Position numbers and translations under genes: made by a program
Shown here: positions 1-62,979 of the stretch, in pieces
How positions within the stretch are numbered: the first letter of the stretch is position 1
How the letters are laid out: every line of letters begins with the position of its first letter
IMG/VR virus record: IMGVR_UViG_3300023216_001509
DNA: 62,979 nt
From: a virus
Reading direction: 5' to 3' (one strand)
The notes under the pieces: model-generated
The model's database searches: none
The model's input: the letters and a program-made list of their open reading frames with translations, nothing else
Told to the model about the DNA's origin: nothing

Positions 1-42
1 GTGTTTGCAGGGGGTTTCCCAGGTGGCGGGCAAATCGGATCG
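1..42. repeat. Terminal overlap, copy 1 (identical to 62938-62979)
   Basis: gtgtttgcagggggtttcccaggtggcgggcaaatcggatcg occurs at both ends of the window. This implies a circular assembly or a short direct terminal redundancy, so the window is a complete replicon. Confidence 0.9.
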
Positions 43-65
43 GATCGGATCGGATCGGATCGGAT
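36..65 (+). repeat. (CGGAT)x6 pentanucleotide array with 5 GATC sites; inverted partner of 61687-61736
   Basis: Direct reading: cggat repeated six times without interruption. Confidence 0.95.
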
Positions 66-91
66 TTGTGGGGATTTCCCAGGTGGGTTTC

Positions 92-100
92 TGTTACAAT
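92..100 (+). promoter_or_regulatory. Extended -10 promoter element TGtTACAAT for the rightward operon starting at 138
   Basis: ctgttacaat at 91-100, about 38 nt upstream of the first rightward ATG. The same TGTTAnAnT form recurs at 47875-47883 and 49951-59. Confidence 0.45.
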
Positions 101-137
101 ACTTGTTTCAGCTGTTTCACCATCCAAGGAGATTGAA

Positions 138-365
138 ATGGAGTGGCTCAAAAACACCGTCAAGGATTGGTGGGCATCGGCATCGTCCAAGCGACTGGCT
201 GCCGGTATCGTCACCGCCGTGTTCGTAACCACTGCCACGAACTCGGGCTACCTTTCGGAAGACCAAGCTTACCGACTTTCCGGATTCGTAATCGCCCTCA
301 TTATTGGCGACTCCTACCGACCGCTAAATCCGAAGAAGGTTGAGGGTGGTTCCAATGGGACGTAG
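138..365 (+). CDS. Small membrane protein, holin-like two-TM topology (hypothetical)
   Basis: ATG at 138 is preceded by AAGGAG (126-131). Hydrophobic segments LAAGIVTAVFVTTA and LSGFVIALIIG. No family recognised. Confidence 0.45.
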   Translation: MEWLKNTVKDWWASASSKRLAAGIVTAVFVTTATNSGYLSEDQAYRLSGFVIALIIGDSYRPLNPKKVEGGSNGT

Positions 366-636
366 ACGACGAGGAAAATACAACCTCCCAGAACCCGAGG
401 GGCCGGTCACAGTGGTTCGGCGGGAAGAGAAAAAGGATGGGAAGTATGAATATAAGCTAGCGAAAATTGATGGAAAAACAGATCGCGCCTTGGCTACCGC
501 CGCCAAGCGAAGCGCCACCGCGAGCCTTCTGAAATGGCTCGTCATATTGATCGGCGTGGTGTTTGCGATGTTCAAAATGGGTGGCGGTGGGTTCAGCAAA
601 ATCATTGACGTTGTGAAAGGATTTGGGGGTGGCTAA
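355..636 (+). CDS. Small basic protein with C-terminal TM segment (hypothetical)
   Basis: ATG at 355 overlaps the upstream ORF end. RRRRGK N-terminus, TM segment LLKWLVILIGVVFAMF, Gly-rich tail. Confidence 0.4.
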   Translation: MGRRRRGKYNLPEPEGPVTVVRREEKKDGKYEYKLAKIDGKTDRALATAAKRSATASLLKWLVILIGVVFAMFKMGGGGFSKIIDVVKGFGGG

Positions 637-818
637 TGAGAATTCGTTTTATCAAACCGCAGCAGCGGGAACGGTTCATGGTGCGCGGCCCGTTTACGGA
701 AGACACCTTGAACCTCAGTCATATTTTGATTGATATGGGATATCGTCCTTGTGGCCTAGTCAAGTTCTGGCTGCACGTTTTATTTTGGAGGCGGAAGCCT
801 CGTGAGGGCAAGAAATAG
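636..818 (+). CDS. Hypothetical 60-aa protein
   Basis: ATG overlaps the previous stop (TAATG). No recognisable family. Confidence 0.25.
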   Translation: MRIRFIKPQQRERFMVRGPFTEDTLNLSHILIDMGYRPCGLVKFWLHVLFWRRKPREGKK

Positions 819-820
819 GA

Positions 821-850
821 TTGACACCGCCAATCCCATTTCTCTATTCT
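821..850 (+). promoter_or_regulatory. Possible sigma70-like promoter for the capsid operon
   Basis: TTGACA at 821-826, 18-nt spacer, TATTCT at 845-850, about 19 nt before the ATG at 869. Confidence 0.3.
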
Positions 851-868
851 TTATTGAATGGGGGAACT

Positions 869-2224
869 ATGAACCTGCAAAACATCACAGTGAATTTCAG
901 TTCAGCTGTGCGCCACGACACCATGGAGGGGCGTGACTATTTGGTCGCCCCGATGGTTATGTTGACTGAGGGCGTTCACAAGGGCAGCAACGGGTGGCTG
1001 TATTATCCGAAGGATGAATTGTCCAAGACCCCCGAGTCTTGGAACCACAAGCCCGTGGTCGTTTACCATCCAACGATGAATGGCATGGGCGTGTCCGCTT
1101 GTGACCCTGATATAATTACCAGCCGGAAGGTTGGTGTCATAATGAATACCCGCTACGACAAAGAAACCGGCAAGCTCCGGGCGGAGGCGTGGTTGGAAAA
1201 AGACAGAATTGAAATGGTGGACAAACGCATTTCCAAGTCATTGGAAAACAACGACCTCATGGAATTGTCCACGGGCCTGTTCACGGACAATGAATCGGTC
1301 GATGGCGAGTTCAACGGAAAACAATATGACACCATCGCCAGGAATTATCGACCCGACCATCTGGCTCTGTTACCAGACAAGAAGGGTGCCTGTTCGATTG
1401 AGGACGGTGCTGGCCTCCTCCAATTAAATTCGGCCCAGCAAACCACCTTGCAAGATGCACTTCATTTCGAGTTTGGTGGTTCAGTTGTAGCGAGAGACAT
1501 TGTTACGTCCCAGGTGGTCTACGAAAAGGATGATCAGTTGTGGCGTGTTGATTTTATTAATAACGATGGCGCCTTCGAGTTTGATAGGGAATCGCTTGCC
1601 CAGGTTGAGCAGCAGGTTCAGTATGAAACGACTAACGAAGCCCCAACCCAAGGAGAGGAAGACATGGCTAAGAAAGATATCGTCGCGGAATTGATTGCCA
1701 ACTCGAACACGCCGTTCGGTGATGAGGATCAAACAGGTCTGGCGGGTCTCGATGAATCGACGCTGGTTAAACTGCAACCAGTCGTCAACGATGACCCTGA
1801 AGACGAAGAGGAAGAAGAGAAGGCGGAGTGCGAAACAGGTGACGAGGAAACCTGTGAAGCAACTGCCGAGGTGGCGTGTGATGGTGATGTTGAAAATAAT
1901 CAGCAGCCCGTTTCCGCCGAGCAGTATGTCGCGAACGCTCCCCCTGAGATTCGTGATATGTTGTCGTCGGGTCTTGCCGCCCACGAACGTGATCGGCAGG
2001 AGTTAATCGAAGTCATTGTTGCCAACGAAAAGAATGTTTTCGGAAAGCAAGCACTGGCTGAAAAGTCCATGGTCGAGTTGCAGGGACTTGCTGCCTTAGC
2101 AGCGAAGGATGAGAGTGTCTCGCCTTCGTACGCTGGCGCCGCTGCCCCTGCTCCGGTTCGTAACACTACCGAGGAGCAACCCCTGTTGATCCCCGTCATG
2201 AACTGGGATGATTCGTCCAAGTAG
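869..2224 (+). CDS. Capsid scaffold / prohead-protease-like protein (DUF2213-like) with acidic C-terminal half
   Basis: N-terminus (DYLVAPMVMLTEGVHKGSNGWLYYPKDEL...HKPVVVYHP) resembles DUF2213 phage proteins. It lies immediately upstream of the decoration-like and major capsid genes. ATG at 869 is preferred over the upstream TTG. Confidence 0.6.
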   Translation: MNLQNITVNFSSAVRHDTMEGRDYLVAPMVMLTEGVHKGSNGWLYYPKDELSKTPESWNHKPVVVYHPTMNGMGVSACDPDIITSRKVGVIMNTRYDKETGKLRAEAWLEKDRIEMVDKRISKSLENNDLMELSTGLFTDNESVDGEFNGKQYDTIARNYRPDHLALLPDKKGACSIEDGAGLLQLNSAQQTTLQDALHFEFGGSVVARDIVTSQVVYEKDDQLWRVDFINNDGAFEFDRESLAQVEQQVQYETTNEAPTQGEEDMAKKDIVAELIANSNTPFGDEDQTGLAGLDESTLVKLQPVVNDDPEDEEEEEKAECETGDEETCEATAEVACDGDVENNQQPVSAEQYVANAPPEIRDMLSSGLAAHERDRQELIEVIVANEKNVFGKQALAEKSMVELQGLAALAAKDESVSPSYAGAAAPAPVRNTTEEQPLLIPVMNWDDSSK

Positions 2225-2267
2225 TTTGTTTCCAGAATTAACATTCTCAAAGTAAGGAGAGAAAGAA

Positions 2268-2705
2268 ATGGCAGGGAAAACAATTTTGCTGAAAGGCACC
2301 AACCATTTTGACGAGGGGACGCTTGAGGCTGCTGTCTCCCCCGGAATGGCTGTTGAGTTGACGCCCACTGGTGGCTTCGATGAAATTCAGGCTTCTCAAT
2401 CAGAAGCACTGAAGCAGGGCATTCCGATGGTTGCTATCGAAGATGCGCTTCAAGGCAATATCGTGACCACCGCTTATTCCAGTGGCGATGTGGTTTTCAC
2501 ATATCAGGCGGTCGCCGGCGACCACCTCCAGGTTCTTGTCAAAGATGGTGAGACGATTGCTGTTGCTGACAAGCTTGTTGTCGAAGGTGGCGGTTCTGGA
2601 TTGTGGTTAGGTATCACTGGTTCAGAAGGTGCTTACCAGGTCAAGGCACTCGAAGCCGTTTCCCCATCAGGCGCCAACGGGCTTTGCTCCGTTGCGGTGC
2701 TGTAA
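2268..2705 (+). CDS. DUF2190-like head decoration/cement-like protein
   Basis: 145 aa, Gly/Val-rich beta-type sequence between the scaffold and the major capsid gene, which is the usual DUF2213-DUF2190-capsid order. RBS AAGGAGAG. Confidence 0.5.
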   Translation: MAGKTILLKGTNHFDEGTLEAAVSPGMAVELTPTGGFDEIQASQSEALKQGIPMVAIEDALQGNIVTTAYSSGDVVFTYQAVAGDHLQVLVKDGETIAVADKLVVEGGGSGLWLGITGSEGAYQVKALEAVSPSGANGLCSVAVL

Positions 2706-2732
2706 CCTTGAACCCGAGAGGAGTCAAATACG

Positions 2733-3782
2733 ATGTCCGATTTCATTATGAATGGTCAGGCCAGCGGGGGCGTTGCTTCCACACTTATGGCCAACAACTT
2801 TGACCCCCATGCGTTGCGGCCCTACGTCGGAACGGATGGACGGTCATATATCACAGTGAACCAGGGCGGGCAACCGCAATCACTTGTGACGAATGCAAAT
2901 GCAACTCTCCGAAAGGACGATTGGATTTTGCTGGACGAGGCGGTAGTGAAGGCAGCGAAGCAGCGCTTGCGTGCTGTTGCTGATCTTCGATCGGCCGGAC
3001 TGCAATTCAATGTCCCCAACGGGATGAGCAAAACAGTTCTCCAATACGAGAACGAAAGTGACATCAGCGATGCCACAATCAGCATGGATGGTTTAAGGCA
3101 GAGTGACGGTGATCGACCAGAATACTCTCTGGTCAACTTGCCGCTGCCCATCATCCACAAAGATTTTCAGTTCAGCGCTCGCCAGGTTATGGCGTCGCGG
3201 AACGGTGGCAGTCCCTTGGACACCACGATGGCGGAACTCGCCGGTCGTAAGGTAGCCGAGGAAGCTGAAAACCTGTTGCTTGGTGTTTCCAGTTCGTACG
3301 CCTACGGTGGCGGCACGATTTACGGTTATACCAACTTCCCAAGTCGACTCACCAAGTCGATGACAATTCCTTCAACGACGAATCACGCAGTTACGATTGC
3401 GGAAATTCTTCAAATGAAGACGCAGTCCCAAGACGCCAAACATTATGGCCCTTGGTTCTGTTATTGCTCGACTTCTTGGGACGAGTTCATGGACGAGGAT
3501 TATCTGGCAGCGAAGGGGGACAACACCCTCCGCGATCGGATTGGTGCCATTGAAGGAATCGACCGTCCTCAGACGCTTGACTTCCTGCCAACGAAGACCC
3601 TTCTGCTTGTCCAAAAGACAGCGGACGTGGCTCGCATGGTGGTCGGCATGGACGTAACGACTGTCCAATGGGAAACGATGGGCGGCATGCAGCTGAACTT
3701 CAAGGTGATGGCCATCTTGGTTCCGCAGTTGCGCGCTGACTTCAACAGCAATACCGGCATCGTCCATGGGACGCATGCTTAA
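2733..3782 (+). CDS. Major capsid protein, HK97 fold, encapsulin/linocin-like family
   Basis: Motifs LRKDDWILLDEAVVKAAKQRL, SDISDATISMDG, LPLPIIHKDFQFSARQ and LDTTMAELAGRKVAEEAEN match the encapsulin-type capsid pattern. 349 aa. Confidence 0.85.
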   Translation: MSDFIMNGQASGGVASTLMANNFDPHALRPYVGTDGRSYITVNQGGQPQSLVTNANATLRKDDWILLDEAVVKAAKQRLRAVADLRSAGLQFNVPNGMSKTVLQYENESDISDATISMDGLRQSDGDRPEYSLVNLPLPIIHKDFQFSARQVMASRNGGSPLDTTMAELAGRKVAEEAENLLLGVSSSYAYGGGTIYGYTNFPSRLTKSMTIPSTTNHAVTIAEILQMKTQSQDAKHYGPWFCYCSTSWDEFMDEDYLAAKGDNTLRDRIGAIEGIDRPQTLDFLPTKTLLLVQKTADVARMVVGMDVTTVQWETMGGMQLNFKVMAILVPQLRADFNSNTGIVHGTHA

Positions 3783-3799
3783 CAACTAGCTGATCAACT

Positions 3800-3828
3800 T
3801 GGGAGGCAGGGGAACTCCCTGCCTCCCA
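3800..3828 (+). terminator. 12-bp perfect hairpin after the major capsid gene (attenuator/terminator-like)
   Basis: tgggaggcaggg-gaact-ccctgcctccca, 18 nt after the stop. The following tract is only weakly U-rich. Confidence 0.45.
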
Positions 3829-3856
3829 GGTGTTCGGCGTTTCGTGGAGACAGATC

Positions 3857-4267
3857 ATGGCACAATTCAAACTGAAGGCTGGAACCCATGCTGAGGGAAG
3901 AGAAATCTTTCGCCCAGGTGATGTAATTGAATCCGAGCTGAACTTGCTCGCTGTTTTCGGTAGCGAGAAATTCGAGCTGGTTGGCGGTGACTTTATCCCT
4001 GCCGAACCAGTCGAGGCCGAGGCCGAACCAGTCGAGGTCGAGGTCGAGGTGGAGGTGGAGGTAGAGGAAGATGAGGAGGGCGAAGAGGAAGATGAGGAGT
4101 CAGACAACCTAGCCGTCGCCTTTGGTGTTGCCGGTTTTGTCCCTGATGGATTATCGGTGGAGAAAAAGGCGGACGGCTTTTGGGTGTTTGACGATGGTGT
4201 CCCAGTCAATGAAAGCCCTCTCGAGGAAGATAAGGTTCAGCCGTTCGTGGAGGATTATTTTGGCTGA
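3857..4267 (+). CDS. Acidic repeat protein (hypothetical head-associated)
   Basis: ATG at 3857 with GGAGAC RBS. Central AEPVEAEAEPVEVEVEVEVEVEEDEEGEEEDEE tract. Confidence 0.5.
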   Translation: MAQFKLKAGTHAEGREIFRPGDVIESELNLLAVFGSEKFELVGGDFIPAEPVEAEAEPVEVEVEVEVEVEEDEEGEEEDEESDNLAVAFGVAGFVPDGLSVEKKADGFWVFDDGVPVNESPLEEDKVQPFVEDYFG

Positions 4268-4283
4268 TTAACAGGAGGAGACA

Positions 4284-4697
4284 ATGGCCAGAACAACCAT
4301 CGCGGATGTGAAGAAAATCATTGAGGTGGACACCTCAATCATTGCTGTTGATGCGGACATGGATTCGTTCATCAACACGTCCAATGAATTGGTCACTGAA
4401 ATGTGCGTGACCAATGGGCCGGCCACCGCTTACAGCGCCTCACGCTTGGAACTGATCGAGCGGTGGCTTGCTGCCCACTTCTATGCCATTCGCGACCCAC
4501 GGGTGAAGTCTGAAAAGGCTGGGTCAGTGGGTGTTAATTACCAAGAAAAAGTCGACCTGAATTTGTCTGTTACTACTTACGGGCAGCAGGCAATGATGCT
4601 GGACACGAACGGCGGTCTGCGTTCTCTCGACAAGGGCAAGCCATACCAGGTTCAAGTCTTGTGGCTGGGATCAACAACAACCTCGGCGCCAAGTTAA
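4284..4697 (+). CDS. Head-tail connector (adaptor) protein
   Basis: 137 aa. Position after the capsid genes. The LELIERWLAAHFYAI pattern is typical of gp6/DUF4054-like adaptors. Confidence 0.5.
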   Translation: MARTTIADVKKIIEVDTSIIAVDADMDSFINTSNELVTEMCVTNGPATAYSASRLELIERWLAAHFYAIRDPRVKSEKAGSVGVNYQEKVDLNLSVTTYGQQAMMLDTNGGLRSLDKGKPYQVQVLWLGSTTTSAPS

Positions 4698-4706
4698 AAG
4701 GCAGTC

Positions 4707-5045
4707 ATGAGCGTAATCACAAAGATGCGGAAACAGGATGCGGTCTACTGGGCGCCAGGTGCTTATGACGCCTATGGCCAGCCCACGATGGGAAGTGCGA
4801 CCGCTATCACGTGTCGGTGGGAAGAAATAGCTGAGCAATTCTTGGACTCGGAAAATCAGGTGCAAGTAAGCAACGCCCGGGTCTACGTGAGTCAGACGGT
4901 AGAGCTGGGCGGTATGTTGTGGCTGGGGGTGATTGGTTCAGCCCCTGCCAATCCCAGGGCGGACAACGACGCATGGGAAATCAGGAAGTACGAAAGCATC
5001 CCCAATTTCAAGGCAACTGAATTTCTCAAGAGTGCGCTGCTATGA
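4707..5045 (+). CDS. Head closure / head-tail joining protein
   Basis: 112 aa. The pattern (VYWAP...DAYGQP...ITCRWEE...NARVYV) is typical of phage head-tail joining proteins. Confidence 0.55.
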   Translation: MSVITKMRKQDAVYWAPGAYDAYGQPTMGSATAITCRWEEIAEQFLDSENQVQVSNARVYVSQTVELGGMLWLGVIGSAPANPRADNDAWEIRKYESIPNFKATEFLKSALL

Positions 5046-5392
5046 GAATGTCCGCAAAAGTTCTGAACGCAAAACAGGTTATGAAAGACCTTGAAGGCGC
5101 GACGGAGGATATGGAAAGGGCATTTGGCAAGGCGTTGAAACGGGCTGGGCTGCTGGTGCAGCGGGAGAGTATGAAAGTGACTCCCGTCGACACGGGTGCC
5201 TTGAAGCTTAGCGCATTTACGATGAGCGAAGGCAAGGGAACGGACACGGTGGTGACGGTTGGATACAGACAGGCTTATGCCATTTACGTCCACGAACTTC
5301 ACCCTAGCAAATCAAAGTTCCTAGAGAAGACCTACCGCCGCCTCCTGCCGAAGATTACAGAGGAATTGGTAAAGGCAATGAGGAACGCATGA
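5042..5392 (+). CDS. HK97 gp10-like neck / tail-completion protein
   Basis: KALKRAGLLVQRESMKVTPVDTGALK...YAIYVHE motif. ATGA overlap with the upstream gene. Confidence 0.6.
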   Translation: MRMSAKVLNAKQVMKDLEGATEDMERAFGKALKRAGLLVQRESMKVTPVDTGALKLSAFTMSEGKGTDTVVTVGYRQAYAIYVHELHPSKSKFLEKTYRRLLPKITEELVKAMRNA

Positions 5393-5838
5393 ACCTAACA
5401 GATTCACCAGCAGGAATTGTGAAGCAATATCTGATCGACGAGTCGGTTGGCGTTGATCCAGTGGCCTCACCGAACGATGATTGGCCAATCTTTATCGGCA
5501 CAATGCCGGATGATGATTCGGTCAAGGATAAGGCGCTGGCCGTGTACGACACTGCCGGCGTGAAGAATGGTAGGGCGTCACGGGATGGGGAGGTGTTTTA
5601 TCACTTCGGTGTCCAGGTTGTGATTCGAGCCGACACCTATCCCAACGGCTGGACGCAGATGAAATTGGTCATGGATAAACTTGACGTAGTGAAACTGACG
5701 AGCGTGACGTATAATTCAACAACGTACACCTTTTGGAACTCCACCCGGACTTCGTTTTTCGTGTTAGGAACGGAACCGGATAAACGACGACGTGAAACCT
5801 TTTCGGTGAACAGCCTAGTGGCCATCGCCGAAACTTAA
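5389..5838 (+). CDS. Tail terminator-like protein
   Basis: 149 aa, ATGA overlap, located between the gp10-like protein and the tail tube gene. Confidence 0.4.
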   Translation: MNLTDSPAGIVKQYLIDESVGVDPVASPNDDWPIFIGTMPDDDSVKDKALAVYDTAGVKNGRASRDGEVFYHFGVQVVIRADTYPNGWTQMKLVMDKLDVVKLTSVTYNSTTYTFWNSTRTSFFVLGTEPDKRRRETFSVNSLVAIAET

Positions 5839-5854
5839 CCATAGGAGAAAACTC

Positions 5855-6274
5855 ATGGCACGATTTGAAGATGGCACTGGAACAACTATTACACTCGCAA
5901 ATGGGACGACCCTCTGGGAAGTAAGTATCACCCCACCCTCCTTTGAAGGTGGCGGGGAAATTGATACCACAACCCTTCGCAACACGACAATGAGAACCAA
6001 GCAACCCAAGGTCTTGAAAGAACTTGGCGAGTGTTCGTTCTCGGCGGCTTACGACACTTCCCATCTGACCACCCTTTACGGCCAGGTCAATACGAACGCA
6101 GCGATATCGATCTCGTTCCCGGACGGCGCCTCCATTCTTTTCTGGGGGTTCATTGATTCGGTTTCGGTCGGTGAAGTTTCGGAAGGCGAGCAGCCGACTG
6201 TTGACGTCACCGTCATTTGCACAAATGCCGACAACAGCGACCCAGCAGTTGAGAAGGTGCCAGTGTTTGGCTAG
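5855..6274 (+). CDS. Major tail tube protein
   Basis: 139 aa beta-rich protein immediately upstream of the G/G-T chaperone pair. Followed by a strong terminator. Confidence 0.65.
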   Translation: MARFEDGTGTTITLANGTTLWEVSITPPSFEGGGEIDTTTLRNTTMRTKQPKVLKELGECSFSAAYDTSHLTTLYGQVNTNAAISISFPDGASILFWGFIDSVSVGEVSEGEQPTVDVTVICTNADNSDPAVEKVPVFG

Positions 6275-6286
6275 GTTCATGAATTT

Positions 6287-6336
6287 CCTCTGGGGGTGTT
6301 TTACCCTCAGAGGATTTTCCTGTTTGTGTTTTATTT
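6287..6336 (+). terminator. Rho-independent terminator after the tail tube gene
   Basis: cctctggggg / ccctcagagg stem followed by attttcctgtttgtgttttatttt. Confidence 0.7.
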
Positions 6337-6348
6337 TAGGAGATCAAG

Positions 6349-6747
6349 ATGGCAGATGATAAAGACGTTCAAGACGATGGTGTGATGCGGTTCAGTTTGG
6401 AGCTGGCTGAAATTGAAGTGGAGTTGGAAGACCCAACCTCGAAGGCGGTTGACAAATATATCTTGCGAGAGATGGACGGGTCAGCCAGGGATAAATATCT
6501 TGGTTTCATTGGAGCCAAGATGAATATATCCGGGGACGGGGATTCGACCCTGAAGGACTTCGATGGCCTCCAAGCAAACCTGCTGGCCCGTTGCTTGTTC
6601 AAGTTGGCAAGTGATGGGGAGCGGACTTGTGTTGAGTTCGACACCATCCAAGGGTTCCCCGCCCGTGTTCAAACTGCGTTGTTCAACAAGGCCAAACAGA
6701 TGTCCGGCATGGACGACGAAGCTGAGGATACAGCGGGAAACGATTAG
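6349..6747 (+). CDS. Tail assembly chaperone (gpG-like)
   Basis: 132 aa acidic protein directly upstream of the tape measure. Ends 4 codons after a slippery heptamer. Confidence 0.7.
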   Translation: MADDKDVQDDGVMRFSLELAEIEVELEDPTSKAVDKYILREMDGSARDKYLGFIGAKMNISGDGDSTLKDFDGLQANLLARCLFKLASDGERTCVEFDTIQGFPARVQTALFNKAKQMSGMDDEAEDTAGND

Positions 6748-7157
6748 ACCAGGGGGAGACCTTGCTATGGTTAAATCTTTGTGAGCGACTTGGGATGACC
6801 CTCCAAGAAGCACAGCGAAGGATTTCCAGTAGTGAGTTCACCCTCTGGAAAGTTTACATCAGTGAGGAAGCTGCCCGCTTCCATCGCGACGATCATAACT
6901 TCGCGATGATTGCGGCGGAAATTCGGAGGGTGTTATCCAAGAAACCCAACCGCGTGAAGCACGACGATTTCCTTTTGCAATTTACCACTCCCAGGGAACA
7001 GCGAAAGAAAAAGAAGCAACGCCAAGAACTCCAGCATCAGAAGGCGATGTGGGCGTTGGCGCTTGGAATAAAACCCCCAGCATTGGAAGAGGATAAGGAC
7101 GACGACGACGAGGAAAATACAAACCCAGATGGCCTCCTTCGAGGTGGTGACGAATAA
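6349..7157 (+). CDS. Tail assembly chaperone G-T fusion (via -1 frameshift at 6735-6741)
   Basis: The downstream frame encodes a gpT/DUF4035-like segment (RRISSSEFTLWKVYISEEA) and ends at the tape measure start. Confidence 0.65.
6735..6741 (+). promoter_or_regulatory. -1 programmed frameshift slippery heptamer G GGA AAC
   Basis: X XXY YYZ in the zero frame of 6349..6747. The -1 frame is open from 6735 through 7157. Confidence 0.75.
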
Positions 7158-10100
7158 TGGCAAGCGAAATTGAAGAACTGGTTGTGAAGATAGCCGGCGA
7201 CGCCAAGGCGCTAGAAAAGGCGCTCAAGCAGTCCGAGAAAGCGGTTAAGAACTTTGCCCAGAAGACCGGCGCTTCGTTGAAGAAGGTCGGCAAGGGAATG
7301 CAGAATGTTGGCGGGGCGATGACCAAGTACATCACCGCCCCCCTGTTGGCCTTCGCCGGCATTGGGATTCATGCCTTCGCCAAGTTCAATGACAACATGA
7401 CCAAGTCCACGGCCATCATGCGGGATGAATTTGGGAACACCCTTTCCAAAGAAGTAATCGGCAAGATGGAGGAGGCGGCAATACTCATCGGTGAAACCAC
7501 CGTTACGTCTTCCGTGGATGCGGCCGAGGCGTATTTCTTCCTCGCCTCTGCTGGTTTGAGTGCGGCACAAGCAATCGAAGCCCTCCCCATCGTGAACAAC
7601 TTGGCAATCGCCGGCGCCTTCGATCTGGCAACAGCAACCGACCTTCTAACGGACGCGCAGTCCGCGCTTGGTTTGATGACTGGTTCAACTGCCCAGAAGA
7701 TGGAAAACATGATTCGGGTTTCCGATGTACTTGTCAAAGCGAACACGATGGCGAATGCCACGGTTGCCCAGTTCAGCACCTCCCTCACGTCCAAGGCTGG
7801 TGCGGCGTTGAAGTCTTTCAATAAGGATGTAGAGGAAGGTGTTGCTGTGCTCGCGGCAATGGCCGACCAGGGAGTGAAGGCGCAGTTGGCGGGCAATAAC
7901 CTGAATCGCATGATCACGTTGCTGGGCCAAGCTGCCCAGCGAAATGCCGCCGATCACAAGCGACTGGGATTTGAGGTGTTCGATGCAGCAGGGAAGATGA
8001 ACAACCTTGGGCAAATTATCGGGCAGCTTGAACAGATCACGACAGATATGACCGACGAGCAACTGACGGCGACGTTGGCCATGCTCGGGTTCCAGGCGGA
8101 AACCCAAGCGGTGATCATGCCCTTGCTGGGAACGTCCGCAACTATCGCAGAATATGAGGAGGCACTTCGTAGCGCAGGTGGCATGACGGAGGATGTTGCT
8201 AACGATCAGATGAAGTCTTTTTCCGCCCAGATGAAAATCCTTTGGAATCAAATTCGTAACCTTGCCATGGAACTTGGGAAGAAACTTGCGCCGGCAATAA
8301 CTTGGGTTGCCAAGAAAATCCAAGGCGCCATTGAGTGGTACAAGAAGCAATCGGAGTGGGTGAAGACCACCATGTTCTGGGTAGGTGTTTTGGCGGCGGC
8401 ATTGGGGCCGCTGCTTATGATAGTTGGGACGTTGATCGTTATGATCGGGGGGACGGTGGCAGCATGGGGTGCAATGACGGCAGCAATGGGCGCCACGTCC
8501 GTCACGGGTGTTATTCTCACCGCCGTCCAGTGGGCGTTGAATGCGGCAATGGCCGCGATGCCATTTGCTATTTTCTTGATGGCGGCAGCAGCCGTCATAG
8601 CTTTGTCGGTTTGGATTTACAAATCCAATAAGGCCATGCAGGATTTCAATAAGGAAATGGAACGCGGGAAGAAGTTAAACGACCAGCTCAAGGAAATGCG
8701 GGAGGGGGATGAGAAAAAGGTCGACAAAGAGATTTCGGAAATAAAAGACCCAAAGAAAAAGATAGAAGCCCTGAACGCGGAATTGGAACGGTCAACCAAG
8801 AACATGAAAGGCTATCAGTTCCAAGTTAAGAATTCAACAAATGAAGCGGCGAAACTTGCGCCCACTTGGAAGTCGGGTTGGCAGGCAGGCAAGAAACTTC
8901 ATGAGGCGTCACTTGTTACGTTGGCAGAATCGGAGGAACGCCTCGAGAACCAGGTTGAACGGCAGAAGGAATTGAAAGAGCAACTTGAAGCCGCCAAGGA
9001 GGAACAGGCCGAACTCAATGCCCTCCAAGTCTCGACGGGAATTACTACGCAACAAGAAATGTTGCTGGTGTCAGATCAGATAGCAGCCCTAAACGAAATG
9101 AACGATTCACTCGCACTCCAGGAACAGACGGTCGGCATGACCAAGGACGAGATTGAATTGTATAAAGCCGCCCAGGCAGGCGCCAACGAACAAACAATGG
9201 CAACCCTTCAAGCCATCGCAGATGAGAATACGGCAATGCGGGAAAGTATTAAGGCAAAAGAAAAGGCAGCCGCCGCGGCAAAGGAATTGGAAGAGAAGGC
9301 GGAGAAGGCAGGTGAGGCGGCGGCAGGTTTGACGGAAAAGTATAGTGAGCAGGTTGCCATCTTTGGCATGAATTCCAGGGAGGCGGCGATTTATAAGTTA
9401 GAGGTGGCTGGTGCGACTGAGGCTGACTTGGAACAGGCGCGTGCCTTGGATATGAAATTGACTGAATTGGAAAAGAACAAGAAGTTGATGAAACAGGGCG
9501 AGGCCATTACCAAGAAACTTCGCACCGAAGAACAGAAGCTGGCAGACAGTGAGAAAGAATTGTCGGACATGCTGGCGGCTGGGGCCATCGACTTGGACAC
9601 CTATGAGCGAGGGATGGTGAAACTCCATGAAGAAACGAAGAAAGATTTCAAGGTGAAGTTCAAGGTGTCCGGCGTGGAGGGTGTGATTGCCGGAACAGCC
9701 GACGCAGCAGCCAGGTTGGAGGAGTTTAGGACACTCGCGAAGAAGCAAAAAGAAGACCCGCCCATTGATTTCCGCGGTCAAGGGCAAGACATCCAATCCT
9801 CTGGCTTGGCGAAGAGGTTCGGGGAAGCTGTGACAGGCACCGAGGCCGACAAAGCACTGGCTACGGCGCAAGCGAACGAAAAGAAACGGCAGGAAGAGGA
9901 AGCAGCGAAGGCCAAGGAACTTGCGGATGCGCGGGAGGCGGAGAGGAAAGCGGCTGAGGACGAAATAGTACGGCAAGTCAATGAACGAAAAGCCGTTTCC
10001 AAAATGACCCATGCCCAGCTTTTCCAGGTCTATGGCAGGGAAGTGGGCGAGCAGATTGCGGACTTGAAGGCCAGGGCCATGCCCATTCCAGCAGAGCTGC

Positions 10101-10639
10101 TGACGGGTGGAATGGAACCAGGTGTTTTGGATGAAGTGGTGCAGCGTAACAAGGAAGCGGAGGAGCAAGGCACCGCCACCACCAATCTAATAACCGGCGA
10201 GCAAAACGAAGTCTTCGAATCCCGCCCAGGTGATCCTGAGATGGGCATGTTCCAAGGCGGGGCAGTGACGCAGGCGGACATCAACCGGATGAATTATACG
10301 GGGCAGGACACGACCGAGATGCAGAAACAATTCGATCAGGCCCAGGCGGCAAAGGCGGGGACACCTTCTGCGACCCCCGGCCGCGATGCCATGGACGAGA
10401 TGCAGAAACAATACGACGTGGTGGCCAAGCCAATGACGTCGATGATGACCGATAAGCAGGCAGGCATACTTCAGCTCAGGGACAGGCCAGGCGACCCCAA
10501 TCTTAAAAAGACACCAGGCGGTCTCCCGGAGGCTGAAGAATTGACCTCGATGGACGAGGCGTTGCAACAGATCAACGAGAACACCGCCGGCATGCAGGGG
10601 CAGCAGCTTGTGGTTATTTCCCCAGCGGAGATTTCATAA
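7157..10639 (+). CDS. Tape measure protein
   Basis: 1160 aa directly after G/G-T. Contains a central cluster of hydrophobic helices and long Ala/Glu/Lys coiled-coil stretches. Confidence 0.9.
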   Translation: MASEIEELVVKIAGDAKALEKALKQSEKAVKNFAQKTGASLKKVGKGMQNVGGAMTKYITAPLLAFAGIGIHAFAKFNDNMTKSTAIMRDEFGNTLSKEVIGKMEEAAILIGETTVTSSVDAAEAYFFLASAGLSAAQAIEALPIVNNLAIAGAFDLATATDLLTDAQSALGLMTGSTAQKMENMIRVSDVLVKANTMANATVAQFSTSLTSKAGAALKSFNKDVEEGVAVLAAMADQGVKAQLAGNNLNRMITLLGQAAQRNAADHKRLGFEVFDAAGKMNNLGQIIGQLEQITTDMTDEQLTATLAMLGFQAETQAVIMPLLGTSATIAEYEEALRSAGGMTEDVANDQMKSFSAQMKILWNQIRNLAMELGKKLAPAITWVAKKIQGAIEWYKKQSEWVKTTMFWVGVLAAALGPLLMIVGTLIVMIGGTVAAWGAMTAAMGATSVTGVILTAVQWALNAAMAAMPFAIFLMAAAAVIALSVWIYKSNKAMQDFNKEMERGKKLNDQLKEMREGDEKKVDKEISEIKDPKKKIEALNAELERSTKNMKGYQFQVKNSTNEAAKLAPTWKSGWQAGKKLHEASLVTLAESEERLENQVERQKELKEQLEAAKEEQAELNALQVSTGITTQQEMLLVSDQIAALNEMNDSLALQEQTVGMTKDEIELYKAAQAGANEQTMATLQAIADENTAMRESIKAKEKAAAAAKELEEKAEKAGEAAAGLTEKYSEQVAIFGMNSREAAIYKLEVAGATEADLEQARALDMKLTELEKNKKLMKQGEAITKKLRTEEQKLADSEKELSDMLAAGAIDLDTYERGMVKLHEETKKDFKVKFKVSGVEGVIAGTADAAARLEEFRTLAKKQKEDPPIDFRGQGQDIQSSGLAKRFGEAVTGTEADKALATAQANEKKRQEEEAAKAKELADAREAERKAAEDEIVRQVNERKAVSKMTHAQLFQVYGREVGEQIADLKARAMPIPAELLTGGMEPGVLDEVVQRNKEAEEQGTATTNLITGEQNEVFESRPGDPEMGMFQGGAVTQADINRMNYTGQDTTEMQKQFDQAQAAKAGTPSATPGRDAMDEMQKQYDVVAKPMTSMMTDKQAGILQLRDRPGDPNLKKTPGGLPEAEELTSMDEALQQINENTAGMQGQQLVVISPAEIS

Positions 10640-11526
10640 TGGGAATGTCTGTTCAAGGAGCGTTGAAATGGTCATGCAGTCGTGATACGAAAGGCGACCG
10701 GACTTACAGAGTGTCGTGGCTGGTTAGATCGAATGATGTATACGATGGCCCTGCCCACGCCATTACCGCTTCCGGTTTGCCGCAGGTGGGTTCAACGTGG
10801 CAAGCGGGAAATGATTATGATGTTTGGGCGTTCTGTACGCCGGAAACTTCCGCCTCCCCTCTTCAAAGTAAGGAAAGAGGATATTATTGGGTGGTCGAAA
10901 ACACCTTCACCACCAAGCCACAGAACAGATGCCAGAATGCCTCGATTGAAAACCCCCTGCAGGAACCTGCTGAAATCAGTGGCAGCTTCGTGAAGTATTC
11001 TAAAGAGGTCGACAAGGACAAGGACGACAACCCAATCGAAACAAGCAGCCATGAAATCATTCGTGGGCCAGTGGTGGAGTTCGATCAAAACCGCGCCACC
11101 GTTTCCATCAAAGGAAACATTCTTACCCTCCCGCTGGAAATGTTTACGGACATGATCGACAAGGTGAATGACGCGACCTTGTGGGGACTGGCGAAAAGGA
11201 AAGTGAAGTTGTCCAATGTGAGCTGGGCGCGGGTGCTCTATGGGACTTGTTTCTTCTATTACACTGTCACCTATGAATTCGATATCGACTTCGAAACTTT
11301 TGACCGCACAACCTTGGACGAGGGAACCAGAGTGCTCACCAAGGGCGGCGACAAGGACAACAAGAATGATTTCGAACTTTACAAAGACGTGAACGGGGAG
11401 AACACGAGGGTTTTCCTGAACGGGGAAGGTGAGAAGTTGGGGGATGGTGAAGACCCTATTGAAATCGAAATCAAGTATTATGAGGAAGCGAATTTCCTGC
11501 AGTTGGGCATTCCCACCTCATTATGA
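10639..11526 (+). CDS. Distal tail / baseplate protein candidate
   Basis: 295 aa. Start overlaps the tape measure stop (TAATG). Call is positional only. Confidence 0.35.
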   Translation: MGMSVQGALKWSCSRDTKGDRTYRVSWLVRSNDVYDGPAHAITASGLPQVGSTWQAGNDYDVWAFCTPETSASPLQSKERGYYWVVENTFTTKPQNRCQNASIENPLQEPAEISGSFVKYSKEVDKDKDDNPIETSSHEIIRGPVVEFDQNRATVSIKGNILTLPLEMFTDMIDKVNDATLWGLAKRKVKLSNVSWARVLYGTCFFYYTVTYEFDIDFETFDRTTLDEGTRVLTKGGDKDNKNDFELYKDVNGENTRVFLNGEGEKLGDGEDPIEIEIKYYEEANFLQLGIPTSL

Positions 11527-11539
11527 TTAGGGGACTAAG

Positions 11540-12022
11540 ATGGAAGACAAACAGATTCAAGCTGCTATAGATAAAATGATTCCCATCGAGGAAATGAGGC
11601 AAGGGGCAACCAATGACCACGATCGTTTGACAGTTAAGTTGGAGGTCTATTATGAGCAGTCTGAATTTGACCCTGCCCAGGTGTCGTGCAGCTTTGTTCA
11701 GTTGCTTCCCCAGTCCCAAGATCAAATCTACGTCCGCCGAATTTTAGTGGGGCCAGAATGGCAGGCGTTGGACATAGGGTGGGTGAAGGAGGTTGGTTTC
11801 ATCCTTGTGGAAAACAGACCGAAACGATTCCAAGCAATGCCAACCGAAGAGGAACAGGCGGAGGTAGAGAAAAAGGTGTTGAGTATTCGAAACAGTGAGG
11901 CCAGTGAATGGCCGATTGCTTCCGGAGCATTCTTCTTCGGCAAGCCCCAAGATATTAGCACCGTGCAGATTCGTTGTCTGTCCGGTGAGACCCAGGCCGT
12001 TGTGAATATCTTCCCAGGTTAA
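11540..12022 (+). CDS. Hypothetical tail-tip protein
   Basis: 160-aa ORF between the distal tail candidate and the fibre candidate. Confidence 0.3.
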   Translation: MEDKQIQAAIDKMIPIEEMRQGATNDHDRLTVKLEVYYEQSEFDPAQVSCSFVQLLPQSQDQIYVRRILVGPEWQALDIGWVKEVGFILVENRPKRFQAMPTEEEQAEVEKKVLSIRNSEASEWPIASGAFFFGKPQDISTVQIRCLSGETQAVVNIFPG

Positions 12023-12023
12023 A

Positions 12024-15000
12024 ATGGCAGGCGGCAACCAATACTTTCTGAACGAAAAAGACAAGGAACGCATCCTTGCCGCCCTCACCCGTTTAGACAA
12101 TACGCGGCAGGATGGGATTACGCCCTACGTCCCACCAGGTGACCCACGGGCGCCCGAAGTTTATGTCGGCATTCTGCCTTGTGGTGAAGAAATCCCCAAG
12201 CGGGAAGGTGACACTCCAGGAGTGGCCAAGGTTTGTCTTTATAAGATGGTCGGAACTGCTGCCGGCCAACCCATCATCGGCCCGGGCGGTGTTCCCGAAG
12301 AGGAGCCGGAAACTCCCCCTGACGACTCGCCGGGGCAGACGTACAAGTTGGAACCTGTTGTTGATTTACAAGACCCACCAGTTCAAATCCGAGTCGATGT
12401 CTATAACATTTATGATGAGCCAGTTACGGACGGAGAACATTACATTCGACTGCAGCGGGATAAATATGGTCGATGGTTAAACGAACGGCCGCAAGATTCA
12501 GCGCCTCCTCCTGCTGTGACCAATGATAGTATCAATCCAATTGAAAATGCCTGCACCGGAATTTGCGTTTGGGTCTGGGATGAGCTGGCTTTTGAGTGGG
12601 TTCCCGATCAAGAAAACGCCAACGCTTGTAGCAATCCACCAGGGACAACCCAAACAACAGAAGACCCATGTGCGGCGATGGCCTCGTCAGGGGATTGCTC
12701 TTGTTGTCCGGGCATTGACCCGTACACGAACACAAGCACCACGGCCGCGCCCACCACCACCACCCTTGATCCAGATGAATTTGTTTGCGTGTGCCAGTAT
12801 CCATTGCACTGCGGAATTACTGATCAGGAAATTACCGAAACAAGTTGTTCGGTCGGAGAAAATACGCCGGACTTGGATTGCACCACCACCCTCACCACGG
12901 GCGACCCGGACACCACCACCACGCCGGATTGTAATTGCGATACGTCAACCACTCTCGGGCAGTGCGGGAACGGATGTGATTGGAAAGCGGTTCCGGTGTG
13001 GATGGGTGGTGGCGGGTGGGCTTGGGCCAATACATCTAACGATTGCGCTCCACATTGCCCTTGCCCCTACCCGGATAAAATCCCCGATTGCAATACAGAC
13101 CATACCAATTGCGTCCCGCTTCCACCGCCAGGACCTCCAGGTCCCGCGCCACCATGCCAAGGCGGCTGCCACTTCATTTACACTGCCGTGGGCGGCAACT
13201 GGATTCTGATTGACCACGACTGTTCCCAGTTGGCTTGGTGTCACGGGGTATGGGCGTCGAATCAAGGTGACTGCTGCACCTGCGTGTATCCTTCTTACAC
13301 CGGCCAGGATTGCGAGCAGGCCAGCACTGGCTGCGTAATGCCGCCGGCAAACTCAACAACGCAAGACCCATGCGCCCCATGCTATTCAAGTACCACCACA
13401 CCAGGCCCAACCACTTCATCGACAACCACATCCTGCAACCCTTGTTCTGCTTGTACTTATCCAGATGAGAAATGCTGCTACAACTATTCCACGGAATGTG
13501 AGCAGTGGGTTTTGGTACTTGACCTGTGCGAACCTGAAGGCTGTGTTGATTGCAAGACCTCCCTCGACGACGCCCCACCCTTTACCAGTGGATCAGGATT
13601 TACGAAATGCATCCCATGTAGCGGCGTGGCCCCCGAGCCACCTCCAGACCCATGTGAGGAGGAAGGCGCCAAGTGTGACACGGGAACTGATTGCGCAAGA
13701 TGCAAGTGGAAATGGAGTTGCGATTGTGACCCGCCGGCGTGGGTGGAAATTCAAATGCCTTGTGAAGGGAATTGCCCATGCTCTTATCCGGATTATGAAT
13801 GCAATCGTTCCTATACAGAATGGGAGCGGTGCGGAAGTGACCCGTCGATGACAATCGAAACAACAGAGGCACCAGTATGCAACCAGGTGTATTCCAATTT
13901 CTGCCTCTCGCAGAATACGTCCACCACCCTCGCGCCAACCACCACCACCACCGCAGAACCAACCACCACGGACACCACGATCACAACTTGCGACCCAACC
14001 ACCACTGCACCTCCGGTAACGCCAGCCCCCACCACCACTGAATGCCCCACATCCACCACCACCACGGCCACATCCACAACTTCAACTTCTTGCAATCCTG
14101 CTCCCGGTTGTTCGGAACCAGTTGATCCAAATTACCCATGCGGGAACCCGCCCTTCGATCCCGCGTTTTGGAGCACCTGTTGCTGCCACGGGCCATGCTG
14201 CGTCTATGCGAAGAACCCTGATCCGGTCTGCTTCGTTGGCGAAGGCGCGTTCATGAATTGCACCAACAACTCCACCGTCTGGCATTGTAATGCGGAAGGC
14301 GGAGCGTGTTGTGACCCGGATGGGGCGGAGGAATGTGATGTCTATTTCTTGGGGGAGGGTTACACTTGCGAAGATTGCCCAGAGGGTTGGACAGGGATTA
14401 CGTCCACCACCACCACTCCATCCCCCGAGACGGGCGCGTGCTGTTGGGATCATGGTGAGGAATGTACAGATGGTTTGACTTATGGTGCCTGTTCGATCAA
14501 GGACGATTCCATTGAATGGCGGCAGGACACCTTCTGCGCCTCGTTTACTTGTCCGACCACCCTGCAACCAGACGAGGGTGCTTGCTGTTACAATTACGGG
14601 AGTTGCACTCCACGCGAACAAGTGAATTGCCAAGGGGCAGGTGAATTATGGTATGAGGACAAGCGATGCGACCAGGTGGATTGCCCAACAACCATCGCGC
14701 CCGGGGATGGTGCCTGTTGTTACGACAACGGTTCTTGTAACGTCGAGACACAAGTAAACTGCCAAACACGTCCGGGCTTCGATGAATGGCACGATGGCGT
14801 CGGTTGTGCAGCGGTGACTTGCCCGCCTTGTGATTGCTCCGAAGAGGCCTGCACTTATATTTGGACATGCGACCCGTTTGATTGCGCGGGGACTGGGAGC
14901 TGGTCAATATACGCCCCCGGCGACAACAGTTGCACCGACCCGCCAGGATGCAATGAGACTTGCGAATGTACTCCGCCGTCCTCACCCGGAAGTTCACCCA

Positions 15001-15041
15001 TGGAGCAGGGAAGCGGAACTTGTATAAACATCAGTCCTTAA
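12024..15041 (+). CDS. Tail fibre / receptor-binding candidate, extremely Cys- and Thr-rich
   Basis: 1005 aa. The first ~170 aa are ordinary. The remainder has about 100 Cys (by-eye count 104), poly-Thr linkers, and two reiterated Cys modules (GACCxxxGxC...VNCQ and CxC(P/S)YPD). Confidence 0.55.
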   Translation: MAGGNQYFLNEKDKERILAALTRLDNTRQDGITPYVPPGDPRAPEVYVGILPCGEEIPKREGDTPGVAKVCLYKMVGTAAGQPIIGPGGVPEEEPETPPDDSPGQTYKLEPVVDLQDPPVQIRVDVYNIYDEPVTDGEHYIRLQRDKYGRWLNERPQDSAPPPAVTNDSINPIENACTGICVWVWDELAFEWVPDQENANACSNPPGTTQTTEDPCAAMASSGDCSCCPGIDPYTNTSTTAAPTTTTLDPDEFVCVCQYPLHCGITDQEITETSCSVGENTPDLDCTTTLTTGDPDTTTTPDCNCDTSTTLGQCGNGCDWKAVPVWMGGGGWAWANTSNDCAPHCPCPYPDKIPDCNTDHTNCVPLPPPGPPGPAPPCQGGCHFIYTAVGGNWILIDHDCSQLAWCHGVWASNQGDCCTCVYPSYTGQDCEQASTGCVMPPANSTTQDPCAPCYSSTTTPGPTTSSTTTSCNPCSACTYPDEKCCYNYSTECEQWVLVLDLCEPEGCVDCKTSLDDAPPFTSGSGFTKCIPCSGVAPEPPPDPCEEEGAKCDTGTDCARCKWKWSCDCDPPAWVEIQMPCEGNCPCSYPDYECNRSYTEWERCGSDPSMTIETTEAPVCNQVYSNFCLSQNTSTTLAPTTTTTAEPTTTDTTITTCDPTTTAPPVTPAPTTTECPTSTTTTATSTTSTSCNPAPGCSEPVDPNYPCGNPPFDPAFWSTCCCHGPCCVYAKNPDPVCFVGEGAFMNCTNNSTVWHCNAEGGACCDPDGAEECDVYFLGEGYTCEDCPEGWTGITSTTTTPSPETGACCWDHGEECTDGLTYGACSIKDDSIEWRQDTFCASFTCPTTLQPDEGACCYNYGSCTPREQVNCQGAGELWYEDKRCDQVDCPTTIAPGDGACCYDNGSCNVETQVNCQTRPGFDEWHDGVGCAAVTCPPCDCSEEACTYIWTCDPFDCAGTGSWSIYAPGDNSCTDPPGCNETCECTPPSSPGSSPMEQGSGTCINISP

Positions 15042-15065
15042 CAAGGAAACAAAGGAGACCAAGCG

Positions 15066-16997
15066 ATGCCGAAACTTACGATTGGAATGGCCCATTTTGA
15101 TGATTACGATGGGGTCTACTTTACGATTCAAGCGATGCGAATGTATCACCCTGAAGTGATGCAGGATGTGGAGTTTGTCGTTGTGGACAACTCGCCCAAC
15201 ACCAGGGCGGGTCAGCAGATCAAGCACATGTTTGAGGGGTTCGTTAAAGTCGGAACGGCAGGGGCCATCTATCACCCGCTGCCCGATGTCTATGGGACTT
15301 CAGTTGCTCGTGACGCAATTTTCTCCGTGGCAACTGGTGACGCTGTTCTTGTTGTTGATTGCCATGTTCTGTTGCCCGTTGGGTCTATCGCAAGACTGGT
15401 GAAGTGGTACGACGACCACCCGGACACTCGGGACATCTATTCCGGCCCGCTGTGTTATGATAACTTCCAATCTTATACCACCCACTTCAATGATCAGTGG
15501 CGGGGCGAGATGTGGGGGACGTGGGGTTCCACTTTCAGAGGGAACTGCAAGGGGCAGGAGTGTCTCTTTTCTGTTATCGAGGAGGGTATCCCATCCCCGG
15601 AAAATCCTTCCCGAGCGAAGTTTGTTTCAATGGACATGGGGCCGATTGAAATCAGCCAGTGCGGTCAGTGCGAACCTTTCCCAGACATGCTATTCGCTGG
15701 TCATGCTTTGGAGTTGTTCAAGTTGGGATATGAGTACGCTGGGGAAAGTGATGATGAGGAACCTTGGGAAACACCAGGCCACGGGTTGGGGTTGTTTTCC
15801 TGCCGGCGGGATGCGTGGTTGGGGTTCAACAAGGATGCAATCGGTTTCGGTGGCGAGGAACTTTATATCCATGAAAAGTTTCGGCAGGAAGGCGCCAAGT
15901 CTATCTGCCTTCCTTTCATGCGTTGGATGCACAGGTTCGCCCGCCCAGGTGGGGTCAAGTTCCCGCTGACCCGCTTCAACAAGGTGCGCAACTATATTCT
16001 GGAGTTCAACGAGTTGGGCCGCGACCTCGACCCCATCCACGAGCACTTCGTGAAGTCTGGTTTGATGACGCAAGATGGTTGGGATGAGTTGGTGGCAGAC
16101 CCTGTGAACACTAGGAAAGACCCTGTGAAGGATGAGGGCTGCGATGGTTGCGGCAAGAAGGTTGGCGGGATTGATTTGAAGAACCTGAAGAACTTCAGGA
16201 ACGTGGACGAAATATATGACGCACTGAAAAGTATTCCCAGGGATTTGGATCAACACCTCCCGAAACTAAAGGAACTTGCGGAACAATGCGACCACGTCAC
16301 AGAGTTCTCCCAGCGGCGGGAATCGACGATTGCCTTCCTTGCCGCCAGGCCGACGAAGTTGGTGTCCTACAATACTGAATGGGATCACGTTCAGGAACAT
16401 GCGGCGAGGTTGTGCGTGGGCGAAACGGAATACATTCACACCGTTTTCCGTTCGCACTTTGTTGATGAAATAGAAGAGACGGACATGCTGTTCATCGACT
16501 CGACGCACACCTACGCCTATCTGAAAACCGAGTTTGAGAAGTTCGCCAAACAGGTGAAGCGGTACATTGTGATTCACGATACGCTGCTCTATGGGGAACG
16601 CGGGGAAGACGCGGGGCCAGGGAAGCTGCCCGCCATGCGTGAGTTCATGAAAGAGAACCCCGAATGGTCGGTGGTACATCACACTGCGGATCAATACGGG
16701 TTGACCGTGATGGGGTGCCAGAAGGCGGACAAGCCCAAACTCCCCACCACGATTGAGATGGCGAAGAACCTAGTGAAGGCGGTGGCCGACCATGTTGCGG
16801 ACGGTGGTCGCAAAGTGTCGGACGAAACTTTCGAGAAACGGCTGTTGGTTTGTTCAACATGCCCACAACGGGTCGACACCCGTTGCACAGTTTGTGGATG
16901 TTTTATTTCCAAGAAAGCATCTTGGAAGGAGCAAGGTTGCCCGATTGGATTGTGGGAACCGGAGACCGATGAAGAAAAGGAGACCAATGATGACTGA
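15066..16997 (+). CDS. Fusion of a GT2-like glycosyltransferase and a class I SAM methyltransferase-like domain, with a terminal Cys cluster
   Basis: N-terminus LTIGMAHFDDYDGVYFTIQA...FVVVDNSP...VLVVDCH is GT2-like. The C-terminal half (MLFIDSTHTY...YIVIHDT) is Methyltransf_24-like. The tail carries CSTCPQRVDTRCTVCGC. Confidence 0.6.
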   Translation: MPKLTIGMAHFDDYDGVYFTIQAMRMYHPEVMQDVEFVVVDNSPNTRAGQQIKHMFEGFVKVGTAGAIYHPLPDVYGTSVARDAIFSVATGDAVLVVDCHVLLPVGSIARLVKWYDDHPDTRDIYSGPLCYDNFQSYTTHFNDQWRGEMWGTWGSTFRGNCKGQECLFSVIEEGIPSPENPSRAKFVSMDMGPIEISQCGQCEPFPDMLFAGHALELFKLGYEYAGESDDEEPWETPGHGLGLFSCRRDAWLGFNKDAIGFGGEELYIHEKFRQEGAKSICLPFMRWMHRFARPGGVKFPLTRFNKVRNYILEFNELGRDLDPIHEHFVKSGLMTQDGWDELVADPVNTRKDPVKDEGCDGCGKKVGGIDLKNLKNFRNVDEIYDALKSIPRDLDQHLPKLKELAEQCDHVTEFSQRRESTIAFLAARPTKLVSYNTEWDHVQEHAARLCVGETEYIHTVFRSHFVDEIEETDMLFIDSTHTYAYLKTEFEKFAKQVKRYIVIHDTLLYGERGEDAGPGKLPAMREFMKENPEWSVVHHTADQYGLTVMGCQKADKPKLPTTIEMAKNLVKAVADHVADGGRKVSDETFEKRLLVCSTCPQRVDTRCTVCGCFISKKASWKEQGCPIGLWEPETDEEKETNDD

Positions 16998-17586
16998 ACT
17001 ATACCCTCACGTTGCCGGCTGGTTATTTGATAATGAGTTTCTCATGTTGAGCGAACTCGCGAAGGGGAAAGATGTTTTGGAGGTTGGGTGTTTCCAAGGC
17101 CGCTCCACGGTGGCCCTTGCACAGACAGCGAGGCACGTCACGTCCGTGGACTATTTTCACGGGGACGATTATACCGCCTCGGTTGGGCATATTGATTCAC
17201 CTGAAGTCCGGAAGAAGGTCATGCAGGCATGGGTTGAAAATACAGAGCCATTTGAAAAGAAATGCTCTCTGTTGATGGGGGACATGTACAACATCCTCCC
17301 CCTTCTGAAACCGCTGGACTTCCAATTGATTTTCTACGACGCTGATCACACGGCGGAGGCGGTTGGGTTCTTCTTTGCTTGGTTGGACTCGCACACCCTG
17401 CCGGACGACACGGTCATTGTCTTGCACGATTACAAACCAGGGCAAGGTGAGCAATGGCAGGATGGATGTGATGTCATGGATGGCTGGCATACGAAGAGCA
17501 AGCGCCTCGCGAAGCTGGTCGGTTCCTTGATTACCTTCTCAACGAAACCTCTGCGAATCGATTCGTTCGGGGAGATGGTTCAATGA
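16987..17586 (+). CDS. Class I SAM-dependent (O-)methyltransferase
   Basis: VLEVGCFQGRST (motif I) and LIFYDADHT. The ATG at 16987 overlaps the upstream stop. Confidence 0.6.
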   Translation: MMTELYPHVAGWLFDNEFLMLSELAKGKDVLEVGCFQGRSTVALAQTARHVTSVDYFHGDDYTASVGHIDSPEVRKKVMQAWVENTEPFEKKCSLLMGDMYNILPLLKPLDFQLIFYDADHTAEAVGFFFAWLDSHTLPDDTVIVLHDYKPGQGEQWQDGCDVMDGWHTKSKRLAKLVGSLITFSTKPLRIDSFGEMVQ

Positions 17587-18377
17587 AAGTATCCTGCTTG
17601 ATGCCAACCTACAACCGCTGCCCAGACCGGCAGCATCTGGTGGACGAGGCGCTGCATTCTTTTCTCCTCCAAGACTACCCGGACAAGGAGTTGATCATTT
17701 GTAATGACACTCCCGGGCAGCAGTTAAATTTCGCTGAGGTGGAGAAGGGAATCGAGTTCTTGCAGCAGGGGGTTCGGGTGTTCAATTTGGAAACACGGTT
17801 CCCCACTTTGTCGGACAAGTTGATGTGGATGATTGAACGGGCAAGGGGCGAGGTTTTGTGTCGATGGGACGACGACGATATCTGCCTGCCCCACCGCCTA
17901 TCATATTCCATGGATAAGCTTGGCGACGATTTGGAATGGCGCCCAGGGAATTACTATTATTGCCCATTCGCGGAAACCATCTACGTTGAACATCCAGGGA
18001 ATACGCACTGCATGGCTGTCTGGCGGCGGGAGGTTTTGAATGAGATTGGTGGCTACCCACCGAAGGCCAGCGGCTGGGAAGACCAGGCATTCAATAAAGC
18101 CCTTCACCGAGCAGGTGTTTCCGAATGGCTGGGCGAGATAATTCCGGCAGAAGACATTTTCTATCTGTACCGCTGGGGTGTGAGTGACCGACACCTATCG
18201 GGGAAGGGCGGTGGGACACCGGAGGGGATGCAACGGCATTATGATCATATCGGCATCCAGGAAATTGATAAGGATTTATTCAACCTCGACCCTCACTGGC
18301 AGCAGGATTATATTGGCAGAGGGCGAGAGGGTCTGATACGTCACCGCATGGAAACTGACGGTCAGGTAGCGTCATGA
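17583..18377 (+). CDS. Glycosyltransferase family 2-like
   Basis: VSCLMPTYNRCP...LLQDYPDKELIICNDTP...RWDDDDI (DxD-like). ATGA overlap with the upstream gene. Confidence 0.7.
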   Translation: MKVSCLMPTYNRCPDRQHLVDEALHSFLLQDYPDKELIICNDTPGQQLNFAEVEKGIEFLQQGVRVFNLETRFPTLSDKLMWMIERARGEVLCRWDDDDICLPHRLSYSMDKLGDDLEWRPGNYYYCPFAETIYVEHPGNTHCMAVWRREVLNEIGGYPPKASGWEDQAFNKALHRAGVSEWLGEIIPAEDIFYLYRWGVSDRHLSGKGGGTPEGMQRHYDHIGIQEIDKDLFNLDPHWQQDYIGRGREGLIRHRMETDGQVAS

Positions 18378-18400
18378 AGGGCGGGCCGCAGCCGAGGTGA

Positions 18401-18700
18401 TCAGGGCTTGGTCTCCAACTGGTCGCCTTCGGTTTGCGGCCCGCCTGTTTTACTGTCACCATACCAAGCAGCATAATTGTCGATCATCATTTGCAAATAG
18501 TGTTGCGCTTTCTTCAGGTCTTCGATGCCGCCCTTCTGGGGAAAGCGAACAACATACTTCACCACGTTGCCCTGCGCAAACCCCAAGCCAAGACGTTCCA
18601 CCGCATCCGTAAACTCAATGCGGCCTGACGTGTAATGCTTAGGCGCCGTGACAGGATTATGCGGACGAATTGGTGAACTCCCATCTCCCCAATCTTTCAT
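18401..18700 (-). CDS. DUF3310-family phage protein
   Basis: HYTSGRIEFTDAVE...GNVVKYVVRFPQKGGIEDLKKAQHYL matches the DUF3310 signature. Confidence 0.6.
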   Translation of the reverse strand: MKDWGDGSSPIRPHNPVTAPKHYTSGRIEFTDAVERLGLGFAQGNVVKYVVRFPQKGGIEDLKKAQHYLQMMIDNYAAWYGDSKTGGPQTEGDQLETKP

Positions 18701-18930
18701 GATTGCTCCTTTTTATTTGTCCATGCCTGCCTGTTTGCCGCTGCCAATTCCGCTGCCTCGATCGCTGCCGCGCCTGCCTCGATCGCTTCCTCCCGTTGGT
18801 CAATTTCGGCTTGGTGCAAGTCCAAGTGATCGGCAATACGTTCAAGCACCCGGATGAGCTTGGGCATGGTTCCATCAAGGAAGGTGCGCCCCCTGCCGGT
18901 TTCAAAGAATTCTGGCCCATGCATTCCCAT
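18697..18930 (-). CDS. Hypothetical 77-aa protein
   Basis: ATGA overlap with the downstream gene. Ala/Glu-rich helix. Confidence 0.4.
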   Translation of the reverse strand: MGMHGPEFFETGRGRTFLDGTMPKLIRVLERIADHLDLHQAEIDQREEAIEAGAAAIEAAELAAANRQAWTNKKEQS

Positions 18931-18939
18931 TTCGTTCTC

Positions 18940-19506
18940 CTAGTTAATTTCCACCAACTTGCCACATTCCAGTTCTGGGATGTGCGTCACCATAATAAAC
19001 TGAACGCCCATTTCCTCGGACAGGGTTTTCAGCATTCTCTTTGTGTTGTTTCTATAATTCTTGGACAAGAATTTGAACGGTTCATCCAAGATAAGTGTCC
19101 GCCGTTTCTTTGGAAGGGACAACACTAGGCAGGCCAGCCGAAGGGCGAAGGCGGCAACATCCACAACACCACCACCCGAGGCGCTAAGGGGGTCGACCTC
19201 CAGGTTGTTTCTAACGAAAGACAGGCGGGCGTCTGTTTTTCCCCGCTTGCGTTCGAATGTAATTCGGAACTCATACGGCTGCTCGAAAATGGATTCGAGA
19301 CACTTGGAAACCACCGCCGCGATCTTGGAGTGGGCCTGTTCCTGAACCTCGGCGGCAATGGTTTGGACAATGGTTTGTGCCTCGCCGGCTCGAAACTCAA
19401 ATTCTTCTGCGGCAATCATTTCTTGCCTAGCAGAATCGAGTGACCCCTTCGCTGCCCGCTGGGCAACCAGCAACTCATTCATCTGTATCCGGTTCACTGA
19501 TAACAT
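18940..19506 (-). CDS. sbcC: Rad50/SbcC C-terminal ATPase lobe (stand-alone ORF)
   Basis: Signature-like LSASGGG, Walker B TLILDEPF, H-loop FIMVTH. ATG at 19506 follows GAGGTGG. Confidence 0.7.
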   Translation of the reverse strand: MLSVNRIQMNELLVAQRAAKGSLDSARQEMIAAEEFEFRAGEAQTIVQTIAAEVQEQAHSKIAAVVSKCLESIFEQPYEFRITFERKRGKTDARLSFVRNNLEVDPLSASGGGVVDVAAFALRLACLVLSLPKKRRTLILDEPFKFLSKNYRNNTKRMLKTLSEEMGVQFIMVTHIPELECGKLVEIN

Positions 19507-19738
19507 CTGCCCACCTCTCGTTGAATGTTGTAACAAGCTGATCGTGCTTGTCTTGCTGTTTCGCGTGTTTGGTTTCCATCCGTTTGAGTAGGGCCAGGCC
19601 GGACTTCAACGACTTTGCCCCGAACTCTTTTTCGAGTTCAGCACGGACGTGTTGTAAGGCGCCCTCCCGTTGGTCAATTTCGCTGGTGAGGTTTTCCAGT
19701 TTCTTTTTGAGGCGTTCGTATTCTGTGGCGTTGGTCAT
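19475..19738 (-). CDS. 87-aa coiled-coil protein (possible Rad50 coiled-coil fragment)
   Basis: Heptad-rich sequence. ATGA overlap with the SbcD stop. Lies between the nuclease gene and the C-terminal ATPase lobe. Confidence 0.5.
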   Translation of the reverse strand: MTNATEYERLKKKLENLTSEIDQREGALQHVRAELEKEFGAKSLKSGLALLKRMETKHAKQQDKHDQLVTTFNERWADVISEPDTDE

Positions 19739-20658
19739 TGTGGAAATATCTCCATGACGATGGCGGTGGTTTCTTCGTCTACATCGTTGTCGCGGCAGTA
19801 CCGTCGGACGGCAGCTTCGAAATCAAGCGAGTCGTCGCCCAGTTGTTGCAACTGGGAAATGAACTCAAGCAAATCCGCGTCCACGGGTTCGGCCGTCAGG
19901 CCGTGCTCCTCCTGTTCCAAGCACTTGTCTTGCTTGCAGTTCACTGCCCACCGTTCAATGGTGCCATCCCCATGCAGCAGCCCAAACGACGGGACACGGT
20001 CGGCGTCGTCTTTACTTCTTTTCATGAACCCGCCACTGTTTAAGATGGGTGGTTGCGCCTCTGTTTTATTGATGAGGAACCCCTTGTGGTTATCCCCGAA
20101 CACCATTGCATCGAATCCGGTCAGCTGACGGATAATCCATCCAGCGATGTGGTCGGCAGAATTTGCTCCAGGATAACTGTCCGAGGGGTCGCTCCAGATG
20201 TACTTGTGAACCACTGCCAGGTGGAGGCAGAGGTCGCCTTCCTCACATGGTTTCAGTTGGGCATTCCAAGGGAACCCGTGGAGGACAATCCCGTTCACTT
20301 CAATGGGCTTGTCGGGTTCCAAGTTAATGAGTTTCCCTGCCTTCACGAGTGTCCAATATGCGGACTGCTCAATGTCCTCGTAGCGGTGGTGCGGCAAGTC
20401 GTGTTGCCCAGGGATGGCATAGGCGTTCGGCAGTTCATCCAGCGCAAAGTTAATGAGGGCCGGCGAGCTGTTCCATTTGTGAAACACGTCGCCGGCAATA
20501 ACAATCGGGACACCATAATGATCAGCAGCGTCGCCCAGTTCGCGAAGTGGGCGGGCCATCGCCTCGAACCAATCCGGTTCGGTACTGCGGAAGATAGGCG
20601 CATGGTCACTCAAGTGGATATCGCTGCACAGGATTAATCTCACATCGGACGCTGGCAT
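19735..20658 (-). CDS. sbcD: Mre11/SbcD-type metallophosphoesterase nuclease
   Basis: LILCSDIHLSD, IAGDVFH, GQHD, FGDNH phosphoesterase motifs. Confidence 0.8.
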   Translation of the reverse strand: MPASDVRLILCSDIHLSDHAPIFRSTEPDWFEAMARPLRELGDAADHYGVPIVIAGDVFHKWNSSPALINFALDELPNAYAIPGQHDLPHHRYEDIEQSAYWTLVKAGKLINLEPDKPIEVNGIVLHGFPWNAQLKPCEEGDLCLHLAVVHKYIWSDPSDSYPGANSADHIAGWIIRQLTGFDAMVFGDNHKGFLINKTEAQPPILNSGGFMKRSKDDADRVPSFGLLHGDGTIERWAVNCKQDKCLEQEEHGLTAEPVDADLLEFISQLQQLGDDSLDFEAAVRRYCRDNDVDEETTAIVMEIFPQ

Positions 20659-21521
20659 GTTGGGCAGACCTCGTAGGTTTCAAGTTCTTGTTGAATTTCG
20701 TTTGCTCTTTCTTTTCGTTTCGCCAGGACTTCGGTTTCGCTTATTAGGTCATCGGTATAAGACCGTAACCGCCTCACATAATAATCGTGATCAATTATTG
20801 TTTCGACGGATTTCTGAAGGGCCGTAATATCGGCAACCAACTTCCGGTCTTGTTCAACCTCCTTGGAGTAACGGCTCGCGTCATGAGTCAAGGCTTCCAA
20901 GCGAATCTGGCTCTCTGTGCTGGCCTCTAACGCAGCTGCGCCTGCCTCTAGGTCTACCAACTCGCCGTTCGCTTCGACCACCCACGCCAAGTCCTCTTTC
21001 TGTTTCCGGTAATGAAGGAACCGTTCCTTGGTCGACTCAGCTTCCCATTTTGCCTTGCGCATCGTTTTGGAAGTTTGTGCCAGGGCAGCATCGATAATTC
21101 CCAGGTCAACGATTTGATTTAAGTTGCGTGAAACTTGGGCAGCGGATTCGCTTAACCAGAAGGGGGCGTCGTGTTGGGACTGGAAATTGATTTCCCCCAA
21201 CTGCAACACGTTTTGAATTGATTCAGGAACGTCGTTTCCGAATGCGCGGTATTCTTTCCCGTCTAGGTGATAGGTGTTTTCCTTGCCTCGTGTGCGAGTG
21301 ATTTTGTGGCTGCTGGTTTCAATACGAACGGTGCAACCTTTTTGACCCTCGCGGATAAACTCGGTGCCGACTGGTCGGTTGAACACCACCCAAGACAACG
21401 CCCGAAGGAGGGCGGACTTGCCGGCATCGCTGGGGCCGATGATGGTGGTCACGCCCTTATCAAATTCGATGTCTATCTTTTTGTGGTTTTGGAAATTCTT
21501 AATTCGTAAGCGAGTCAGCAT
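20640..21521 (-). CDS. sbcC: Rad50/SbcC N-terminal ATPase lobe with coiled coil, ending at a CxxC zinc hook
   Basis: LRIKNFQNH...IIGPSDAGKSALLRAL (Walker A), long coiled coil, and a C-terminus ending ...EVCPTCQRPM. Confidence 0.75.
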   Translation of the reverse strand: MLTRLRIKNFQNHKKIDIEFDKGVTTIIGPSDAGKSALLRALSWVVFNRPVGTEFIREGQKGCTVRIETSSHKITRTRGKENTYHLDGKEYRAFGNDVPESIQNVLQLGEINFQSQHDAPFWLSESAAQVSRNLNQIVDLGIIDAALAQTSKTMRKAKWEAESTKERFLHYRKQKEDLAWVVEANGELVDLEAGAAALEASTESQIRLEALTHDASRYSKEVEQDRKLVADITALQKSVETIIDHDYYVRRLRSYTDDLISETEVLAKRKERANEIQQELETYEVCPTCQRPM

Positions 21522-21524
21522 GCG

Positions 21525-21875
21525 TTACTCCAAAGGGCGTTGTTGAATTTGATGGTGCGCGTCTTTTTCAAATTTGCTTTCAATCTCTTCTCTTAACCTC
21601 AGAATTTCTTCTAGCAATAAGGGGTCTGAATCTAGTTGGTGGAGGTGGGCTTTGATGGGCGCTAGTTCCTCCGCCAGGAGTTGCTGTGTCTTGGTTAAAT
21701 CCTTGCGGAGGTTTCGAATTTCCAGCGAGTGGATACTGATAGAAGTTTGGGCGTGATTAACCTGCTGGAATAGCAACAGGGCAAGACCGGCAACCACCGT
21801 CGCAATGATGGAGGAAACCGTGGTGATGATTATTGCGTCCAGCAGCCGGGTTTTCGGTTTGGTTGGTTCCTTCAT
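21525..21875 (-). CDS. Membrane-anchored coiled-coil protein (hypothetical)
   Basis: The start at 21875 gives an ATGA overlap. TM segment IIITTVSSIIATVVAGLALLLF. Confidence 0.4.
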   Translation of the reverse strand: MKEPTKPKTRLLDAIIITTVSSIIATVVAGLALLLFQQVNHAQTSISIHSLEIRNLRKDLTKTQQLLAEELAPIKAHLHQLDSDPLLLEEILRLREEIESKFEKDAHHQIQQRPLE

Positions 21876-22468
21876 CGTCCTTCCCAATCTGTTAAGGTGC
21901 TTCGGATTTTCAATTGTGATGTTCCTGTTTTCCAATCCTCCCACCGCATCATCACGCAGCACGGTTCTTGCCCGAGGAAGTAACGGTCGCAGAAGGTGAA
22001 CCGCATAATGGGGGCGGGTTCGGTTTGGAAACTGAGGGACTTCACCATCTTGGCATAGAGCAGTTCTGGCATGTAGACCAAGGGGTCACGCCGGTCTCGT
22101 TGGTGAACCAACAACCAGCCACACGACCCAGCGTCTAAGTGACTGCGCACTGCTTGTTCGTACCACTTTGTCCATTGCTGTTGTGCTCCGGCTGTCTTCA
22201 CATCGAAGGGGTCTTGGATGGTGAATTTGCTGTAACCACGTTTCAGTTCGATGGTGACAAAGTCCATCAGGGGGACACCACTTGGGCAAGTGGCTGCCAC
22301 GTCACCATACTGACCGGCCGTGGTTTTGCCCAGGGCAGCTCGAACGGTTGCCCTGCCTCCAGAGTTACTGGAACGCCAGAAGATATCGTCACGGCCATCC
22401 CGATCACAGTCCCACCACCGTGACAGGTCTTTACAGAACTCCCGTTCAAATGAAGAACCCTTCGCCAT
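21872..22468 (-). CDS. Holliday-junction resolvase-like PD-(D/E)XK nuclease
   Basis: GSSFEREFCKDLS...WRSSNSGGRAT...GDV...FVTIELKRG pattern. ATG at 22468 follows GGAAGGGG. Confidence 0.5.
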   Translation of the reverse strand: MAKGSSFEREFCKDLSRWWDCDRDGRDDIFWRSSNSGGRATVRAALGKTTAGQYGDVAATCPSGVPLMDFVTIELKRGYSKFTIQDPFDVKTAGAQQQWTKWYEQAVRSHLDAGSCGWLLVHQRDRRDPLVYMPELLYAKMVKSLSFQTEPAPIMRFTFCDRYFLGQEPCCVMMRWEDWKTGTSQLKIRSTLTDWEGR

Positions 22469-22481
22469 GCCTTGCCCCTTC

Positions 22482-22601
22482 CTACTTGCTAAGTTCGGCA
22501 ACCACCCAAGCCAGCGCCCCACAACCAGCGGTCAGAGTAATCAACATTCCCCACCACCTCAACGCCCCCTGCCGTTCCTTTTCGTGTTGTTCGTAAGTCA
22601 T
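22482..22601 (-). CDS. 39-aa single-TM peptide (not in the ORF track)
   Basis: GGAGGTGGAAA-ATG. Translation MTYEQHEKERQGALRWWGMLITLTAGCGALAWVVAELSK. Confidence 0.35.
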   Translation of the reverse strand: MTYEQHEKERQGALRWWGMLITLTAGCGALAWVVAELSK

Positions 22602-22625
22602 TTTCCACCTCCTTGTGGTTGTTTT

Positions 22626-22774
22626 GCATGCCAGATGTCATGACTGAACTCATGCAAAATGTCATGACATCTGGCATGCGGGTCTCATGCAAAATGTCAT
22701 GACATCTGGCATGCGGGTCTCAGGTTGTTTGTCATGACTAAACTCATGACATCTGTCATGACATCTGTCATGAC
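22626..22774. repeat. Palindrome/iteron cluster: six GTCATGAC palindromes, a 35-bp tandem duplication (22651-22685, 22686-22720) and an inverted 19-mer (22626-22644)
   Basis: Direct reading. Lies in the 5' untranslated region of the leftward resolvase-Rad50 operon. Confidence 0.9.
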
Positions 22775-22794
22775 TGACTCATGCAAGATATCAC

Positions 22795-22806
22795 CTTATA
22801 CTCGGG
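22795..22806 (-). promoter_or_regulatory. CCGAGTATA-box promoter-like element (copy 1 of 3)
   Basis: Minus strand reads CCCGAGTATAAG. The same box occurs at 37996-38009 and 46266-46279, each upstream of leftward genes. Confidence 0.4.
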
Positions 22807-22920
22807 AGATAAACGTGTTTCCACAATGTTCGACAAGCCCCCTAGTTGCCCGTCTAAGGCACTTTCGACCCTTAAACCCTTGGTCATGCGGGAAACTGGG
22901 AAAACCCCCCAGATCGCGAA

Positions 22921-24039
22921 TTATGGGTTTTGATGGTATGGCGAAACCCGTTCCACCGAACACTCTTTTTCGATGCTGTCCCAGACCTCGGCCACCACCT
23001 CCGCCAAGTCCCCGCCCAGGTGGTTATCTTGGATGAACTGAATCAGTTTCTCGCGTCCCAGTTCCTCGTCAAAGTCATGGGCTTCAATTATGTTTTTCTT
23101 TTTGGGCCAATGTTTTTCCGCAACCAGGTAATCAATGCAACTGCCCACCTCGTCGATTCCGAATGAATGGTAAAGCGGCAGCTCGACCGTTCGGAGGCGC
23201 CCAGTGAAGCGGTTCTTTTTCACTTGGACTTTACAGACAATCCCAATCTCCCGTTCCTTGCCACGCACCGTCCGCTTCATTTTGCTTTTGATGGACGACC
23301 AGATTTCCAAGGTTGCGTAAAACCGAAGGGCGTGTCCGCCGCTTCTGCTTTTCTTTTCAAAACCGAATCCCAGGTTGTCCCGTGTCTGGTTTATGATGAT
23401 CAGGATGGACTTCGACTTACGAAGGGCCGGCATAAGTTTGCGGAGGTTGGAGGAGTTTTTCTTTGCCTTGCCATCCCCATAACTGCCGGTCGTTACCTTG
23501 CCTGCCCGGGAGGCGGTTTTCTCTTCCTTGAATTTGTCTTGTTCGGAGGCGCTACTTAGCGAATCCATTGAATCCAGGATATAGATAAACGGTTCGTCCC
23601 GCCCCACCGCATCGTCCAAGTGGTAATAGAAATCCTCAATCGTTTCGCTGTGGATGGGAACTATCCCTGCCCCAGAACCCTTGGCGCCAATGTCCATTGA
23701 GTCGGGTGGTTCCATGCGTTCCGCCACCCCCTTGCCGAAGAACCGTTGAATGTCCATCAGCGCACCGTCCTCGGCGTTGTCGTAGATGAAACGGTAGTCC
23801 TTGAATTCGGGATTGATACTTGCCTCGGCAAGGCAAGTAAGAGATAGCCAGGTTTTGCCCGAGGCGCTGTCCCCCACGAGGAAGTGATATTTGCCCTTGG
23901 CAAATCCACCACGGTAGTCACCGCTGCACGCTAGGTTCAACAAGGTGGAGCCCGTGGACAGCAGGTCGGTTGGCAAGACAGGCGGATCGTTTTCTGATTT
24001 CATTCGCAATGCCTTTTTGATGTCTTCTGTTTCATTCAT
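22921..24039 (-). CDS. RecA/UvsX-family recombinase
   Basis: STGSTLLNLACSG...VGDSASGKT (Walker A), YILDSMDS (Walker B), IINQTRDNLG...SGGHALRFYATLEIW. Confidence 0.8.
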   Translation of the reverse strand: MNETEDIKKALRMKSENDPPVLPTDLLSTGSTLLNLACSGDYRGGFAKGKYHFLVGDSASGKTWLSLTCLAEASINPEFKDYRFIYDNAEDGALMDIQRFFGKGVAERMEPPDSMDIGAKGSGAGIVPIHSETIEDFYYHLDDAVGRDEPFIYILDSMDSLSSASEQDKFKEEKTASRAGKVTTGSYGDGKAKKNSSNLRKLMPALRKSKSILIIINQTRDNLGFGFEKKSRSGGHALRFYATLEIWSSIKSKMKRTVRGKEREIGIVCKVQVKKNRFTGRLRTVELPLYHSFGIDEVGSCIDYLVAEKHWPKKKNIIEAHDFDEELGREKLIQFIQDNHLGGDLAEVVAEVWDSIEKECSVERVSPYHQNP

Positions 24040-24045
24040 GGCATA

Positions 24046-24093
24046 ATCGAAAACCCACCTCGACCGCTGGGATTGAACAACGGCCGAGGTGGG
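24046..24093 (-). terminator. Rho-independent terminator/attenuator after the SSB gene
   Basis: On the minus strand, a 13-bp stem with one mismatch (cccacctcggccg / cggtcgaggtggg) is followed by UUUUCGAUU. Confidence 0.6.
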
Positions 24094-24121
24094 TGGGACT
24101 CAAAATGGTGGACTGTTTAGC

Positions 24122-25015
24122 TCAGTCGTCCCATTCTTCATCGTCCCAATCTTCGTCCTCGTCCTCGTCGTCGTCCACGTCCTCGTCCACGGCTTTGCCA
24201 GCCTTCGCCTTCGCCGGTTTGTCGTTGGCTGGTTCATCAGCCACCTCCTCCTCGGCTTCTTCCTCCAACACCTCTTCGTCCTCGTCCTCGTCGTCGTTGG
24301 TTTGAAGGAAAATGGCCTTCAACTTGCTGTACGCCTCGACCTTGATCAAGTCGTCCAGTGAAGGGAGGTCTTCAAACAACTCGGGGTCGATCGGGTTCTT
24401 GCGTGGTTTGAAGTCAACCGTTTCAACTTCATAAAACGCCCTCCCGCCAAACGACCGTTCTGCGATTCCCAATCTCAAAGTCAAACCCTCATCTGGATCA
24501 AAGAACATTTCAAACCCATCATCCTCATCTGAGTTCTTAATTCTTGCGTCCAGTTGTTTGCCGAATAGATACCAACTAATATCCCACAGCTGAACACCCT
24601 TCTCGGGTTCGTCGTGGTCTATCACGTAAAACAGTTGTCGTTCCTTCGGTCGGAGGCTTTTGATAAGTTCCTCGTCTGCCTCCGGGTCGCGTCGCAGCTT
24701 GGCCAGGTGTTCGCAGATGGGACACTTTTCGTTCGTTGTCTTTTCCCTGCAAACATAGGCGTCCCCATTCGGCCCAATCCGGTGAACCCAGAATGTCCTT
24801 TCATAGTGCAACTCACCAGCGTCCGCAAAACGACTGGACACCTTCACCGTATAGGGCAGGATATCAATCCTCTTGATGCCAGATGCTTTGAGGGCAAAGT
24901 ATCCCATCCCTTCGGGCGTTGTTGTTGTCGTTCGTTCGTACCCTTGCGAGTGGGCCTCAGCCCGTCGTTTGGCCGACGCCAACTTTCGTTTCTTTTTCTT
25001 CTTTGTCTTTGCCAT
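24122..25015 (-). CDS. gp32-like ssDNA-binding protein with zinc motif and acidic tail
   Basis: YVCREKTTNEKCPICEH zinc-finger-like motif, and a C-terminal DDEDEDEEVLEEEAEEE...DEDEDWDDEEWDD tail. Confidence 0.65.
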   Translation of the reverse strand: MAKTKKKKKRKLASAKRRAEAHSQGYERTTTTTPEGMGYFALKASGIKRIDILPYTVKVSSRFADAGELHYERTFWVHRIGPNGDAYVCREKTTNEKCPICEHLAKLRRDPEADEELIKSLRPKERQLFYVIDHDEPEKGVQLWDISWYLFGKQLDARIKNSDEDDGFEMFFDPDEGLTLRLGIAERSFGGRAFYEVETVDFKPRKNPIDPELFEDLPSLDDLIKVEAYSKLKAIFLQTNDDEDEDEEVLEEEAEEEVADEPANDKPAKAKAGKAVDEDVDDDEDEDEDWDDEEWDD

Positions 25016-25031
25016 TTTGACTCTCCTAGTG

Positions 25032-25493
25032 TTAAGACCGTTTCCGACGTACAGACTGCTTCTCGAGTTCAGTTATTGCTTCCTTGGAGGTTGGGTCTTT
25101 GGCCCGCGGGGAGGAGAAGTAATCCTGCCCATGCAAGCTAACAAGATTTTCCAAGGCGCGTTTCCTGTGATCCAATGTTGTGACGGCAGCTTGCAGGATA
25201 TCGACTTGATGTTTCAGGTCGATCACCTCCGCTTGGCGCTGCTGGTATTTGTCCTGAATTATAATCGTAGACGAAACCACGTTTTCGGTGATTTTCTCTA
25301 AATTAAATTGCCCAGGTTCGCTACGAATATCTCTGTCCAATTCTGCCTTGCACAGTTCCAACTCTGCTTTTTCCTCCTCGAGGTGTTGCTTGGCGTTCGC
25401 CAGCTTCTTCGCATACTTGTGATAGAGGCGTGGTTGGTTCAACCACATTTCATCCAAGTTATGTTCGTCCATGTTCAACAAGTCGTCGTCCAT
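25032..25493 (-). CDS. Coiled-coil protein, possible UvsY-like recombination mediator
   Basis: 153 aa, located between the clamp loader and the SSB/recombinase genes. Only weak pattern similarity to UvsY. Confidence 0.3.
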   Translation of the reverse strand: MDDDLLNMDEHNLDEMWLNQPRLYHKYAKKLANAKQHLEEEKAELELCKAELDRDIRSEPGQFNLEKITENVVSSTIIIQDKYQQRQAEVIDLKHQVDILQAAVTTLDHRKRALENLVSLHGQDYFSSPRAKDPTSKEAITELEKQSVRRKRS

Positions 25494-25506
25494 TTGTGTC
25501 TCCTTG

Positions 25507-26421
25507 TTAGGTGTTAATAACTTCCCAGCACGCGGCGGTCAGTCCTGTCTTTTTCGTGTCGTAGAAATTCTCCCGAAATGCCTCAATGATTAGATAGGCA
25601 CGGCCAGCCTGTTGCCCCCCTTTCAACAAAACAGAATTCGCGTAACCAAGAACCATCCAGCGCAAGGACTCGGGGTCTTCTGTTACCTTGCCCAGGATAG
25701 CCGCCACCTCCTTCCAAACGGTGTTCGGCCGAATGAGCAACCTCGCTAATTCAATGGCCTCCCGCTTGGCATCGCTATTTGCGATGGATTGGAGTTGGTC
25801 TTCCTCGTTGCCCAGGTGACGAACTCCATCCAGTAAAACCAGCAGCCGGCGCGGGGAACCTTCCCCGTGTTTCATTAAGCAATCCATCACGTCGTCGGTG
25901 ATGTTTATTTCTTCCCTCTCACAAATTAATCGCAGCAAATCCGTGGCCTCTAAAACACCCAGCGGCCTCACCTTGAACTCGGTGCATCGCGTCCGGATGG
26001 TGGGCAACAGTTTCTGCGGGTCGGTGGTTGCCAGCATGAAGTAAACATGCCGAGGCGTGTCCTCCAGGATTTTCAGGAAGGCGTTCTGTGCTTGGGTGGA
26101 GAGTTGGTGCGCCTCGTCAATCAACCAGACACGACACTCCCCGCTCATGGGCGCCAGGTTCATTCGGGAACGGATGTCCCTCACCATATCGATCCCACGA
26201 AAGTCCGCGCAGTTCACTTCTGCGAAATCCGGGTCGCCGCAATCCAACTTGTTTCGCATGATGCGTGCGAGGGTGGTCTTGCCGCATCCACTTGGGCCGC
26301 TGAACAGACTGGCATGGGGGAACTGGGATTGGCGAGTCATGGATACCAGTTGTTCGGTCACTGTCGTGTTGCCCACAATTCGCTTGAAAGTCATGGGTCG
26401 GTGTTTCTTGTATAGTTCCAT
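25507..26421 (-). CDS. Clamp loader AAA+ ATPase (DnaX/HolB-like)
   Basis: LYKKHRPMTF..., SGPSGCGKTT, WLIDEAHQL, LKILEDTP, PTIRTRC (SRC-like). Confidence 0.85.
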   Translation of the reverse strand: MELYKKHRPMTFKRIVGNTTVTEQLVSMTRQSQFPHASLFSGPSGCGKTTLARIMRNKLDCGDPDFAEVNCADFRGIDMVRDIRSRMNLAPMSGECRVWLIDEAHQLSTQAQNAFLKILEDTPRHVYFMLATTDPQKLLPTIRTRCTEFKVRPLGVLEATDLLRLICEREEINITDDVMDCLMKHGEGSPRRLLVLLDGVRHLGNEEDQLQSIANSDAKREAIELARLLIRPNTVWKEVAAILGKVTEDPESLRWMVLGYANSVLLKGGQQAGRAYLIIEAFRENFYDTKKTGLTAACWEVINT

Positions 26422-27801
26422 CTAAATTTCCATTTCCTTTTTCTCATGCCACGTCCCATTCACGGGTGTGACTTCTGCCTCCACTTCCAGCGGAGTGATT
26501 ATCCACGGCCACGCTGCCCGCAAGTCTTCCGTCATTATTTGTTTTGCGGTGGTGAGGTAGGCACCCAACTCATCCTCATGGACATCCCCCACAATACTAT
26601 CGTGAATCTGCCCAACGATTTTAGAACGCATCCTGTTTTTGCCAAGCCATTTGTTGAGGCGGATAAGCGACCACAGCAGGCAGTGAAACGCTGACCCTTG
26701 AACCGGATAATTGATAACGTCGTTCCGCCCATAAACGCCATCGATGCGAAACCCTGTCAGGGTTGTGAACCCACCTTGTCGCAAGTATTTCTCCCACCAC
26801 TTTTTCTTCCATGCATCATAAACTTGGAACCGCTCTCCCCAGAAATTCTTCTCCACGGATTTGATGTGGTGTTCAAACGTCCCACGACGAGGGGGTTGTT
26901 TTGGATTGCAGGCGCCCAGGGAACTGATCCCGTTTTCACGCAGGTGGTCTTTGAGTGGGGTGTCCTCGATACGGTGGTTCATCTTACCGATGGCCTCCCA
27001 CAACGCCCGGGCGTTGTTGATGTAATAGTCGCCATAGAATTGTGGGAAGACGAACATATTCTTTCCGCAATACCGCATCCACTTAGAGACTTGAGTGGGG
27101 TGGCACTTGTAACACTCCGCCGCCATGTCCCGATGCATATCCTTGGAAGGGTCTTCAATATAGGAAACCATTGACGGGTCTTTGTGGTAGCAGGCAGCAA
27201 CCCGAACCTCGATGCCGCTGTAATCAATTTCGACAATGTGGTGGCCTTCACGTGGTATGAAGCAACGACGAATCACCTCGCCCATCCTTGGGTCGCGAAT
27301 AGGGAAGTTCTGGAAGTTGGGGCTGTCCGAACTGCTGCGGTAGGTTTGCACGGTGTGCAAGTTGAACACGGGATGCAAGTAACCATCACAGACCTCCCGT
27401 TTAATGCCCGCCAAGAAGGTGTTCCGAACCTTCTTTATCTTTTCCAATTCCAAGTAGCGGACAACAAACGGCTCATCAATGTTTTCAAACGAGGAACCGT
27501 CTGTCTTGGGCCTGCCGGTCTTTGTGAAGGAGGAACACTTATGCCCCATGATGTTGAATAGGATGTTCCCAAGCTGCTCCCGGCTTCCCAGGTTTGCCCG
27601 GGCGCCGTATTCCCGCCGCCAGACACGGTAGACCTCCATCCCTCTTAATTCGGCCTCCCCTGCTGCGATCTGCTGGCCTATCTCTTCGGACGTGGTGTTT
27701 AGATACTCCACATCAACCCGCATTCCATTGGCCTCGACGTTGGCCAGCGCAATGCAGCCATCGTGAAGCAATCGGTAGGCGTCAGCGGTGGTTGGTTTCA
27801 T
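26422..27801 (-). CDS. polA: Family A DNA polymerase, polymerase domain only
   Basis: Motif A DYSGIEVRVAA, motif B RYCGKNMFVFPQFYG, motif C QIHDSIV. No exonuclease motifs in this ORF. Confidence 0.9.
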   Translation of the reverse strand: MKPTTADAYRLLHDGCIALANVEANGMRVDVEYLNTTSEEIGQQIAAGEAELRGMEVYRVWRREYGARANLGSREQLGNILFNIMGHKCSSFTKTGRPKTDGSSFENIDEPFVVRYLELEKIKKVRNTFLAGIKREVCDGYLHPVFNLHTVQTYRSSSDSPNFQNFPIRDPRMGEVIRRCFIPREGHHIVEIDYSGIEVRVAACYHKDPSMVSYIEDPSKDMHRDMAAECYKCHPTQVSKWMRYCGKNMFVFPQFYGDYYINNARALWEAIGKMNHRIEDTPLKDHLRENGISSLGACNPKQPPRRGTFEHHIKSVEKNFWGERFQVYDAWKKKWWEKYLRQGGFTTLTGFRIDGVYGRNDVINYPVQGSAFHCLLWSLIRLNKWLGKNRMRSKIVGQIHDSIVGDVHEDELGAYLTTAKQIMTEDLRAAWPWIITPLEVEAEVTPVNGTWHEKKEMEI

Positions 27802-29015
27802 GGCAGCGGGTGTTCCAGGATTTCCATTTGTTTGATGGCGACCTTGTACTGCAACAGGGAATCGAGTCCGTTGTAAAGCAGCAGGTCTTTCGTTTCGATT
27901 AGATCAATCTGGTTGCTCTCCTGCCCCCTTATCCCCTGCAAGAACTTTTTGATGTGACCGTCGTAACTTGGTGCGCCCAGCAAGGCGAAGGCTTGGAACT
28001 TTATACTCGTGATTCCCGGTTGGTTGTCGATCACATGGGCTGCGAGCATGGTGTCCCAGTACCAATTCCGAACTCGATGGCCGAGGTGTCGCCGTGTCCA
28101 ACGGTCTTCGAATTTCAAGTTGCAGCCAATCTTGGGAAGTGGGGAACGCAGCAGTTCACCCACCGCTGTGACGGCGTCCCCATGCCAAGGGAAGGCGATG
28201 GTATGTTTGCCCCTCCAACAGACACTAGCGGACACAATGCGGGATTCTTTGTTGTCTGGTTTGATGCGGTCTGTTTCGTAATCAAAGGCCACCGCCCCTC
28301 CCCGTTTAATCATCTTGCGAATTTGGGCAGCAGCTTTTCTTGGTTCTTGGACAATGGTTATTTCCTTGCGGTAATCCGGAACCGTGTCCCACGGTTTGCC
28401 ATCGTGTTTTAATGCGTTGGCAATATGTTTGTTGAAATGGATTCGGAGGACTGGCGCTTTCATGTGGTTGCTGTTGATGGCGTGGTTCACATAGGCGGGC
28501 GAGTACGAAGGGCAGACCCACGCATTTAATTCCTGGCAGGGGATTTGCAAACCGAACCACCGATTTGAAACGCCAATGCTCCCCTTCCAGATATAAGGAA
28601 GTAGCGACCCCACGCCAGCGGTTCCCAAGGGGATGATCACATTGGGTTGGAGCGTGTTGATTGTCTTGATAAGGTTGGGTCGGCAGTAGTCTATCTGATC
28701 GGGGGTGGGCGGCTTGCCTCCGGTATGGCAGATCAATGCGGTTGTCACCCAGCAGTCCCGTAAGATATCTCCCGAGCATTTCCGAATGGCTGTTTCCAGT
28801 GGCAGGGAACTATTCGGTCGGGACAACAACCGCCCAGCGGTGTCGTCGTTATCACAAGGCGCCTCGTATACAATCAAAACCTTCCGCTTGCCTTGCCCCA
28901 CGGGTTCAAGTTTGGGGGACTGGCATTTCTTATACAGACCACATGCCCCGCATTTAGGAATGAGGCTTGTGGGTGGTTTTGAATCAAGAACGGAACTTGA
29001 AAAGAACCCGCTCAT
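27798..29015 (-). CDS. Fusion of a UDG family-4-like domain and a DnaQ-type 3'-5' exonuclease
   Basis: The N-terminus (CGACGLYKKC...VLIVYEAPCDNDD) resembles family-4 UDG with a non-canonical active-site motif. Exonuclease motifs are AFDYETD, NLKFEDRW and YNGLDS. ATGA overlap with the polymerase ORF. Confidence 0.65.
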   Translation of the reverse strand: MSGFFSSSVLDSKPPTSLIPKCGACGLYKKCQSPKLEPVGQGKRKVLIVYEAPCDNDDTAGRLLSRPNSSLPLETAIRKCSGDILRDCWVTTALICHTGGKPPTPDQIDYCRPNLIKTINTLQPNVIIPLGTAGVGSLLPYIWKGSIGVSNRWFGLQIPCQELNAWVCPSYSPAYVNHAINSNHMKAPVLRIHFNKHIANALKHDGKPWDTVPDYRKEITIVQEPRKAAAQIRKMIKRGGAVAFDYETDRIKPDNKESRIVSASVCWRGKHTIAFPWHGDAVTAVGELLRSPLPKIGCNLKFEDRWTRRHLGHRVRNWYWDTMLAAHVIDNQPGITSIKFQAFALLGAPSYDGHIKKFLQGIRGQESNQIDLIETKDLLLYNGLDSLLQYKVAIKQMEILEHPLP

Positions 29016-30046
29016 GCGTTGTCCGTTTCGTGAATGCTTAGGCTGGTGACGTAGACAAAGTTCCCACCATCCACCTTCAGTCTATCGGATGTGATTTCAC
29101 ACTCGTTGTGACGGGACACAAGGTCGGCCAGCAGCTTCGGTGAGATGCGGAAGCTTAGGCTGCTCCCCTTGTACTTCAAATTCTTAACCTCTGTGAACCA
29201 CCCGAAGTTCCCCTCCCCACGGATGCGGAGTTTGCCGGACTTCAACTGGATTGTCACTTGGTTGTCGTCGGTGTTTTCCGAAGAGAAAACCTCTGCCTTT
29301 TCCACCGCTTCCACCAGGCCAGTTGGCAAGGTGGTGGGTTCCCCCTTGAAGTTAATGATGGGAGTTAGGTCTGGGAAGTCGCTTGCCTCGTCGACGTAGC
29401 GCCGGCAGGACAACGTGAGGCCAGTTGGGTTGCGGAAATGAATCCAGGTTTCCGTTTCACAGAATTGGGTCATGCCGAGTTCGACGATATGTTTAATGCT
29501 GTCCCGCCTCACCAGGGTTGATTCTTTTATGGTTGTCTCCAACGTGTAGCGGGAGACTTGGAAGTTGTCGCTCGCTTCGATGTGGTGTGGAGTAAGGTGG
29601 AGGCACGTCAGGCGGAATTGGGACTCGTCGTCGCCGGCGCATTGGATAACAATTTGAACAGCGTCATTGAATTCTTCTGGCAGGTCTTTCCATTCGTCTG
29701 GCTGTTCAATGCGTTCAATGGGTAGGAGGATTTCCTGCTCCATTCGGATGCCAGCTTTTCGTCTCTTGCCTTCAATTATGAACTCCTCCTCGGTGCCAGT
29801 TACGCCCACCATGTCCTCGGGCAACTTCCGAAGGATACCAAGCAACGGTTCCGCTTGCACTGCGCCGCTCATTGTCAAAACGCAATCCTGCTTGCACGCT
29901 ATTTCGTCGTTGTAAGTTTGGACAGTCCCGTTCTGAAAGACGAAGCAAGAGGACTGTTCCATGACCTCCCGGGAGGACAGCCCCGCTTGCACGGACTCGA
30001 GTTGTTGTAGAAGTTTCTCACGGTTGACTTGCTGGGTTGTTCCCAT
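29012..30046 (-). CDS. dnaN: Sliding clamp (DnaN-like)
   Basis: 344 aa with a three-domain-like repeat pattern. Located next to the polymerase and near the clamp loader. Confidence 0.55.
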   Translation of the reverse strand: MGTTQQVNREKLLQQLESVQAGLSSREVMEQSSCFVFQNGTVQTYNDEIACKQDCVLTMSGAVQAEPLLGILRKLPEDMVGVTGTEEEFIIEGKRRKAGIRMEQEILLPIERIEQPDEWKDLPEEFNDAVQIVIQCAGDDESQFRLTCLHLTPHHIEASDNFQVSRYTLETTIKESTLVRRDSIKHIVELGMTQFCETETWIHFRNPTGLTLSCRRYVDEASDFPDLTPIINFKGEPTTLPTGLVEAVEKAEVFSSENTDDNQVTIQLKSGKLRIRGEGNFGWFTEVKNLKYKGSSLSFRISPKLLADLVSRHNECEITSDRLKVDGGNFVYVTSLSIHETDNA

Positions 30047-30058
30047 TTGTGCTTCTCC

Positions 30059-31207
30059 TTATTGCAAGAACCCGAACCCCTTGGGGCGGGTGCTTTGGAA
30101 TGGTTTGAGTTCAATTTGTTTTCGTGATTCCTCAAAGAACAGCAGGTTGGCAACACGGCGGTGAGTATGGTGGGTCACAATGCCCTTCGTTTCCTCTACG
30201 GGTTTCCCCTCCTCATCGTAATGCCATTCGCCCAAGGGTATGTCGAGGAACTCCAACCACTCCTCTACGATTTGCCGGTCGCCTTTAGTTAAGTTGAGGA
30301 GGTGGTATGGCGTTTTGATTTTGGGGGACTCGAACGACACCGAGATGAGATACGGTTGCCGGTCGAATACAAACTGGCCCCCACGCTTGTGCGGGACAAG
30401 GAGGTTGCCATAGGCGCCCATCTTCGTCCAACTGGTCGAATCAACGGAGTGCCAGGGATACGATGTCATCATATTAAATCCTGTGACACCGAACCCATGC
30501 ACGTCCACCGCCGGCAGTCTGTCCTTTGTATCACAAATGATATTGAAGCAGCGGTCGACCCAACCTTGGCAAGAGTCTTGCATTACACTGCCCACAAGGC
30601 CACCGAGTCCGATGTATTCGTATCCCTTTTTCAAGTAGCGTTCCAAGACACTCATTGGCGCCTTGTAATGAACAACGGGAACAGGCGTGAGGCCACGCTT
30701 CTCCAGTTCTACTTGGTTGCGCCAGGTAAGCTTGTGGGATGTTTTGTCCTTGGGCGCCTTGAGTTGGCCTCGGAAGGGAAGCACGTCGATGTTGGCATAG
30801 TGGTCAATCCCCTGCTGGTACTTGTTAATGAATTCGACGTACGAATCAACGTACGACCAGAATTCATCCGTGTCGTAGAACTCCCATTCCCCGCAACGGT
30901 TTTCCCTTGCGAACTCCTCAGCCCGTGTCCACAAGGTGAACGACCCGGAATCAAAGAAATGGCAGGATGGAACGCCCACTGGGATGTCCCTTGTCTCTAG
31001 GTGGGCGATGTCCTCCGGCCGAACCCCCTCCCGAGGTTGCCACGGTGGCGAATTGCGGCGGCTAATCTCATCCAGGATTGCTTGGAACCGTTTGGTGGGG
31101 CGCCCGCTGCCTACCATGTCATGGAAGGTCAGCATGAGAGTTGCGTCGTCGGCGAGTGTGATTTCGGGATTGCTCCTGCTGCCCTCCCCGGAATAGAAAA
31201 TGATCAT
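30059..31207 (-). CDS. dpdA: DpdA-type DNA guanine transglycosylase (TGT superfamily)
   Basis: FFDSGSFTLW, YIGLGGLVG, VHGFGVT and HSVDSTSW motifs. Adjacent to folE, queC, queE and queD. Confidence 0.75.
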   Translation of the reverse strand: MIIFYSGEGSRSNPEITLADDATLMLTFHDMVGSGRPTKRFQAILDEISRRNSPPWQPREGVRPEDIAHLETRDIPVGVPSCHFFDSGSFTLWTRAEEFARENRCGEWEFYDTDEFWSYVDSYVEFINKYQQGIDHYANIDVLPFRGQLKAPKDKTSHKLTWRNQVELEKRGLTPVPVVHYKAPMSVLERYLKKGYEYIGLGGLVGSVMQDSCQGWVDRCFNIICDTKDRLPAVDVHGFGVTGFNMMTSYPWHSVDSTSWTKMGAYGNLLVPHKRGGQFVFDRQPYLISVSFESPKIKTPYHLLNLTKGDRQIVEEWLEFLDIPLGEWHYDEEGKPVEETKGIVTHHTHRRVANLLFFEESRKQIELKPFQSTRPKGFGFLQ

Positions 31208-31211
31208 GAGG

Positions 31212-32186
31212 TTACTTTCGAATCAGCGCCATAAACTCGGCACGCACTTCCGGTTTGCGAAACACCCCCGACAAGGAGGACGTCAGCATGGTCGCGTTCT
31301 GTTTCTTAACCCCCCGTGCCACCATGCACAAGTGCTGTGCCTCCAACACGCAAGCGCTGCCCAGGCATTTGAGATGCAGGTCAAGTGCGTCTGTGATTTG
31401 CTGGCAGATGCGTTCCTGAATTTGTAATCGCCGAGCATAGATTTCTAACAAGCGGGCCAACTTGCTAATCCCAATGATCCGCCCGTTGGGGATGTAAGCA
31501 ATGTGCGCCGTCCCAAAGAACGGGATCATGTGGTGTTCACAGGTAGATTGAAATTCAATCCCACGCAACACCACCATCTCATCACTCGAGTCGTTTTCGA
31601 ATGTTTTGAATACGCTCTGGGGGTCTTGGTTGTAACCGGCAAACAACTCCCCATAAGACTTCACCACCCTTGCCGGTGTTTCCAACAACCCTTCCCGTCG
31701 TGGGTCTTCACCCAAGTATTCAAGGACGCGGACAATGTTTTCCTCTGGGCCGGTTTCACCCGACATCCTTTCCCAAGGAAACTGAACCCACTCCTGCCCG
31801 AGGTTGCTGTCCAAGTGGGTTTTGTCCACCAGGGCATAGAAGGGTTTCTCCGGATACAATTCCCGGAACTTTTTGCGGGTGGCACCCGAGTCAATGATGT
31901 CGTCGATGAACAATTGCGCCTCCTCTGGCGACTCCACCAGTTCCATGCCACCACCCGTGAACGTCCCATCTGTTAAGAGATGCGGGTGCTCACCGTACAT
32001 TTCTGATTGAACGGCCAGCGCGGCAGGGATACCACCTCTCGGAATTGGGTAGGCGCGCAGGAACGAGGTCTGCCCCTCCGCGGCGGTGGCGACCCGACCA
32101 GGTGCCTCGAGGCACATTGTGTTGACAAGGCGTTTCGCCTTCTGTTGTATGTCCGTCCATGACAGTTCAATCATTGGGTGCTCCAT
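31212..32186 (-). CDS. folE: Fusion of a Gpt-like phosphoribosyltransferase and GTP cyclohydrolase I
   Basis: N-terminal ~135 aa: PIPRGGIPAA, FIDDIIDSGATR (PRPP motif), EWVQFPWER (compare E. coli Gpt). C-terminal: GLLETPARV, STCEHHMIPF, RLQIQERI. An alternative start at 32174 gives an ATGA overlap. Confidence 0.8.
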   Translation of the reverse strand: MEHPMIELSWTDIQQKAKRLVNTMCLEAPGRVATAAEGQTSFLRAYPIPRGGIPAALAVQSEMYGEHPHLLTDGTFTGGGMELVESPEEAQLFIDDIIDSGATRKKFRELYPEKPFYALVDKTHLDSNLGQEWVQFPWERMSGETGPEENIVRVLEYLGEDPRREGLLETPARVVKSYGELFAGYNQDPQSVFKTFENDSSDEMVVLRGIEFQSTCEHHMIPFFGTAHIAYIPNGRIIGISKLARLLEIYARRLQIQERICQQITDALDLHLKCLGSACVLEAQHLCMVARGVKKQNATMLTSSLSGVFRKPEVRAEFMALIRK

Positions 32187-32875
32187 TCTTCCTTCGGTAG
32201 TATAACTCGGGATTCATATTCAATCGGGTCATCGATTTCGTTGTTGTGGAATGCTTCCAGGCGTTCTTGGCAGGCGCCACATTTCCCGCATGCCACCTCT
32301 TGGTCTTTGTAACACGTCCGGGTCAAGTTGTAGGGAACGTCATGTTGGTATCCCCACGCAATGATGGAGGTCTTGTCGCCTTGCAGGAAGGGGGCCATGA
32401 GCCGGACGTTCCCGTCTGTCCCGTGGTGGATGGCAGATTGCATGGCTTGGAAGAACTCTGGCCGGCAGTCCGGATAGATTTGATGGTCGCCAGAATGTAT
32501 CCCCAACCAGACTTCATTCGCCCCAAGGTTCCAAGCCACCCCAGCCAACACGGCAGAGAAAATTATGTTCCTCCCAGGGATGACGGTTTGCGTCATGTTT
32601 GCCTGCTCGTAATGACCTTCCGGAATATCCCCTCCCGAACTCATTAAATTGGAATTGAAGTTCGCCATCAATTCGTTCAGGGACATTAGGGTGAAGGGGA
32701 CGTTGTAATGCTGGGCAATCTTTTCGGCAGCGGCGTTCTCATAGGGGTTGTGCTTTGACCCGTAACAGAACCCAATGCACTCCACCTCCATCCCTGCCGC
32801 CAGCGCGGAGGCAAGTACCGTGGTCGAGTCCATGCCCCCACTCAAGGAAACGATTCCCGTGTCAACTCGTGCCAT
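32171..32875 (-). CDS. queC: 7-cyano-7-deazaguanine synthase
   Basis: VSLSGGMDSTT, VIPGRNIIF, and a C-terminal CGKCGACQER zinc motif. ATG at 32875 follows AAGGAGAG. Confidence 0.9.
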   Translation of the reverse strand: MARVDTGIVSLSGGMDSTTVLASALAAGMEVECIGFCYGSKHNPYENAAAEKIAQHYNVPFTLMSLNELMANFNSNLMSSGGDIPEGHYEQANMTQTVIPGRNIIFSAVLAGVAWNLGANEVWLGIHSGDHQIYPDCRPEFFQAMQSAIHHGTDGNVRLMAPFLQGDKTSIIAWGYQHDVPYNLTRTCYKDQEVACGKCGACQERLEAFHNNEIDDPIEYESRVILPKEEWSTQ

Positions 32876-32885
32876 TGCCCTCTCC

Positions 32886-33584
32886 TTATTCCAGTCCAAT
32901 AAACTTGTGCGTTTGAAGGCACAGCAAATAATCAAATCGATAGCATGATTCCAAGGCAGCTTCAACGTGTTTCTGGTTCAGCTCTGGGTCTTGTTCATCC
33001 ATTGGCTGGATGTAGATGGTGGACAGCGATTTGGCAAGATGGAGGTCTGGCGGCCGCGCTGGGGGCATGCCTCCAAGAGTTACGGTCGGCAACCCGTCCT
33101 CCTCGTCCACGAAGCCAGCAGCCAGAACATACTTCAACGCATTGATGTGAGGCAGCAACTCGGGGTGAATCTTGGGGGTCTTGGGGGAGCAAACAACAAC
33201 CACCTTTTCCCATGGAATGTTGTCGCGGTACAACACCCCATTCGTTTCGATTTGGACTCGGTAGTCAGCGGCCAGTAGCGCCACAATCATCGGGCCGATG
33301 TTTTGGCGGATGGGCTCGCCGCCGGTCAAGACGACCAATCCTGACCGACGGGTCGCCCGCACCAACTCAACCACTTCACTCGGTGAATACATTGTACGGG
33401 AACTCGTGTAATCCGTATCACAGAACGGGCATTGAAGGTTGCAACCAGCCAGGCGAATGAAAACAGAGGGCGACCCAATTTGTGGCCCCTCGCCTTGGAT
33501 GGTCAACCAGACTTTCACGATGTCGACATGCCCATCGTTCGGGGGCGCATATCCTTCGGTTGGTTGGCTGTTCACTTCCATCAT
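32886..33584 (-). CDS. queE: 7-carboxy-7-deazaguanine synthase (radical SAM)
   Basis: TIQGEGPQIGSPSVFIRLAGCNLQCPFCDT. Confidence 0.9.
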   Translation of the reverse strand: MMEVNSQPTEGYAPPNDGHVDIVKVWLTIQGEGPQIGSPSVFIRLAGCNLQCPFCDTDYTSSRTMYSPSEVVELVRATRRSGLVVLTGGEPIRQNIGPMIVALLAADYRVQIETNGVLYRDNIPWEKVVVVCSPKTPKIHPELLPHINALKYVLAAGFVDEEDGLPTVTLGGMPPARPPDLHLAKSLSTIYIQPMDEQDPELNQKHVEAALESCYRFDYLLCLQTHKFIGLE

Positions 33585-34033
33585 TCTGTCCTTCGGCGAT
33601 AAGTAGCCGAGTTGTTTTCAGTTTCAATGCACGTCACCCGTGTGACGTAAACACGCCCCTTCGTTTCGGCAGCGACAAAGTTGTTCACCATTTTCAAAAC
33701 GTGTCTGGCAAACATTTCGCAGCCGACATGCGGCATGGTTCGCAGTTGGATAATCCCTTCCTTGTCCAACTTCATAAAGGCGTTCAGTGCTGGGTCGTCC
33801 TCTGCCACTATTGTCGTATGATCAAAGAAGTCCGCGAGCTGCTTTTTCAGTTCGCCTGCCCCTCCGAAATCCATCACCCAATTCTTGTAATCCAGCCTCC
33901 CCTCAAATGTAACATCGAAGGCCAGGGCGTAACCATGTAAGAACCGGCAGTGGGACATATCCGCTCGCCACTGTCGGAAACAAGTGCTGAAGCCCGCAAA
34001 TCGTTTATTGCTCTGCCACATGAAATCGCTCAT
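33581..34033 (-). CDS. queD: 6-carboxytetrahydropterin synthase
   Basis: 150 aa. CRFLHGYAL...FD pattern of the PTPS/QueD family. ATGA overlaps on both sides. Confidence 0.8.
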   Translation of the reverse strand: MSDFMWQSNKRFAGFSTCFRQWRADMSHCRFLHGYALAFDVTFEGRLDYKNWVMDFGGAGELKKQLADFFDHTTIVAEDDPALNAFMKLDKEGIIQLRTMPHVGCEMFARHVLKMVNNFVAAETKGRVYVTRVTCIETENNSATYRRRTE

Positions 34034-34827
34034 GTCATCCTCCTCATAATTTGATTGCCCAGGTACTCCGCCACCTGCGGAACGACTGAGTTGCCTAGCG
34101 CTTTAAGTCTGTCCACCCGTCCGGGAAACCCATCAGATACTCTATCCAATTCGGATTCAGTGGCCCACCAGCCACTGCGTTCAGTGGAAGCGAGTTTCTT
34201 GCATATTGACTTGGGCCGGCGTTGTTGGCCGAGTCCTGCACCGTCGGTGTTGGTAGCAATGACGAAAATTCTGTCCCTCTCATGAGGCGCACCAAGGGCC
34301 GACGCTGGTATGCAATGCCACTCCGCATCAAACCCGAGCGCGGCCAGTTCCGAGAGTACGATTCCCAACCCCCGACCAAGTAACGCCGATACGTTTTCCA
34401 ACAAACAGATTCGGGGTCGGAGGTGTCCAACCAAGCGAATGACTTCATAGAACAGCGCGCTCCTTTCCCCCTTGAGCCCTTCTTTATTTCCTGCGATTGA
34501 AATATCTTGACACGGGAAACCCGCACAAATTAAATCCACAGCCAGGTGCTCCTCTGCCCAGCTTGCCGGCGGGAAGGTGGTCACGTCGTCCCACCTCCTC
34601 ACGTCTGGCCAATGCTTCTCCAACACTCGGCGGCAGAAGTCGTCCAGTTCTACTTGCCATTTGATTTGAAACCCAGCGCGTTGAAGACCCAAGTCCAGCC
34701 CGCCCACTCCAGCAAACAAACTGCCCACGGTAAAATCATTCACTCGGCCATTTCTCCGCGAGGGTTTCGTTGACATTTGTTTCATTGCCTTCCACCAGGG
34801 AGGTGAACCACCCCAGCCATCGTCCAT
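34030..34827 (-). CDS. DNA (cytosine-5) methyltransferase with a very short target-recognition region
   Basis: Motif I FAGVGG, motif IV FPCQDIS, motif VI LLENV, motif VIII ERDRIFV, motif X GNSVVP. The start is uncertain (34827, 34785 or 34776). Confidence 0.85.
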   Translation of the reverse strand: MDDGWGGSPPWWKAMKQMSTKPSRRNGRVNDFTVGSLFAGVGGLDLGLQRAGFQIKWQVELDDFCRRVLEKHWPDVRRWDDVTTFPPASWAEEHLAVDLICAGFPCQDISIAGNKEGLKGERSALFYEVIRLVGHLRPRICLLENVSALLGRGLGIVLSELAALGFDAEWHCIPASALGAPHERDRIFVIATNTDGAGLGQQRRPKSICKKLASTERSGWWATESELDRVSDGFPGRVDRLKALGNSVVPQVAEYLGNQIMRRMT

Positions 34828-35257
34828 ACTTCCCTGCCTTGTGGCTAACCAATTTCACCTGCCCTTCTGCGTCAGCTGCCTTGTCCAATAAATGCTGAAG
34901 GCGCTTGGTCGCCACGGCGAAATCTGGCTCCCCACGTTCGGGCGTGTCCACGCCCAGCAGGCGGATGCGTTGTAGTTGTTGCAGGTTGAACCCATAGTCC
35001 ACCAACACGTCCACGGTGTCCCCATCCACAACCCGCACCGGCGTTACTTTGTAGCTGTACGACCAGCCCCCATCCTCTTCCGATTCTTCATCATAGAATT
35101 TGTCACAGTGGGGGCAGATATAGAGTTGGTGAACCATGTCCACCATGCCAGTATAGCAAGTGGGGCAGAAGGCCATTGGCAGAATGCCGAAGTTGCCGGC
35201 GACGCCTCCTTCTGTTTCCAGATCGAAGTCGCCTTTGCATGCTGTGCAGTTTGTCAT
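34736..35257 (-). CDS. Zn-ribbon plus staphylococcal-nuclease (SNase)-like nuclease
   Basis: CTACKG...CPTC...CPHC, then VVDGDTVDV...IRLLGVDTPE. Confidence 0.65.
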   Translation of the reverse strand: MTNCTACKGDFDLETEGGVAGNFGILPMAFCPTCYTGMVDMVHQLYICPHCDKFYDEESEEDGGWSYSYKVTPVRVVDGDTVDVLVDYGFNLQQLQRIRLLGVDTPERGEPDFAVATKRLQHLLDKAADAEGQVKLVSHKAGKYGRWLGWFTSLVEGNETNVNETLAEKWPSE

Positions 35258-35346
35258 TTTGAATCCTTTCACCAGGGAAAGCCCCCAAGGCAGGAGAGGG
35301 AATGAAAACTCTCCACACCTTGGGGGCAACACCACTTCACTTCGCC

Positions 35347-35892
35347 TTACTCAATCCAGTATCCACCCTCCCCCTTCGACACGACGATTTGCTTGTCGGT
35401 CTTCAGGCGGCTGGGGACTTGGATGTTAATGGTCGACATCATCCCCTCCGCTTTCCTGTCCGGGAATCGCTTAACCAATCCCTCGAGGATGGTCGGCTTG
35501 TCCACGGGCTTCTTCTCCGTGGCACCATTGAGGCATTCGATGATGGTGGCAATGACGCCAACCTTCTTCGGTGCCTTGCCGTTGTCCTCGGCGGGTGCCT
35601 TGGCGGGTGCCTTGGCAGCGGACTTCGGTGCCTTCTTGGTTGCCTTCTTGTCGGGGACGTCAGCCACGTCCACGCTGTCCTCATGGGCAACCAAGTCCAC
35701 GCCATCCCCATCGTCCAGCGCAGTCAGAATCTGCTCCAGAAGGGGTTGGCTGTCGCCGGCATCGGTGTCTTCGTCCACGATGTCGGGCAGGCCTTCGACC
35801 TTCTTTTGCAGCCGGCTGGAACTCCACTTCTTGGCAGTGGGAAATCCCAAGTCAACAAACAACTTCACAGCAGCTTTCATAGAAACTTTCAC
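35347..35892 (-). CDS. Hypothetical protein with a histone-H1-like Lys/Ala/Pro tract
   Basis: DKKATKKAPKSAAKAPAKAPAEDNGKAPKK central tract. Confidence 0.45.
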   Translation of the reverse strand: MKVSMKAAVKLFVDLGFPTAKKWSSSRLQKKVEGLPDIVDEDTDAGDSQPLLEQILTALDDGDGVDLVAHEDSVDVADVPDKKATKKAPKSAAKAPAKAPAEDNGKAPKKVGVIATIIECLNGATEKKPVDKPTILEGLVKRFPDRKAEGMMSTINIQVPSRLKTDKQIVVSKGEGGYWIE

Positions 35893-36398
35893 TTCAACGT
35901 CTCCTTCAAAATCGAGTAAACTTCTTCAGACTGTCGTTTCGTCAATTTGGCCGGTTCCCCTCCCGTCATATTTCTGCCCGCCCTCAGTTGCGCCTTGATG
36001 GTGCGGTCGGCAAGTTTGATATTCAGGAACTTAAAGAACCGGAGTGCATCCCATTCACTTAATCGTTCTTCCCCCATCCATCTGAGAATTGCCGTTGATG
36101 AAAATCCAAACGGCCTTGGATTGCCTCCTTGGGTTTCTGGTGGTTGTACGTCTACCGCCGGCAGCTTGAGTTTCTCTTTTTCGTTAAACTCGGCAACCAG
36201 ACGGTGAAGGTGCCTCGACCAGAAACGTCCCAAGGTGGCTGCCTCCTCCACAATCTCGTCTGTCATGTCCTCCTGTTTTAGGTTCGCGGTTTCCAGTATG
36301 TCTGGGAAACGGGCAACGTCTTTTTCCCACATCCCATTCTTGCTTGCCAACCGGCAAAGGCTGGCCGGCAACGTGTCCTCCTCCCAAGGGTATGTCAT
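35889..36398 (-). CDS. Hypothetical protein carrying one LRWMG-type domain
   Basis: FGFSSTAILRWMGEERLSEWDA...TIKAQLRAGRNMTGGEPAKLTKRQ. Paralogous segments occur in 46292..46846 and twice in 56476..59484. Confidence 0.5.
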   Translation of the reverse strand: MTYPWEEDTLPASLCRLASKNGMWEKDVARFPDILETANLKQEDMTDEIVEEAATLGRFWSRHLHRLVAEFNEKEKLKLPAVDVQPPETQGGNPRPFGFSSTAILRWMGEERLSEWDALRFFKFLNIKLADRTIKAQLRAGRNMTGGEPAKLTKRQSEEVYSILKETLK

Positions 36399-36712
36399 TC
36401 TCCCTTTCCGCCTGCTTGAGTTACCAGGGCCAACGCGACCTGCAGGTTTCCGTCACAGGTTTCGACAAGTTGCTGCGCCAGCTTGAGCGCAGTGATGACG
36501 TTTCCAATGGAAATGGATTGCCCGTTGACGGCTTCGTCCTTTCGCCGCTTCCAGGATTTCTGCATGGCGATGGAGCGGGTCTTACTGATCCGACCCTTGC
36601 CGCCCTTCCGCCGGCGTGACGCCTTGCGCCTGCCAGCAGCCATCGCATCCGTTCGGCGTTTCTTTTCCTCGGGAGTCATGTTGTCCCACATCGTTTGCGC
36701 CGTCATTGGCAT
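36395..36712 (-). CDS. Hypothetical basic protein
   Basis: AAGGAGAC RBS. Arg/Lys-rich (GRRKASRRRKGGKGR). Confidence 0.45.
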   Translation of the reverse strand: MPMTAQTMWDNMTPEEKKRRTDAMAAGRRKASRRRKGGKGRISKTRSIAMQKSWKRRKDEAVNGQSISIGNVITALKLAQQLVETCDGNLQVALALVTQAGGKGE

Positions 36713-36745
36713 TGGTGTCTCCTTGTGATTAGAAGTTTCGGTTGC

Positions 36746-36949
36746 TTACCTTATTATCGGAACTTGATTTTGACTTTTCGGTGGCTTGTCCTTTATTTCT
36801 TTTCTGATGATCTTCACGTCGGGTGGTGCGTCAATTCCAATTCGGGCCTTGCCGTCGGAGTGGGTACTCACCAGCACAATTCGGGCCAGCACCTCCCCAT
36901 TTAATATCAGGTGAATTTCTTCACGCAGCCTTCTTGTCAGCACCAGCAT
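36746..36949 (-). CDS. csrA: CsrA-family RNA-binding translational regulator
   Basis: MLVLTRRLREEI...ARIGIDAPPDVKIIRKEI aligns by eye with E. coli CsrA MLILTRRVGETL...VRIGVNAPKEVSVHREEI. Confidence 0.85.
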   Translation of the reverse strand: MLVLTRRLREEIHLILNGEVLARIVLVSTHSDGKARIGIDAPPDVKIIRKEIKDKPPKSQNQVPIIR

Positions 36950-36959
36950 CGCGGTCTCC

Positions 36960-37256
36960 CTATTTCACTTTTTCTACGAACTGATCCAAACCATAACTGA
37001 GAACAACTCGTTCAATATGAATCCCATTCACCAGATCAATGCTGGTGACAGCATGGGCCAGTTCGCCGTTCACGAAAACATGGCAGCACCGTTCGAGTTG
37101 TTCCCACCAATCCTCGTTCATCTCCTGCTCGACCAGGGATGGTACGAAGGGCGCCTCGACCAGCACTTTCCCATCCTCGGCACGGACTACTCCTTTTCCT
37201 GTTTCCCCACTAGGGAAAGTGATTTTGATGGCGCAGAATTCTGGGTTCGCTTTCAT
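36960..37256 (-). CDS. Hypothetical 98-aa early protein (N-terminus MKANPEF)
   Basis: ATG at 37256 lies behind the conserved leader. The longer ORF-track start merely translates the leader as PPPTKETKT. Confidence 0.5.
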   Translation of the reverse strand: MKANPEFCAIKITFPSGETGKGVVRAEDGKVLVEAPFVPSLVEQEMNEDWWEQLERCCHVFVNGELAHAVTSIDLVNGIHIERVVLSYGLDQFVEKVK

Positions 37257-37287
37257 GGTCTTGGTCTCCTTGGTTGGTGGTGGTGTT
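37257..37287 (-). promoter_or_regulatory. Conserved CA-rich leader/SD cassette
   Basis: Minus strand reads ACACCACCACCAACCAAGGAGACCAAGACC-ATG. Confidence 0.7.
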
Positions 37288-37960
37288 ACTTGCCAACGAT
37301 CATCTCGTTGCCAATGCGGGCGAGCGTGGGGTATTCCTTTTTCAAGTAATTCTTCATCTCTTGGTCGAAGGGCATTTTGATCTGGTGCCACGCACCGAAG
37401 TCGCCTTCAAGCTGGAACACGGTCATGGTCTTGCACCAGCGCTTCAGGTCACGAAGCTCAAGCCAGTTGGTAAACATCTGGCCCACAATCCAATCCAGTT
37501 TCTCCGACTCCACGTCGTAGATTACGTCATCCAGTTCGTACGTCAAATCCTGGCCGTCGGCCCAGTCCTCAAGGGTCTGTTCGATCTGACGATTGCGGCG
37601 CCATTTGCCATCCTTGCCCTTGAACGACCAGTCATAGAAGTTGGGGCCACCTTGGCCTTGATTTCGGACTTCACAAACCTTCTTGCCATTCAGATAAAGG
37701 TTGGCACTGAAGCAGTCGGTTTCCTCACTCATGTCGGCGTGGTACTTCACGGCCTTGAGTTCGACCTTGAAATGTTCCGACCCGTCGCCTTCCCCTGTCT
37801 CCACTTCATGAAAACAAGATTTACAGCAGAGGGTATAGCCTTCGGCGTCTGGCCCTTCCATGTGGAAGGTGGAGTGGGCGCCACAGCAGTCGGTCAGGCG
37901 CAGTCCAAAGTGGGGTGAAGCGAGGTTATTGTCGAATCGTTTTGTTGTTGTCGCGGTCAT
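37286..37960 (-). CDS. Hypothetical 224-aa protein with an N-terminal Cys cluster
   Basis: Leader-type RBS GAGGAGACCAAGACC-ATG. CCGAH...CCKSC motif. Confidence 0.5.
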   Translation of the reverse strand: MTATTTKRFDNNLASPHFGLRLTDCCGAHSTFHMEGPDAEGYTLCCKSCFHEVETGEGDGSEHFKVELKAVKYHADMSEETDCFSANLYLNGKKVCEVRNQGQGGPNFYDWSFKGKDGKWRRNRQIEQTLEDWADGQDLTYELDDVIYDVESEKLDWIVGQMFTNWLELRDLKRWCKTMTVFQLEGDFGAWHQIKMPFDQEMKNYLKKEYPTLARIGNEMIVGK

Positions 37961-38014
37961 GGTCTTGGTCTCCTCGTGATAGTGGTGTTGGTTACTTTAT
38001 ACTCGGAACTCGTG

Positions 38015-38066
38015 TGCAGCATTCTCCCCTCGTCCGACAACCGGACGAGGGGGTGATGGCGAACAC
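38015..38066 (-). other. Conserved post-stop hairpin element (copy X)
   Basis: Minus strand reads GUGUUCGCCAUCAC-CCCCUCGUCCG-GUUGU-CGGACGAGGGG-AGAAUGCUGCACAC. A paralogue at 46880-46931 has the same flanks and a different stem top. Confidence 0.6.
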
Positions 38067-38888
38067 TTAACTCAAGTTAACGCTGCTGTGCCAAGTGTCC
38101 AACTTTTCGCCGGACAGGTTATGATCCGTCGGGTCTCGTTCCATATCCTTTTCGAATGCCTTGCAAACCTGCGAGGCAATCCGCGACCACTTCTGGGAGG
38201 CACGAAATTCCTCCATCAACCTCACCCGAGACATGGCGTCGCTGCTGCCGAAGTTGATGTCGGAGGTGACGTGGGCAATGGCATCGTTCCGAACATCGAT
38301 GAAATAACCGAGCACCTCGTCCTTGGTCATGCGGTCATCTCCCTTTGCCTCCAGCCAGGTTTTGATCCGACTGCGCAGTTGGTGTCCGTAGGACGCGAGT
38401 GCGCCGTGGTAGAACACTTCCGAACCATGCCGACGAATTTCCTCGCCCATGTGGATAGCCGACGAGGCAGCAATCAGCTTGCCGATTTTGTCGCACTCAA
38501 TTTCGGAGGAACGAATGATGGTGGCAAGGCCACGCTCAAGTGCGAGCAAGGCGTGGGGCAGGGGCATGCGGTCGTCCCGCGAGTAATCCCAGTCACGCTT
38601 CAGGATACCCTGCCGGTATTTGGTATCGGAGAGTTCCTGCCTCGCCTGTACATCCTCCTCGTGGCGGATGTAAGGCAACAGCGCGTCCATGAGCCCATCC
38701 TTGTTGAGCTTGTGGACTGCGGACTTGGTCAGGAAGCATTTGCCTGCGTCCTCGTCCGCGGAATGGATGACGCCACCGTATTCCCAATTCTCCATCGCGG
38801 CGAAGAGGGCGTGCTTGAGGTCGACTTTGCTGTACTCGACCAGTGCGGTTGAAACTTGGTTGATGATGTTTTTGACGGTCATGGTCAT
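38067..38888 (-). CDS. Hypothetical 273-aa early protein
   Basis: ATG at 38888 lies behind the conserved leader. Confidence 0.5.
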   Translation of the reverse strand: MTMTVKNIINQVSTALVEYSKVDLKHALFAAMENWEYGGVIHSADEDAGKCFLTKSAVHKLNKDGLMDALLPYIRHEEDVQARQELSDTKYRQGILKRDWDYSRDDRMPLPHALLALERGLATIIRSSEIECDKIGKLIAASSAIHMGEEIRRHGSEVFYHGALASYGHQLRSRIKTWLEAKGDDRMTKDEVLGYFIDVRNDAIAHVTSDINFGSSDAMSRVRLMEEFRASQKWSRIASQVCKAFEKDMERDPTDHNLSGEKLDTWHSSVNLS

Positions 38889-38919
38889 GGTCTTGGTCTC
38901 CTTGGTTGGGGTTGGTGTT
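38889..38919 (-). promoter_or_regulatory. Conserved CA-rich leader/SD cassette
   Basis: Minus strand reads AACACCAACCCCAACCAAGGAGACCAAGACC-ATG. It directly abuts the hammerhead motif. Confidence 0.7.
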
Positions 38920-38970
38920 GGTCTCATCAGTGCGCGCCATAAGCGGCAGACCCCCGAGGGGGTTTCGACC
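38920..38970 (-). ncRNA. Type II hammerhead ribozyme motif (copy A)
   Basis: Minus strand reads GGUC-GAAA-CCCC(CUCG)GGGG-UC / UGCCGC(UUAUG)GCGcGCA-CUGAUGA-GACC. All invariant core positions are present. Confidence 0.8.
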
Positions 38971-38972
38971 TT

Positions 38973-39518
38973 CTACAGAACCCGGCCGAAGTCACACTCG
39001 TCAAACTTTTCGACGGCAGCTTTGACGATCGCATACTGTGCATTCATTGCAACCATCAGCCCAATGGCCCGGCCGCAGTTGAAGTTGTTTGCGCCGGCGG
39101 CGGCAAGGCTGGTTGCCTTGGCGGCGGTGTCCATCGCATCCATGAGGGCAAGCATCCCGTCGCTAGCTTTGTAATAACTATCCCGCAGGGCGTTGAAGTC
39201 ATCATTGTCCAAGTCACCCACTGCTGCGTTCAGGGTGTCGTCCTCGATGACCTTTTTCTTGGGGGCGGGTTGGACTTTGGTATCGTTCACCCACATCCCG
39301 AAGTCCTCGATGAGGTAATCAATCGCGCCGGTGCCTTCCTGCGCTTCCAGATAAGTGACGAGGCCGGCTGCCTTGTTGTGGTCATAGAGTTCAGCAAAAT
39401 ACTGATCGACCTGCTGGTGAATATGGTGACACGCGGCTTCGCTGCAGTTGATACCGATCAGCCAGTCGCACAGGTCAATTTTGAAGTTGTTAAGTTCGTT
39501 GTTTTTGGTCATGGTCAT
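38973..39518 (-). CDS. Hypothetical 181-aa early protein
   Basis: ATG at 39518 lies behind the conserved leader. Confidence 0.5.
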   Translation of the reverse strand: MTMTKNNELNNFKIDLCDWLIGINCSEAACHHIHQQVDQYFAELYDHNKAAGLVTYLEAQEGTGAIDYLIEDFGMWVNDTKVQPAPKKKVIEDDTLNAAVGDLDNDDFNALRDSYYKASDGMLALMDAMDTAAKATSLAAAGANNFNCGRAIGLMVAMNAQYAIVKAAVEKFDECDFGRVL

Positions 39519-39543
39519 GGTCTTGGTCTCCTTGGTTGGTGGG
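39519..39543 (-). promoter_or_regulatory. Conserved CA-rich leader/SD cassette
   Basis: Minus strand reads CCCACCAACCAAGGAGACCAAGACC-ATG. It fills the whole gap from the upstream stop. Confidence 0.7.
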
Positions 39544-39750
39544 TTACATCCAATTGACTTCGCCGTAGGCGAGTTCAACATAAAGGCGAAAGTCTTCAAG
39601 TGTCGTATCAAAGTCTTGGAGGTCTTCGGTGTCTGACTCGTTGAAGTATTCCTCGACGGTTTCAATCATTGTGGTCTGGTCGTCTTGGCCACAAATGTTT
39701 TCCAGCAGGGTTTCGATGATTTCAGTTTTGATTTCGTTTTGCTTGGTCAT
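39544..39750 (-). CDS. 68-aa strongly acidic early protein (first gene after promoter PL1)
   Basis: MTKQNEIKTEIIETLLENICGQDDQTTMIETVEEYFNESDTEDLQDFDTTLEDFRLYVELAYGEVNWM. Many Asp/Glu and very few basic residues. Confidence 0.55.
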   Translation of the reverse strand: MTKQNEIKTEIIETLLENICGQDDQTTMIETVEEYFNESDTEDLQDFDTTLEDFRLYVELAYGEVNWM

Positions 39751-39783
39751 TGTTTTGTCTCCTGTTTTGTTTCTTGTCTATGT

Positions 39784-39812
39784 AATATAACGGCTGTCTA
39801 AGACCCTGTCCA
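39784..39812 (-). promoter_or_regulatory. Sigma70-like promoter PL1 (TGGACA-17 nt-TATATT)
   Basis: Minus strand: -35 at 39812-39807 and -10 at 39789-39784. Near-identical copies at 47763-47791 and 61561-61589. Confidence 0.7.
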
Positions 39813-39952
39813 CTCCTATTTCCCTGATATTTTCAGGATTTCTGCCCGGGCAATTTAACGGTGATCTAAGGGGGTTTCCGGGTTCCCCGCATAATCTAGG
39901 GGCCAGGGCATGGAAGTCCCTTAGATGGGCAGCAGGGGCCACCGTGAGCAAC

Positions 39953-41347
39953 CTAGAACGTAGACCGAATGGCTGGGTTCCCCACCTCTAAACAGCCCGC
40001 GACGTGGACGCATTGGGTTTCGCTGAAAGGCGATTCCCGTAACACAATCCAATTCAACCGCATGAGCCCGCATTCCTTTTCGTCCGAGTTGGCGTTCAGC
40101 CCAACCATGCCGGTGACGTGGGCGAACTTGCGTTTGTCCTCGCTGAAGTTTGACCGCCCAATGGTGTTGGCATTGTACGAGGCGGCGTCGGCTTGGGTGG
40201 CGGTCACGACCAGGGAATGAGTAGACTGGGACAGCGCCCGAAGTTGTTTCCAAGTGGTGTTGATTTGATCACGGGTGTCCGCAATCCCATGAGGTGGAGC
40301 CAGGATATCCGCGTAGTCAATTACGATCACGTCAGGTATCCAACCACCACGTTCCCAGTTCTGGAGGATGGCACGAATGCCGCTGACCGTCAGCGTCGAG
40401 TTCGGGTGGCAGCTGAGGCGAAGCATCGCCTCCTTGGATTTGATTTTGGTTTTGATGATTCGCTGGCAGGCCTTGTAAGCGGTCTGCCATCCCATCTCGG
40501 TCGCCTCCTTCCTGTCCTCCACCACCAGCGCTGCCATTGGCGCACCAGATTCGCGTTCAATCTTTGTTGGGTATTTGTACTCCGACGGTTTCAACGGACG
40601 GCGGGCAGCGCGCACCATCAGGCGCCGCATGATTTGGTTCTGGCTCATGTCCCCCACTTCAAAGAAGGCAACTTTCCTGCGCTGGGTCATTGCCCTCCAA
40701 GCCACGTCCAACAGCCACCACGTCTTGCCTCGTTTTTCTGCCCCCATGAATGAGATGAATGCGTCACGTTGTAAGGCGGCGCCAAAGAACCTTCCCAAGG
40801 CACCAGGATATTTGATAAGGGGTTCCAGTTGTTCCTCGAACGCCTCACGGATGGCCCCCTCGTCGGACAGGGGATCAATCCCCGCGCCCACTCCCATCTC
40901 AACTTGACCATAGGTACTGACCCGCTTCAGGGCGCTGTCCAAGTTGCCGGCAGTAACGTCCCCGCTGATCGAGTCGGCAAGGCGTTTGAGTTTTACTTGG
41001 TTGAAATACTTGGACGCTAAATCAATCACGTAGTTGCTATTCGATTCTTTGCTGAGGTGTTCATGTTCCTCGGACAGGCCACCTAGGAACCGCTCCACAA
41101 TCTTGACGGTGTCTTCGTCGCGGTTGGTGCTGGCCCATGCCTCAAACAGCCCTTCGATTTCTTTCCCGGGGGCGTCCTCGTACTCGTTGAAGAAGTCAAC
41201 GCACCACCCGCCAATGAGGTTGCCCCATTGGGAACGGAACAAGTCGCCTTCCCACTTGGTTGCTATGCGGGCGAGAACCTGCTTGTCCACAATCATGCCG
41301 GTGAGGATTCGGCGTTCGTTTGACCCGTCACGCTTTGCTACCTTCAT
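39953..41347 (-). CDS. dnaB: DnaB-family replicative helicase
   Basis: Walker A GAEKRGKT, Walker B VIVIDYADIL, LVVTATQA. Confidence 0.8.
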   Translation of the reverse strand: MKVAKRDGSNERRILTGMIVDKQVLARIATKWEGDLFRSQWGNLIGGWCVDFFNEYEDAPGKEIEGLFEAWASTNRDEDTVKIVERFLGGLSEEHEHLSKESNSNYVIDLASKYFNQVKLKRLADSISGDVTAGNLDSALKRVSTYGQVEMGVGAGIDPLSDEGAIREAFEEQLEPLIKYPGALGRFFGAALQRDAFISFMGAEKRGKTWWLLDVAWRAMTQRRKVAFFEVGDMSQNQIMRRLMVRAARRPLKPSEYKYPTKIERESGAPMAALVVEDRKEATEMGWQTAYKACQRIIKTKIKSKEAMLRLSCHPNSTLTVSGIRAILQNWERGGWIPDVIVIDYADILAPPHGIADTRDQINTTWKQLRALSQSTHSLVVTATQADAASYNANTIGRSNFSEDKRKFAHVTGMVGLNANSDEKECGLMRLNWIVLRESPFSETQCVHVAGCLEVGNPAIRSTF

Positions 41348-42476
41348 AGTCCATCCCTGTCAGGAGTTTATTTGCTTCCATTGCATCCTGCCCATAATTA
41401 ACGATCAGGCCCGCGATGTACTTTTCAAATTCTGAAGAATCAACATCGAAGCTCAACGGCGCCAAGTTGCCACTCCACGCTTCCCAGTTGTTCACCCGCT
41501 TCCAGATGTTGCTGAACCACGTCTCTACGAAGTGGCTGGGCGCCGGCAACACGTCCACCAGGTGCCGCAGCAGGTTCCGATGCCGTGTCAGCCGCATCCT
41601 TTCTTGTGGTTCGCTGGCCGTGTTGGGATCGATCAGTTCTGCCTGCTGTATAACTTGATCACGGAACCACCCGTATCCATCCAATGAGACTTGGACAAAC
41701 GCTGGCAGTTGTTGCCCTGCCCCCTTCGGCCAATGCGCCATCAACAACCTCTCCACAACCTTTTCTGCTTCAGGGGTGACGGTGATCTGGGGGTTGTCCC
41801 GTTGCCCACGTTTCATTGCCGCAACCACCCTGTCAAACTTGTCACGGAAGATTTTGGCCGTGTAGCATTTCGGTGTCCATTGGTCACGGTAGTTTTCGCA
41901 GTACCAATCCAAGGCAGCTTCAATCATTTCCTTGGGGATGTTGTCTGCCGTTCGTAATAGTCGGAAGTGATTGGGCCAGGTTTTGGGCAGACGTTGTTTC
42001 TGTTTGTTGGGTGGCAAGGTTGTTTGAAGTTGAAGCGCTGCCGCTTTGTCGAATGGTGCGTGGTGAGTTGTTTCTTCTTCCTCTGGCTCAAATCCAAACC
42101 CGCCAGCGGGATGTGCTTTGTTCTTAACCTTCCCCAAGGGGGAAGGGGGAGGTGGATTGTCCTCCAACTCAGCCGAGGACAACCTGTCCAACTCTACCCG
42201 ACTCCAGACGGTTTCCAAGTACCGCCGGCGCCCGTCGAACTTGACTTGTTTGATGAGGTCTTTGTGTTTCAGTTTACTGATCAATCGGGCGATGTAATCC
42301 GGTCGAACCCCAAGGATTTCTCCGAGGTATTTGTTGGACGCATAGCAGCCCTTTTCTGGTGTGACCAGGGAATCGATCGTCGCCAGCAAGTGAAGTTCCG
42401 TGGCTCCAATTTCCTTGTTCAGGAACATGAACCAGACTGTCGCTGGTATCCAAATCCCTCTGAATTTCGGGTTCAT
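41328..42476 (-). CDS. Replication initiator/organiser candidate with N-terminal winged HTH
   Basis: ASNKYLGEILGVRPDYIARLISKLKHKDLI. Located between the primase and helicase genes. Confidence 0.45.
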   Translation of the reverse strand: MNPKFRGIWIPATVWFMFLNKEIGATELHLLATIDSLVTPEKGCYASNKYLGEILGVRPDYIARLISKLKHKDLIKQVKFDGRRRYLETVWSRVELDRLSSAELEDNPPPPSPLGKVKNKAHPAGGFGFEPEEEETTHHAPFDKAAALQLQTTLPPNKQKQRLPKTWPNHFRLLRTADNIPKEMIEAALDWYCENYRDQWTPKCYTAKIFRDKFDRVVAAMKRGQRDNPQITVTPEAEKVVERLLMAHWPKGAGQQLPAFVQVSLDGYGWFRDQVIQQAELIDPNTASEPQERMRLTRHRNLLRHLVDVLPAPSHFVETWFSNIWKRVNNWEAWSGNLAPLSFDVDSSEFEKYIAGLIVNYGQDAMEANKLLTGMDYEGSKA

Positions 42477-43339
42477 TCCAGGAACCTCCTCAGCTCTTGG
42501 ATTTCCATTTCACTGGCCTCGGCCGCGTCCTTCGCCACGAGTGTCACGTTGTAGGTTTCACCCGGGAACGGTTCTATTAGATCACAGAGTTGCTCTGCTC
42601 TTTTCTGGGCTTGGGTTTCGTTGTCAAAACATATCACTCGCACAGGGTACTTGCTAATCTTTAAGACTTGAGCCTTGGAGAACCCTGTCCCGCATGTTGC
42701 CACCGCTCCCGGGCCAGTCCGCCAAGTATCGAACGGCCCCTCGTGTACGATCACCGCATGCCGACAGAAGTCTTCTCCATAAAGTAATTTCTTGTGATTG
42801 ATTTCCTCGTGGTCTGCTGGCGCTGATAAGTACCGAACGCCCCTGTCCGAAATGGAACGGGTTGTCCACGAAACAACTCGCCCACGGTAATGAATTGGAA
42901 TGAACAACCTCCACGGGAGGCGTGCATGTAATCCGATTCCCCGGACACCCCATAATCGTGACAGGGATTTGAAATCCAGACCACGCCATTTCAAGTAGTT
43001 GATGTGCGCTGGCAGCAACTTGCCGACTCCCGTCGGTAACACTAGGGAACCACGTCTCTCGATGGTGGTTTGGATGGTGGTGCTGTTGAGCCCTTGTGTT
43101 AGCTCACGGATGGCGGCGTGGGTCTTGCCGGTCATTTCAACCAACGTGTCCACGACGCGGTGGGAACCACATTGCCAGCAGTTGACATAGTGAAGGTTCA
43201 GGTTCCACCCAAGATGGAAGCGGTTCGTGTCCCGCCCACAGAACGGACAATCAGTTTGGAGCCAGCCCGGGCGGCAGTGGTGGTGTCCCTCTTTTAAGAA
43301 CTTAACTCCCAGGGACAGGAGCAAGTTATCTAGATTCAA
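42473..43339 (-). CDS. DNA primase (zinc finger plus TOPRIM)
   Basis: CPFCGRD...CWQCGSH, then VIVHEGPFD and VICFDNE. Confidence 0.75.
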   Translation of the reverse strand: MNLDNLLLSLGVKFLKEGHHHCRPGWLQTDCPFCGRDTNRFHLGWNLNLHYVNCWQCGSHRVVDTLVEMTGKTHAAIRELTQGLNSTTIQTTIERRGSLVLPTGVGKLLPAHINYLKWRGLDFKSLSRLWGVRGIGLHARLPWRLFIPIHYRGRVVSWTTRSISDRGVRYLSAPADHEEINHKKLLYGEDFCRHAVIVHEGPFDTWRTGPGAVATCGTGFSKAQVLKISKYPVRVICFDNETQAQKRAEQLCDLIEPFPGETYNVTLVAKDAAEASEMEIQELRRFLE

Positions 43340-43553
43340 GTTGGTTGTCCTTTTTGATGGCTTCCCGCATCAGTTCCACAACCTTGTCCGTCATGGTGAT
43401 ACCACGTCTGGCGCAGTAGGCTTTGAACTGGTCTTTCACTCCCCTTGGGATGTTTCGTAGGAATACGGTGGCGGGTGGCTTAACTGGTTTCACGTGTAAG
43501 TTCCTCCTGAAGTTGATCGAAGATATTGAGCTGCTCATCAATGGTGCCTCCAT
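43326..43553 (-). CDS. Ribbon-helix-helix DNA-binding protein candidate
   Basis: VFLRNIPRGVKDQFKAYCARRGITMTDKVVELMREAI. The true start is probably internal (GTG near 43494). Confidence 0.4.
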   Translation of the reverse strand: MEAPLMSSSISSINFRRNLHVKPVKPPATVFLRNIPRGVKDQFKAYCARRGITMTDKVVELMREAIKKDNQLESR

Positions 43554-44832
43554 CTAGGGTTGCGGATAGAACGGCCTGTTTCTCTTGGATGATTCGGGAC
43601 AACCTTTCCTCAATGGTGTTCACGCCGATCAAGTAATAGCACGTCGACTTGTACTGCTGCCCAATCCGGTGGATGCGGTCTTCGCCCTGAATATGCTCTC
43701 CGGGTGTCCACCCAAGTTCCGCGAACAGGACGGTGGAGGCAGCGGTGAGGGTCAGTCCTATGCCTGCCGCTTGGAGGTTCCCAATGAACAGGCGTGTTCC
43801 CTTGTGGCGTTGGAATTTGTCGACGGAGCGTTGCCGCTTTTTCCCCGTCACCTGCCCAGTCACAGTCACGCAACCCGGATAGCGTTCCTTCAGTTGCTGA
43901 ATGATGTTTTTGTGGATGGCGAACACCACAAGCTTGTCATCTGTTTCTTCCAGAAACGTGTCTATCCAATCCATCACCGCTTTGAGTTTTAGTTCGGCCG
44001 CGAGGCGTTTCAAGTATCCCATTTTGACTAGCCGCTGGGCGCGGGCAGCAGAGGTCGCCTTCTGTTTGGAATACTTGGACAGCCACAAGATCAAGTCCTC
44101 CTCGGCCTCGTCGTATTCCTTTCGGTTTTCCAAGGGGACAGGAACCGCGTGCCTTGCCTTCGCCGGCAGGTCTTTCAACACGTCCACCTTCCGCCGGCGC
44201 ACCATACAATTCGTGATGAGGATTTCATGGAGTTCGGGTAGGTTCCGAGCGCCCTTGTATTCCCAGCCCCACGGTTTCCGCTGGGCGGCACAATACTCAA
44301 GGGCGTAACTCATGAACGACTTGAACAAGTCCGGGCGGATGATGTTTAGAGTTGTCCATAACTCGGCGGGGCGGTTGGTAAGAGGTGTCCCAGACAACGC
44401 CAACACGTGAGGCACTGACTTGCACAGTTGCTTCACGTAGCGTGTCCGCTTGGCCTGCCTGTTTTTGATGTACTGGCACTCGTCCAAGATTACCAACTTG
44501 GGTTCCAAGTCCACCAGGTATTCCAACCAAGGGCCGAGGATTTCGTAATTGATAATCACGAAGGGGTTTTGCTTGAAGACCTTTTTCTTCGGCGGCTTGG
44601 TTCCCTCCAGGATTTCGGCTCGCTCCTTGATGTGGACTGCCGCTTCCCTTGCCCAGTTGTACTTGAGCGAGGCAGGGCAGATGACCACAACGGGCGACAT
44701 CTTATTGCGTTTGAAATAGTAGAGGGCTTGGATGGTCTTGCCCAGTCCCATTTCATCTGCCAGCAGGACACGGCCACCGAGCTTCTCCAGTTGTAGCACG
44801 CCTCTCTTCTGGTAGCGATAAAGTTTGGTCAT
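43480..44832 (-). CDS. SNF2-family helicase/translocase
   Basis: ADEMGLGKT, LILDECQYIKN, LSGTPLTNRPAELW, HRIGQ. The ATG at 44832 follows GGAGGTGG and forms an ATGA overlap. Confidence 0.85.
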   Translation of the reverse strand: MTKLYRYQKRGVLQLEKLGGRVLLADEMGLGKTIQALYYFKRNKMSPVVVICPASLKYNWAREAAVHIKERAEILEGTKPPKKKVFKQNPFVIINYEILGPWLEYLVDLEPKLVILDECQYIKNRQAKRTRYVKQLCKSVPHVLALSGTPLTNRPAELWTTLNIIRPDLFKSFMSYALEYCAAQRKPWGWEYKGARNLPELHEILITNCMVRRRKVDVLKDLPAKARHAVPVPLENRKEYDEAEEDLILWLSKYSKQKATSAARAQRLVKMGYLKRLAAELKLKAVMDWIDTFLEETDDKLVVFAIHKNIIQQLKERYPGCVTVTGQVTGKKRQRSVDKFQRHKGTRLFIGNLQAAGIGLTLTAASTVLFAELGWTPGEHIQGEDRIHRIGQQYKSTCYYLIGVNTIEERLSRIIQEKQAVLSATLDGGTIDEQLNIFDQLQEELTRETS

Positions 44833-45362
44833 GCCACCTCCTTCAGGATGGTAATTATTTCGGCGAAACACGCCTTGGTTTCTTCCGGTGTCCACTTATA
44901 CTCGGTCGCCAGGATTTCCTTCAGGGCTGCTTTCCCATCACGGCAACTGTCCGGAACATCTCTCCGGGTGGCGACGAGCTTGACGATCAGCCGGGCGCCT
45001 TTACTTAGTTCCCGAACAGCGCAGAAGTCCTCGAGGTCGAACTCAACTTGGATGGGGGCGGTTGCCGCCTCCAAGACACCCACGTCCTCCCGTGGTAGCA
45101 GGACGAGGTGCTGCTGTCGCACGCGCACTTCATCCTTCAGCTTCCACCAGATAAGTTGCCTCACCCAAGTGGTGAACTTCATGCCCTTGCCTTCGGTGTA
45201 TCGATCGTAAGCGGCGATGAAGATTTCTTGGGCGTAAGAGAACAAATCCTGGTAGTCCCCGCCATACTGTTTCTGAAAGTCGTGGCAGGTTTTGTGAATG
45301 AGCAGTTGCACGTCAGCGTATGTTTCCGCAAGTGCATCGCGGCGCATGGTCTTTGCCTTCAT
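44829..45362 (-). CDS. Sigma-70 family (ECF-like) sigma factor
   Basis: Region 2-like DLFSYAQEIFIAAYDRYTEGKGMKFTTWVRQLIWWKLKDEVR. Region 4-like LSKGARLIVKLV...LKEILATEYKWTPEETKACFAEI. Confidence 0.6.
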   Translation of the reverse strand: MKAKTMRRDALAETYADVQLLIHKTCHDFQKQYGGDYQDLFSYAQEIFIAAYDRYTEGKGMKFTTWVRQLIWWKLKDEVRVRQQHLVLLPREDVGVLEAATAPIQVEFDLEDFCAVRELSKGARLIVKLVATRRDVPDSCRDGKAALKEILATEYKWTPEETKACFAEIITILKEVA

Positions 45363-45412
45363 GGCTTTGGTCTCCATTTGAAGTGGCGCTTCGTGAATTG
45401 GTATTTTACCAC

Positions 45413-45430
45413 GTCCAACAAATGTTGGAC
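45413..45430. promoter_or_regulatory. Operator-like palindrome upstream of the sigma gene
   Basis: gtccaac-aaat-gttggac, between the terminator and the sigma factor RBS. Confidence 0.4.
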
Positions 45431-45435
45431 AGCAG

Positions 45436-45474
45436 TATAAAAAGGAACCCTCCCGAGGGATGTCCCCGGGAGGG
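45436..45474 (-). terminator. Rho-independent terminator after the DUF932 gene
   Basis: On the minus strand, a CCCUCCCG...CGGGAGGG stem is followed by UUCCUUUUUAUA. Confidence 0.65.
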
Positions 45475-45487
45475 CGCCGGCCAGGTT

Positions 45488-46222
45488 TTAGTTAGCGGAG
45501 AAACAGTCCCTCGCGTTTGGGAGCAATGCCCTGAACCGATTCATCTGGTTCATCTGCTCGATGGGCGGGTTGCGCTTCACGGTGTGCGTGAACGCATTGA
45601 GCAGCGCCCAACTTGTGTCACGTCCGTGCTCGGCGAAGGTGGGGTTGCGGTACTCTTTGTCCACAGCACCAATTCGCGACCAAGGCATGAGTCGGTTTCG
45701 GCCCGCTTCCATCAAAATCTCGTCAGCCTGAGCTGGACGAAGTTTGTTGTTGCGGAGGTCTTCCACCACCTCGTTGATGCCGCGTGCCTTGGCGACATAC
45801 TGGTCAAGGGCTGCTTCAATTTCCCCGAACAGCTGAAAGCCATGAGTATGCTTCCGCTGCATGACGATCTCGCCTGTTGCCATCCCGTTGTTACAGACGA
45901 CGACGTTGGTTCCCACAACCAGCAGCAACGAGCGCCGCATCATGTTGGAGGTGAGGAACCCAAGGGACAACTCCTGCCCCTCCGGCGCGTCCAGTCCCTT
46001 GATGTCCAAAGTGAACGCCCCGGCGAGGTCTGCCTTGTCCTTGGACACAGCAAAGCGCTGGCCCTTGATAACCCAACCACGGGTTCCGATTTCATCAACC
46101 AGTGCCGATGCTAATGCACCATGCGGTATCCCTTGCCAGTACGCGCCGGCCTTGGCTGGGCGCTGCAGGGGGATGCGGTTCAGGTCGGCGAGGGACGTGT
46201 TGGCTCCGTAAACAGTAATCAT
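45488..46222 (-). CDS. DUF932-family protein
   Basis: LLLVVGTNVVVCNNGM...TSWALLNAFTHTVK pattern typical of DUF932 proteins of phages, plasmids and ICEs. Confidence 0.55.
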   Translation of the reverse strand: MITVYGANTSLADLNRIPLQRPAKAGAYWQGIPHGALASALVDEIGTRGWVIKGQRFAVSKDKADLAGAFTLDIKGLDAPEGQELSLGFLTSNMMRRSLLLVVGTNVVVCNNGMATGEIVMQRKHTHGFQLFGEIEAALDQYVAKARGINEVVEDLRNNKLRPAQADEILMEAGRNRLMPWSRIGAVDKEYRNPTFAEHGRDTSWALLNAFTHTVKRNPPIEQMNQMNRFRALLPNARDCFSAN

Positions 46223-46265
46223 CAGATTCTCCTTGAAGTGAAATGGTCAAAGTTTGTTGGTCTAC

Positions 46266-46279
46266 AATATACTCGGAAC
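46266..46279 (-). promoter_or_regulatory. CCGAGTATA-box promoter-like element (copy 3)
   Basis: Minus strand reads GTTCCGAGTATATT, 44 nt upstream of the ATG at 46222. Confidence 0.4.
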
Positions 46280-46291
46280 AAAGATTTGAAA

Positions 46292-46846
46292 TTATTCGGA
46301 GGCCCGTTCCAATGCCCTCCCCTCTGCCTCGGTCAGGGGCGCGACCTTGCCCATCTTCATCGTGTCCCAATCGTGGTCGCTTACCATGCGCGCCCCAGCC
46401 TTGAGCTGAAGCTTGATTGTGACGTCACTGATTTTGTAATTTTCGGAAACGGTACAGATGGCAATGGTGGCGTCTTCAACTCGGTCGGCCCACCCGTTTG
46501 CTCCCATCCAACGAAGGACGGCGCAGACACTATATCCGAACGCCTTGGCTCGGACAGGTTTGGTTCCGCTGCCCTTCTTCTTGCCCATTCGGGCAACGAT
46601 GTCTGCCGGCAGGGACAGGGTCTCCACATCGTACGAAAGTTGATTTCCATCAACTAGGTGAACCCCACGCTTGGCCATGGCGACCGTCAGGTCGGCACGC
46701 CACTGCTTCCAGATGCGCTGGGCATCGTGGACGTGTTTCTCGCTCAGGTTCATTCGCTCGGCTACCGACTCAATTGTGACGCATTCTTGGTCGGCCAGGA
46801 TTGCCAACTCGTTTGATTCCTTGGAAAATTCTGGGTTCGCTTTCAT
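46292..46846 (-). CDS. Hypothetical early protein with MKANPEF N-terminus and one LRWMG-type domain
   Basis: ATG at 46846 lies behind the conserved leader. Contains FGYSVCAVLRWMGANGW...VTIKLQLKAG. Confidence 0.5.
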   Translation of the reverse strand: MKANPEFSKESNELAILADQECVTIESVAERMNLSEKHVHDAQRIWKQWRADLTVAMAKRGVHLVDGNQLSYDVETLSLPADIVARMGKKKGSGTKPVRAKAFGYSVCAVLRWMGANGWADRVEDATIAICTVSENYKISDVTIKLQLKAGARMVSDHDWDTMKMGKVAPLTEAEGRALERASE

Positions 46847-46880
46847 GGTCTGGTCTCCTTGGTTGAGGTTGGTGTTGGTG
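46847..46880 (-). promoter_or_regulatory. Conserved CA-rich leader/SD cassette
   Basis: Minus strand reads CACCAACACCAACCUCAACCAAGGAGACCAGACC-ATG. Confidence 0.7.
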
Positions 46881-46931
46881 TGCATCAATCTCCCCTCGCC
46901 CGCTTGTGGGCGAGGGGGTGGTGGCGAACAC
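46880..46931 (-). other. Conserved post-stop hairpin element (copy Y)
   Basis: Minus strand reads GUGUUCGCCACCAC-CCCCUCGCCC-ACAAGC-GGGCGAGGGG-AGAUUGAUGCACAC. Confidence 0.6.
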
Positions 46932-47327
46932 CTATGCGCCGTTGATCAGTGCCAGCTTGGCAGCAATCGAATCGGCACCGAACTTGAAAGCCTTGCCGGA
47001 GCGGACTTCCGTGGCAGAGATGGGGTACTTGCGTCGACGCGACTTCAGTCCCGTGATGACGAACAGGTTCCCACGGCTGTTGAACTCCTTGCCAAGGTCT
47101 GACGGCTGCAGTCCGTAGCTGGCTGCATGCCGCTTGAAGTCCTCGGCCTCTTGGGAAAAGACTTCCCCGTCCTCGGACACTTCGCTACCCACGACTTTGA
47201 AGGTGGCGGTGTTGTCCGTGTAACTGACACTCCCCATTTCAAACTTCATTCCAGTGGCCTCTTCGATGGTTCGCAGGGCCGCTTCAATTCGCAACTTGAC
47301 GCTCGTGATGTAAACTCTGTCGATCAT
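46932..47327 (-). CDS. Hypothetical 131-aa early protein
   Basis: RBS GGGAGACC. Confidence 0.5.
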   Translation of the reverse strand: MIDRVYITSVKLRIEAALRTIEEATGMKFEMGSVSYTDNTATFKVVGSEVSEDGEVFSQEAEDFKRHAASYGLQPSDLGKEFNSRGNLFVITGLKSRRRKYPISATEVRSGKAFKFGADSIAAKLALINGA

Positions 47328-47359
47328 TGTGGTCTCCCGAAAAGTGGTTAAGTGCTGAT

Positions 47360-47409
47360 GGTCTCATCAGGCCCGGAACAACCGGACGACCCCCGAAGGG
47401 GTTTCGACC
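47360..47409 (-). ncRNA. Type II hammerhead ribozyme motif (copy B)
   Basis: Minus strand reads GGUC-GAAA-CCCC(UUCG)GGGG-UC / GUCCGG(UUGUU)CCGGGC-CUGAUGA-GACC. It begins at the last base of the upstream stop codon. Confidence 0.8.
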
Positions 47410-47720
47410 TACTCCTCGGTTTCCAGCAGCATGAACTCGTAGAGGATTGCTTCAAGTCTTGCCAGCCCTTCGATGGTCTTGTCGGCAAGGTAATCCTCGG
47501 AGTGCAGGACGAGGTAATAGCTGTCCACGTTTTCCTCGATCGTCCAGCCCTCACCGTAGACAAGCACGGCCACTGCCTCGCTGTCGAACACGCCGAGGCC
47601 ATCCCACGGCCCGTCAGCGTTGCGGATTACAGTTGCCCTGAAAGCATTGAAGTTAACCAGGTGATTTAGGATGTTGAATTTGAAAGGGCGGAAAATCTCA
47701 TCATGTTTGGTTGTGGTCAT
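47409..47720 (-). CDS. Hypothetical 103-aa early protein (first gene after promoter PL2)
   Basis: ATG at 47720 lies behind a leader variant (CAACCAAGGAAACCAAGACG-ATG). Confidence 0.5.
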   Translation of the reverse strand: MTTTKHDEIFRPFKFNILNHLVNFNAFRATVIRNADGPWDGLGVFDSEAVAVLVYGEGWTIEENVDSYYLVLHSEDYLADKTIEGLARLEAILYEFMLLETEE

Positions 47721-47762
47721 CGTCTTGGTTTCCTTGGTTGAAGTTGGTGTCCTTGTCCATGT

Positions 47763-47791
47763 AATATATCGGCTGTCTAAAACCACGTCTA
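47763..47791 (-). promoter_or_regulatory. Sigma70-like promoter PL2 (TAGACG-17 nt-TATATT)
   Basis: Shares the TAGACAGCCGATATATTACATGGACAAG core with PL1 and PL3. Confidence 0.6.
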
Positions 47792-47854
47792 TCCCTTTTC
47801 CCTTGATTTTCTTGGGTTTTCGTTTGCCCCCTTATTTTCGTATCCGAATTGAAA

Positions 47855-47883
47855 TTGGTTGGGAAGTGGGGTGGTGTTATAAT
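47855..47883 (+). promoter_or_regulatory. Rightward promoter TTGGTT-17 nt-(TGt)TATAAT
   Basis: Perfect extended -10 (tgttataat) 40 nt upstream of the ATG at 47923. Divergent from PL2. Confidence 0.6.
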
Positions 47884-47922
47884 GGGAGGACAAACCATTC
47901 CCCCAACACAAGGAGCCACCCA

Positions 47923-48471
47923 ATGGCCAAAGAGTTGAAGGCCGAATTGATCTTGGATGTAAAGTGGACGCACACTGACCAGCCAGACAGCGCCATTGAT
48001 CCAGTCAGCGCCCCCAAGATTATTGATTCAAATAAAGCTAGCCTGCGGAGTACGTTGGAGGACGGGACGGACGCGCCGGCGGAGAACGAGGATACCTGCC
48101 GGTTGTCCTACCACGATATCCGAAGGTTGCCAGCAAGTGCTACTGAGGAATTTGATTTATATGGCGGGCTGGTGGACGTGTTCGGCGCGACGATTAACTT
48201 CACCACCGTTCGGTCGTTCTGCATTATTAACCGCAATGAATCATCGAAGGTGAACAACATCTTGGAAATCGGTGGGGCCACGAACGCATGGGCAACGTGG
48301 GCCGGGCATTCATCGGACACAATCAAAATCGGCCCAGGTGGGGCTGTCACGATGTGGAACCCGTCGGCGGCTGGGTTTGTGGTTACTAACTCAACAGGCG
48401 ACAAATTGAAAGTCGTCAACACCGGCGGCGACGACACCCTAGAATATCAAATTACCATCATTGGAGATTAA
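47923..48471 (+). CDS. Hypothetical 182-aa protein
   Basis: ATG at 47923 follows AAGGAG. Beta-rich sequence, no family recognised. Confidence 0.5.
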   Translation: MAKELKAELILDVKWTHTDQPDSAIDPVSAPKIIDSNKASLRSTLEDGTDAPAENEDTCRLSYHDIRRLPASATEEFDLYGGLVDVFGATINFTTVRSFCIINRNESSKVNNILEIGGATNAWATWAGHSSDTIKIGPGGAVTMWNPSAAGFVVTNSTGDKLKVVNTGGDDTLEYQITIIGD

Positions 48472-48501
48472 AGGGATACGGGAACCAGGGAAGGAACAAC
48501 A

Positions 48502-48771
48502 ATGAAAATTCTCAAGATGCTTTCGGTGGCGCTCCTCGTCGCGGCGGTGGTCGTGCTGGGTGTTAGCCAGTTCCGGATAATGAAGGAACTGGACAAGTAC
48601 AAGCGCGGTCTGCTTCATAGCTATCAGCAGTCGTCTGAGACGCAAATGATGATGCAGATGTTTTTCGATATGGCTCCAGCCGAGATGGAACGTATTTCTC
48701 GGCAGGTGATTCGTGAGGAGCTTGGGCGCCCGTCGGAACCGGACGACCACAACATCACGCTCAGTGATTAA
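48502..48771 (+). CDS. Signal-anchored small membrane protein (lysis-cassette candidate)
   Basis: N-terminal MKILKMLSVALLVAAVVVLGV. Confidence 0.45.
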   Translation: MKILKMLSVALLVAAVVVLGVSQFRIMKELDKYKRGLLHSYQQSSETQMMMQMFFDMAPAEMERISRQVIREELGRPSEPDDHNITLSD

Positions 48772-48834
48772 GCTCTAAGCCAGGTTCCCAATTTGTGATA
48801 GAGATATCGAATCACAAATGGAAGGAGGAGAGAA

Positions 48835-49476
48835 ATGGTAACAAGAAGAACATTCATCAACTTGAGTGCGGCTGCTCTGGTGGGGATGGGGTTGGTGCCG
48901 GCGAGTGATGTCGATGGTGGCCTGTTCAAGTGGCGCCCGTGTCCATATTGTGATGTCGAAACTGTTCCTGCTTTGGCTGCTCGGCAGCGGGCGTATTGGG
49001 CTCGGCGGCATTTGAGGTATCACATGGCTGGGCGGGATTTGTACGACATGACCCGGGAGGTCTGGGACAAGGAATTTCGATTGGCATTTGACGCTTGGTC
49101 GGAGGTAACACCACTGACGTTTGAGCAAGTGGGTGTGACTGGTGAATTTGATATCATCATTGCCGTGGGCAACAACCGCCGGCAAGGGTTCGGTCGGGTT
49201 GGTAGGACACTGGCTTGGGCGCAGTTACCCCCATCCAAGAATTATGATGGGGTGCTGCTAACGAAATTTGATTTGGCAGAAAATTGGATACTCCCAGGGA
49301 CGGATGAGTTTGGTGTTGTCCTTCGGTCGGTGGCGTGTCACGAGATTGGCCACTTGCTGGGGTTGAACCATTCACGCGACCCAGAGGCGTTGATGTTTCC
49401 GTATATCAACAACGCACTGGCGCCCAGGGCAGACGACATCCAGAGGATTCAGCAACTTTATGGGGGGCCGATATAG
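48835..49476 (+). CDS. Matrixin-type (M10) zinc metalloprotease with twin-arginine signal peptide
   Basis: MVTRRTFINLSAAALVGMG (Tat motif). VACHEIGHLLGLNHSRDPEALMFPY (HExxHxxGxxH plus Met-turn). DDIQRIQQLYG. Confidence 0.85.
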   Translation: MVTRRTFINLSAAALVGMGLVPASDVDGGLFKWRPCPYCDVETVPALAARQRAYWARRHLRYHMAGRDLYDMTREVWDKEFRLAFDAWSEVTPLTFEQVGVTGEFDIIIAVGNNRRQGFGRVGRTLAWAQLPPSKNYDGVLLTKFDLAENWILPGTDEFGVVLRSVACHEIGHLLGLNHSRDPEALMFPYINNALAPRADDIQRIQQLYGGPI

Positions 49477-49482
49477 GTGGAC

Positions 49483-49914
49483 ATGAAATGGGTGGGTGGG
49501 AAGCTGCTTGGTCTTGTCCTTTCGGTGTTTGTTGATGTGGATACGCTCCAGCCGGTAATCGAAGACAGGTGTGACGTAATTGAAGTCAACCAGGTATTTG
49601 ATCCGACTTGGACTGTCCGCCGTTTCACGCAAGTGATTCTGTATGACTACCGGAACAAGTTTGACCAGGTAAGCGGGGAACGTGAGTGGGATCATTTCAT
49701 TGGAAACTGGCGCATGCTGGAAATGGGGAACGTCCGGTTCTCCCATGTGAAACGGGAGTGGATATTGATTTTCTATGATGACGCGGACGACGTGTTTCGA
49801 ACGGTGAGGGCAACTTCCTACCGTTTCACCAAGGCCAATTTCGACTGCGAAGTGGAGGCACGGAAAAGGTTGCCGGTCAACCAACGAACGCCAATCCTTT
49901 CCCCCATCCCATAG
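49483..49914 (+). CDS. Hypothetical protein
   Basis: Co-directional ORF right after the protease stop. Preferred over the antisense ORF 49372..49884. Confidence 0.35.
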   Translation: MKWVGGKLLGLVLSVFVDVDTLQPVIEDRCDVIEVNQVFDPTWTVRRFTQVILYDYRNKFDQVSGEREWDHFIGNWRMLEMGNVRFSHVKREWILIFYDDADDVFRTVRATSYRFTKANFDCEVEARKRLPVNQRTPILSPIP

Positions 49915-49950
49915 CCAGGTCCATCCAACGTGGAGTGAAAGCGCTCGCTG

Positions 49951-49959
49951 TGTTATATT
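49951..49959 (+). promoter_or_regulatory. Extended -10 element TGtTATATT upstream of terS
   Basis: gctgtgttatatttgtttca. Resembles the 91-110 element. Confidence 0.4.
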
Positions 49960-49994
49960 TGTTTCATGTACGCAATAGCGGGAGGGAGCAAACC

Positions 49995-50783
49995 ATGCCC
50001 AAGAGTGTCTGGAAAGATGAGTTCTACGTCACCTCCTACGAGTTGGCACGAGGGGGAATGTCCGAGCAGAAAATTGCTACCTCGCTGGGGGTGAGCTCTG
50101 CTACTCTAAGGAAATGGAAGACCAACAAACCCGCATTGCGTGATGCTATCGCAAGAGGTCGGGCAGTCGGTGGTGGAGCGAGCGCCACAGCCACGTTCCA
50201 TGAATACATTTTCCAGAAGCTGCCGCCAAACCTTGCCCAGTTGTACAAAGAAATCGAGGCGGTGGAGGCAGAGGAAAACGGGATTGCCCGCATCGAGGCT
50301 ATGCTAGTCAAACAAGGTAAGCGGGCCAGGCAACATCTGTTCCTTCATGCCTTGGTCACATCCAATTTCAACGTCAGCCGTGCCTGTTCCATGGTAAACA
50401 TTTCCCGCAAGACGTTTGAGAGTTGGGTTACGTCCGAACCTGACTTTCAGGAGTTAATGGACGAAATGGATTACCACAAAAAGAACTATTTCGAGTCAGC
50501 CTTGGTTGGGTTGGTAGCAAGGGGAGATAGCAGCGCAACAATTTTCGTGAATAAGACGGTGAACCGTGATCGTGGATACAACGATAAGCTTGACGTGAAT
50601 ATCCAAGGTCACATCGAGCACAACCATGCCCATGCCTTGATCCCAATCAGTGACCTAGAGCTGCCCTTAGAAACACGAACGGCAATCCTCCAGGCTATGA
50701 GGACAAGGAAGTTAGCGTTGGAAAATAACAACGGGAGAAAAGACCTTGAACAGACAGTCGGGGAACGAGCCAGGATTTCGTGA
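49995..50783 (+). CDS. terS: Terminase small subunit candidate (HTH)
   Basis: GGGAGGGAG RBS. GMSEQKIATSLGVSSATLRKWK HTH. Immediately upstream of and overlapping TerL. Confidence 0.55.
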   Translation: MPKSVWKDEFYVTSYELARGGMSEQKIATSLGVSSATLRKWKTNKPALRDAIARGRAVGGGASATATFHEYIFQKLPPNLAQLYKEIEAVEAEENGIARIEAMLVKQGKRARQHLFLHALVTSNFNVSRACSMVNISRKTFESWVTSEPDFQELMDEMDYHKKNYFESALVGLVARGDSSATIFVNKTVNRDRGYNDKLDVNIQGHIEHNHAHALIPISDLELPLETRTAILQAMRTRKLALENNNGRKDLEQTVGERARIS

Positions 50784-52221
50784 GGTAGATTTGGTTCGCA
50801 GTATTTGTGAGGAGTCGTTTTACGAGTTCCTCAAGGAATTCTGGGATGTGATAATCCCTGAAACCCCTGTCTGGAATTGGCACATCGAATATATGTGCAA
50901 CCAACTCCAATCCATGGCGGAACGGGTGTTCGATAACCAGCCCAAACGCTACGACCTGATCGTAAACATTTCACCAGGGAGTACGAAGAGCACCATTGCC
51001 TCGGTTGCCTTCCCTGCTTGGACGTGGACACGTATGCCCACCGCCCGCCACATCTGTGGCAGCCATGCCTTCGACCTTGGGATGGACTTGTCCCGTAGGT
51101 GCCGAGACATACTGCAAGAGACATCCCGCCACGATGGGAAACCGTCCTACCGCGACTGCTGGCCCCACATCCAGCTCAGGGAAGACCAGAACACGAAAGG
51201 CTACTTCGCCAATACGCTCGGCGGGATGCGCAAGAGTGTAACGGTGGGGGGCAAGTCACCAGTCGGGTTTCATGGCCACTTCCTAATTATCGACGACCCC
51301 ATTGATCCGCAGAAGGTACTGTCCGATGCCGAGATCAAGAACGCCAACGAATGGATGAACGAAACCCTGCCCAGCCGTAAAGTCCAGAAAGACATTACCC
51401 CCATGATCCTGATCATGCAGCGCCTCCACCAGAACGACCCCACGGGGAACCGTATGTCCAAGGGGGTGGCAGGGGGCAAGATAAAGCACGTCTGCCTGCC
51501 GGCAGATATGCACGAGGGATACGAGGTGAAGCCAAGGTTCCTCCGCCGCCGATACCAGGATGGCCTGATGGATGCGACACGCATGCCCAGGGAAGTCTTA
51601 ACCGAGGCCCGCGCCCAGCTCGGGGAGTTCGGTTATTCAGGCCAGTATGGTCAACACCCTGTCCCCCTTGGAGGGGCCATGTTTAAGACCGAGCGGATAG
51701 ACATAGACGAAGCACCAGACACTTCACGACTGCGCAAGCGGATACGGTATTGGGACAAGGCAGGGACAGCAGGGGGTGGTGCTTATACGGTGGGTGCGTT
51801 GTTGGGGGTGGACATTGCTGACCGTTATTGGGTGCTCGATATTGTGCGAGGCCAGTGGGACAGCAGCGAGCGTGAAAGGGTGATAGAACAGACAGCGGAA
51901 ATGGATGGTAAGAAGGTGCTCATTGGACTGGAGCAGGAACCAGGGAGTGGTGGCAAGGAATCGGCCGAGTCAACAGTCCGCCGGCTGGCTGGCTACCGCC
52001 TACGAATAGACCGTCCCACTGGAGCCAAGGAATGGCGAGCTGACCCCTTTAGCAGCCAGGTAAACGGACACAATGTATCAGTGAAGAAGGCTGATTGGAA
52101 TGCCCCCTTCCTTGAGGAACTTCGCTTCTTCCCTGCCTCGACTTACAAGGATCAAGTGGACGCGGCCAGTGGGGCGTTCAACATGATCGCCACTATACGG
52201 AAGAAGGTGGGCGCCCTATGA
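50746..52221 (+). CDS. terL: Terminase large subunit
   Basis: ATPase motifs NISPGSTKST and HFLIIDDPID. Nuclease-domain pattern YWDKAGT...GLEQEPGSGGKE...YKDQVDAASGAF. The TTG start is uncertain. Confidence 0.9.
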   Translation: MNRQSGNEPGFREVDLVRSICEESFYEFLKEFWDVIIPETPVWNWHIEYMCNQLQSMAERVFDNQPKRYDLIVNISPGSTKSTIASVAFPAWTWTRMPTARHICGSHAFDLGMDLSRRCRDILQETSRHDGKPSYRDCWPHIQLREDQNTKGYFANTLGGMRKSVTVGGKSPVGFHGHFLIIDDPIDPQKVLSDAEIKNANEWMNETLPSRKVQKDITPMILIMQRLHQNDPTGNRMSKGVAGGKIKHVCLPADMHEGYEVKPRFLRRRYQDGLMDATRMPREVLTEARAQLGEFGYSGQYGQHPVPLGGAMFKTERIDIDEAPDTSRLRKRIRYWDKAGTAGGGAYTVGALLGVDIADRYWVLDIVRGQWDSSERERVIEQTAEMDGKKVLIGLEQEPGSGGKESAESTVRRLAGYRLRIDRPTGAKEWRADPFSSQVNGHNVSVKKADWNAPFLEELRFFPASTYKDQVDAASGAFNMIATIRKKVGAL

Positions 52222-52544
52222 GATACGAAACAGGGCCACATCACCAGCAGCCCATAGGTGACATTCCCGACCATTACGAACAGCTCGCGAGGGTGGTGGA
52301 CAACGTGGACATGGACACCGACTTCCCCGCCTACGTTTACGAAGACCCATTCTTTAGTGACCCGGACTATCCGGTTGCTATGCGATGTATTAACTCTGAA
52401 ACACGTGAGCCATTGCACGTTGTTCTGATCTCGTCGGTCGATGGTGTTTCTTGGTTCTGCTGGATGGTGGAACACAAGCGATTCGAAATCATGGAACTTC
52501 AGATGGATGACGAAGAAACATGGGATGGCGACGAGAGCATATAA
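52218..52544 (+). CDS. Hypothetical acidic protein
   Basis: ATGA overlap with terL. Confidence 0.4.
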   Translation: MRYETGPHHQQPIGDIPDHYEQLARVVDNVDMDTDFPAYVYEDPFFSDPDYPVAMRCINSETREPLHVVLISSVDGVSWFCWMVEHKRFEIMELQMDDEETWDGDESI

Positions 52545-52555
52545 GGTGAACACGC

Positions 52556-53458
52556 ATGCCAGGTACCAAGCAACGGGAACCACGGTTCAACATTAAACGG
52601 ACAGGGAAGAACCTGTTCGATATCACATACGACATCACAGGCAAGCTGTCCAAGTGGGAGGAGTGGATACTGCTGACCAGTGACCGCCATTGGGACAACC
52701 CGCACTCCAACTGGGAACTCCAGAAGGAGCACATGGACGAAGCACTTAGGCGTGGTGCGGCCGTAATCGACTGCGGCGATTTCTTCTGCGCCATGCAGGG
52801 GAAGTGGGACAAAAGAAGTAGCAAGGCAGACCTGCGCCCAGAGCACCAGGTGCCTGATTACTTGGATGCGTTGGTGGGGACAGCGGCCGAGTTCTTCGAA
52901 CCGTATGCCAGCATCATGCCCATTGTCGCAAGGGGCAACCACGAGGCCGCAATTCTGAAGCACCACGAGACATGCCTGATCGAGCGGTTCTGTTCGACCA
53001 TGAAATACAAGACAGGTCACACCATTTTCAACGGTGGTTATTCGGGCTTCTTTCGCATCCGGGTTCGCCAGGACGGGCGCACTCCAGGGCGGATACTGAC
53101 CTGCCATTACAGCCATGGATACGGCGGCGGTGGGCCTGTGACTCGCGGTGTTATCCAGACCAACCGAAGGGCCGTTTATCTGCCCGATGCCGACCTCGTT
53201 GTTTCGGGACACGTTCACGAGCACTGGCAAGTCGAGCTGATGCGGATGCGAGTGGGGCGTCGCGAGATATATCACGACCGGCAACTGCACGTCTGCCTAC
53301 CCACTTACAAGGAGGAGATGGGAACAGGTTTCGAGGGGTGGCATGTTGAGAGTGGAAGGCCACCGAAGCCACAAGGGGCTGCGTGGATGCGGTTGTATTT
53401 TCGGGGCAGCCACGACGCCATTGGAAGGGGGTTGGCGTTCGACATTATCAGGACATAA
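52556..53458 (+). CDS. Calcineurin-like metallophosphoesterase
   Basis: LTSDRHWD, DCGDFF, ARGNHE, VSGHVHEH motifs. Confidence 0.7.
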   Translation: MPGTKQREPRFNIKRTGKNLFDITYDITGKLSKWEEWILLTSDRHWDNPHSNWELQKEHMDEALRRGAAVIDCGDFFCAMQGKWDKRSSKADLRPEHQVPDYLDALVGTAAEFFEPYASIMPIVARGNHEAAILKHHETCLIERFCSTMKYKTGHTIFNGGYSGFFRIRVRQDGRTPGRILTCHYSHGYGGGGPVTRGVIQTNRRAVYLPDADLVVSGHVHEHWQVELMRMRVGRREIYHDRQLHVCLPTYKEEMGTGFEGWHVESGRPPKPQGAAWMRLYFRGSHDAIGRGLAFDIIRT

Positions 53459-53539
53459 CCAGGGAGGCAGGAGGAGATGGTTATTTTGAGGCGGAGATGT
53501 TACCATTCAAGTCTATCCATCTAATGGGAGGGCCGTAAC

Positions 53540-53671
53540 ATGCCGAAGGTTGGAAACAAGCACTTCCCCTATACTGCCAAGGGGGAGCGGGCAGCACGAG
53601 CCCATGCCAAGAAGACAGGGCAACGAGTTGTTATGCCGAAGTCCAGGGCCAGCAAGAAGAAGGGGATGTAA
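53540..53671 (+). CDS. 43-aa very basic peptide (not in the ORF track)
   Basis: GGGAGGG RBS. Translation MPKVGNKHFPYTAKGERAARAHAKKTGQRVVMPKSRASKKKGM. Confidence 0.3.
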   Translation: MPKVGNKHFPYTAKGERAARAHAKKTGQRVVMPKSRASKKKGM

Positions 53672-53673
53672 CC

Positions 53674-55215
53674 ATGCCAACAGATACATCGAAGGGGAAT
53701 GGGAAACCAACGCTCAACGTCCGTGGTGTGATGAACGCTACCGACTCGTTGATGCGGTCGCAGTTCCTGACCAAGCTACTCGACCCACGCCGGGACATAG
53801 ACGACGAGTGCGGTTATCCAAAGGAAATAAGCGCCCAGCAATATCGCTACCTCTACGACCGTGAGGGTATCGCCCAGCGGGTGGTGGCCATGATGCCGAC
53901 CGAGTGCTGGGCGTCTGACCCCCATGTCCGCGAAAACGAAGATGCGGATTTAACCGAGTTCGAGGAGACATGGGAACTGCTTCAAAAGGAAATGAACCTC
54001 TTCCACTTCCTAGCCAGGGCCGATGAGATGTCGGGCATTGGTGCCTTCGGAATTCTGTTGCTTGGCATAGGCGATGGGCAGGACATGGGGCAACCCGTTG
54101 AGGGCATTAGCGAGACAGGGGAGAAGGTGGGCAACGCCCAACACGAGCTGCTTTACTGCCGCGTATTTGATGAGTCGTTGGTCGAGGTTGCCACGTTCGA
54201 AACGGACGAGGGCAATCCCAGGTTCGGCCAGCCCTTAACCTACAACGTCACCTTCGCCGACCCTCGCAACGAGGACACCGTCGGCCTCACCTCCCCCACG
54301 GGAACACAAAAGACGGTTCACTGGACACGGTGCCTCCACCTAGCGGACAACCGCAAGTCGAGTGAGATATTCGGTGTCCCCAGAATGCGCCCAGTTTACA
54401 ATCGCCTCTACGACCTGCGGAAGTTGTTGGGTGGCTCGGCTGAGATGTTTTGGAAGGGGGCGTTCCCAGGGATTGCCTTCGAGGTGAACCCGGACTTGGG
54501 GGACGTGGAATTGGACGCAGCTGCGCTGCGTACAGAGTTCGATGCATACTCGAACGGGCTTCAACGCTACCTCGCCCTCGCCGGAGTGTCAGCTAAGTCC
54601 CTTGCCCCTCAAGTCGCAAATCCCGAGGCTCACATCAACAGCCAGATCAAAGCGATAGCAATCACGCTGTCCATTCCTTGGCGAATCTTTGTTGGTAGTG
54701 AGCAGGCACAGCTCGCCAGTTCCCAGGACAAACATACTTGGAACACAAGGCTGGCCCACCGCCAGCACAAGTATGTCGGGCCGTTGGTGGTTCGCCCGTT
54801 CATAGACAGGCTCATCACGTTCGGCATTCTACCCGAGGTCGAAGAATACTTCGTGGAGTGGGAAGACCTTGCCTCCCCGTCAGACGAGGACAAGGCCATT
54901 GTCGCGGCCAAGGTGGTTGAGGCGATTGCCAAGTATGTTCAGGCTGGCGTGGATACGCTTGTTCCACCGATGGAATTCTTCACGATCATAATGGGCATGC
55001 CGGCCGAACAGGCGGAGGCCATTATTGAGGCAGCGGACGAACAGGCGGACGAGTTGGAACTTGAGGAGGAGGATGTGGAAATGCCTGTGCCACCACTCCC
55101 AGGTGAACCATTACCAGGTGAACCATTACCAGGCGAACCCGTTCCACCACCCATCCCACTCCCAGAGGATGAGGAGGACGAGGACGAAGACGAGGAGGAG
55201 GAGGACGATGAATAA
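53674..55215 (+). CDS. Portal protein (DUF1073-like) with PLPGE repeats and an acidic tail
   Basis: 513 aa, located between the terminase and the MuF-like gene. The N-terminal region resembles DUF1073 portals. C-terminus PLPGEPLPGEPLPGEP...EDEEDEDEDEEEEDDE. Confidence 0.7.
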   Translation: MPTDTSKGNGKPTLNVRGVMNATDSLMRSQFLTKLLDPRRDIDDECGYPKEISAQQYRYLYDREGIAQRVVAMMPTECWASDPHVRENEDADLTEFEETWELLQKEMNLFHFLARADEMSGIGAFGILLLGIGDGQDMGQPVEGISETGEKVGNAQHELLYCRVFDESLVEVATFETDEGNPRFGQPLTYNVTFADPRNEDTVGLTSPTGTQKTVHWTRCLHLADNRKSSEIFGVPRMRPVYNRLYDLRKLLGGSAEMFWKGAFPGIAFEVNPDLGDVELDAAALRTEFDAYSNGLQRYLALAGVSAKSLAPQVANPEAHINSQIKAIAITLSIPWRIFVGSEQAQLASSQDKHTWNTRLAHRQHKYVGPLVVRPFIDRLITFGILPEVEEYFVEWEDLASPSDEDKAIVAAKVVEAIAKYVQAGVDTLVPPMEFFTIIMGMPAEQAEAIIEAADEQADELELEEEDVEMPVPPLPGEPLPGEPLPGEPVPPPIPLPEDEEDEDEDEEEEDDE

Positions 55216-55828
55216 AGTCACAAGCAGCCCAGCCAGTGCAGCAGGCAAGTCACCTGCCTCCGTTATCACAGGCCCAGGAGGGGGCGGCATCACGACGTGG
55301 TCATCCCGGATTGTGGCCAGCGGGGATGATGGCTATTGGGTTGTTGGACAGAGCTTCCACAACAGTGCCACCACCGCTCGGGTCGGATATGAATTCATGA
55401 TGTTCACGCCCATCCATTCGTTCTTCCGCTTCCAGAATGTTACGGTTCCAAACGCCACCACAATTTCAACGGCGACGTTGACGCTGGTGGTTGGCGCTGC
55501 TGCCTCCACTGCATTCAACATGAGAATGAAGGGGGAGGACGTAGACGACTCAGTTGCCTATGCCAATTTGACGGCGGCGAATGACGCAGCAAATACCGGG
55601 GCGAGCGTGGTGTGGCGAGGTGCAGCGTCTTGGGCAACTTCCGACGTGGAGGTCAGCCCAGATATTAAAACGGTGATTCAGGAAATTGTGAATCGGGGTG
55701 GTTGGGCTTCGGGCAATGACTTGACGTTGCGGCTGCATTACGAGGATATCGCCACCGAGGAAGATTACGAGTTCAAAACTTTTGATGATTCGGCGGGCGT
55801 GTCTGCCTTGCTGACCATCCAATACTAA
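55208..55828 (+). CDS. Hypothetical virion-module protein
   Basis: The ATG at 55208 overlaps the portal stop (ATGAATAA). Beta-rich. Confidence 0.45.
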   Translation: MNKVTSSPASAAGKSPASVITGPGGGGITTWSSRIVASGDDGYWVVGQSFHNSATTARVGYEFMMFTPIHSFFRFQNVTVPNATTISTATLTLVVGAAASTAFNMRMKGEDVDDSVAYANLTAANDAANTGASVVWRGAASWATSDVEVSPDIKTVIQEIVNRGGWASGNDLTLRLHYEDIATEEDYEFKTFDDSAGVSALLTIQY

Positions 55829-55839
55829 AGGAGAGAGAA

Positions 55840-56148
55840 ATGGCAGACAAGAGTTTAGTCAAAGTCCTAACAGCAGCTGCGAGTGGTTCCTCCTCGACCT
55901 TGGATTGGCCAGGTGGGGTTGGCCAGATGGCGGTCGCTGGGACGTTCGATGATTGCACGGTGAAACTTCAGATGAGCCCCGACGGCGCGGTCACTTGGAT
56001 TGACGTTGGTGGGGACGCATCCGTAACAGAGGCGGGCGTGGTCAATTTTGACTTGCGCAGTTGTGAAGTTCGTTTAACGATTGCCTCTGCCGGCGGTTCC
56101 ACTGCCATTGATGGCTGGGTCACACGCACCACGGGCCTTTTCGCATAG
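55840..56148 (+). CDS. Hypothetical 102-aa protein
   Basis: RBS AAGGAGAGAG. Confidence 0.45.
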   Translation: MADKSLVKVLTAAASGSSSTLDWPGGVGQMAVAGTFDDCTVKLQMSPDGAVTWIDVGGDASVTEAGVVNFDLRSCEVRLTIASAGGSTAIDGWVTRTTGLFA

Positions 56149-56156
56149 GAACCAGC

Positions 56157-56495
56157 ATGGGCATTCATCGGACAAGATTTGCTTGTCCCGTTTGTTTAAC
56201 TCACCAGGAAACTCAAAGGGGGATGTGCGTGGAATGTGGGAACCTGATTGGTTGCACCGCGGTTGGCCATGACGAGTCCCGCCCATTCTACGGGTGTCAA
56301 GATAATGGTGTTCTCACAGCGGAGATATTGAAACTGAGCAGGGAACGCAACAACCTTCTGTCGGCATTATCCTTGATTGCTAAACATGAACCCGACCCCC
56401 TTATTGCCTACGACTTTCGGGCGTCACAATTGATCAGGGAACTTAAACAGGTAGCGTTGAACGTGTTGAAGGATTATGACGACGACATATCTTAA
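56157..56495 (+). CDS. Zn-ribbon protein (hypothetical)
   Basis: CPVC...CVECG. Confidence 0.4.
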   Translation: MGIHRTRFACPVCLTHQETQRGMCVECGNLIGCTAVGHDESRPFYGCQDNGVLTAEILKLSRERNNLLSALSLIAKHEPDPLIAYDFRASQLIRELKQVALNVLKDYDDDIS

Positions 56496-59484
56496 ACCAG
56501 GCCTCACGCATAACCGCGAGTTCGCTCGGGCGCCACGAGAGTACCCAGCAACGGCGAGGGGCAATCCACTTCAACGTGATCCCACGCGCACCACCATGTT
56601 GCGCAAGAAGTTCATGGCGGATATGAAGAGAAGGTTGCTCGCACTTCGCCGCGCCATCACTTACATCGTGATTGAATTGGATGTCTTCCAACTCAAGGGC
56701 AACACGGGCGGCAATCCGTTTACCGCCAACGCCCCCTTCCGGTTCAGTTCTTACGGGCTACCAGACACCGGACTTGATGCAACCCTTGCCATTCCTCCCG
56801 CTGATTTCCTGGCCGACCCGAGTGCCATTTTCACTGCGGCGTCACCGTCCAGACAATTAACCGCATATCAGATATGGTTCAAGGAACAGGTGGACGCGGG
56901 GCTGCTGCAAGTGGCACCAGGTTTCGAGGATGCGCCGTGGACTTCCCCTTATGTTGAGAGTGCTTACAAGAAGGGCGTGGTGCGTGGCTACAACGATACG
57001 AAAGGACTTGCCGGCCAGGCTGGGCCGTTTGGACAGGGCGCCCAGTCCCAGTTCCTCGAGTCCGCTTTTAGTGGGCCGATAGGAACCCGTCAACTTCAGC
57101 TGCTTGGGACACGGGCGTTCCAACAACTGAAGGGCGTGTCGGCTGCGATGGAACAACAGATGAGCCGGACGCTGGCAGACGGATTAGCGCATGGATTGGG
57201 GCCGCGGGAAATTGCTAGGAACCTCAACAACACGGTGACAGAGTTGGGCGCCAAGCGGTCGCTTGTGATAGCGCGGACTGAAATCATTAACTCGTATGCC
57301 GAGGGCCAACTTGATTCATTCGATATGTTGAACGTGGAAGAAGTTGGGGTCATGGCCGAATGGTCGACTGCCGGCGACGATCGGGTCTGCGACTTGTGCA
57401 ATGATTTGCTGGGCGTGGTGCTGACGGTGAAGGAGGCCCGAGGGTTGCTGCCACGTCATCCGAACTGCCGTTGTGCTTGGTTGCCGGCGATGGTGGGTGA
57501 GAAAGCTGCCGGCAGGAAGACCACGCAAACCCAGATCAAATCCTCCATCAACAAATCGGCCAAGGGGCAGAAGGGGTGGGCAGGGGCAGACAAGACAATC
57601 GCCAAGTCCAGAACCAAGACACCAGGTTTTGACGCCAAGAGCATACTTGGAAAACAAGTAGCGCAACGGGCTCTTGCTGGTACGGCTGGTGAGGCGGCGG
57701 CTGCTGACATTGCCTTCGCACCGGCGGCTGGATTATGGGAGCACAATCCCACGGCTGTCCTTCGTTGGATGGGGACAGAGGGGTTCACGGTTGAAGAAGC
57801 GGCAGCAGTGATGGAGGCAACAGGAACCAACGTCGCCAAGGCCACAATCAAAACCCAACTCAACGCAGGGATCAAAGGGACACGGGGAGCGATTGCCGCA
57901 TTGACCGAGGAACAGGGGGCGGCGTTGAAGTTCTTGCGGTCAGGTGCTGTCCCAGAGTTCACCCAAGCGAAAACCGGAATCGTGAGGTGGATGGGGACAC
58001 AAGATTTGACCTTCGCTGAGGCGAAGGCTGTGCTGGGCGATGCGGGAATAGAGATGGCGGATTCGACCATCCGGGCGCAGCTTCGTGCTGGGAAAATTGG
58101 AACCCGTGGGGCGCCTGCCGAACTTACGCAAACTCAACAGAAGTGGGTGCTGTCCAAACGTGCCAAGCCAGGGCAGGTCAGTAAGCCAGGTGCTGGCGTT
58201 CCGGCGCAACCAACCCCTGCCGGCGCACCGACAACAACGCCCACGAAGGCACCCACGAAGGCGAAGGCTGACGCTGGGCCGACGGGAATGGATGTGGCTG
58301 GGGTGGATGCAAGCGACCCGTTCGTTCAGGAAATATGGGCGGCGGTTGGGGACGAGGGAATTACTTCGGCGGCACATGCGAAGAAGGTTGGCAAGTTAAT
58401 GGACAAGGAAATTAAAAGTCATCCCAAGGTCAAGAAGTTGCAGAAGGAAATCGACAAGGCAAACAAACGCCTCGTCGCAATCGAAAAGGAAATGGATGGC
58501 CTCTCTTATGGCCACCCCAAGTTCAACGAGTTGAGGGAGGAGTTTAAGGAACTTACCCAGAAGATGAATGGGACAGCCTATGCTAATGAGCAGGGCCGTT
58601 TCGGATTGATAGGTAACTACTCCGACGCCTATGCGGAAGCACTTATTGAAACGACTGGTCGTGTCCGGTCAGTGGGTGGCAAATTGAATTATTCTTCTGG
58701 CACCACACCGGAAATGAAGCAGGTTGTGAATGGGGCATGCGAGGCCTTCCCGACTGATTGGGTTGATCTCATAAATGAAAATTGCACGATGAACGTGTCG
58801 GTTGTTGATCGGGGTTACTTCGGCCCGCGGTCGAACATTCGAAGTTCTGTTGAACCATCTGGCGGCACTCGGCGTCCGGGTGTTACGGGCAGGCACAATA
58901 AGCGATCGAACCTTGCTGAGCGTGGGGAAAAGTGGCACCCCAGCGTCAGCGATGCCGAATCCATGAGGAAAACAGGTTGTCATTTGAAACTTAGCGATCG
59001 CCCAGGTGTGAAGGTTCGCGATTCCGTGGTGAAGAAGAATAACGGGAAATATGATTACAAGGGAAAAGTTTACAACCACAGAGTAGCAACTCACGAAACA
59101 ATTCATGGATTGGAATACAGCGCGGGAAACAAATTGACGCAGCTTGAATATGAATTCCTGTCGTCGAGATATGGTGTTGGTGAACTCCCTGTTGTATTCG
59201 AAGACGCGGGTGTGAGGCGGATTGTGTTGGAAGACAAATTTCACCAAGACTATTCCGGGAAAATATATTTGAGGTCAAGCAATTCGGCCGATGGTTGGAT
59301 TGCAGTGGAGGAGGCAACAACTGGGGACGAACTGCTGGCGATGTTTGAGGCCTCGGAAAGCGCGTCTGCGGAAGTGGCGACAATGGGGGTGGAGGATATT
59401 TTGCACGGTGGCCCGTCAGGTGCTCGGTTGATGGACGACGACGATTATCGAGAGTTCATCCTTGGGTTGTTTGGAGGCTTTTGA
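56476..59484 (+). CDS. MuF/SPP1-gp7-type minor head protein extended into a polyvalent protein (two LRWMG-type domains plus a C-terminal HExxH domain)
   Basis: MuF core IARTEIINSYAEGQ...DDRVCDLCN...HPNCRCAW. Also AVLRWMGTEGF and GIVRWMGTQDL repeats, a Lys/Pro/Thr linker, and ATHETIHGLEY. Confidence 0.8.
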   Translation: MTTTYLKPGLTHNREFARAPREYPATARGNPLQRDPTRTTMLRKKFMADMKRRLLALRRAITYIVIELDVFQLKGNTGGNPFTANAPFRFSSYGLPDTGLDATLAIPPADFLADPSAIFTAASPSRQLTAYQIWFKEQVDAGLLQVAPGFEDAPWTSPYVESAYKKGVVRGYNDTKGLAGQAGPFGQGAQSQFLESAFSGPIGTRQLQLLGTRAFQQLKGVSAAMEQQMSRTLADGLAHGLGPREIARNLNNTVTELGAKRSLVIARTEIINSYAEGQLDSFDMLNVEEVGVMAEWSTAGDDRVCDLCNDLLGVVLTVKEARGLLPRHPNCRCAWLPAMVGEKAAGRKTTQTQIKSSINKSAKGQKGWAGADKTIAKSRTKTPGFDAKSILGKQVAQRALAGTAGEAAAADIAFAPAAGLWEHNPTAVLRWMGTEGFTVEEAAAVMEATGTNVAKATIKTQLNAGIKGTRGAIAALTEEQGAALKFLRSGAVPEFTQAKTGIVRWMGTQDLTFAEAKAVLGDAGIEMADSTIRAQLRAGKIGTRGAPAELTQTQQKWVLSKRAKPGQVSKPGAGVPAQPTPAGAPTTTPTKAPTKAKADAGPTGMDVAGVDASDPFVQEIWAAVGDEGITSAAHAKKVGKLMDKEIKSHPKVKKLQKEIDKANKRLVAIEKEMDGLSYGHPKFNELREEFKELTQKMNGTAYANEQGRFGLIGNYSDAYAEALIETTGRVRSVGGKLNYSSGTTPEMKQVVNGACEAFPTDWVDLINENCTMNVSVVDRGYFGPRSNIRSSVEPSGGTRRPGVTGRHNKRSNLAERGEKWHPSVSDAESMRKTGCHLKLSDRPGVKVRDSVVKKNNGKYDYKGKVYNHRVATHETIHGLEYSAGNKLTQLEYEFLSSRYGVGELPVVFEDAGVRRIVLEDKFHQDYSGKIYLRSSNSADGWIAVEEATTGDELLAMFEASESASAEVATMGVEDILHGGPSGARLMDDDDYREFILGLFGGF

Positions 59485-59485
59485 T

Positions 59486-59800
59486 ATGATGAAATGGAAA
59501 GTGATTTACCGTGGGGAGGAGTGGGATGTCCGCTGGGACGAGGACAGCACTCCACGCCTTCAGGCGTTCCCTACAATCCTCGATCACTTGGGATGGATGG
59601 TTGAACTCCGGACAGGGGAAGACAGGGAGGGGCTGTTCTATTTTCGGAATGATATGTTTGTGCCAGGGAAGGAAATCCTGGACACGGGTGCCGCCATTTT
59701 CTCATTCATGAAGGTGGCGTTCGGAGTTGGCAATGTGAAATTCATAGAGGGAGAAGTTCCCGATTTTGGGCCGGAGTTGCCTGAGTGGGCAATTCCATAA
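59486..59800 (+). CDS. Hypothetical 104-aa protein
   Basis: ATG lies 2 nt after the upstream stop. Confidence 0.4.
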   Translation: MMKWKVIYRGEEWDVRWDEDSTPRLQAFPTILDHLGWMVELRTGEDREGLFYFRNDMFVPGKEILDTGAAIFSFMKVAFGVGNVKFIEGEVPDFGPELPEWAIP

Positions 59801-59816
59801 TCAAGGAGAAACGGCT

Positions 59817-60050
59817 ATGGTTGATTTCAAAAAGATGTACGAGGAGCTGAAGGTGGAGGAGGGCAAGCTAGAGGCGGGCGGCAAGTCCGCAGGGATGGTT
59901 GGCACGGCAGTGAATGTCCTGCGCATTTGTTGGCAATGTGATTGCTCCGACTGGCGCGAGGTGGAGGCAGCAGAAAGGAAGAAGAAACCTGCTGCGAAGA
60001 AAAAGAAAACAGAGGGGTCGCCTACCTCGCCGTCAGGCGTAGGTTCGTGA
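59817..60050 (+). CDS. Hypothetical 77-aa protein with a Lys-rich tail
   Basis: AAGGAGAAACGGCT-ATG. Confidence 0.4.
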   Translation: MVDFKKMYEELKVEEGKLEAGGKSAGMVGTAVNVLRICWQCDCSDWREVEAAERKKKPAAKKKKTEGSPTSPSGVGS

Positions 60051-60172
60051 CCAAGGGGCGCTCCCTTCCTTGGGTGAACTCCCGTTCGCTGGTTAGCTTT
60101 CACCAGTCGAACTCTCAAGGAAGGTGACGCGTCCGCGGGTCGGCAATGGTGGCTGGGGTGGGCGCCGACCTG

Positions 60173-60550
60173 CTATCGACCGGCGCAGACCGGGCCGATG
60201 CCGGTCTCGATGCTCAGAGGGTTTGTGAGCGGCCGGTTACAGACGCGGCACCTGCCCTCGAACATATAGTCGACCCCATGCTGGTCGGCGTAATGGTCAG
60301 TCCGAATCAGCATGTCGGCATACTTGGCGAACAAGGGCGTTGCCTTCTTCCGCCAGACATTGATCGACCCGTCGTCGGTCACAAATCCGAAGCCCCGATA
60401 ATCCTCCCCGTCGCACAGCAACGAAACCACCCGCTGCCCGGGCGCGAAGTTTGACTCCTCGTGTTGCGTCCGGACTTGGAAGGTTCGGTGGCCTCCCGTG
60501 GTAGGGTTCCGAAGGGTGATGGTTCCGTTGTGGGTTGCGAGCTTGAACAT
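60173..60550 (-). CDS. DUF6011-like protein
   Basis: C-terminal GRCRVCNRPLTNPLSIETGIGPVC. Conserved leader upstream. Confidence 0.55.
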   Translation of the reverse strand: MFKLATHNGTITLRNPTTGGHRTFQVRTQHEESNFAPGQRVVSLLCDGEDYRGFGFVTDDGSINVWRKKATPLFAKYADMLIRTDHYADQHGVDYMFEGRCRVCNRPLTNPLSIETGIGPVCAGR

Positions 60551-60572
60551 TTGGTCTCCTTGGTTGGTGGTG
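60551..60572 (-). promoter_or_regulatory. Conserved CA-rich leader/SD cassette
   Basis: Minus strand reads CACCACCAACCAAGGAGACCAA-ATG. It fills the gap from the upstream stop. Confidence 0.7.
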
Positions 60573-60989
60573 TTACGAAAGGTATTCCATGACGACGATT
60601 ACTTTTCCCAAACGCTTCGCTTCACGAATCGCTTCATTTGTTTCGGCCATGCAACGATACGACTCGCCATGCCAACTGTGAAAGTGGGCATCATTGTCAG
60701 CCACCCATTTCCGGATGACAACGCCTTCCGCTTCCCAATTATCAGGACACGGTTCGCCGGTCTGCTTTTCAACCTCGTCCAGGATTTCGGTCACGGTGGT
60801 GAGTATTACACGCCACGGGTTGGCAGATTCTTCACAGCCTGCCTCGAGGCCAAGTTCCTTGACCAGCTCGAGGAGGTGGTTGGCCACAACAGGGCGGGCC
60901 GCGAGGGTTCGCCATTCCAGTTTCATGTAGCGGGCAGCTGCCTTCAGTGTTCCGAGGTCTTTCGAATTGAAGTTGAATTTGACGGTCAT
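60573..60989 (-). CDS. Hypothetical 138-aa early protein
   Basis: Conserved leader upstream. Confidence 0.5.
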   Translation of the reverse strand: MTVKFNFNSKDLGTLKAAARYMKLEWRTLAARPVVANHLLELVKELGLEAGCEESANPWRVILTTVTEILDEVEKQTGEPCPDNWEAEGVVIRKWVADNDAHFHSWHGESYRCMAETNEAIREAKRLGKVIVVMEYLS

Positions 60990-61016
60990 GGTGGTCTCCT
61001 TGGTTGGTGGTGGTGT
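60990..61016 (-). promoter_or_regulatory. Conserved CA-rich leader/SD cassette
   Basis: Minus strand reads ACACCACCACCAACCAAGGAGACCACC-ATG. Confidence 0.7.
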
Positions 61017-61406
61017 TTACAGACTGAAGAAACTGTCGATGGTTGCTTGGGCAGCGACTTGGGCAACGATGCTGTCCGCCTTTGTCCAAGTCACGTCGCC
61101 GTCCAGCGCCTCTTCCTTTTCCATTGCATCCCAAGTTTTGAACAGGATGTTGGTGCGCTTGCGGTGGGTTCGGTTATCAATTTTCTTGCCATTGATGTGC
61201 TTGATAATTCCCTCGGCGGTTTGAATTTCAAACACTCCCGAGCGGTGGGAACCACCGTAACCGACGGCGCTGATTAGCTCGTCGATGGTGGTCTCGGTGT
61301 CCAGCACCTTGGTTCCACAAGTGACGGTGAAATTTTCAGGGGCCAGTCGGTTTGATTCTGCCTTGCGGAAGAAGTCGATTTCTTGTGGTTTGAATTTGAG
61401 TGTCAT
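61017..61406 (-). CDS. Hypothetical 129-aa early protein
   Basis: RBS TAGGAGACCAAC-ATG. Confidence 0.5.
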   Translation of the reverse strand: MTLKFKPQEIDFFRKAESNRLAPENFTVTCGTKVLDTETTIDELISAVGYGGSHRSGVFEIQTAEGIIKHINGKKIDNRTHRKRTNILFKTWDAMEKEEALDGDVTWTKADSIVAQVAAQATIDSFFSL

Positions 61407-61415
61407 GTTGGTCTC

Positions 61416-61526
61416 CTAGCGAGTGGTGAAGGGTTTTGAAACTGGGCCAATTTTGGCTTCAAATCGGACGGCCAGTTTGTGGCCGAAGTAAAGTGTTGCT
61501 GCGATTGTTATCGTGATGGTCAACAT
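61416..61526 (-). CDS. 36-aa hydrophobic peptide (not in the ORF track), first ORF after PL3
   Basis: CGGAGACCAACC-ATG. Translation MLTITITIAATLYFGHKLAVRFEAKIGPVSKPFTTR. Confidence 0.3.
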   Translation of the reverse strand: MLTITITIAATLYFGHKLAVRFEAKIGPVSKPFTTR

Positions 61527-61560
61527 GGTTGGTCTCCGTTGAGTTACTGCTTGTCCATGT

Positions 61561-61589
61561 AATATATCGGCTGTATAAAACCCTGTCCA
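61561..61589 (-). promoter_or_regulatory. Sigma70-like promoter PL3 (TGGACA-17 nt-TATATT)
   Basis: About 70 nt (61551-61617) is nearly identical to 39771-39840, including the upstream palindrome cctgatattttcagg. Confidence 0.7.
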
Positions 61590-61686
61590 CTCCTATTCCC
61601 TGATATTTTCAGGAAATCCTTTAGGGGGCAGGACGCTACCTGACGCACCTGAACCACCTGACGGGCTCATGCCCAACCTGACCATC

Positions 61687-61736
61687 CCGATCCGATCCGA
61701 TCCGATCCGATCCGATCTGATCCGATTCGTACCCCA
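61687..61736 (+). repeat. (CCGAT)n pentanucleotide array (8 perfect units plus 2 more), about nine GATC sites; inverted partner of 36-65
   Basis: Direct reading. Confidence 0.95.
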
Positions 61737-61745
61737 ACCTGACCA

Positions 61746-62225
61746 GCGAGATTTCCAGGTGGCTTCTCGGCAATCTCGTCCTACGAAACAAGGGGAATCG
61801 TTACAATCTCGCCCAGGTAAAACATTCCAGCGAGATTTCCAGGTGGGTTCTCGTCAATCTCGTCCTACAAAACAAGGGGAATCGTTAGAATCTCGCCCAG
61901 GTAAAACACCACCAATCTCCAGGCCGTTTCCCAGGTGTTTTCCAGCGAGATTTCCAGGTGGCTTCTCGGTGATCTCGTCCTACGAAACAAGGGGATCGGT
62001 ACAATCTCGAACGCCCGAAACCACCCCCATTTCCCCAGCTGAAAATCTCCAGTCAAAATCCCCAACCGAGATTCTCGGTGGGCTCTCGGTGATCTCGTCC
62101 TACGAAACAAGGGGATCGGTACAATCTCGCTGCACCTGAAACCACCGTTGATTTCCAGCAGCGAGATTCTCGGTGGGCTCTCGGTGATCTCGTCCTATAA
62201 AACAAGGGGATCGGTACAATCTCTC
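61746..62225 (+). repeat. Five dispersed ~65-bp direct repeats with internal dyad GCGAGAT...ATCTCG...ATCTCGC
   Basis: Units start at 61746, 61830, 61945, 62066 and 62161. A degenerate sixth lies near 62262-62318, and a truncated hybrid copy at 70-100. Confidence 0.9.
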
Positions 62226-62937
62226 CCAGGTTAATTCCCAGGCTGGTTCCCAGGTAAACGTGATCACGATTCCCAGGTGGCTTCTCGGCAATCTCCACCT
62301 ATGAAATAAGGGGTTTCCCAGGTTAATTCCCAGGCTGGTTCCCAGGCTAATCCCAGGGGCCAGGCCAATTCAATTTCCAGGGGGCGGTTCCAGGCTGGTT
62401 TCCAGGGGGCAGTTCCAGGCTGGTTTCCAGGTGGTGGTTCCAGGGCGCTCAACCTAGAAAACAAGGGTTTCCCAGGTTGGTTCCCAGGCTAGGCACCAGG
62501 CTGTTCCCAGGTGTTTCAAAATAAGTTTCCAGGGGGTGGGTTTCCAGGTCACATTCCAGGTCACATTCCAGGTCACATTCCAGGTGATTCTCCAGGTGAT
62601 TCTCCAGGTGATTCTCCAGGTTGTTTCCACTATGAAATAGGGGGTTTCCAGGTCACATTCCAGGTGATTCTCCAGGCTGTTTCCCAGGTGATTCTCCAGG
62701 TCACATTCCAGGTGATTCTCCAGGCCGTTTCCCAGGCTGTTTCCCAGGCTGTTTCCCAGGTGTTTCCCAGGCTGCCTCCCAGGTGTTTCCCTGCGTGTCC
62801 CCTACGTGTCCATGCGTGTCCCTGCGTTTCCCAGGTGTTCGCAGTTGTTGCCCTGCGTGTCCCCTACGTGTCCCTACGTGTCCCAGGTGTCTGCAGGGGT
62901 TTCCCTACGTGTCCCTACGTGTCCCTACGTGTCCCAG
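62222..62937 (+). repeat. Dense same-strand array of (T)TCCCAGG / TTCCAGG motifs, including 12-bp tandem repeats
   Basis: By-eye count of about 43 CCAGG and no CCTGG. ggtcacattcca x3 and ggtgattctcca x3 at 62548-62619. gtccctacgt decamers at 62790-62935. Confidence 0.9.
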
Positions 62938-62979
62938 GTGTTTGCAGGGGGTTTCCCAGGTGGCGGGCAAATCGGATCG
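62938..62979. repeat. Terminal overlap, copy 2 (identical to 1-42)
   Basis: See the feature at 1-42. Confidence 0.9.

Follow-up and report, generated by a model that had tools for sequence, protein, structure and literature searches.

A one-strand rule for CCAGG across a phage genome, with a dense 12-bp-phased CCAGG array in its non-coding region

One-strand bias of recognition sites is the textbook explanation for the resistance of phage T7 to EcoP15I. All T7 genes lie on one strand, and because T7 transcribes a single strand, transcription-linked composition could contribute to the bias and effects of composition are never fully separable from selection. The 36 EcoP15I sites of T7 all have one orientation, and Type III enzymes remain bound to, and sequestered by, intact sites (PMC3874151). 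Strand-biased depletion of Type III and MANTIS sites has also been reported in Pseudomonas phages (bioRxiv 10.64898/2026.09.23.753747), as a statistical bias over a phage panel and for 6-bp sites. Among words that serve directional machines, KOPS and Chi are short, over-represented and oriented, with a skew that follows replichores and is not absolute; reverse Chi copies are neutral. Direct repeats spaced about one helical turn apart bind proteins cooperatively at lambda ori, P1 incA and R1 parC, with the gene for the binding protein adjacent and, at the origins, an AT-rich unwinding element. At P1 pac, a cluster of short repeated words with a methylation site controls packaging cleavage; it consists of seven hexamers, is strand-symmetric and comes with no genome-wide orientation rule.

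The phage genome analysed here (IMG/VR record IMGVR_UViG_3300023216_001509; its whole stretch of 62,979 nucleotides is referred to as the window) resembles the T7–EcoP15I pair in having many short asymmetric sites in one orientation, with adenine on one strand, such that inverted pairs never arise. Unlike in T7, the rule crosses two gene-strand switches, is enforced at the amino-acid level, is accompanied by a moderate favouring of forward sites and by a phased array of ~45 copies, and is without a known cognate enzyme. It resembles the Pseudomonas phage panel in its one-strand depletion, there described as a counter to defences preferring inverted pairs, whereas the bias here is near-absolute (207:5, and 128:1 and 80:0 in two relatives), the word is 5–6 bp long and a dense array is present. 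KOPS and Chi share the short, over-represented and oriented word, but in this genome the reverse copies have been purged, and the word is entirely missing from close relatives. The ~45 units far outnumber the repeats of lambda ori, P1 incA, R1 parC and P1 pac, with which they share close spacing or clustering, and neither an adjacent gene for a binding protein nor an AT-rich unwinding element was found at the locus.

The polarity of CCAGG is genome-wide and not confined to the array, a feature missed by the first-pass annotation of this sequence. The whole window holds ~207–208 CCAGG and 5 CCTGG; outside the array (genome body, 138..61406) the + strand has 156 CCAGG and only 5 CCTGG. No other 5-mer comes near the skew of CCAGG (z = 11.9), and among body 6-mers the forward-to-reverse counts are 62:0 for CCAGGT, 45:0 for CCAGGG and 20:0 for CCAGGC, or 127:0 for CCAGGB. 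Genes switch strand twice along the body, which also carries an open reading frame for a methylase considered below:
138–19.6 kb and 47.6–59.8 kb, + strand: gene blocks of the genome body
19.7–47.3 kb and 60.2–61.4 kb, − strand: gene blocks of the genome body
34030..34827, − strand: C5-cytosine methylase ORF, of which the N-terminal catalytic half alone matches the family
The polarity holds in both + and − strand gene blocks (57:0, 57:3 and 42:2). Body sites have only the core in common. Sites are spaced a little more evenly than chance would give (CV 0.83, p = 0.015), and the largest gap measures 1548 bp (p = 0.03).

Coding sequences bear the mark of this rule. In + strand genes, Trp follows an xCC codon in none of 817 cases (~15 expected) and Leu is encoded by CTG in a C_G context in 2/86 cases, compared with 25% elsewhere; − strand genes give the mirror image of both patterns. 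Against a synonymous-codon shuffle null, the reverse word has z = −6.3 and −5.3, and 5 reverse copies are observed where ~60–75 are expected. The reverse orientation has thus been removed by strong DNA-strand selection irrespective of gene strand, reaching both synonymous and amino-acid choices, and neither transcription nor codon usage accounts for the strand bias. Synonymous choices also create CCAGG, with odds ratios of 4–6.6 in polar genomes and 0.6–1.4 in neutral controls. Forward enrichment is absent from the − strand genes of the window (54 observed versus 54.5 expected), and some of that seen outside them is clade-baseline codon context. Flipped reverse sites were rejected as the sole source of forward enrichment, as the window shows a flip at only ~11% of the reverse sites of relatives, and in polar genomes sites also arise through synonymous choices other than flips; flipping is therefore insufficient. 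Very-short-patch repair was likewise discarded as a specific cause of CCWGG enrichment, because polar and non-polar sets alike are depleted in CTAG and enriched in CTTGG/CCAAG.

CCAGG is asymmetric and contains a single A, and its complement CCTGG contains none. The reverse copies tolerated in the window are the following:
28532..28536, − strand: tolerated reverse site, CCAGGAATTA
37549..37553, − strand: tolerated reverse site, CCAGGATTTG
45248..45252, − strand: tolerated reverse site, CCAGGATTTG
56808..56812, − strand: tolerated reverse site, CCAGGAAATC
59677..59681, − strand: tolerated reverse site, CCAGGATTTC
All five have the form CCAGGAWW, and the sole exception in L154 is also CCAGGA. 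Because every exception is CCAGGA, we take the selected word to be CCAGGB (B, not A). The sister lineage has forward-to-reverse counts of 69:28 for CCAGGB and 31:28 for CCAGGA. Intergenic sites of the window are CCAGGB in 51/51 cases, compared with 19% CCAGGA among forward body sites (chance ~2e-5).

With relationships taken from a DnaB tree, polarity proved patchy among the relatives. Two are polar, a Tara genome (128:1 over 39.5 kb) and an L153-type genome (80:0 over 37.5 kb); three (L201, L163 and L164) are neutral at the same 81% DnaB identity, the sister lineage is weakly polar, and CCWGG is avoided on both strands at 11 related loci. Polar, weakly polar, neutral and avoid-both states therefore coexist in one clade at 70–85% DnaB identity. 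Relatives with 78–81% identical TerS, DnaB and SNF2 (primase 61%) show no polarity, which speaks against a cause in the phage's own machinery. In the regions compared, we found no gene restricted to polar genomes. Every polar lineage has the word in one and the same orientation with respect to its gene map, which fits common descent, but also an orientation tied to phage biology. No array was found in the ~62–65% of the two polar relatives' genomes that was examined, the equivalent locus included; at that locus the relatives have only ~200 bp.

The CCAGG array itself is real. The first-pass annotation had described ~43 copies between 62222 and the window end, with no CCTGG, and we counted 41 complete copies inside 62222–62937 and 43 from 62226 to the window end. 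One further copy lies at 79, past the window junction, and the copy at 19 duplicates that at 62956, because positions 1–43 of the window repeat 62937–62979, an assembly overlap of a circular or permuted genome. The non-coding array totals ~45 copies, and the circularised intergenic region (61407..137, 1667 bp) contains 51 CCAGG and 0 CCTGG, so the described strand polarisation is complete. Local composition predicts 0.7 copies in 62222–62937, and first-order Markov simulations of the interval averaged 5 copies and never exceeded 13. A density near the genome background had been named as grounds for discarding the array; density is 57 per kb in the array and 2.55 per kb in the remaining genome, a 22-fold excess (Poisson P = 2.5e-40). 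That comparison alone would have left the genome-wide polarity rule unseen.

Exact 12-bp tandems, also described previously, were borne out by the sequence and by TRF (for example, 62542–62585 with period 12 and 100% match); 25/50 inter-site distances are exactly 12 bp and 31/50 fall within 11–13 bp. The position matrix of array sites gives (T)TTYCCAGG(T/C), in agreement with the context (T)TTCC(C)AGG(T/C) noted earlier. The core is invariant, spacers vary among sub-families, and the extended motif TTYCCAGGYG occurs 13 times, always in the array region. An extended consensus G..GTTTYCCAGGYG on array sites is missing from genome-body sites, so that the array may be read by a different agent from the one removing reverse sites. 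Open reading frames in the array, which are repeat read-through, are without any Pfam match. Three independent assemblies from different samples (L158, L160 and L161) recovered the array at 98.9–99.9% identity. The L161 assembly spans the window end/start junction and differs by repeat indels of 8 bp and 20 bp, such that array length varies between samples. As these other assemblies carry it, the array is not an assembly artefact. When viral contigs were scanned for four CCAGG spaced 12 bp apart, there were at least 120 matches, which were rejected as unrelated 12-bp coding repeats because no relative is encoded on any of them and hardly any shows polarity beyond the repeat; a stricter pattern of TTCCCAGG x3 matched two giant contigs, both unrelated.

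The array lies within a repeat-rich divergent intergenic region with the following features:
60173..61406, − strand: three small orphan genes (125 aa with DUF6011; 138 aa; 129 aa) adjoining the array
61561..61589, − strand: sigma-70-like promoter TGGACA-17-TATATT, directed toward the small − strand genes, at the left edge of the divergent intergenic region
61632..61743, + strand: four direct ACCTGAC repeats (61638, 61656, 61676 and 61737)
61687..61726, no strand: (GATCC)8 microsatellite
61743..62222, + strand: 5–6 repeat units of 84–120 bp
62222..62791, + strand: main CCAGG array, ~38 TTYCCAGGY copies, mostly at exact 12-bp spacing, in several sub-families
62788..62979, + strand: GTGTCCCTRCG repeats of 10–11 bp (6 CCTACGTG and 8 GTGTCCC, all +), with TTCCCAGGTG units interspersed
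1..137, + strand: intergenic continuation up to the first + strand gene, with an RBS and then the ATG at 138
37–61: (GGATC)5, inverted relative to 61687–61726
76–85: last TTCCCAGGTG unit
95–100: TACAAT
Each of the units in 61743..62222 has a CGAGAT...ATCTCG dyad around CCAGG (CTCGG instead in two units) and a TACAAT hexamer, and these units carry a CCTAYGAAAYAAGGGG box in 7 copies, all on the + strand and absent elsewhere. The (GATCC)8 and the inverted (GGATC)5 bracket the repeat region; an invertible segment between them was considered and rejected, as no recombinase is encoded and all assemblies have one orientation. The three orphan genes are missing from the equivalent slot in all relatives examined, and the array sits in a fast-evolving, variable accessory region. 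As candidate array binders, the orphan proteins had no family, defence or anti-defence match, and the single distant homologue has no array nearby. Searches with the DNA of the region against cultured phages found no similarity, and an Rfam search of the whole window matched no family.

We tentatively favour the reading that the array is the local extreme of the one-strand CCAGGB rule, through which a putative host nuclease acting on inverted site pairs would be evaded and perhaps titrated; we regard this account as plausible, if short of probable. The patchy, gene-strand-independent pattern best fits evasion of an inverted-site-pair nuclease, and CCAGG, being short, asymmetric and with its only adenine on one strand, fits the Type III-like site class. 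The array is tied to the purge by its exclusively CCAGGB sites, invariant core, orphan accessory neighbours and repeat indels. The first step of the model, removal of reverse CCAGGB by strand-level selection whichever strand the genes occupy, is what the counts above record. In the second, which we consider somewhat probable, a host nuclease would read the asymmetric word and cut only inverted unmodified pairs; candidate classes are Type III, Type ISP and MANTIS-like enzymes, and a genome with direct repeats only would be immune to such a nuclease, as T7 is to EcoP15I. In the third, which is possible but doubtful, the ~45 phased TTYCCAGGY would form a cis-acting binding field for the same reader. 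Its most likely role would be titration, with harmless same-orientation sites holding the enzyme and lowering the ratio of free enzyme to sites, a logic that would also account for the moderate favouring of forward sites across polar genomes. Pure evasion needs no array, and the two fully polar relatives show none in the portions examined (~62–65%); since a direct-repeat-only genome is already immune to strict Type III/ISP enzymes, the benefit of titration is uncertain. The searchable literature contained no CCAGG-specific Type III, ISP or MANTIS-like enzyme, and our literature search found no earlier report of CCAGG polarity. A protein-binding field in general, as proposed in the first-pass annotation, is supported by the conserved core, extended consensus and 12-bp phasing. 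Among the specific roles listed there, none of them chosen, a decoy for a host nuclease comes close to the reading favoured here, whereas the symmetric CCWGG framing in which it was cast is not supported.

Other readings assign the word or the array to different agents. CCAGGB may be a positively maintained genome-wide orientation code of this ~60-kb siphophage-like clade, with the phased array loading or titrating a directional reader, a possibility that lies on the unlikely side. We judge unlikely an intrinsic orientation code, in which CCAGGB would be a polar guide word for a phage or host translocase, a replisome component or a packaging motor, in the manner of KOPS and FtsK; forward copies would help this machine and reverse copies misdirect or block it, with the array serving as its principal place of loading or starting, such as a pac-like site or a one-way fork barrier. 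Such a code would accord with the reverse purge combined with moderate positive selection on forward sites, the identical orientation against the gene map in every polar lineage, the spacing slightly more even than chance (CV 0.83, p = 0.015), the shared CCAGGB class of array sites, and the 12-bp phasing and extended consensus expected of cooperative protein binding. It is countered by the relatives with 78–81% TerS/DnaB/SNF2 and 61% primase identity that are neutral, and by others without CCWGG, which imply that the core machinery of the lineage does not need CCAGG; the compared regions also yielded no polar-genome-specific gene, the 62–65% of the polar relatives' genomes examined contains no array, and forward enrichment is absent from the window's − strand genes. 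Alternatively, and quite unlikely in our view, the array would be an unrelated set of iterons or operators (for an origin, divergent-promoter control or packaging) that contains CCAGG by chance, its orientation being fixed by the genome rule. The confinement of all 13 TTYCCAGGYG to the region, its other one-directional repeat families, promoter-like TACAAT hexamers and dyads, its location between divergent transcription units, and the sharing of the core alone by body sites would all suit this reading, and the absence of an iteron cluster at the O-like initiator gene would place the origin elsewhere. Against it, an arbitrary 9–12-bp unit would contain the polar pentamer in ~1–2% of cases, by a rough estimate; 51/51 sites avoid the tolerated CCAGGA class; ~45 copies is well above usual iteron and operator numbers; the region lacks an AT-rich unwinding element (GC 0.43–0.61) and partition genes were not found; and relatives have only ~200 bp at the locus.

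Strand-specific nicking, by a host or phage nickase at CCAGGB, is very unlikely to be the cause. The T5 genome has single-strand interruptions, and nicked genomes show a one-strand rule of the kind seen here, with sites on one strand avoiding double-strand breaks. MvaI and BcnI, monomeric on CCWGG and CCSGG, read these pseudo-palindromes asymmetrically, and one mutation turns BcnI into a strand-specific nickase (PMC3089477). The phage itself encodes a strand-displacing-type PolA, an SNase-like nuclease and a PD-(D/E)XK nuclease. Yet distant opposite-strand nicks are no breaks, so a near-absolute purge is not obviously needed; no polar-genome-specific nickase candidate was found; and ~45 nick sites every 12 bp would locally shred one strand. 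Chi words can be 5-mers, such as AGCGG in B. subtilis, and CCAGG might then be the Chi of a host RecBCD or AddAB, with forward copies and the array protecting rolling-circle tails or the entering end. Chi words are likewise over-represented and oriented, and no recognisable Gam-like inhibitor was found among the annotated genes. This idea is highly improbable: with reverse Chi neutral, ~60–75 reverse copies would be expected and not 5, the purge of reverse copies extends to the amino-acid level at a cost in amino-acid choice, the window's − strand genes are without forward enrichment, and close relatives avoid the word wholly. Hardly any credence attaches to symmetric CCWGG biology, whether a Dcm-type methylation signal, a target or decoy of the EcoRII type, or a methylation-gated site resembling P1 pac and using the phage C5-methylase. 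Dcm and EcoRII do recognise CCWGG, its avoidance on both strands by many relatives indicates CCWGG-specific Type II pressure in the clade, and DISARM class 2 uses CCWGG methylation as its self-mark. A symmetric reader cannot yield 208:5, however, and a bias that ignores gene orientation does not support the Dcm/EcoRII framing adopted in the first-pass annotation; DISARM class 2 was set aside because its CCWGG methylation is symmetric, with no orientation dependence described. The C5-methylase invoked there exists as an ORF, of which only the N-terminal half matched, but its proposed link to the array was rejected, since the polar relative L162 has no homologue. The roles in packaging (TerS/pac), replication and partition suggested at the same time have no positive evidence: the array lies 11–12 kb from terS (49935–50783), polarity is lacking in a relative whose TerS is 78% identical, and the O-like initiator gene is ~20 kb away with no iterons or repeat cluster beside it. 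No AT-rich unwinding element was found in the array region, where no 100-bp window falls below 43% GC, so that with its distant initiator the array does not have the properties of an iteron-type origin; nor does it have those of a parC/parS centromere, as none of the scanned ORFs matched a partition protein family. The Chi, iteron-origin and pac readings are weaker rivals.

A rule that crosses two gene-strand switches, reaches the amino-acid level and is patchy among relatives offers much cleaner natural evidence than T7 does for the shaping of phage genomes by orientation-dependent nucleases. It also predicts that some host carries a system, so far undescribed, with specificity for CCAGGB. 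If the array titrates the enzyme, it would be an anti-restriction device made of sequence only and, with a host nuclease as the reader, the first DNA-sequence decoy against an orientation-dependent restriction system. Were the reader instead a phage or host translocase, the word would be a phage counterpart of KOPS, and an array that does not titrate would mark a directional phage process not yet described. The approach, a search for strand-exclusive words that ignore gene orientation followed by codon-shuffle nulls and a comparison of relatives, could be transferred to metagenomic phage collections for inferring the specificities of host defences. Other restriction-like signals were also seen in this genome, in which GGWCC is nearly absent, GATC is halved and CCSGG is reduced.

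The array of CCAGG sites is dense and confined to one strand, as the first-pass annotation had described. The interval 62222-62937 of the window holds 41 complete CCAGG and no CCTGG, where local composition predicts 0.7 CCAGG and first-order Markov simulations gave a mean of 5 and a maximum of 13, and CCAGG is 22-fold denser there than in the rest of the genome. Two more copies lie between 62937 and the window's end and one at position 79; a copy at 19 is a duplicate, with positions 1-43 repeating 62937-62979. The exact 12-bp tandems described earlier are also present in the sequence, and 25 of the 50 CCAGG-to-CCAGG intervals in the intergenic region measure exactly 12 bp (31 of 50 measure 11-13 bp). 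The CCAGG core is invariant across array sub-families while the spacers vary between them, the extended consensus of the sites is G..GTTTYCCAGGYG..TT.C, and TTYCCAGGYG (13 copies) is confined to this intergenic region. The open reading frames (ORFs) running through the repeats match no protein family, in line with their earlier reading as read-through.

The array is not an assembly artefact, because it was recovered in contigs of three other samples (98.9-99.9% identity), one of which, L161, runs unbroken across the window's end/start junction. Its differences are 8-bp and 20-bp repeat indels, one of them bringing an extra CCAGG. The assembly L160 (reverse-complemented) ends at 4193-4262 in a 70-nt fold-back copy of window positions 61841-61910, probably an assembly chimera at the repeats.

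The repeats occupy a divergent intergenic region of 1.67 kb, from 61407 through the junction to 137.

Features of the repeat region and its flanks
60173-61406, − strand: three small genes, left flank, driven by a sigma-70-like promoter
61589-61561, − strand: predicted sigma-70-like promoter upstream of the three small genes
Leftmost element of the region: four ACCTGAC repeats
61687-61726, after the ACCTGAC repeats: (GATCC)8 microsatellite
61743-62222: five to six 84-120-bp units, each combining a CGAGAT/ATCTCG dyad with a CCTAYGAAAYAAGGGG box and a TACAAT hexamer
Right of the 84-120-bp units: phased CCAGG array
Right of the CCAGG array: GTGTCCCTRCG repeat block, 10-11 bp
37-61, rightmost: (GGATC)5 microsatellite, inverted relative to (GATCC)8
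From 138, + strand: structural genes, right flank

All repeat families are strictly one-directional, the dyads and the two bracketing microsatellites excepted. The microsatellites, which enclose the whole repeat region in a single orientation in all assemblies, contain 12 of its 19 non-duplicated GATC sites; the phage encodes no recombinase gene. In two of the 84-120-bp units the dyad CCAGG is swapped for CTCGG, and the short intergenic region of the relatives has one box related to CCTAYGAAAYAAGGGG, pointing the other way (L153 about 9160-9185; L154 about 9138-9160). The array occupies a variable accessory slot, because the three genes beside it are orphans, absent from all relatives compared, and because the equivalent locus in relatives that share the one-strand bias (polar relatives) is a promoter region only, of about 200 bp, with no array seen in the recovered parts of these two genomes.

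The polarity is not peculiar to the array but genome-wide. The whole window carries 208 CCAGG and 5 CCTGG (156 and 5 outside the repeats), and CCAGG is by far its most skewed pentamer (z = 11.9), with forward:reverse counts of 62:0 for CCAGGT, 45:0 for CCAGGG and 20:0 for CCAGGC. Coding direction switches twice: genes occupy the + strand between 138 and 19.6 kb, the − strand between 19.7 and 47.3 kb, and the + strand once more beyond 47.6 kb, and CCAGG:CCTGG counts across these blocks are 57:0, 57:3 and 42:2. CCAGG thus stays on the + strand despite the switches, and selection therefore acts on the DNA strand, not on mRNA. Within + strand genes, proline codons before GG are CCA (38), CCC (9), CCG (5) and CCT (0), leucine CTG in a C_G context is found in 2 of 86 cases versus 25% elsewhere, and no tryptophan codon comes after a CC-ending one (0 of 817, against about 15 expected); − strand genes show the mirror-image pattern. 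Against a synonymous-codon shuffle null that preserves every protein and per-gene codon usage, the reverse word has z = −6.3 and −5.3 in the two gene sets. All five reverse exceptions in the window are CCAGGAWW on the − strand, as is the sole exception in a relative, which points to CCAGGB (B, not A) as the selected word. Sites in the genome body (138-61406) lack flank conservation beyond CCAGGB. Site spacing is slightly more even than random (p = 0.015).

The window has no close cultured phage (best TerL match, 38% identity), and its metagenomic relatives fall into several states.

CCAGG states among relatives (forward:reverse)
Tara Oceans genome (L154 + L241): polar, same orientation relative to the gene map, 128:1, 39.5 of 60.8 kb covered
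Second genome (L153/L244): polar, same orientation relative to the gene map, 80:0, 37.5 of 60.8 kb covered
Sister lineage (L121, L123, L245): weakly polar, CCAGGB 69 forward versus 28 reverse, CCAGGA 31 versus 28
L201, L163, L164: neutral, DnaB 81% identical to the window's, the same as for the Tara phage
Eleven loci: CCWGG avoided on both strands, often GATC and GGWCC too

Orientation in the polar relatives is constant across genes on either strand, and a DnaB tree places the polar together with the weakly polar lineages in a single small clade next to the neutral group. Since relatives whose TerS, DnaB and SNF2 proteins are 78-80% identical show no polarity, the word is not required by the phage's core machinery. 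On the CCAGG-bearing strand of the Tara genome CCTG is also depleted (20 versus 127 expected; CAGG:CCTG 190:20), and the polarity reaches weakly past the pentamer in that lineage. In the sister lineage CCWGG exceeds the codon-shuffle expectation in either orientation (z = 2.3-4.6). The replication block of each polar, low-GC relative includes a gene for a CsrA homologue of 66-67 aa (L241 13747-13950; L244 538-738); the window showed none.

Forward sites exceed the shuffle null in the window's + strand genes (91 versus 53), with no excess in its − strand genes (54 versus 54.5), and total CCWGG is near the composition expectation. The low-GC polar relatives carry 3-4 times the forward sites expected from composition, well above the shuffle null with z = 7.6, 10.1 and 4.3. 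Of the reverse sites in relatives, only about 11% appear in the window as simple flips. Per-frame synonymous tests, which detect CCAGG-creating choices that cannot be flips, gave for the Tara genome 67% glutamine CAG in a C_G context versus 26% elsewhere and 74% NCC before AGG versus 30%. Odds ratios were similar in the second polar genome, the effect was weaker in the window, and neutral controls gave 0.6-1.4; a C-CUG-G preference is the clade baseline. Taken together, these results show a strong, general purge of the reverse word and a moderate, uneven preference for the forward one.

Other sites in the same genome show classic two-strand restriction avoidance: GGWCC is nearly missing from 138-61406 (GGACC 1 and GGTCC 2 versus about 71 and 75 expected; z = −5 to −7 against the shuffle null). 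There, GATC is at about half its expected count and CCSGG is reduced. The − strand at 30059-34033 carries a complete 7-deazaguanine DNA-modification gene set.

DNA-modification genes of the window
30059-31207, − strand: DpdA-like transglycosylase
31212-32186, − strand: FolE
32171-32965, − strand: QueC
32886-33584, − strand: QueE
33581-34033, − strand: QueD
34030-35335 region, − strand: C5-methylase ORF, 265 aa, matching only the N-terminal half of the family

Relatives without the DpdA/Que genes (L165, L166, L168, L169, L174, L180) avoid or are depleted in CCWGG, GGWCC and often GATC, whereas carriers (L201, L163, L173, L175) are neutral, a pattern consistent with the modification being a shield from restriction. 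Overlapping the start of the C5-methylase ORF is a 199-aa ORF that carries an SNase-like endonuclease domain; the methylase could be truncated or result from an unusual fusion or frameshift.

Only a process that senses direction along DNA can produce such a one-strand pattern. Symmetric CCWGG readers (Dcm, EcoRII, DISARM class 2) cannot, so the Dcm/EcoRII target proposed in the first-pass annotation is not supported by the 208:5 count, and symmetric CCWGG or methylase models are barely credible. The best-documented direction-sensing process is restriction needing two unmodified sites in inverted orientation, with Type III enzymes the classic case. Phage T7 has all 36 of its EcoP15I sites in one direction and is resistant, and Type III enzymes remain on intact sites and are sequestered by them (PMC3874151). 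The preference for inverted sites extends to Type ISP enzymes and to MANTIS, a system described recently. Phages are reported to show strand-biased depletion of such inverted-pair sites (bioRxiv 10.64898/2026.09.23.753747). A host nuclease needing inverted CCAGGB pairs would purge reverse sites and spare a one-direction genome. We lean slightly towards evasion of such restriction as the source of the genome-wide rule, because CCAGG is built like such a site, its only adenine being on one strand, because states are patchy among close relatives, because the same genome avoids GGWCC on two strands and has reduced GATC and CCSGG, and because relatives lacking 7-deazaguanine genes avoid more sites.

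All 51 intergenic sites are CCAGGB, whereas the tolerated CCAGGA makes up 19% of the forward sites in the body (chance about 2e-5); because of this, and because the core is constant while spacers differ, we think that the reader behind the genome-wide rule may also bind the array. Well-phased sites that all point one way and do no harm would titrate a Type III-like enzyme, and by the same reasoning forward sites would be favoured across the genome. That the array is such a titration field is a tentative further step: strict inverted-pair enzymes already leave a one-direction genome uncut, polar relatives cope without an array in the parts seen, and the extended consensus may indicate a different binding protein. 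It is possible but rather unlikely that the word is an intrinsic orientation code for some directional machine of phage or host, which would load or start at the array, and an unrelated iteron or operator array merely held to one orientation is a little less likely still. Strand-specific nicking is improbable, and Chi, for which reverse copies would be neutral, fails as a reading and is very improbable. The origin and partition roles suggested earlier fail on their defining features, and the pac role finds no backing in its own.

One-strand site bias as restriction evasion is already known. New here are the near-absolute bias across opposite gene orientations, its enforcement down to amino acids, the gain and loss of polarity inside one clade, a moderate preference for forward sites and the dense phased array built from the same word; no earlier description of such polarity or array was found in the searchable literature.

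The end of the tail module (15066-18377, + strand) encodes a glycosyltransferase family 2 protein (GT2; 643 aa, with DUF6171), a class I SAM methyltransferase (Methyltransf_24) and a second GT2, a cluster conserved in L245 of the sister lineage. A sigma-factor-like protein (Sigma70_r2; 44829-45377, − strand) suggests phage-specific promoters, which the sigma-70 scan would not pick up. Besides an Mre11-like calcineurin-like phosphoesterase (19735-20658), a second one lies between the large terminase and portal genes (52556-53458, + strand).
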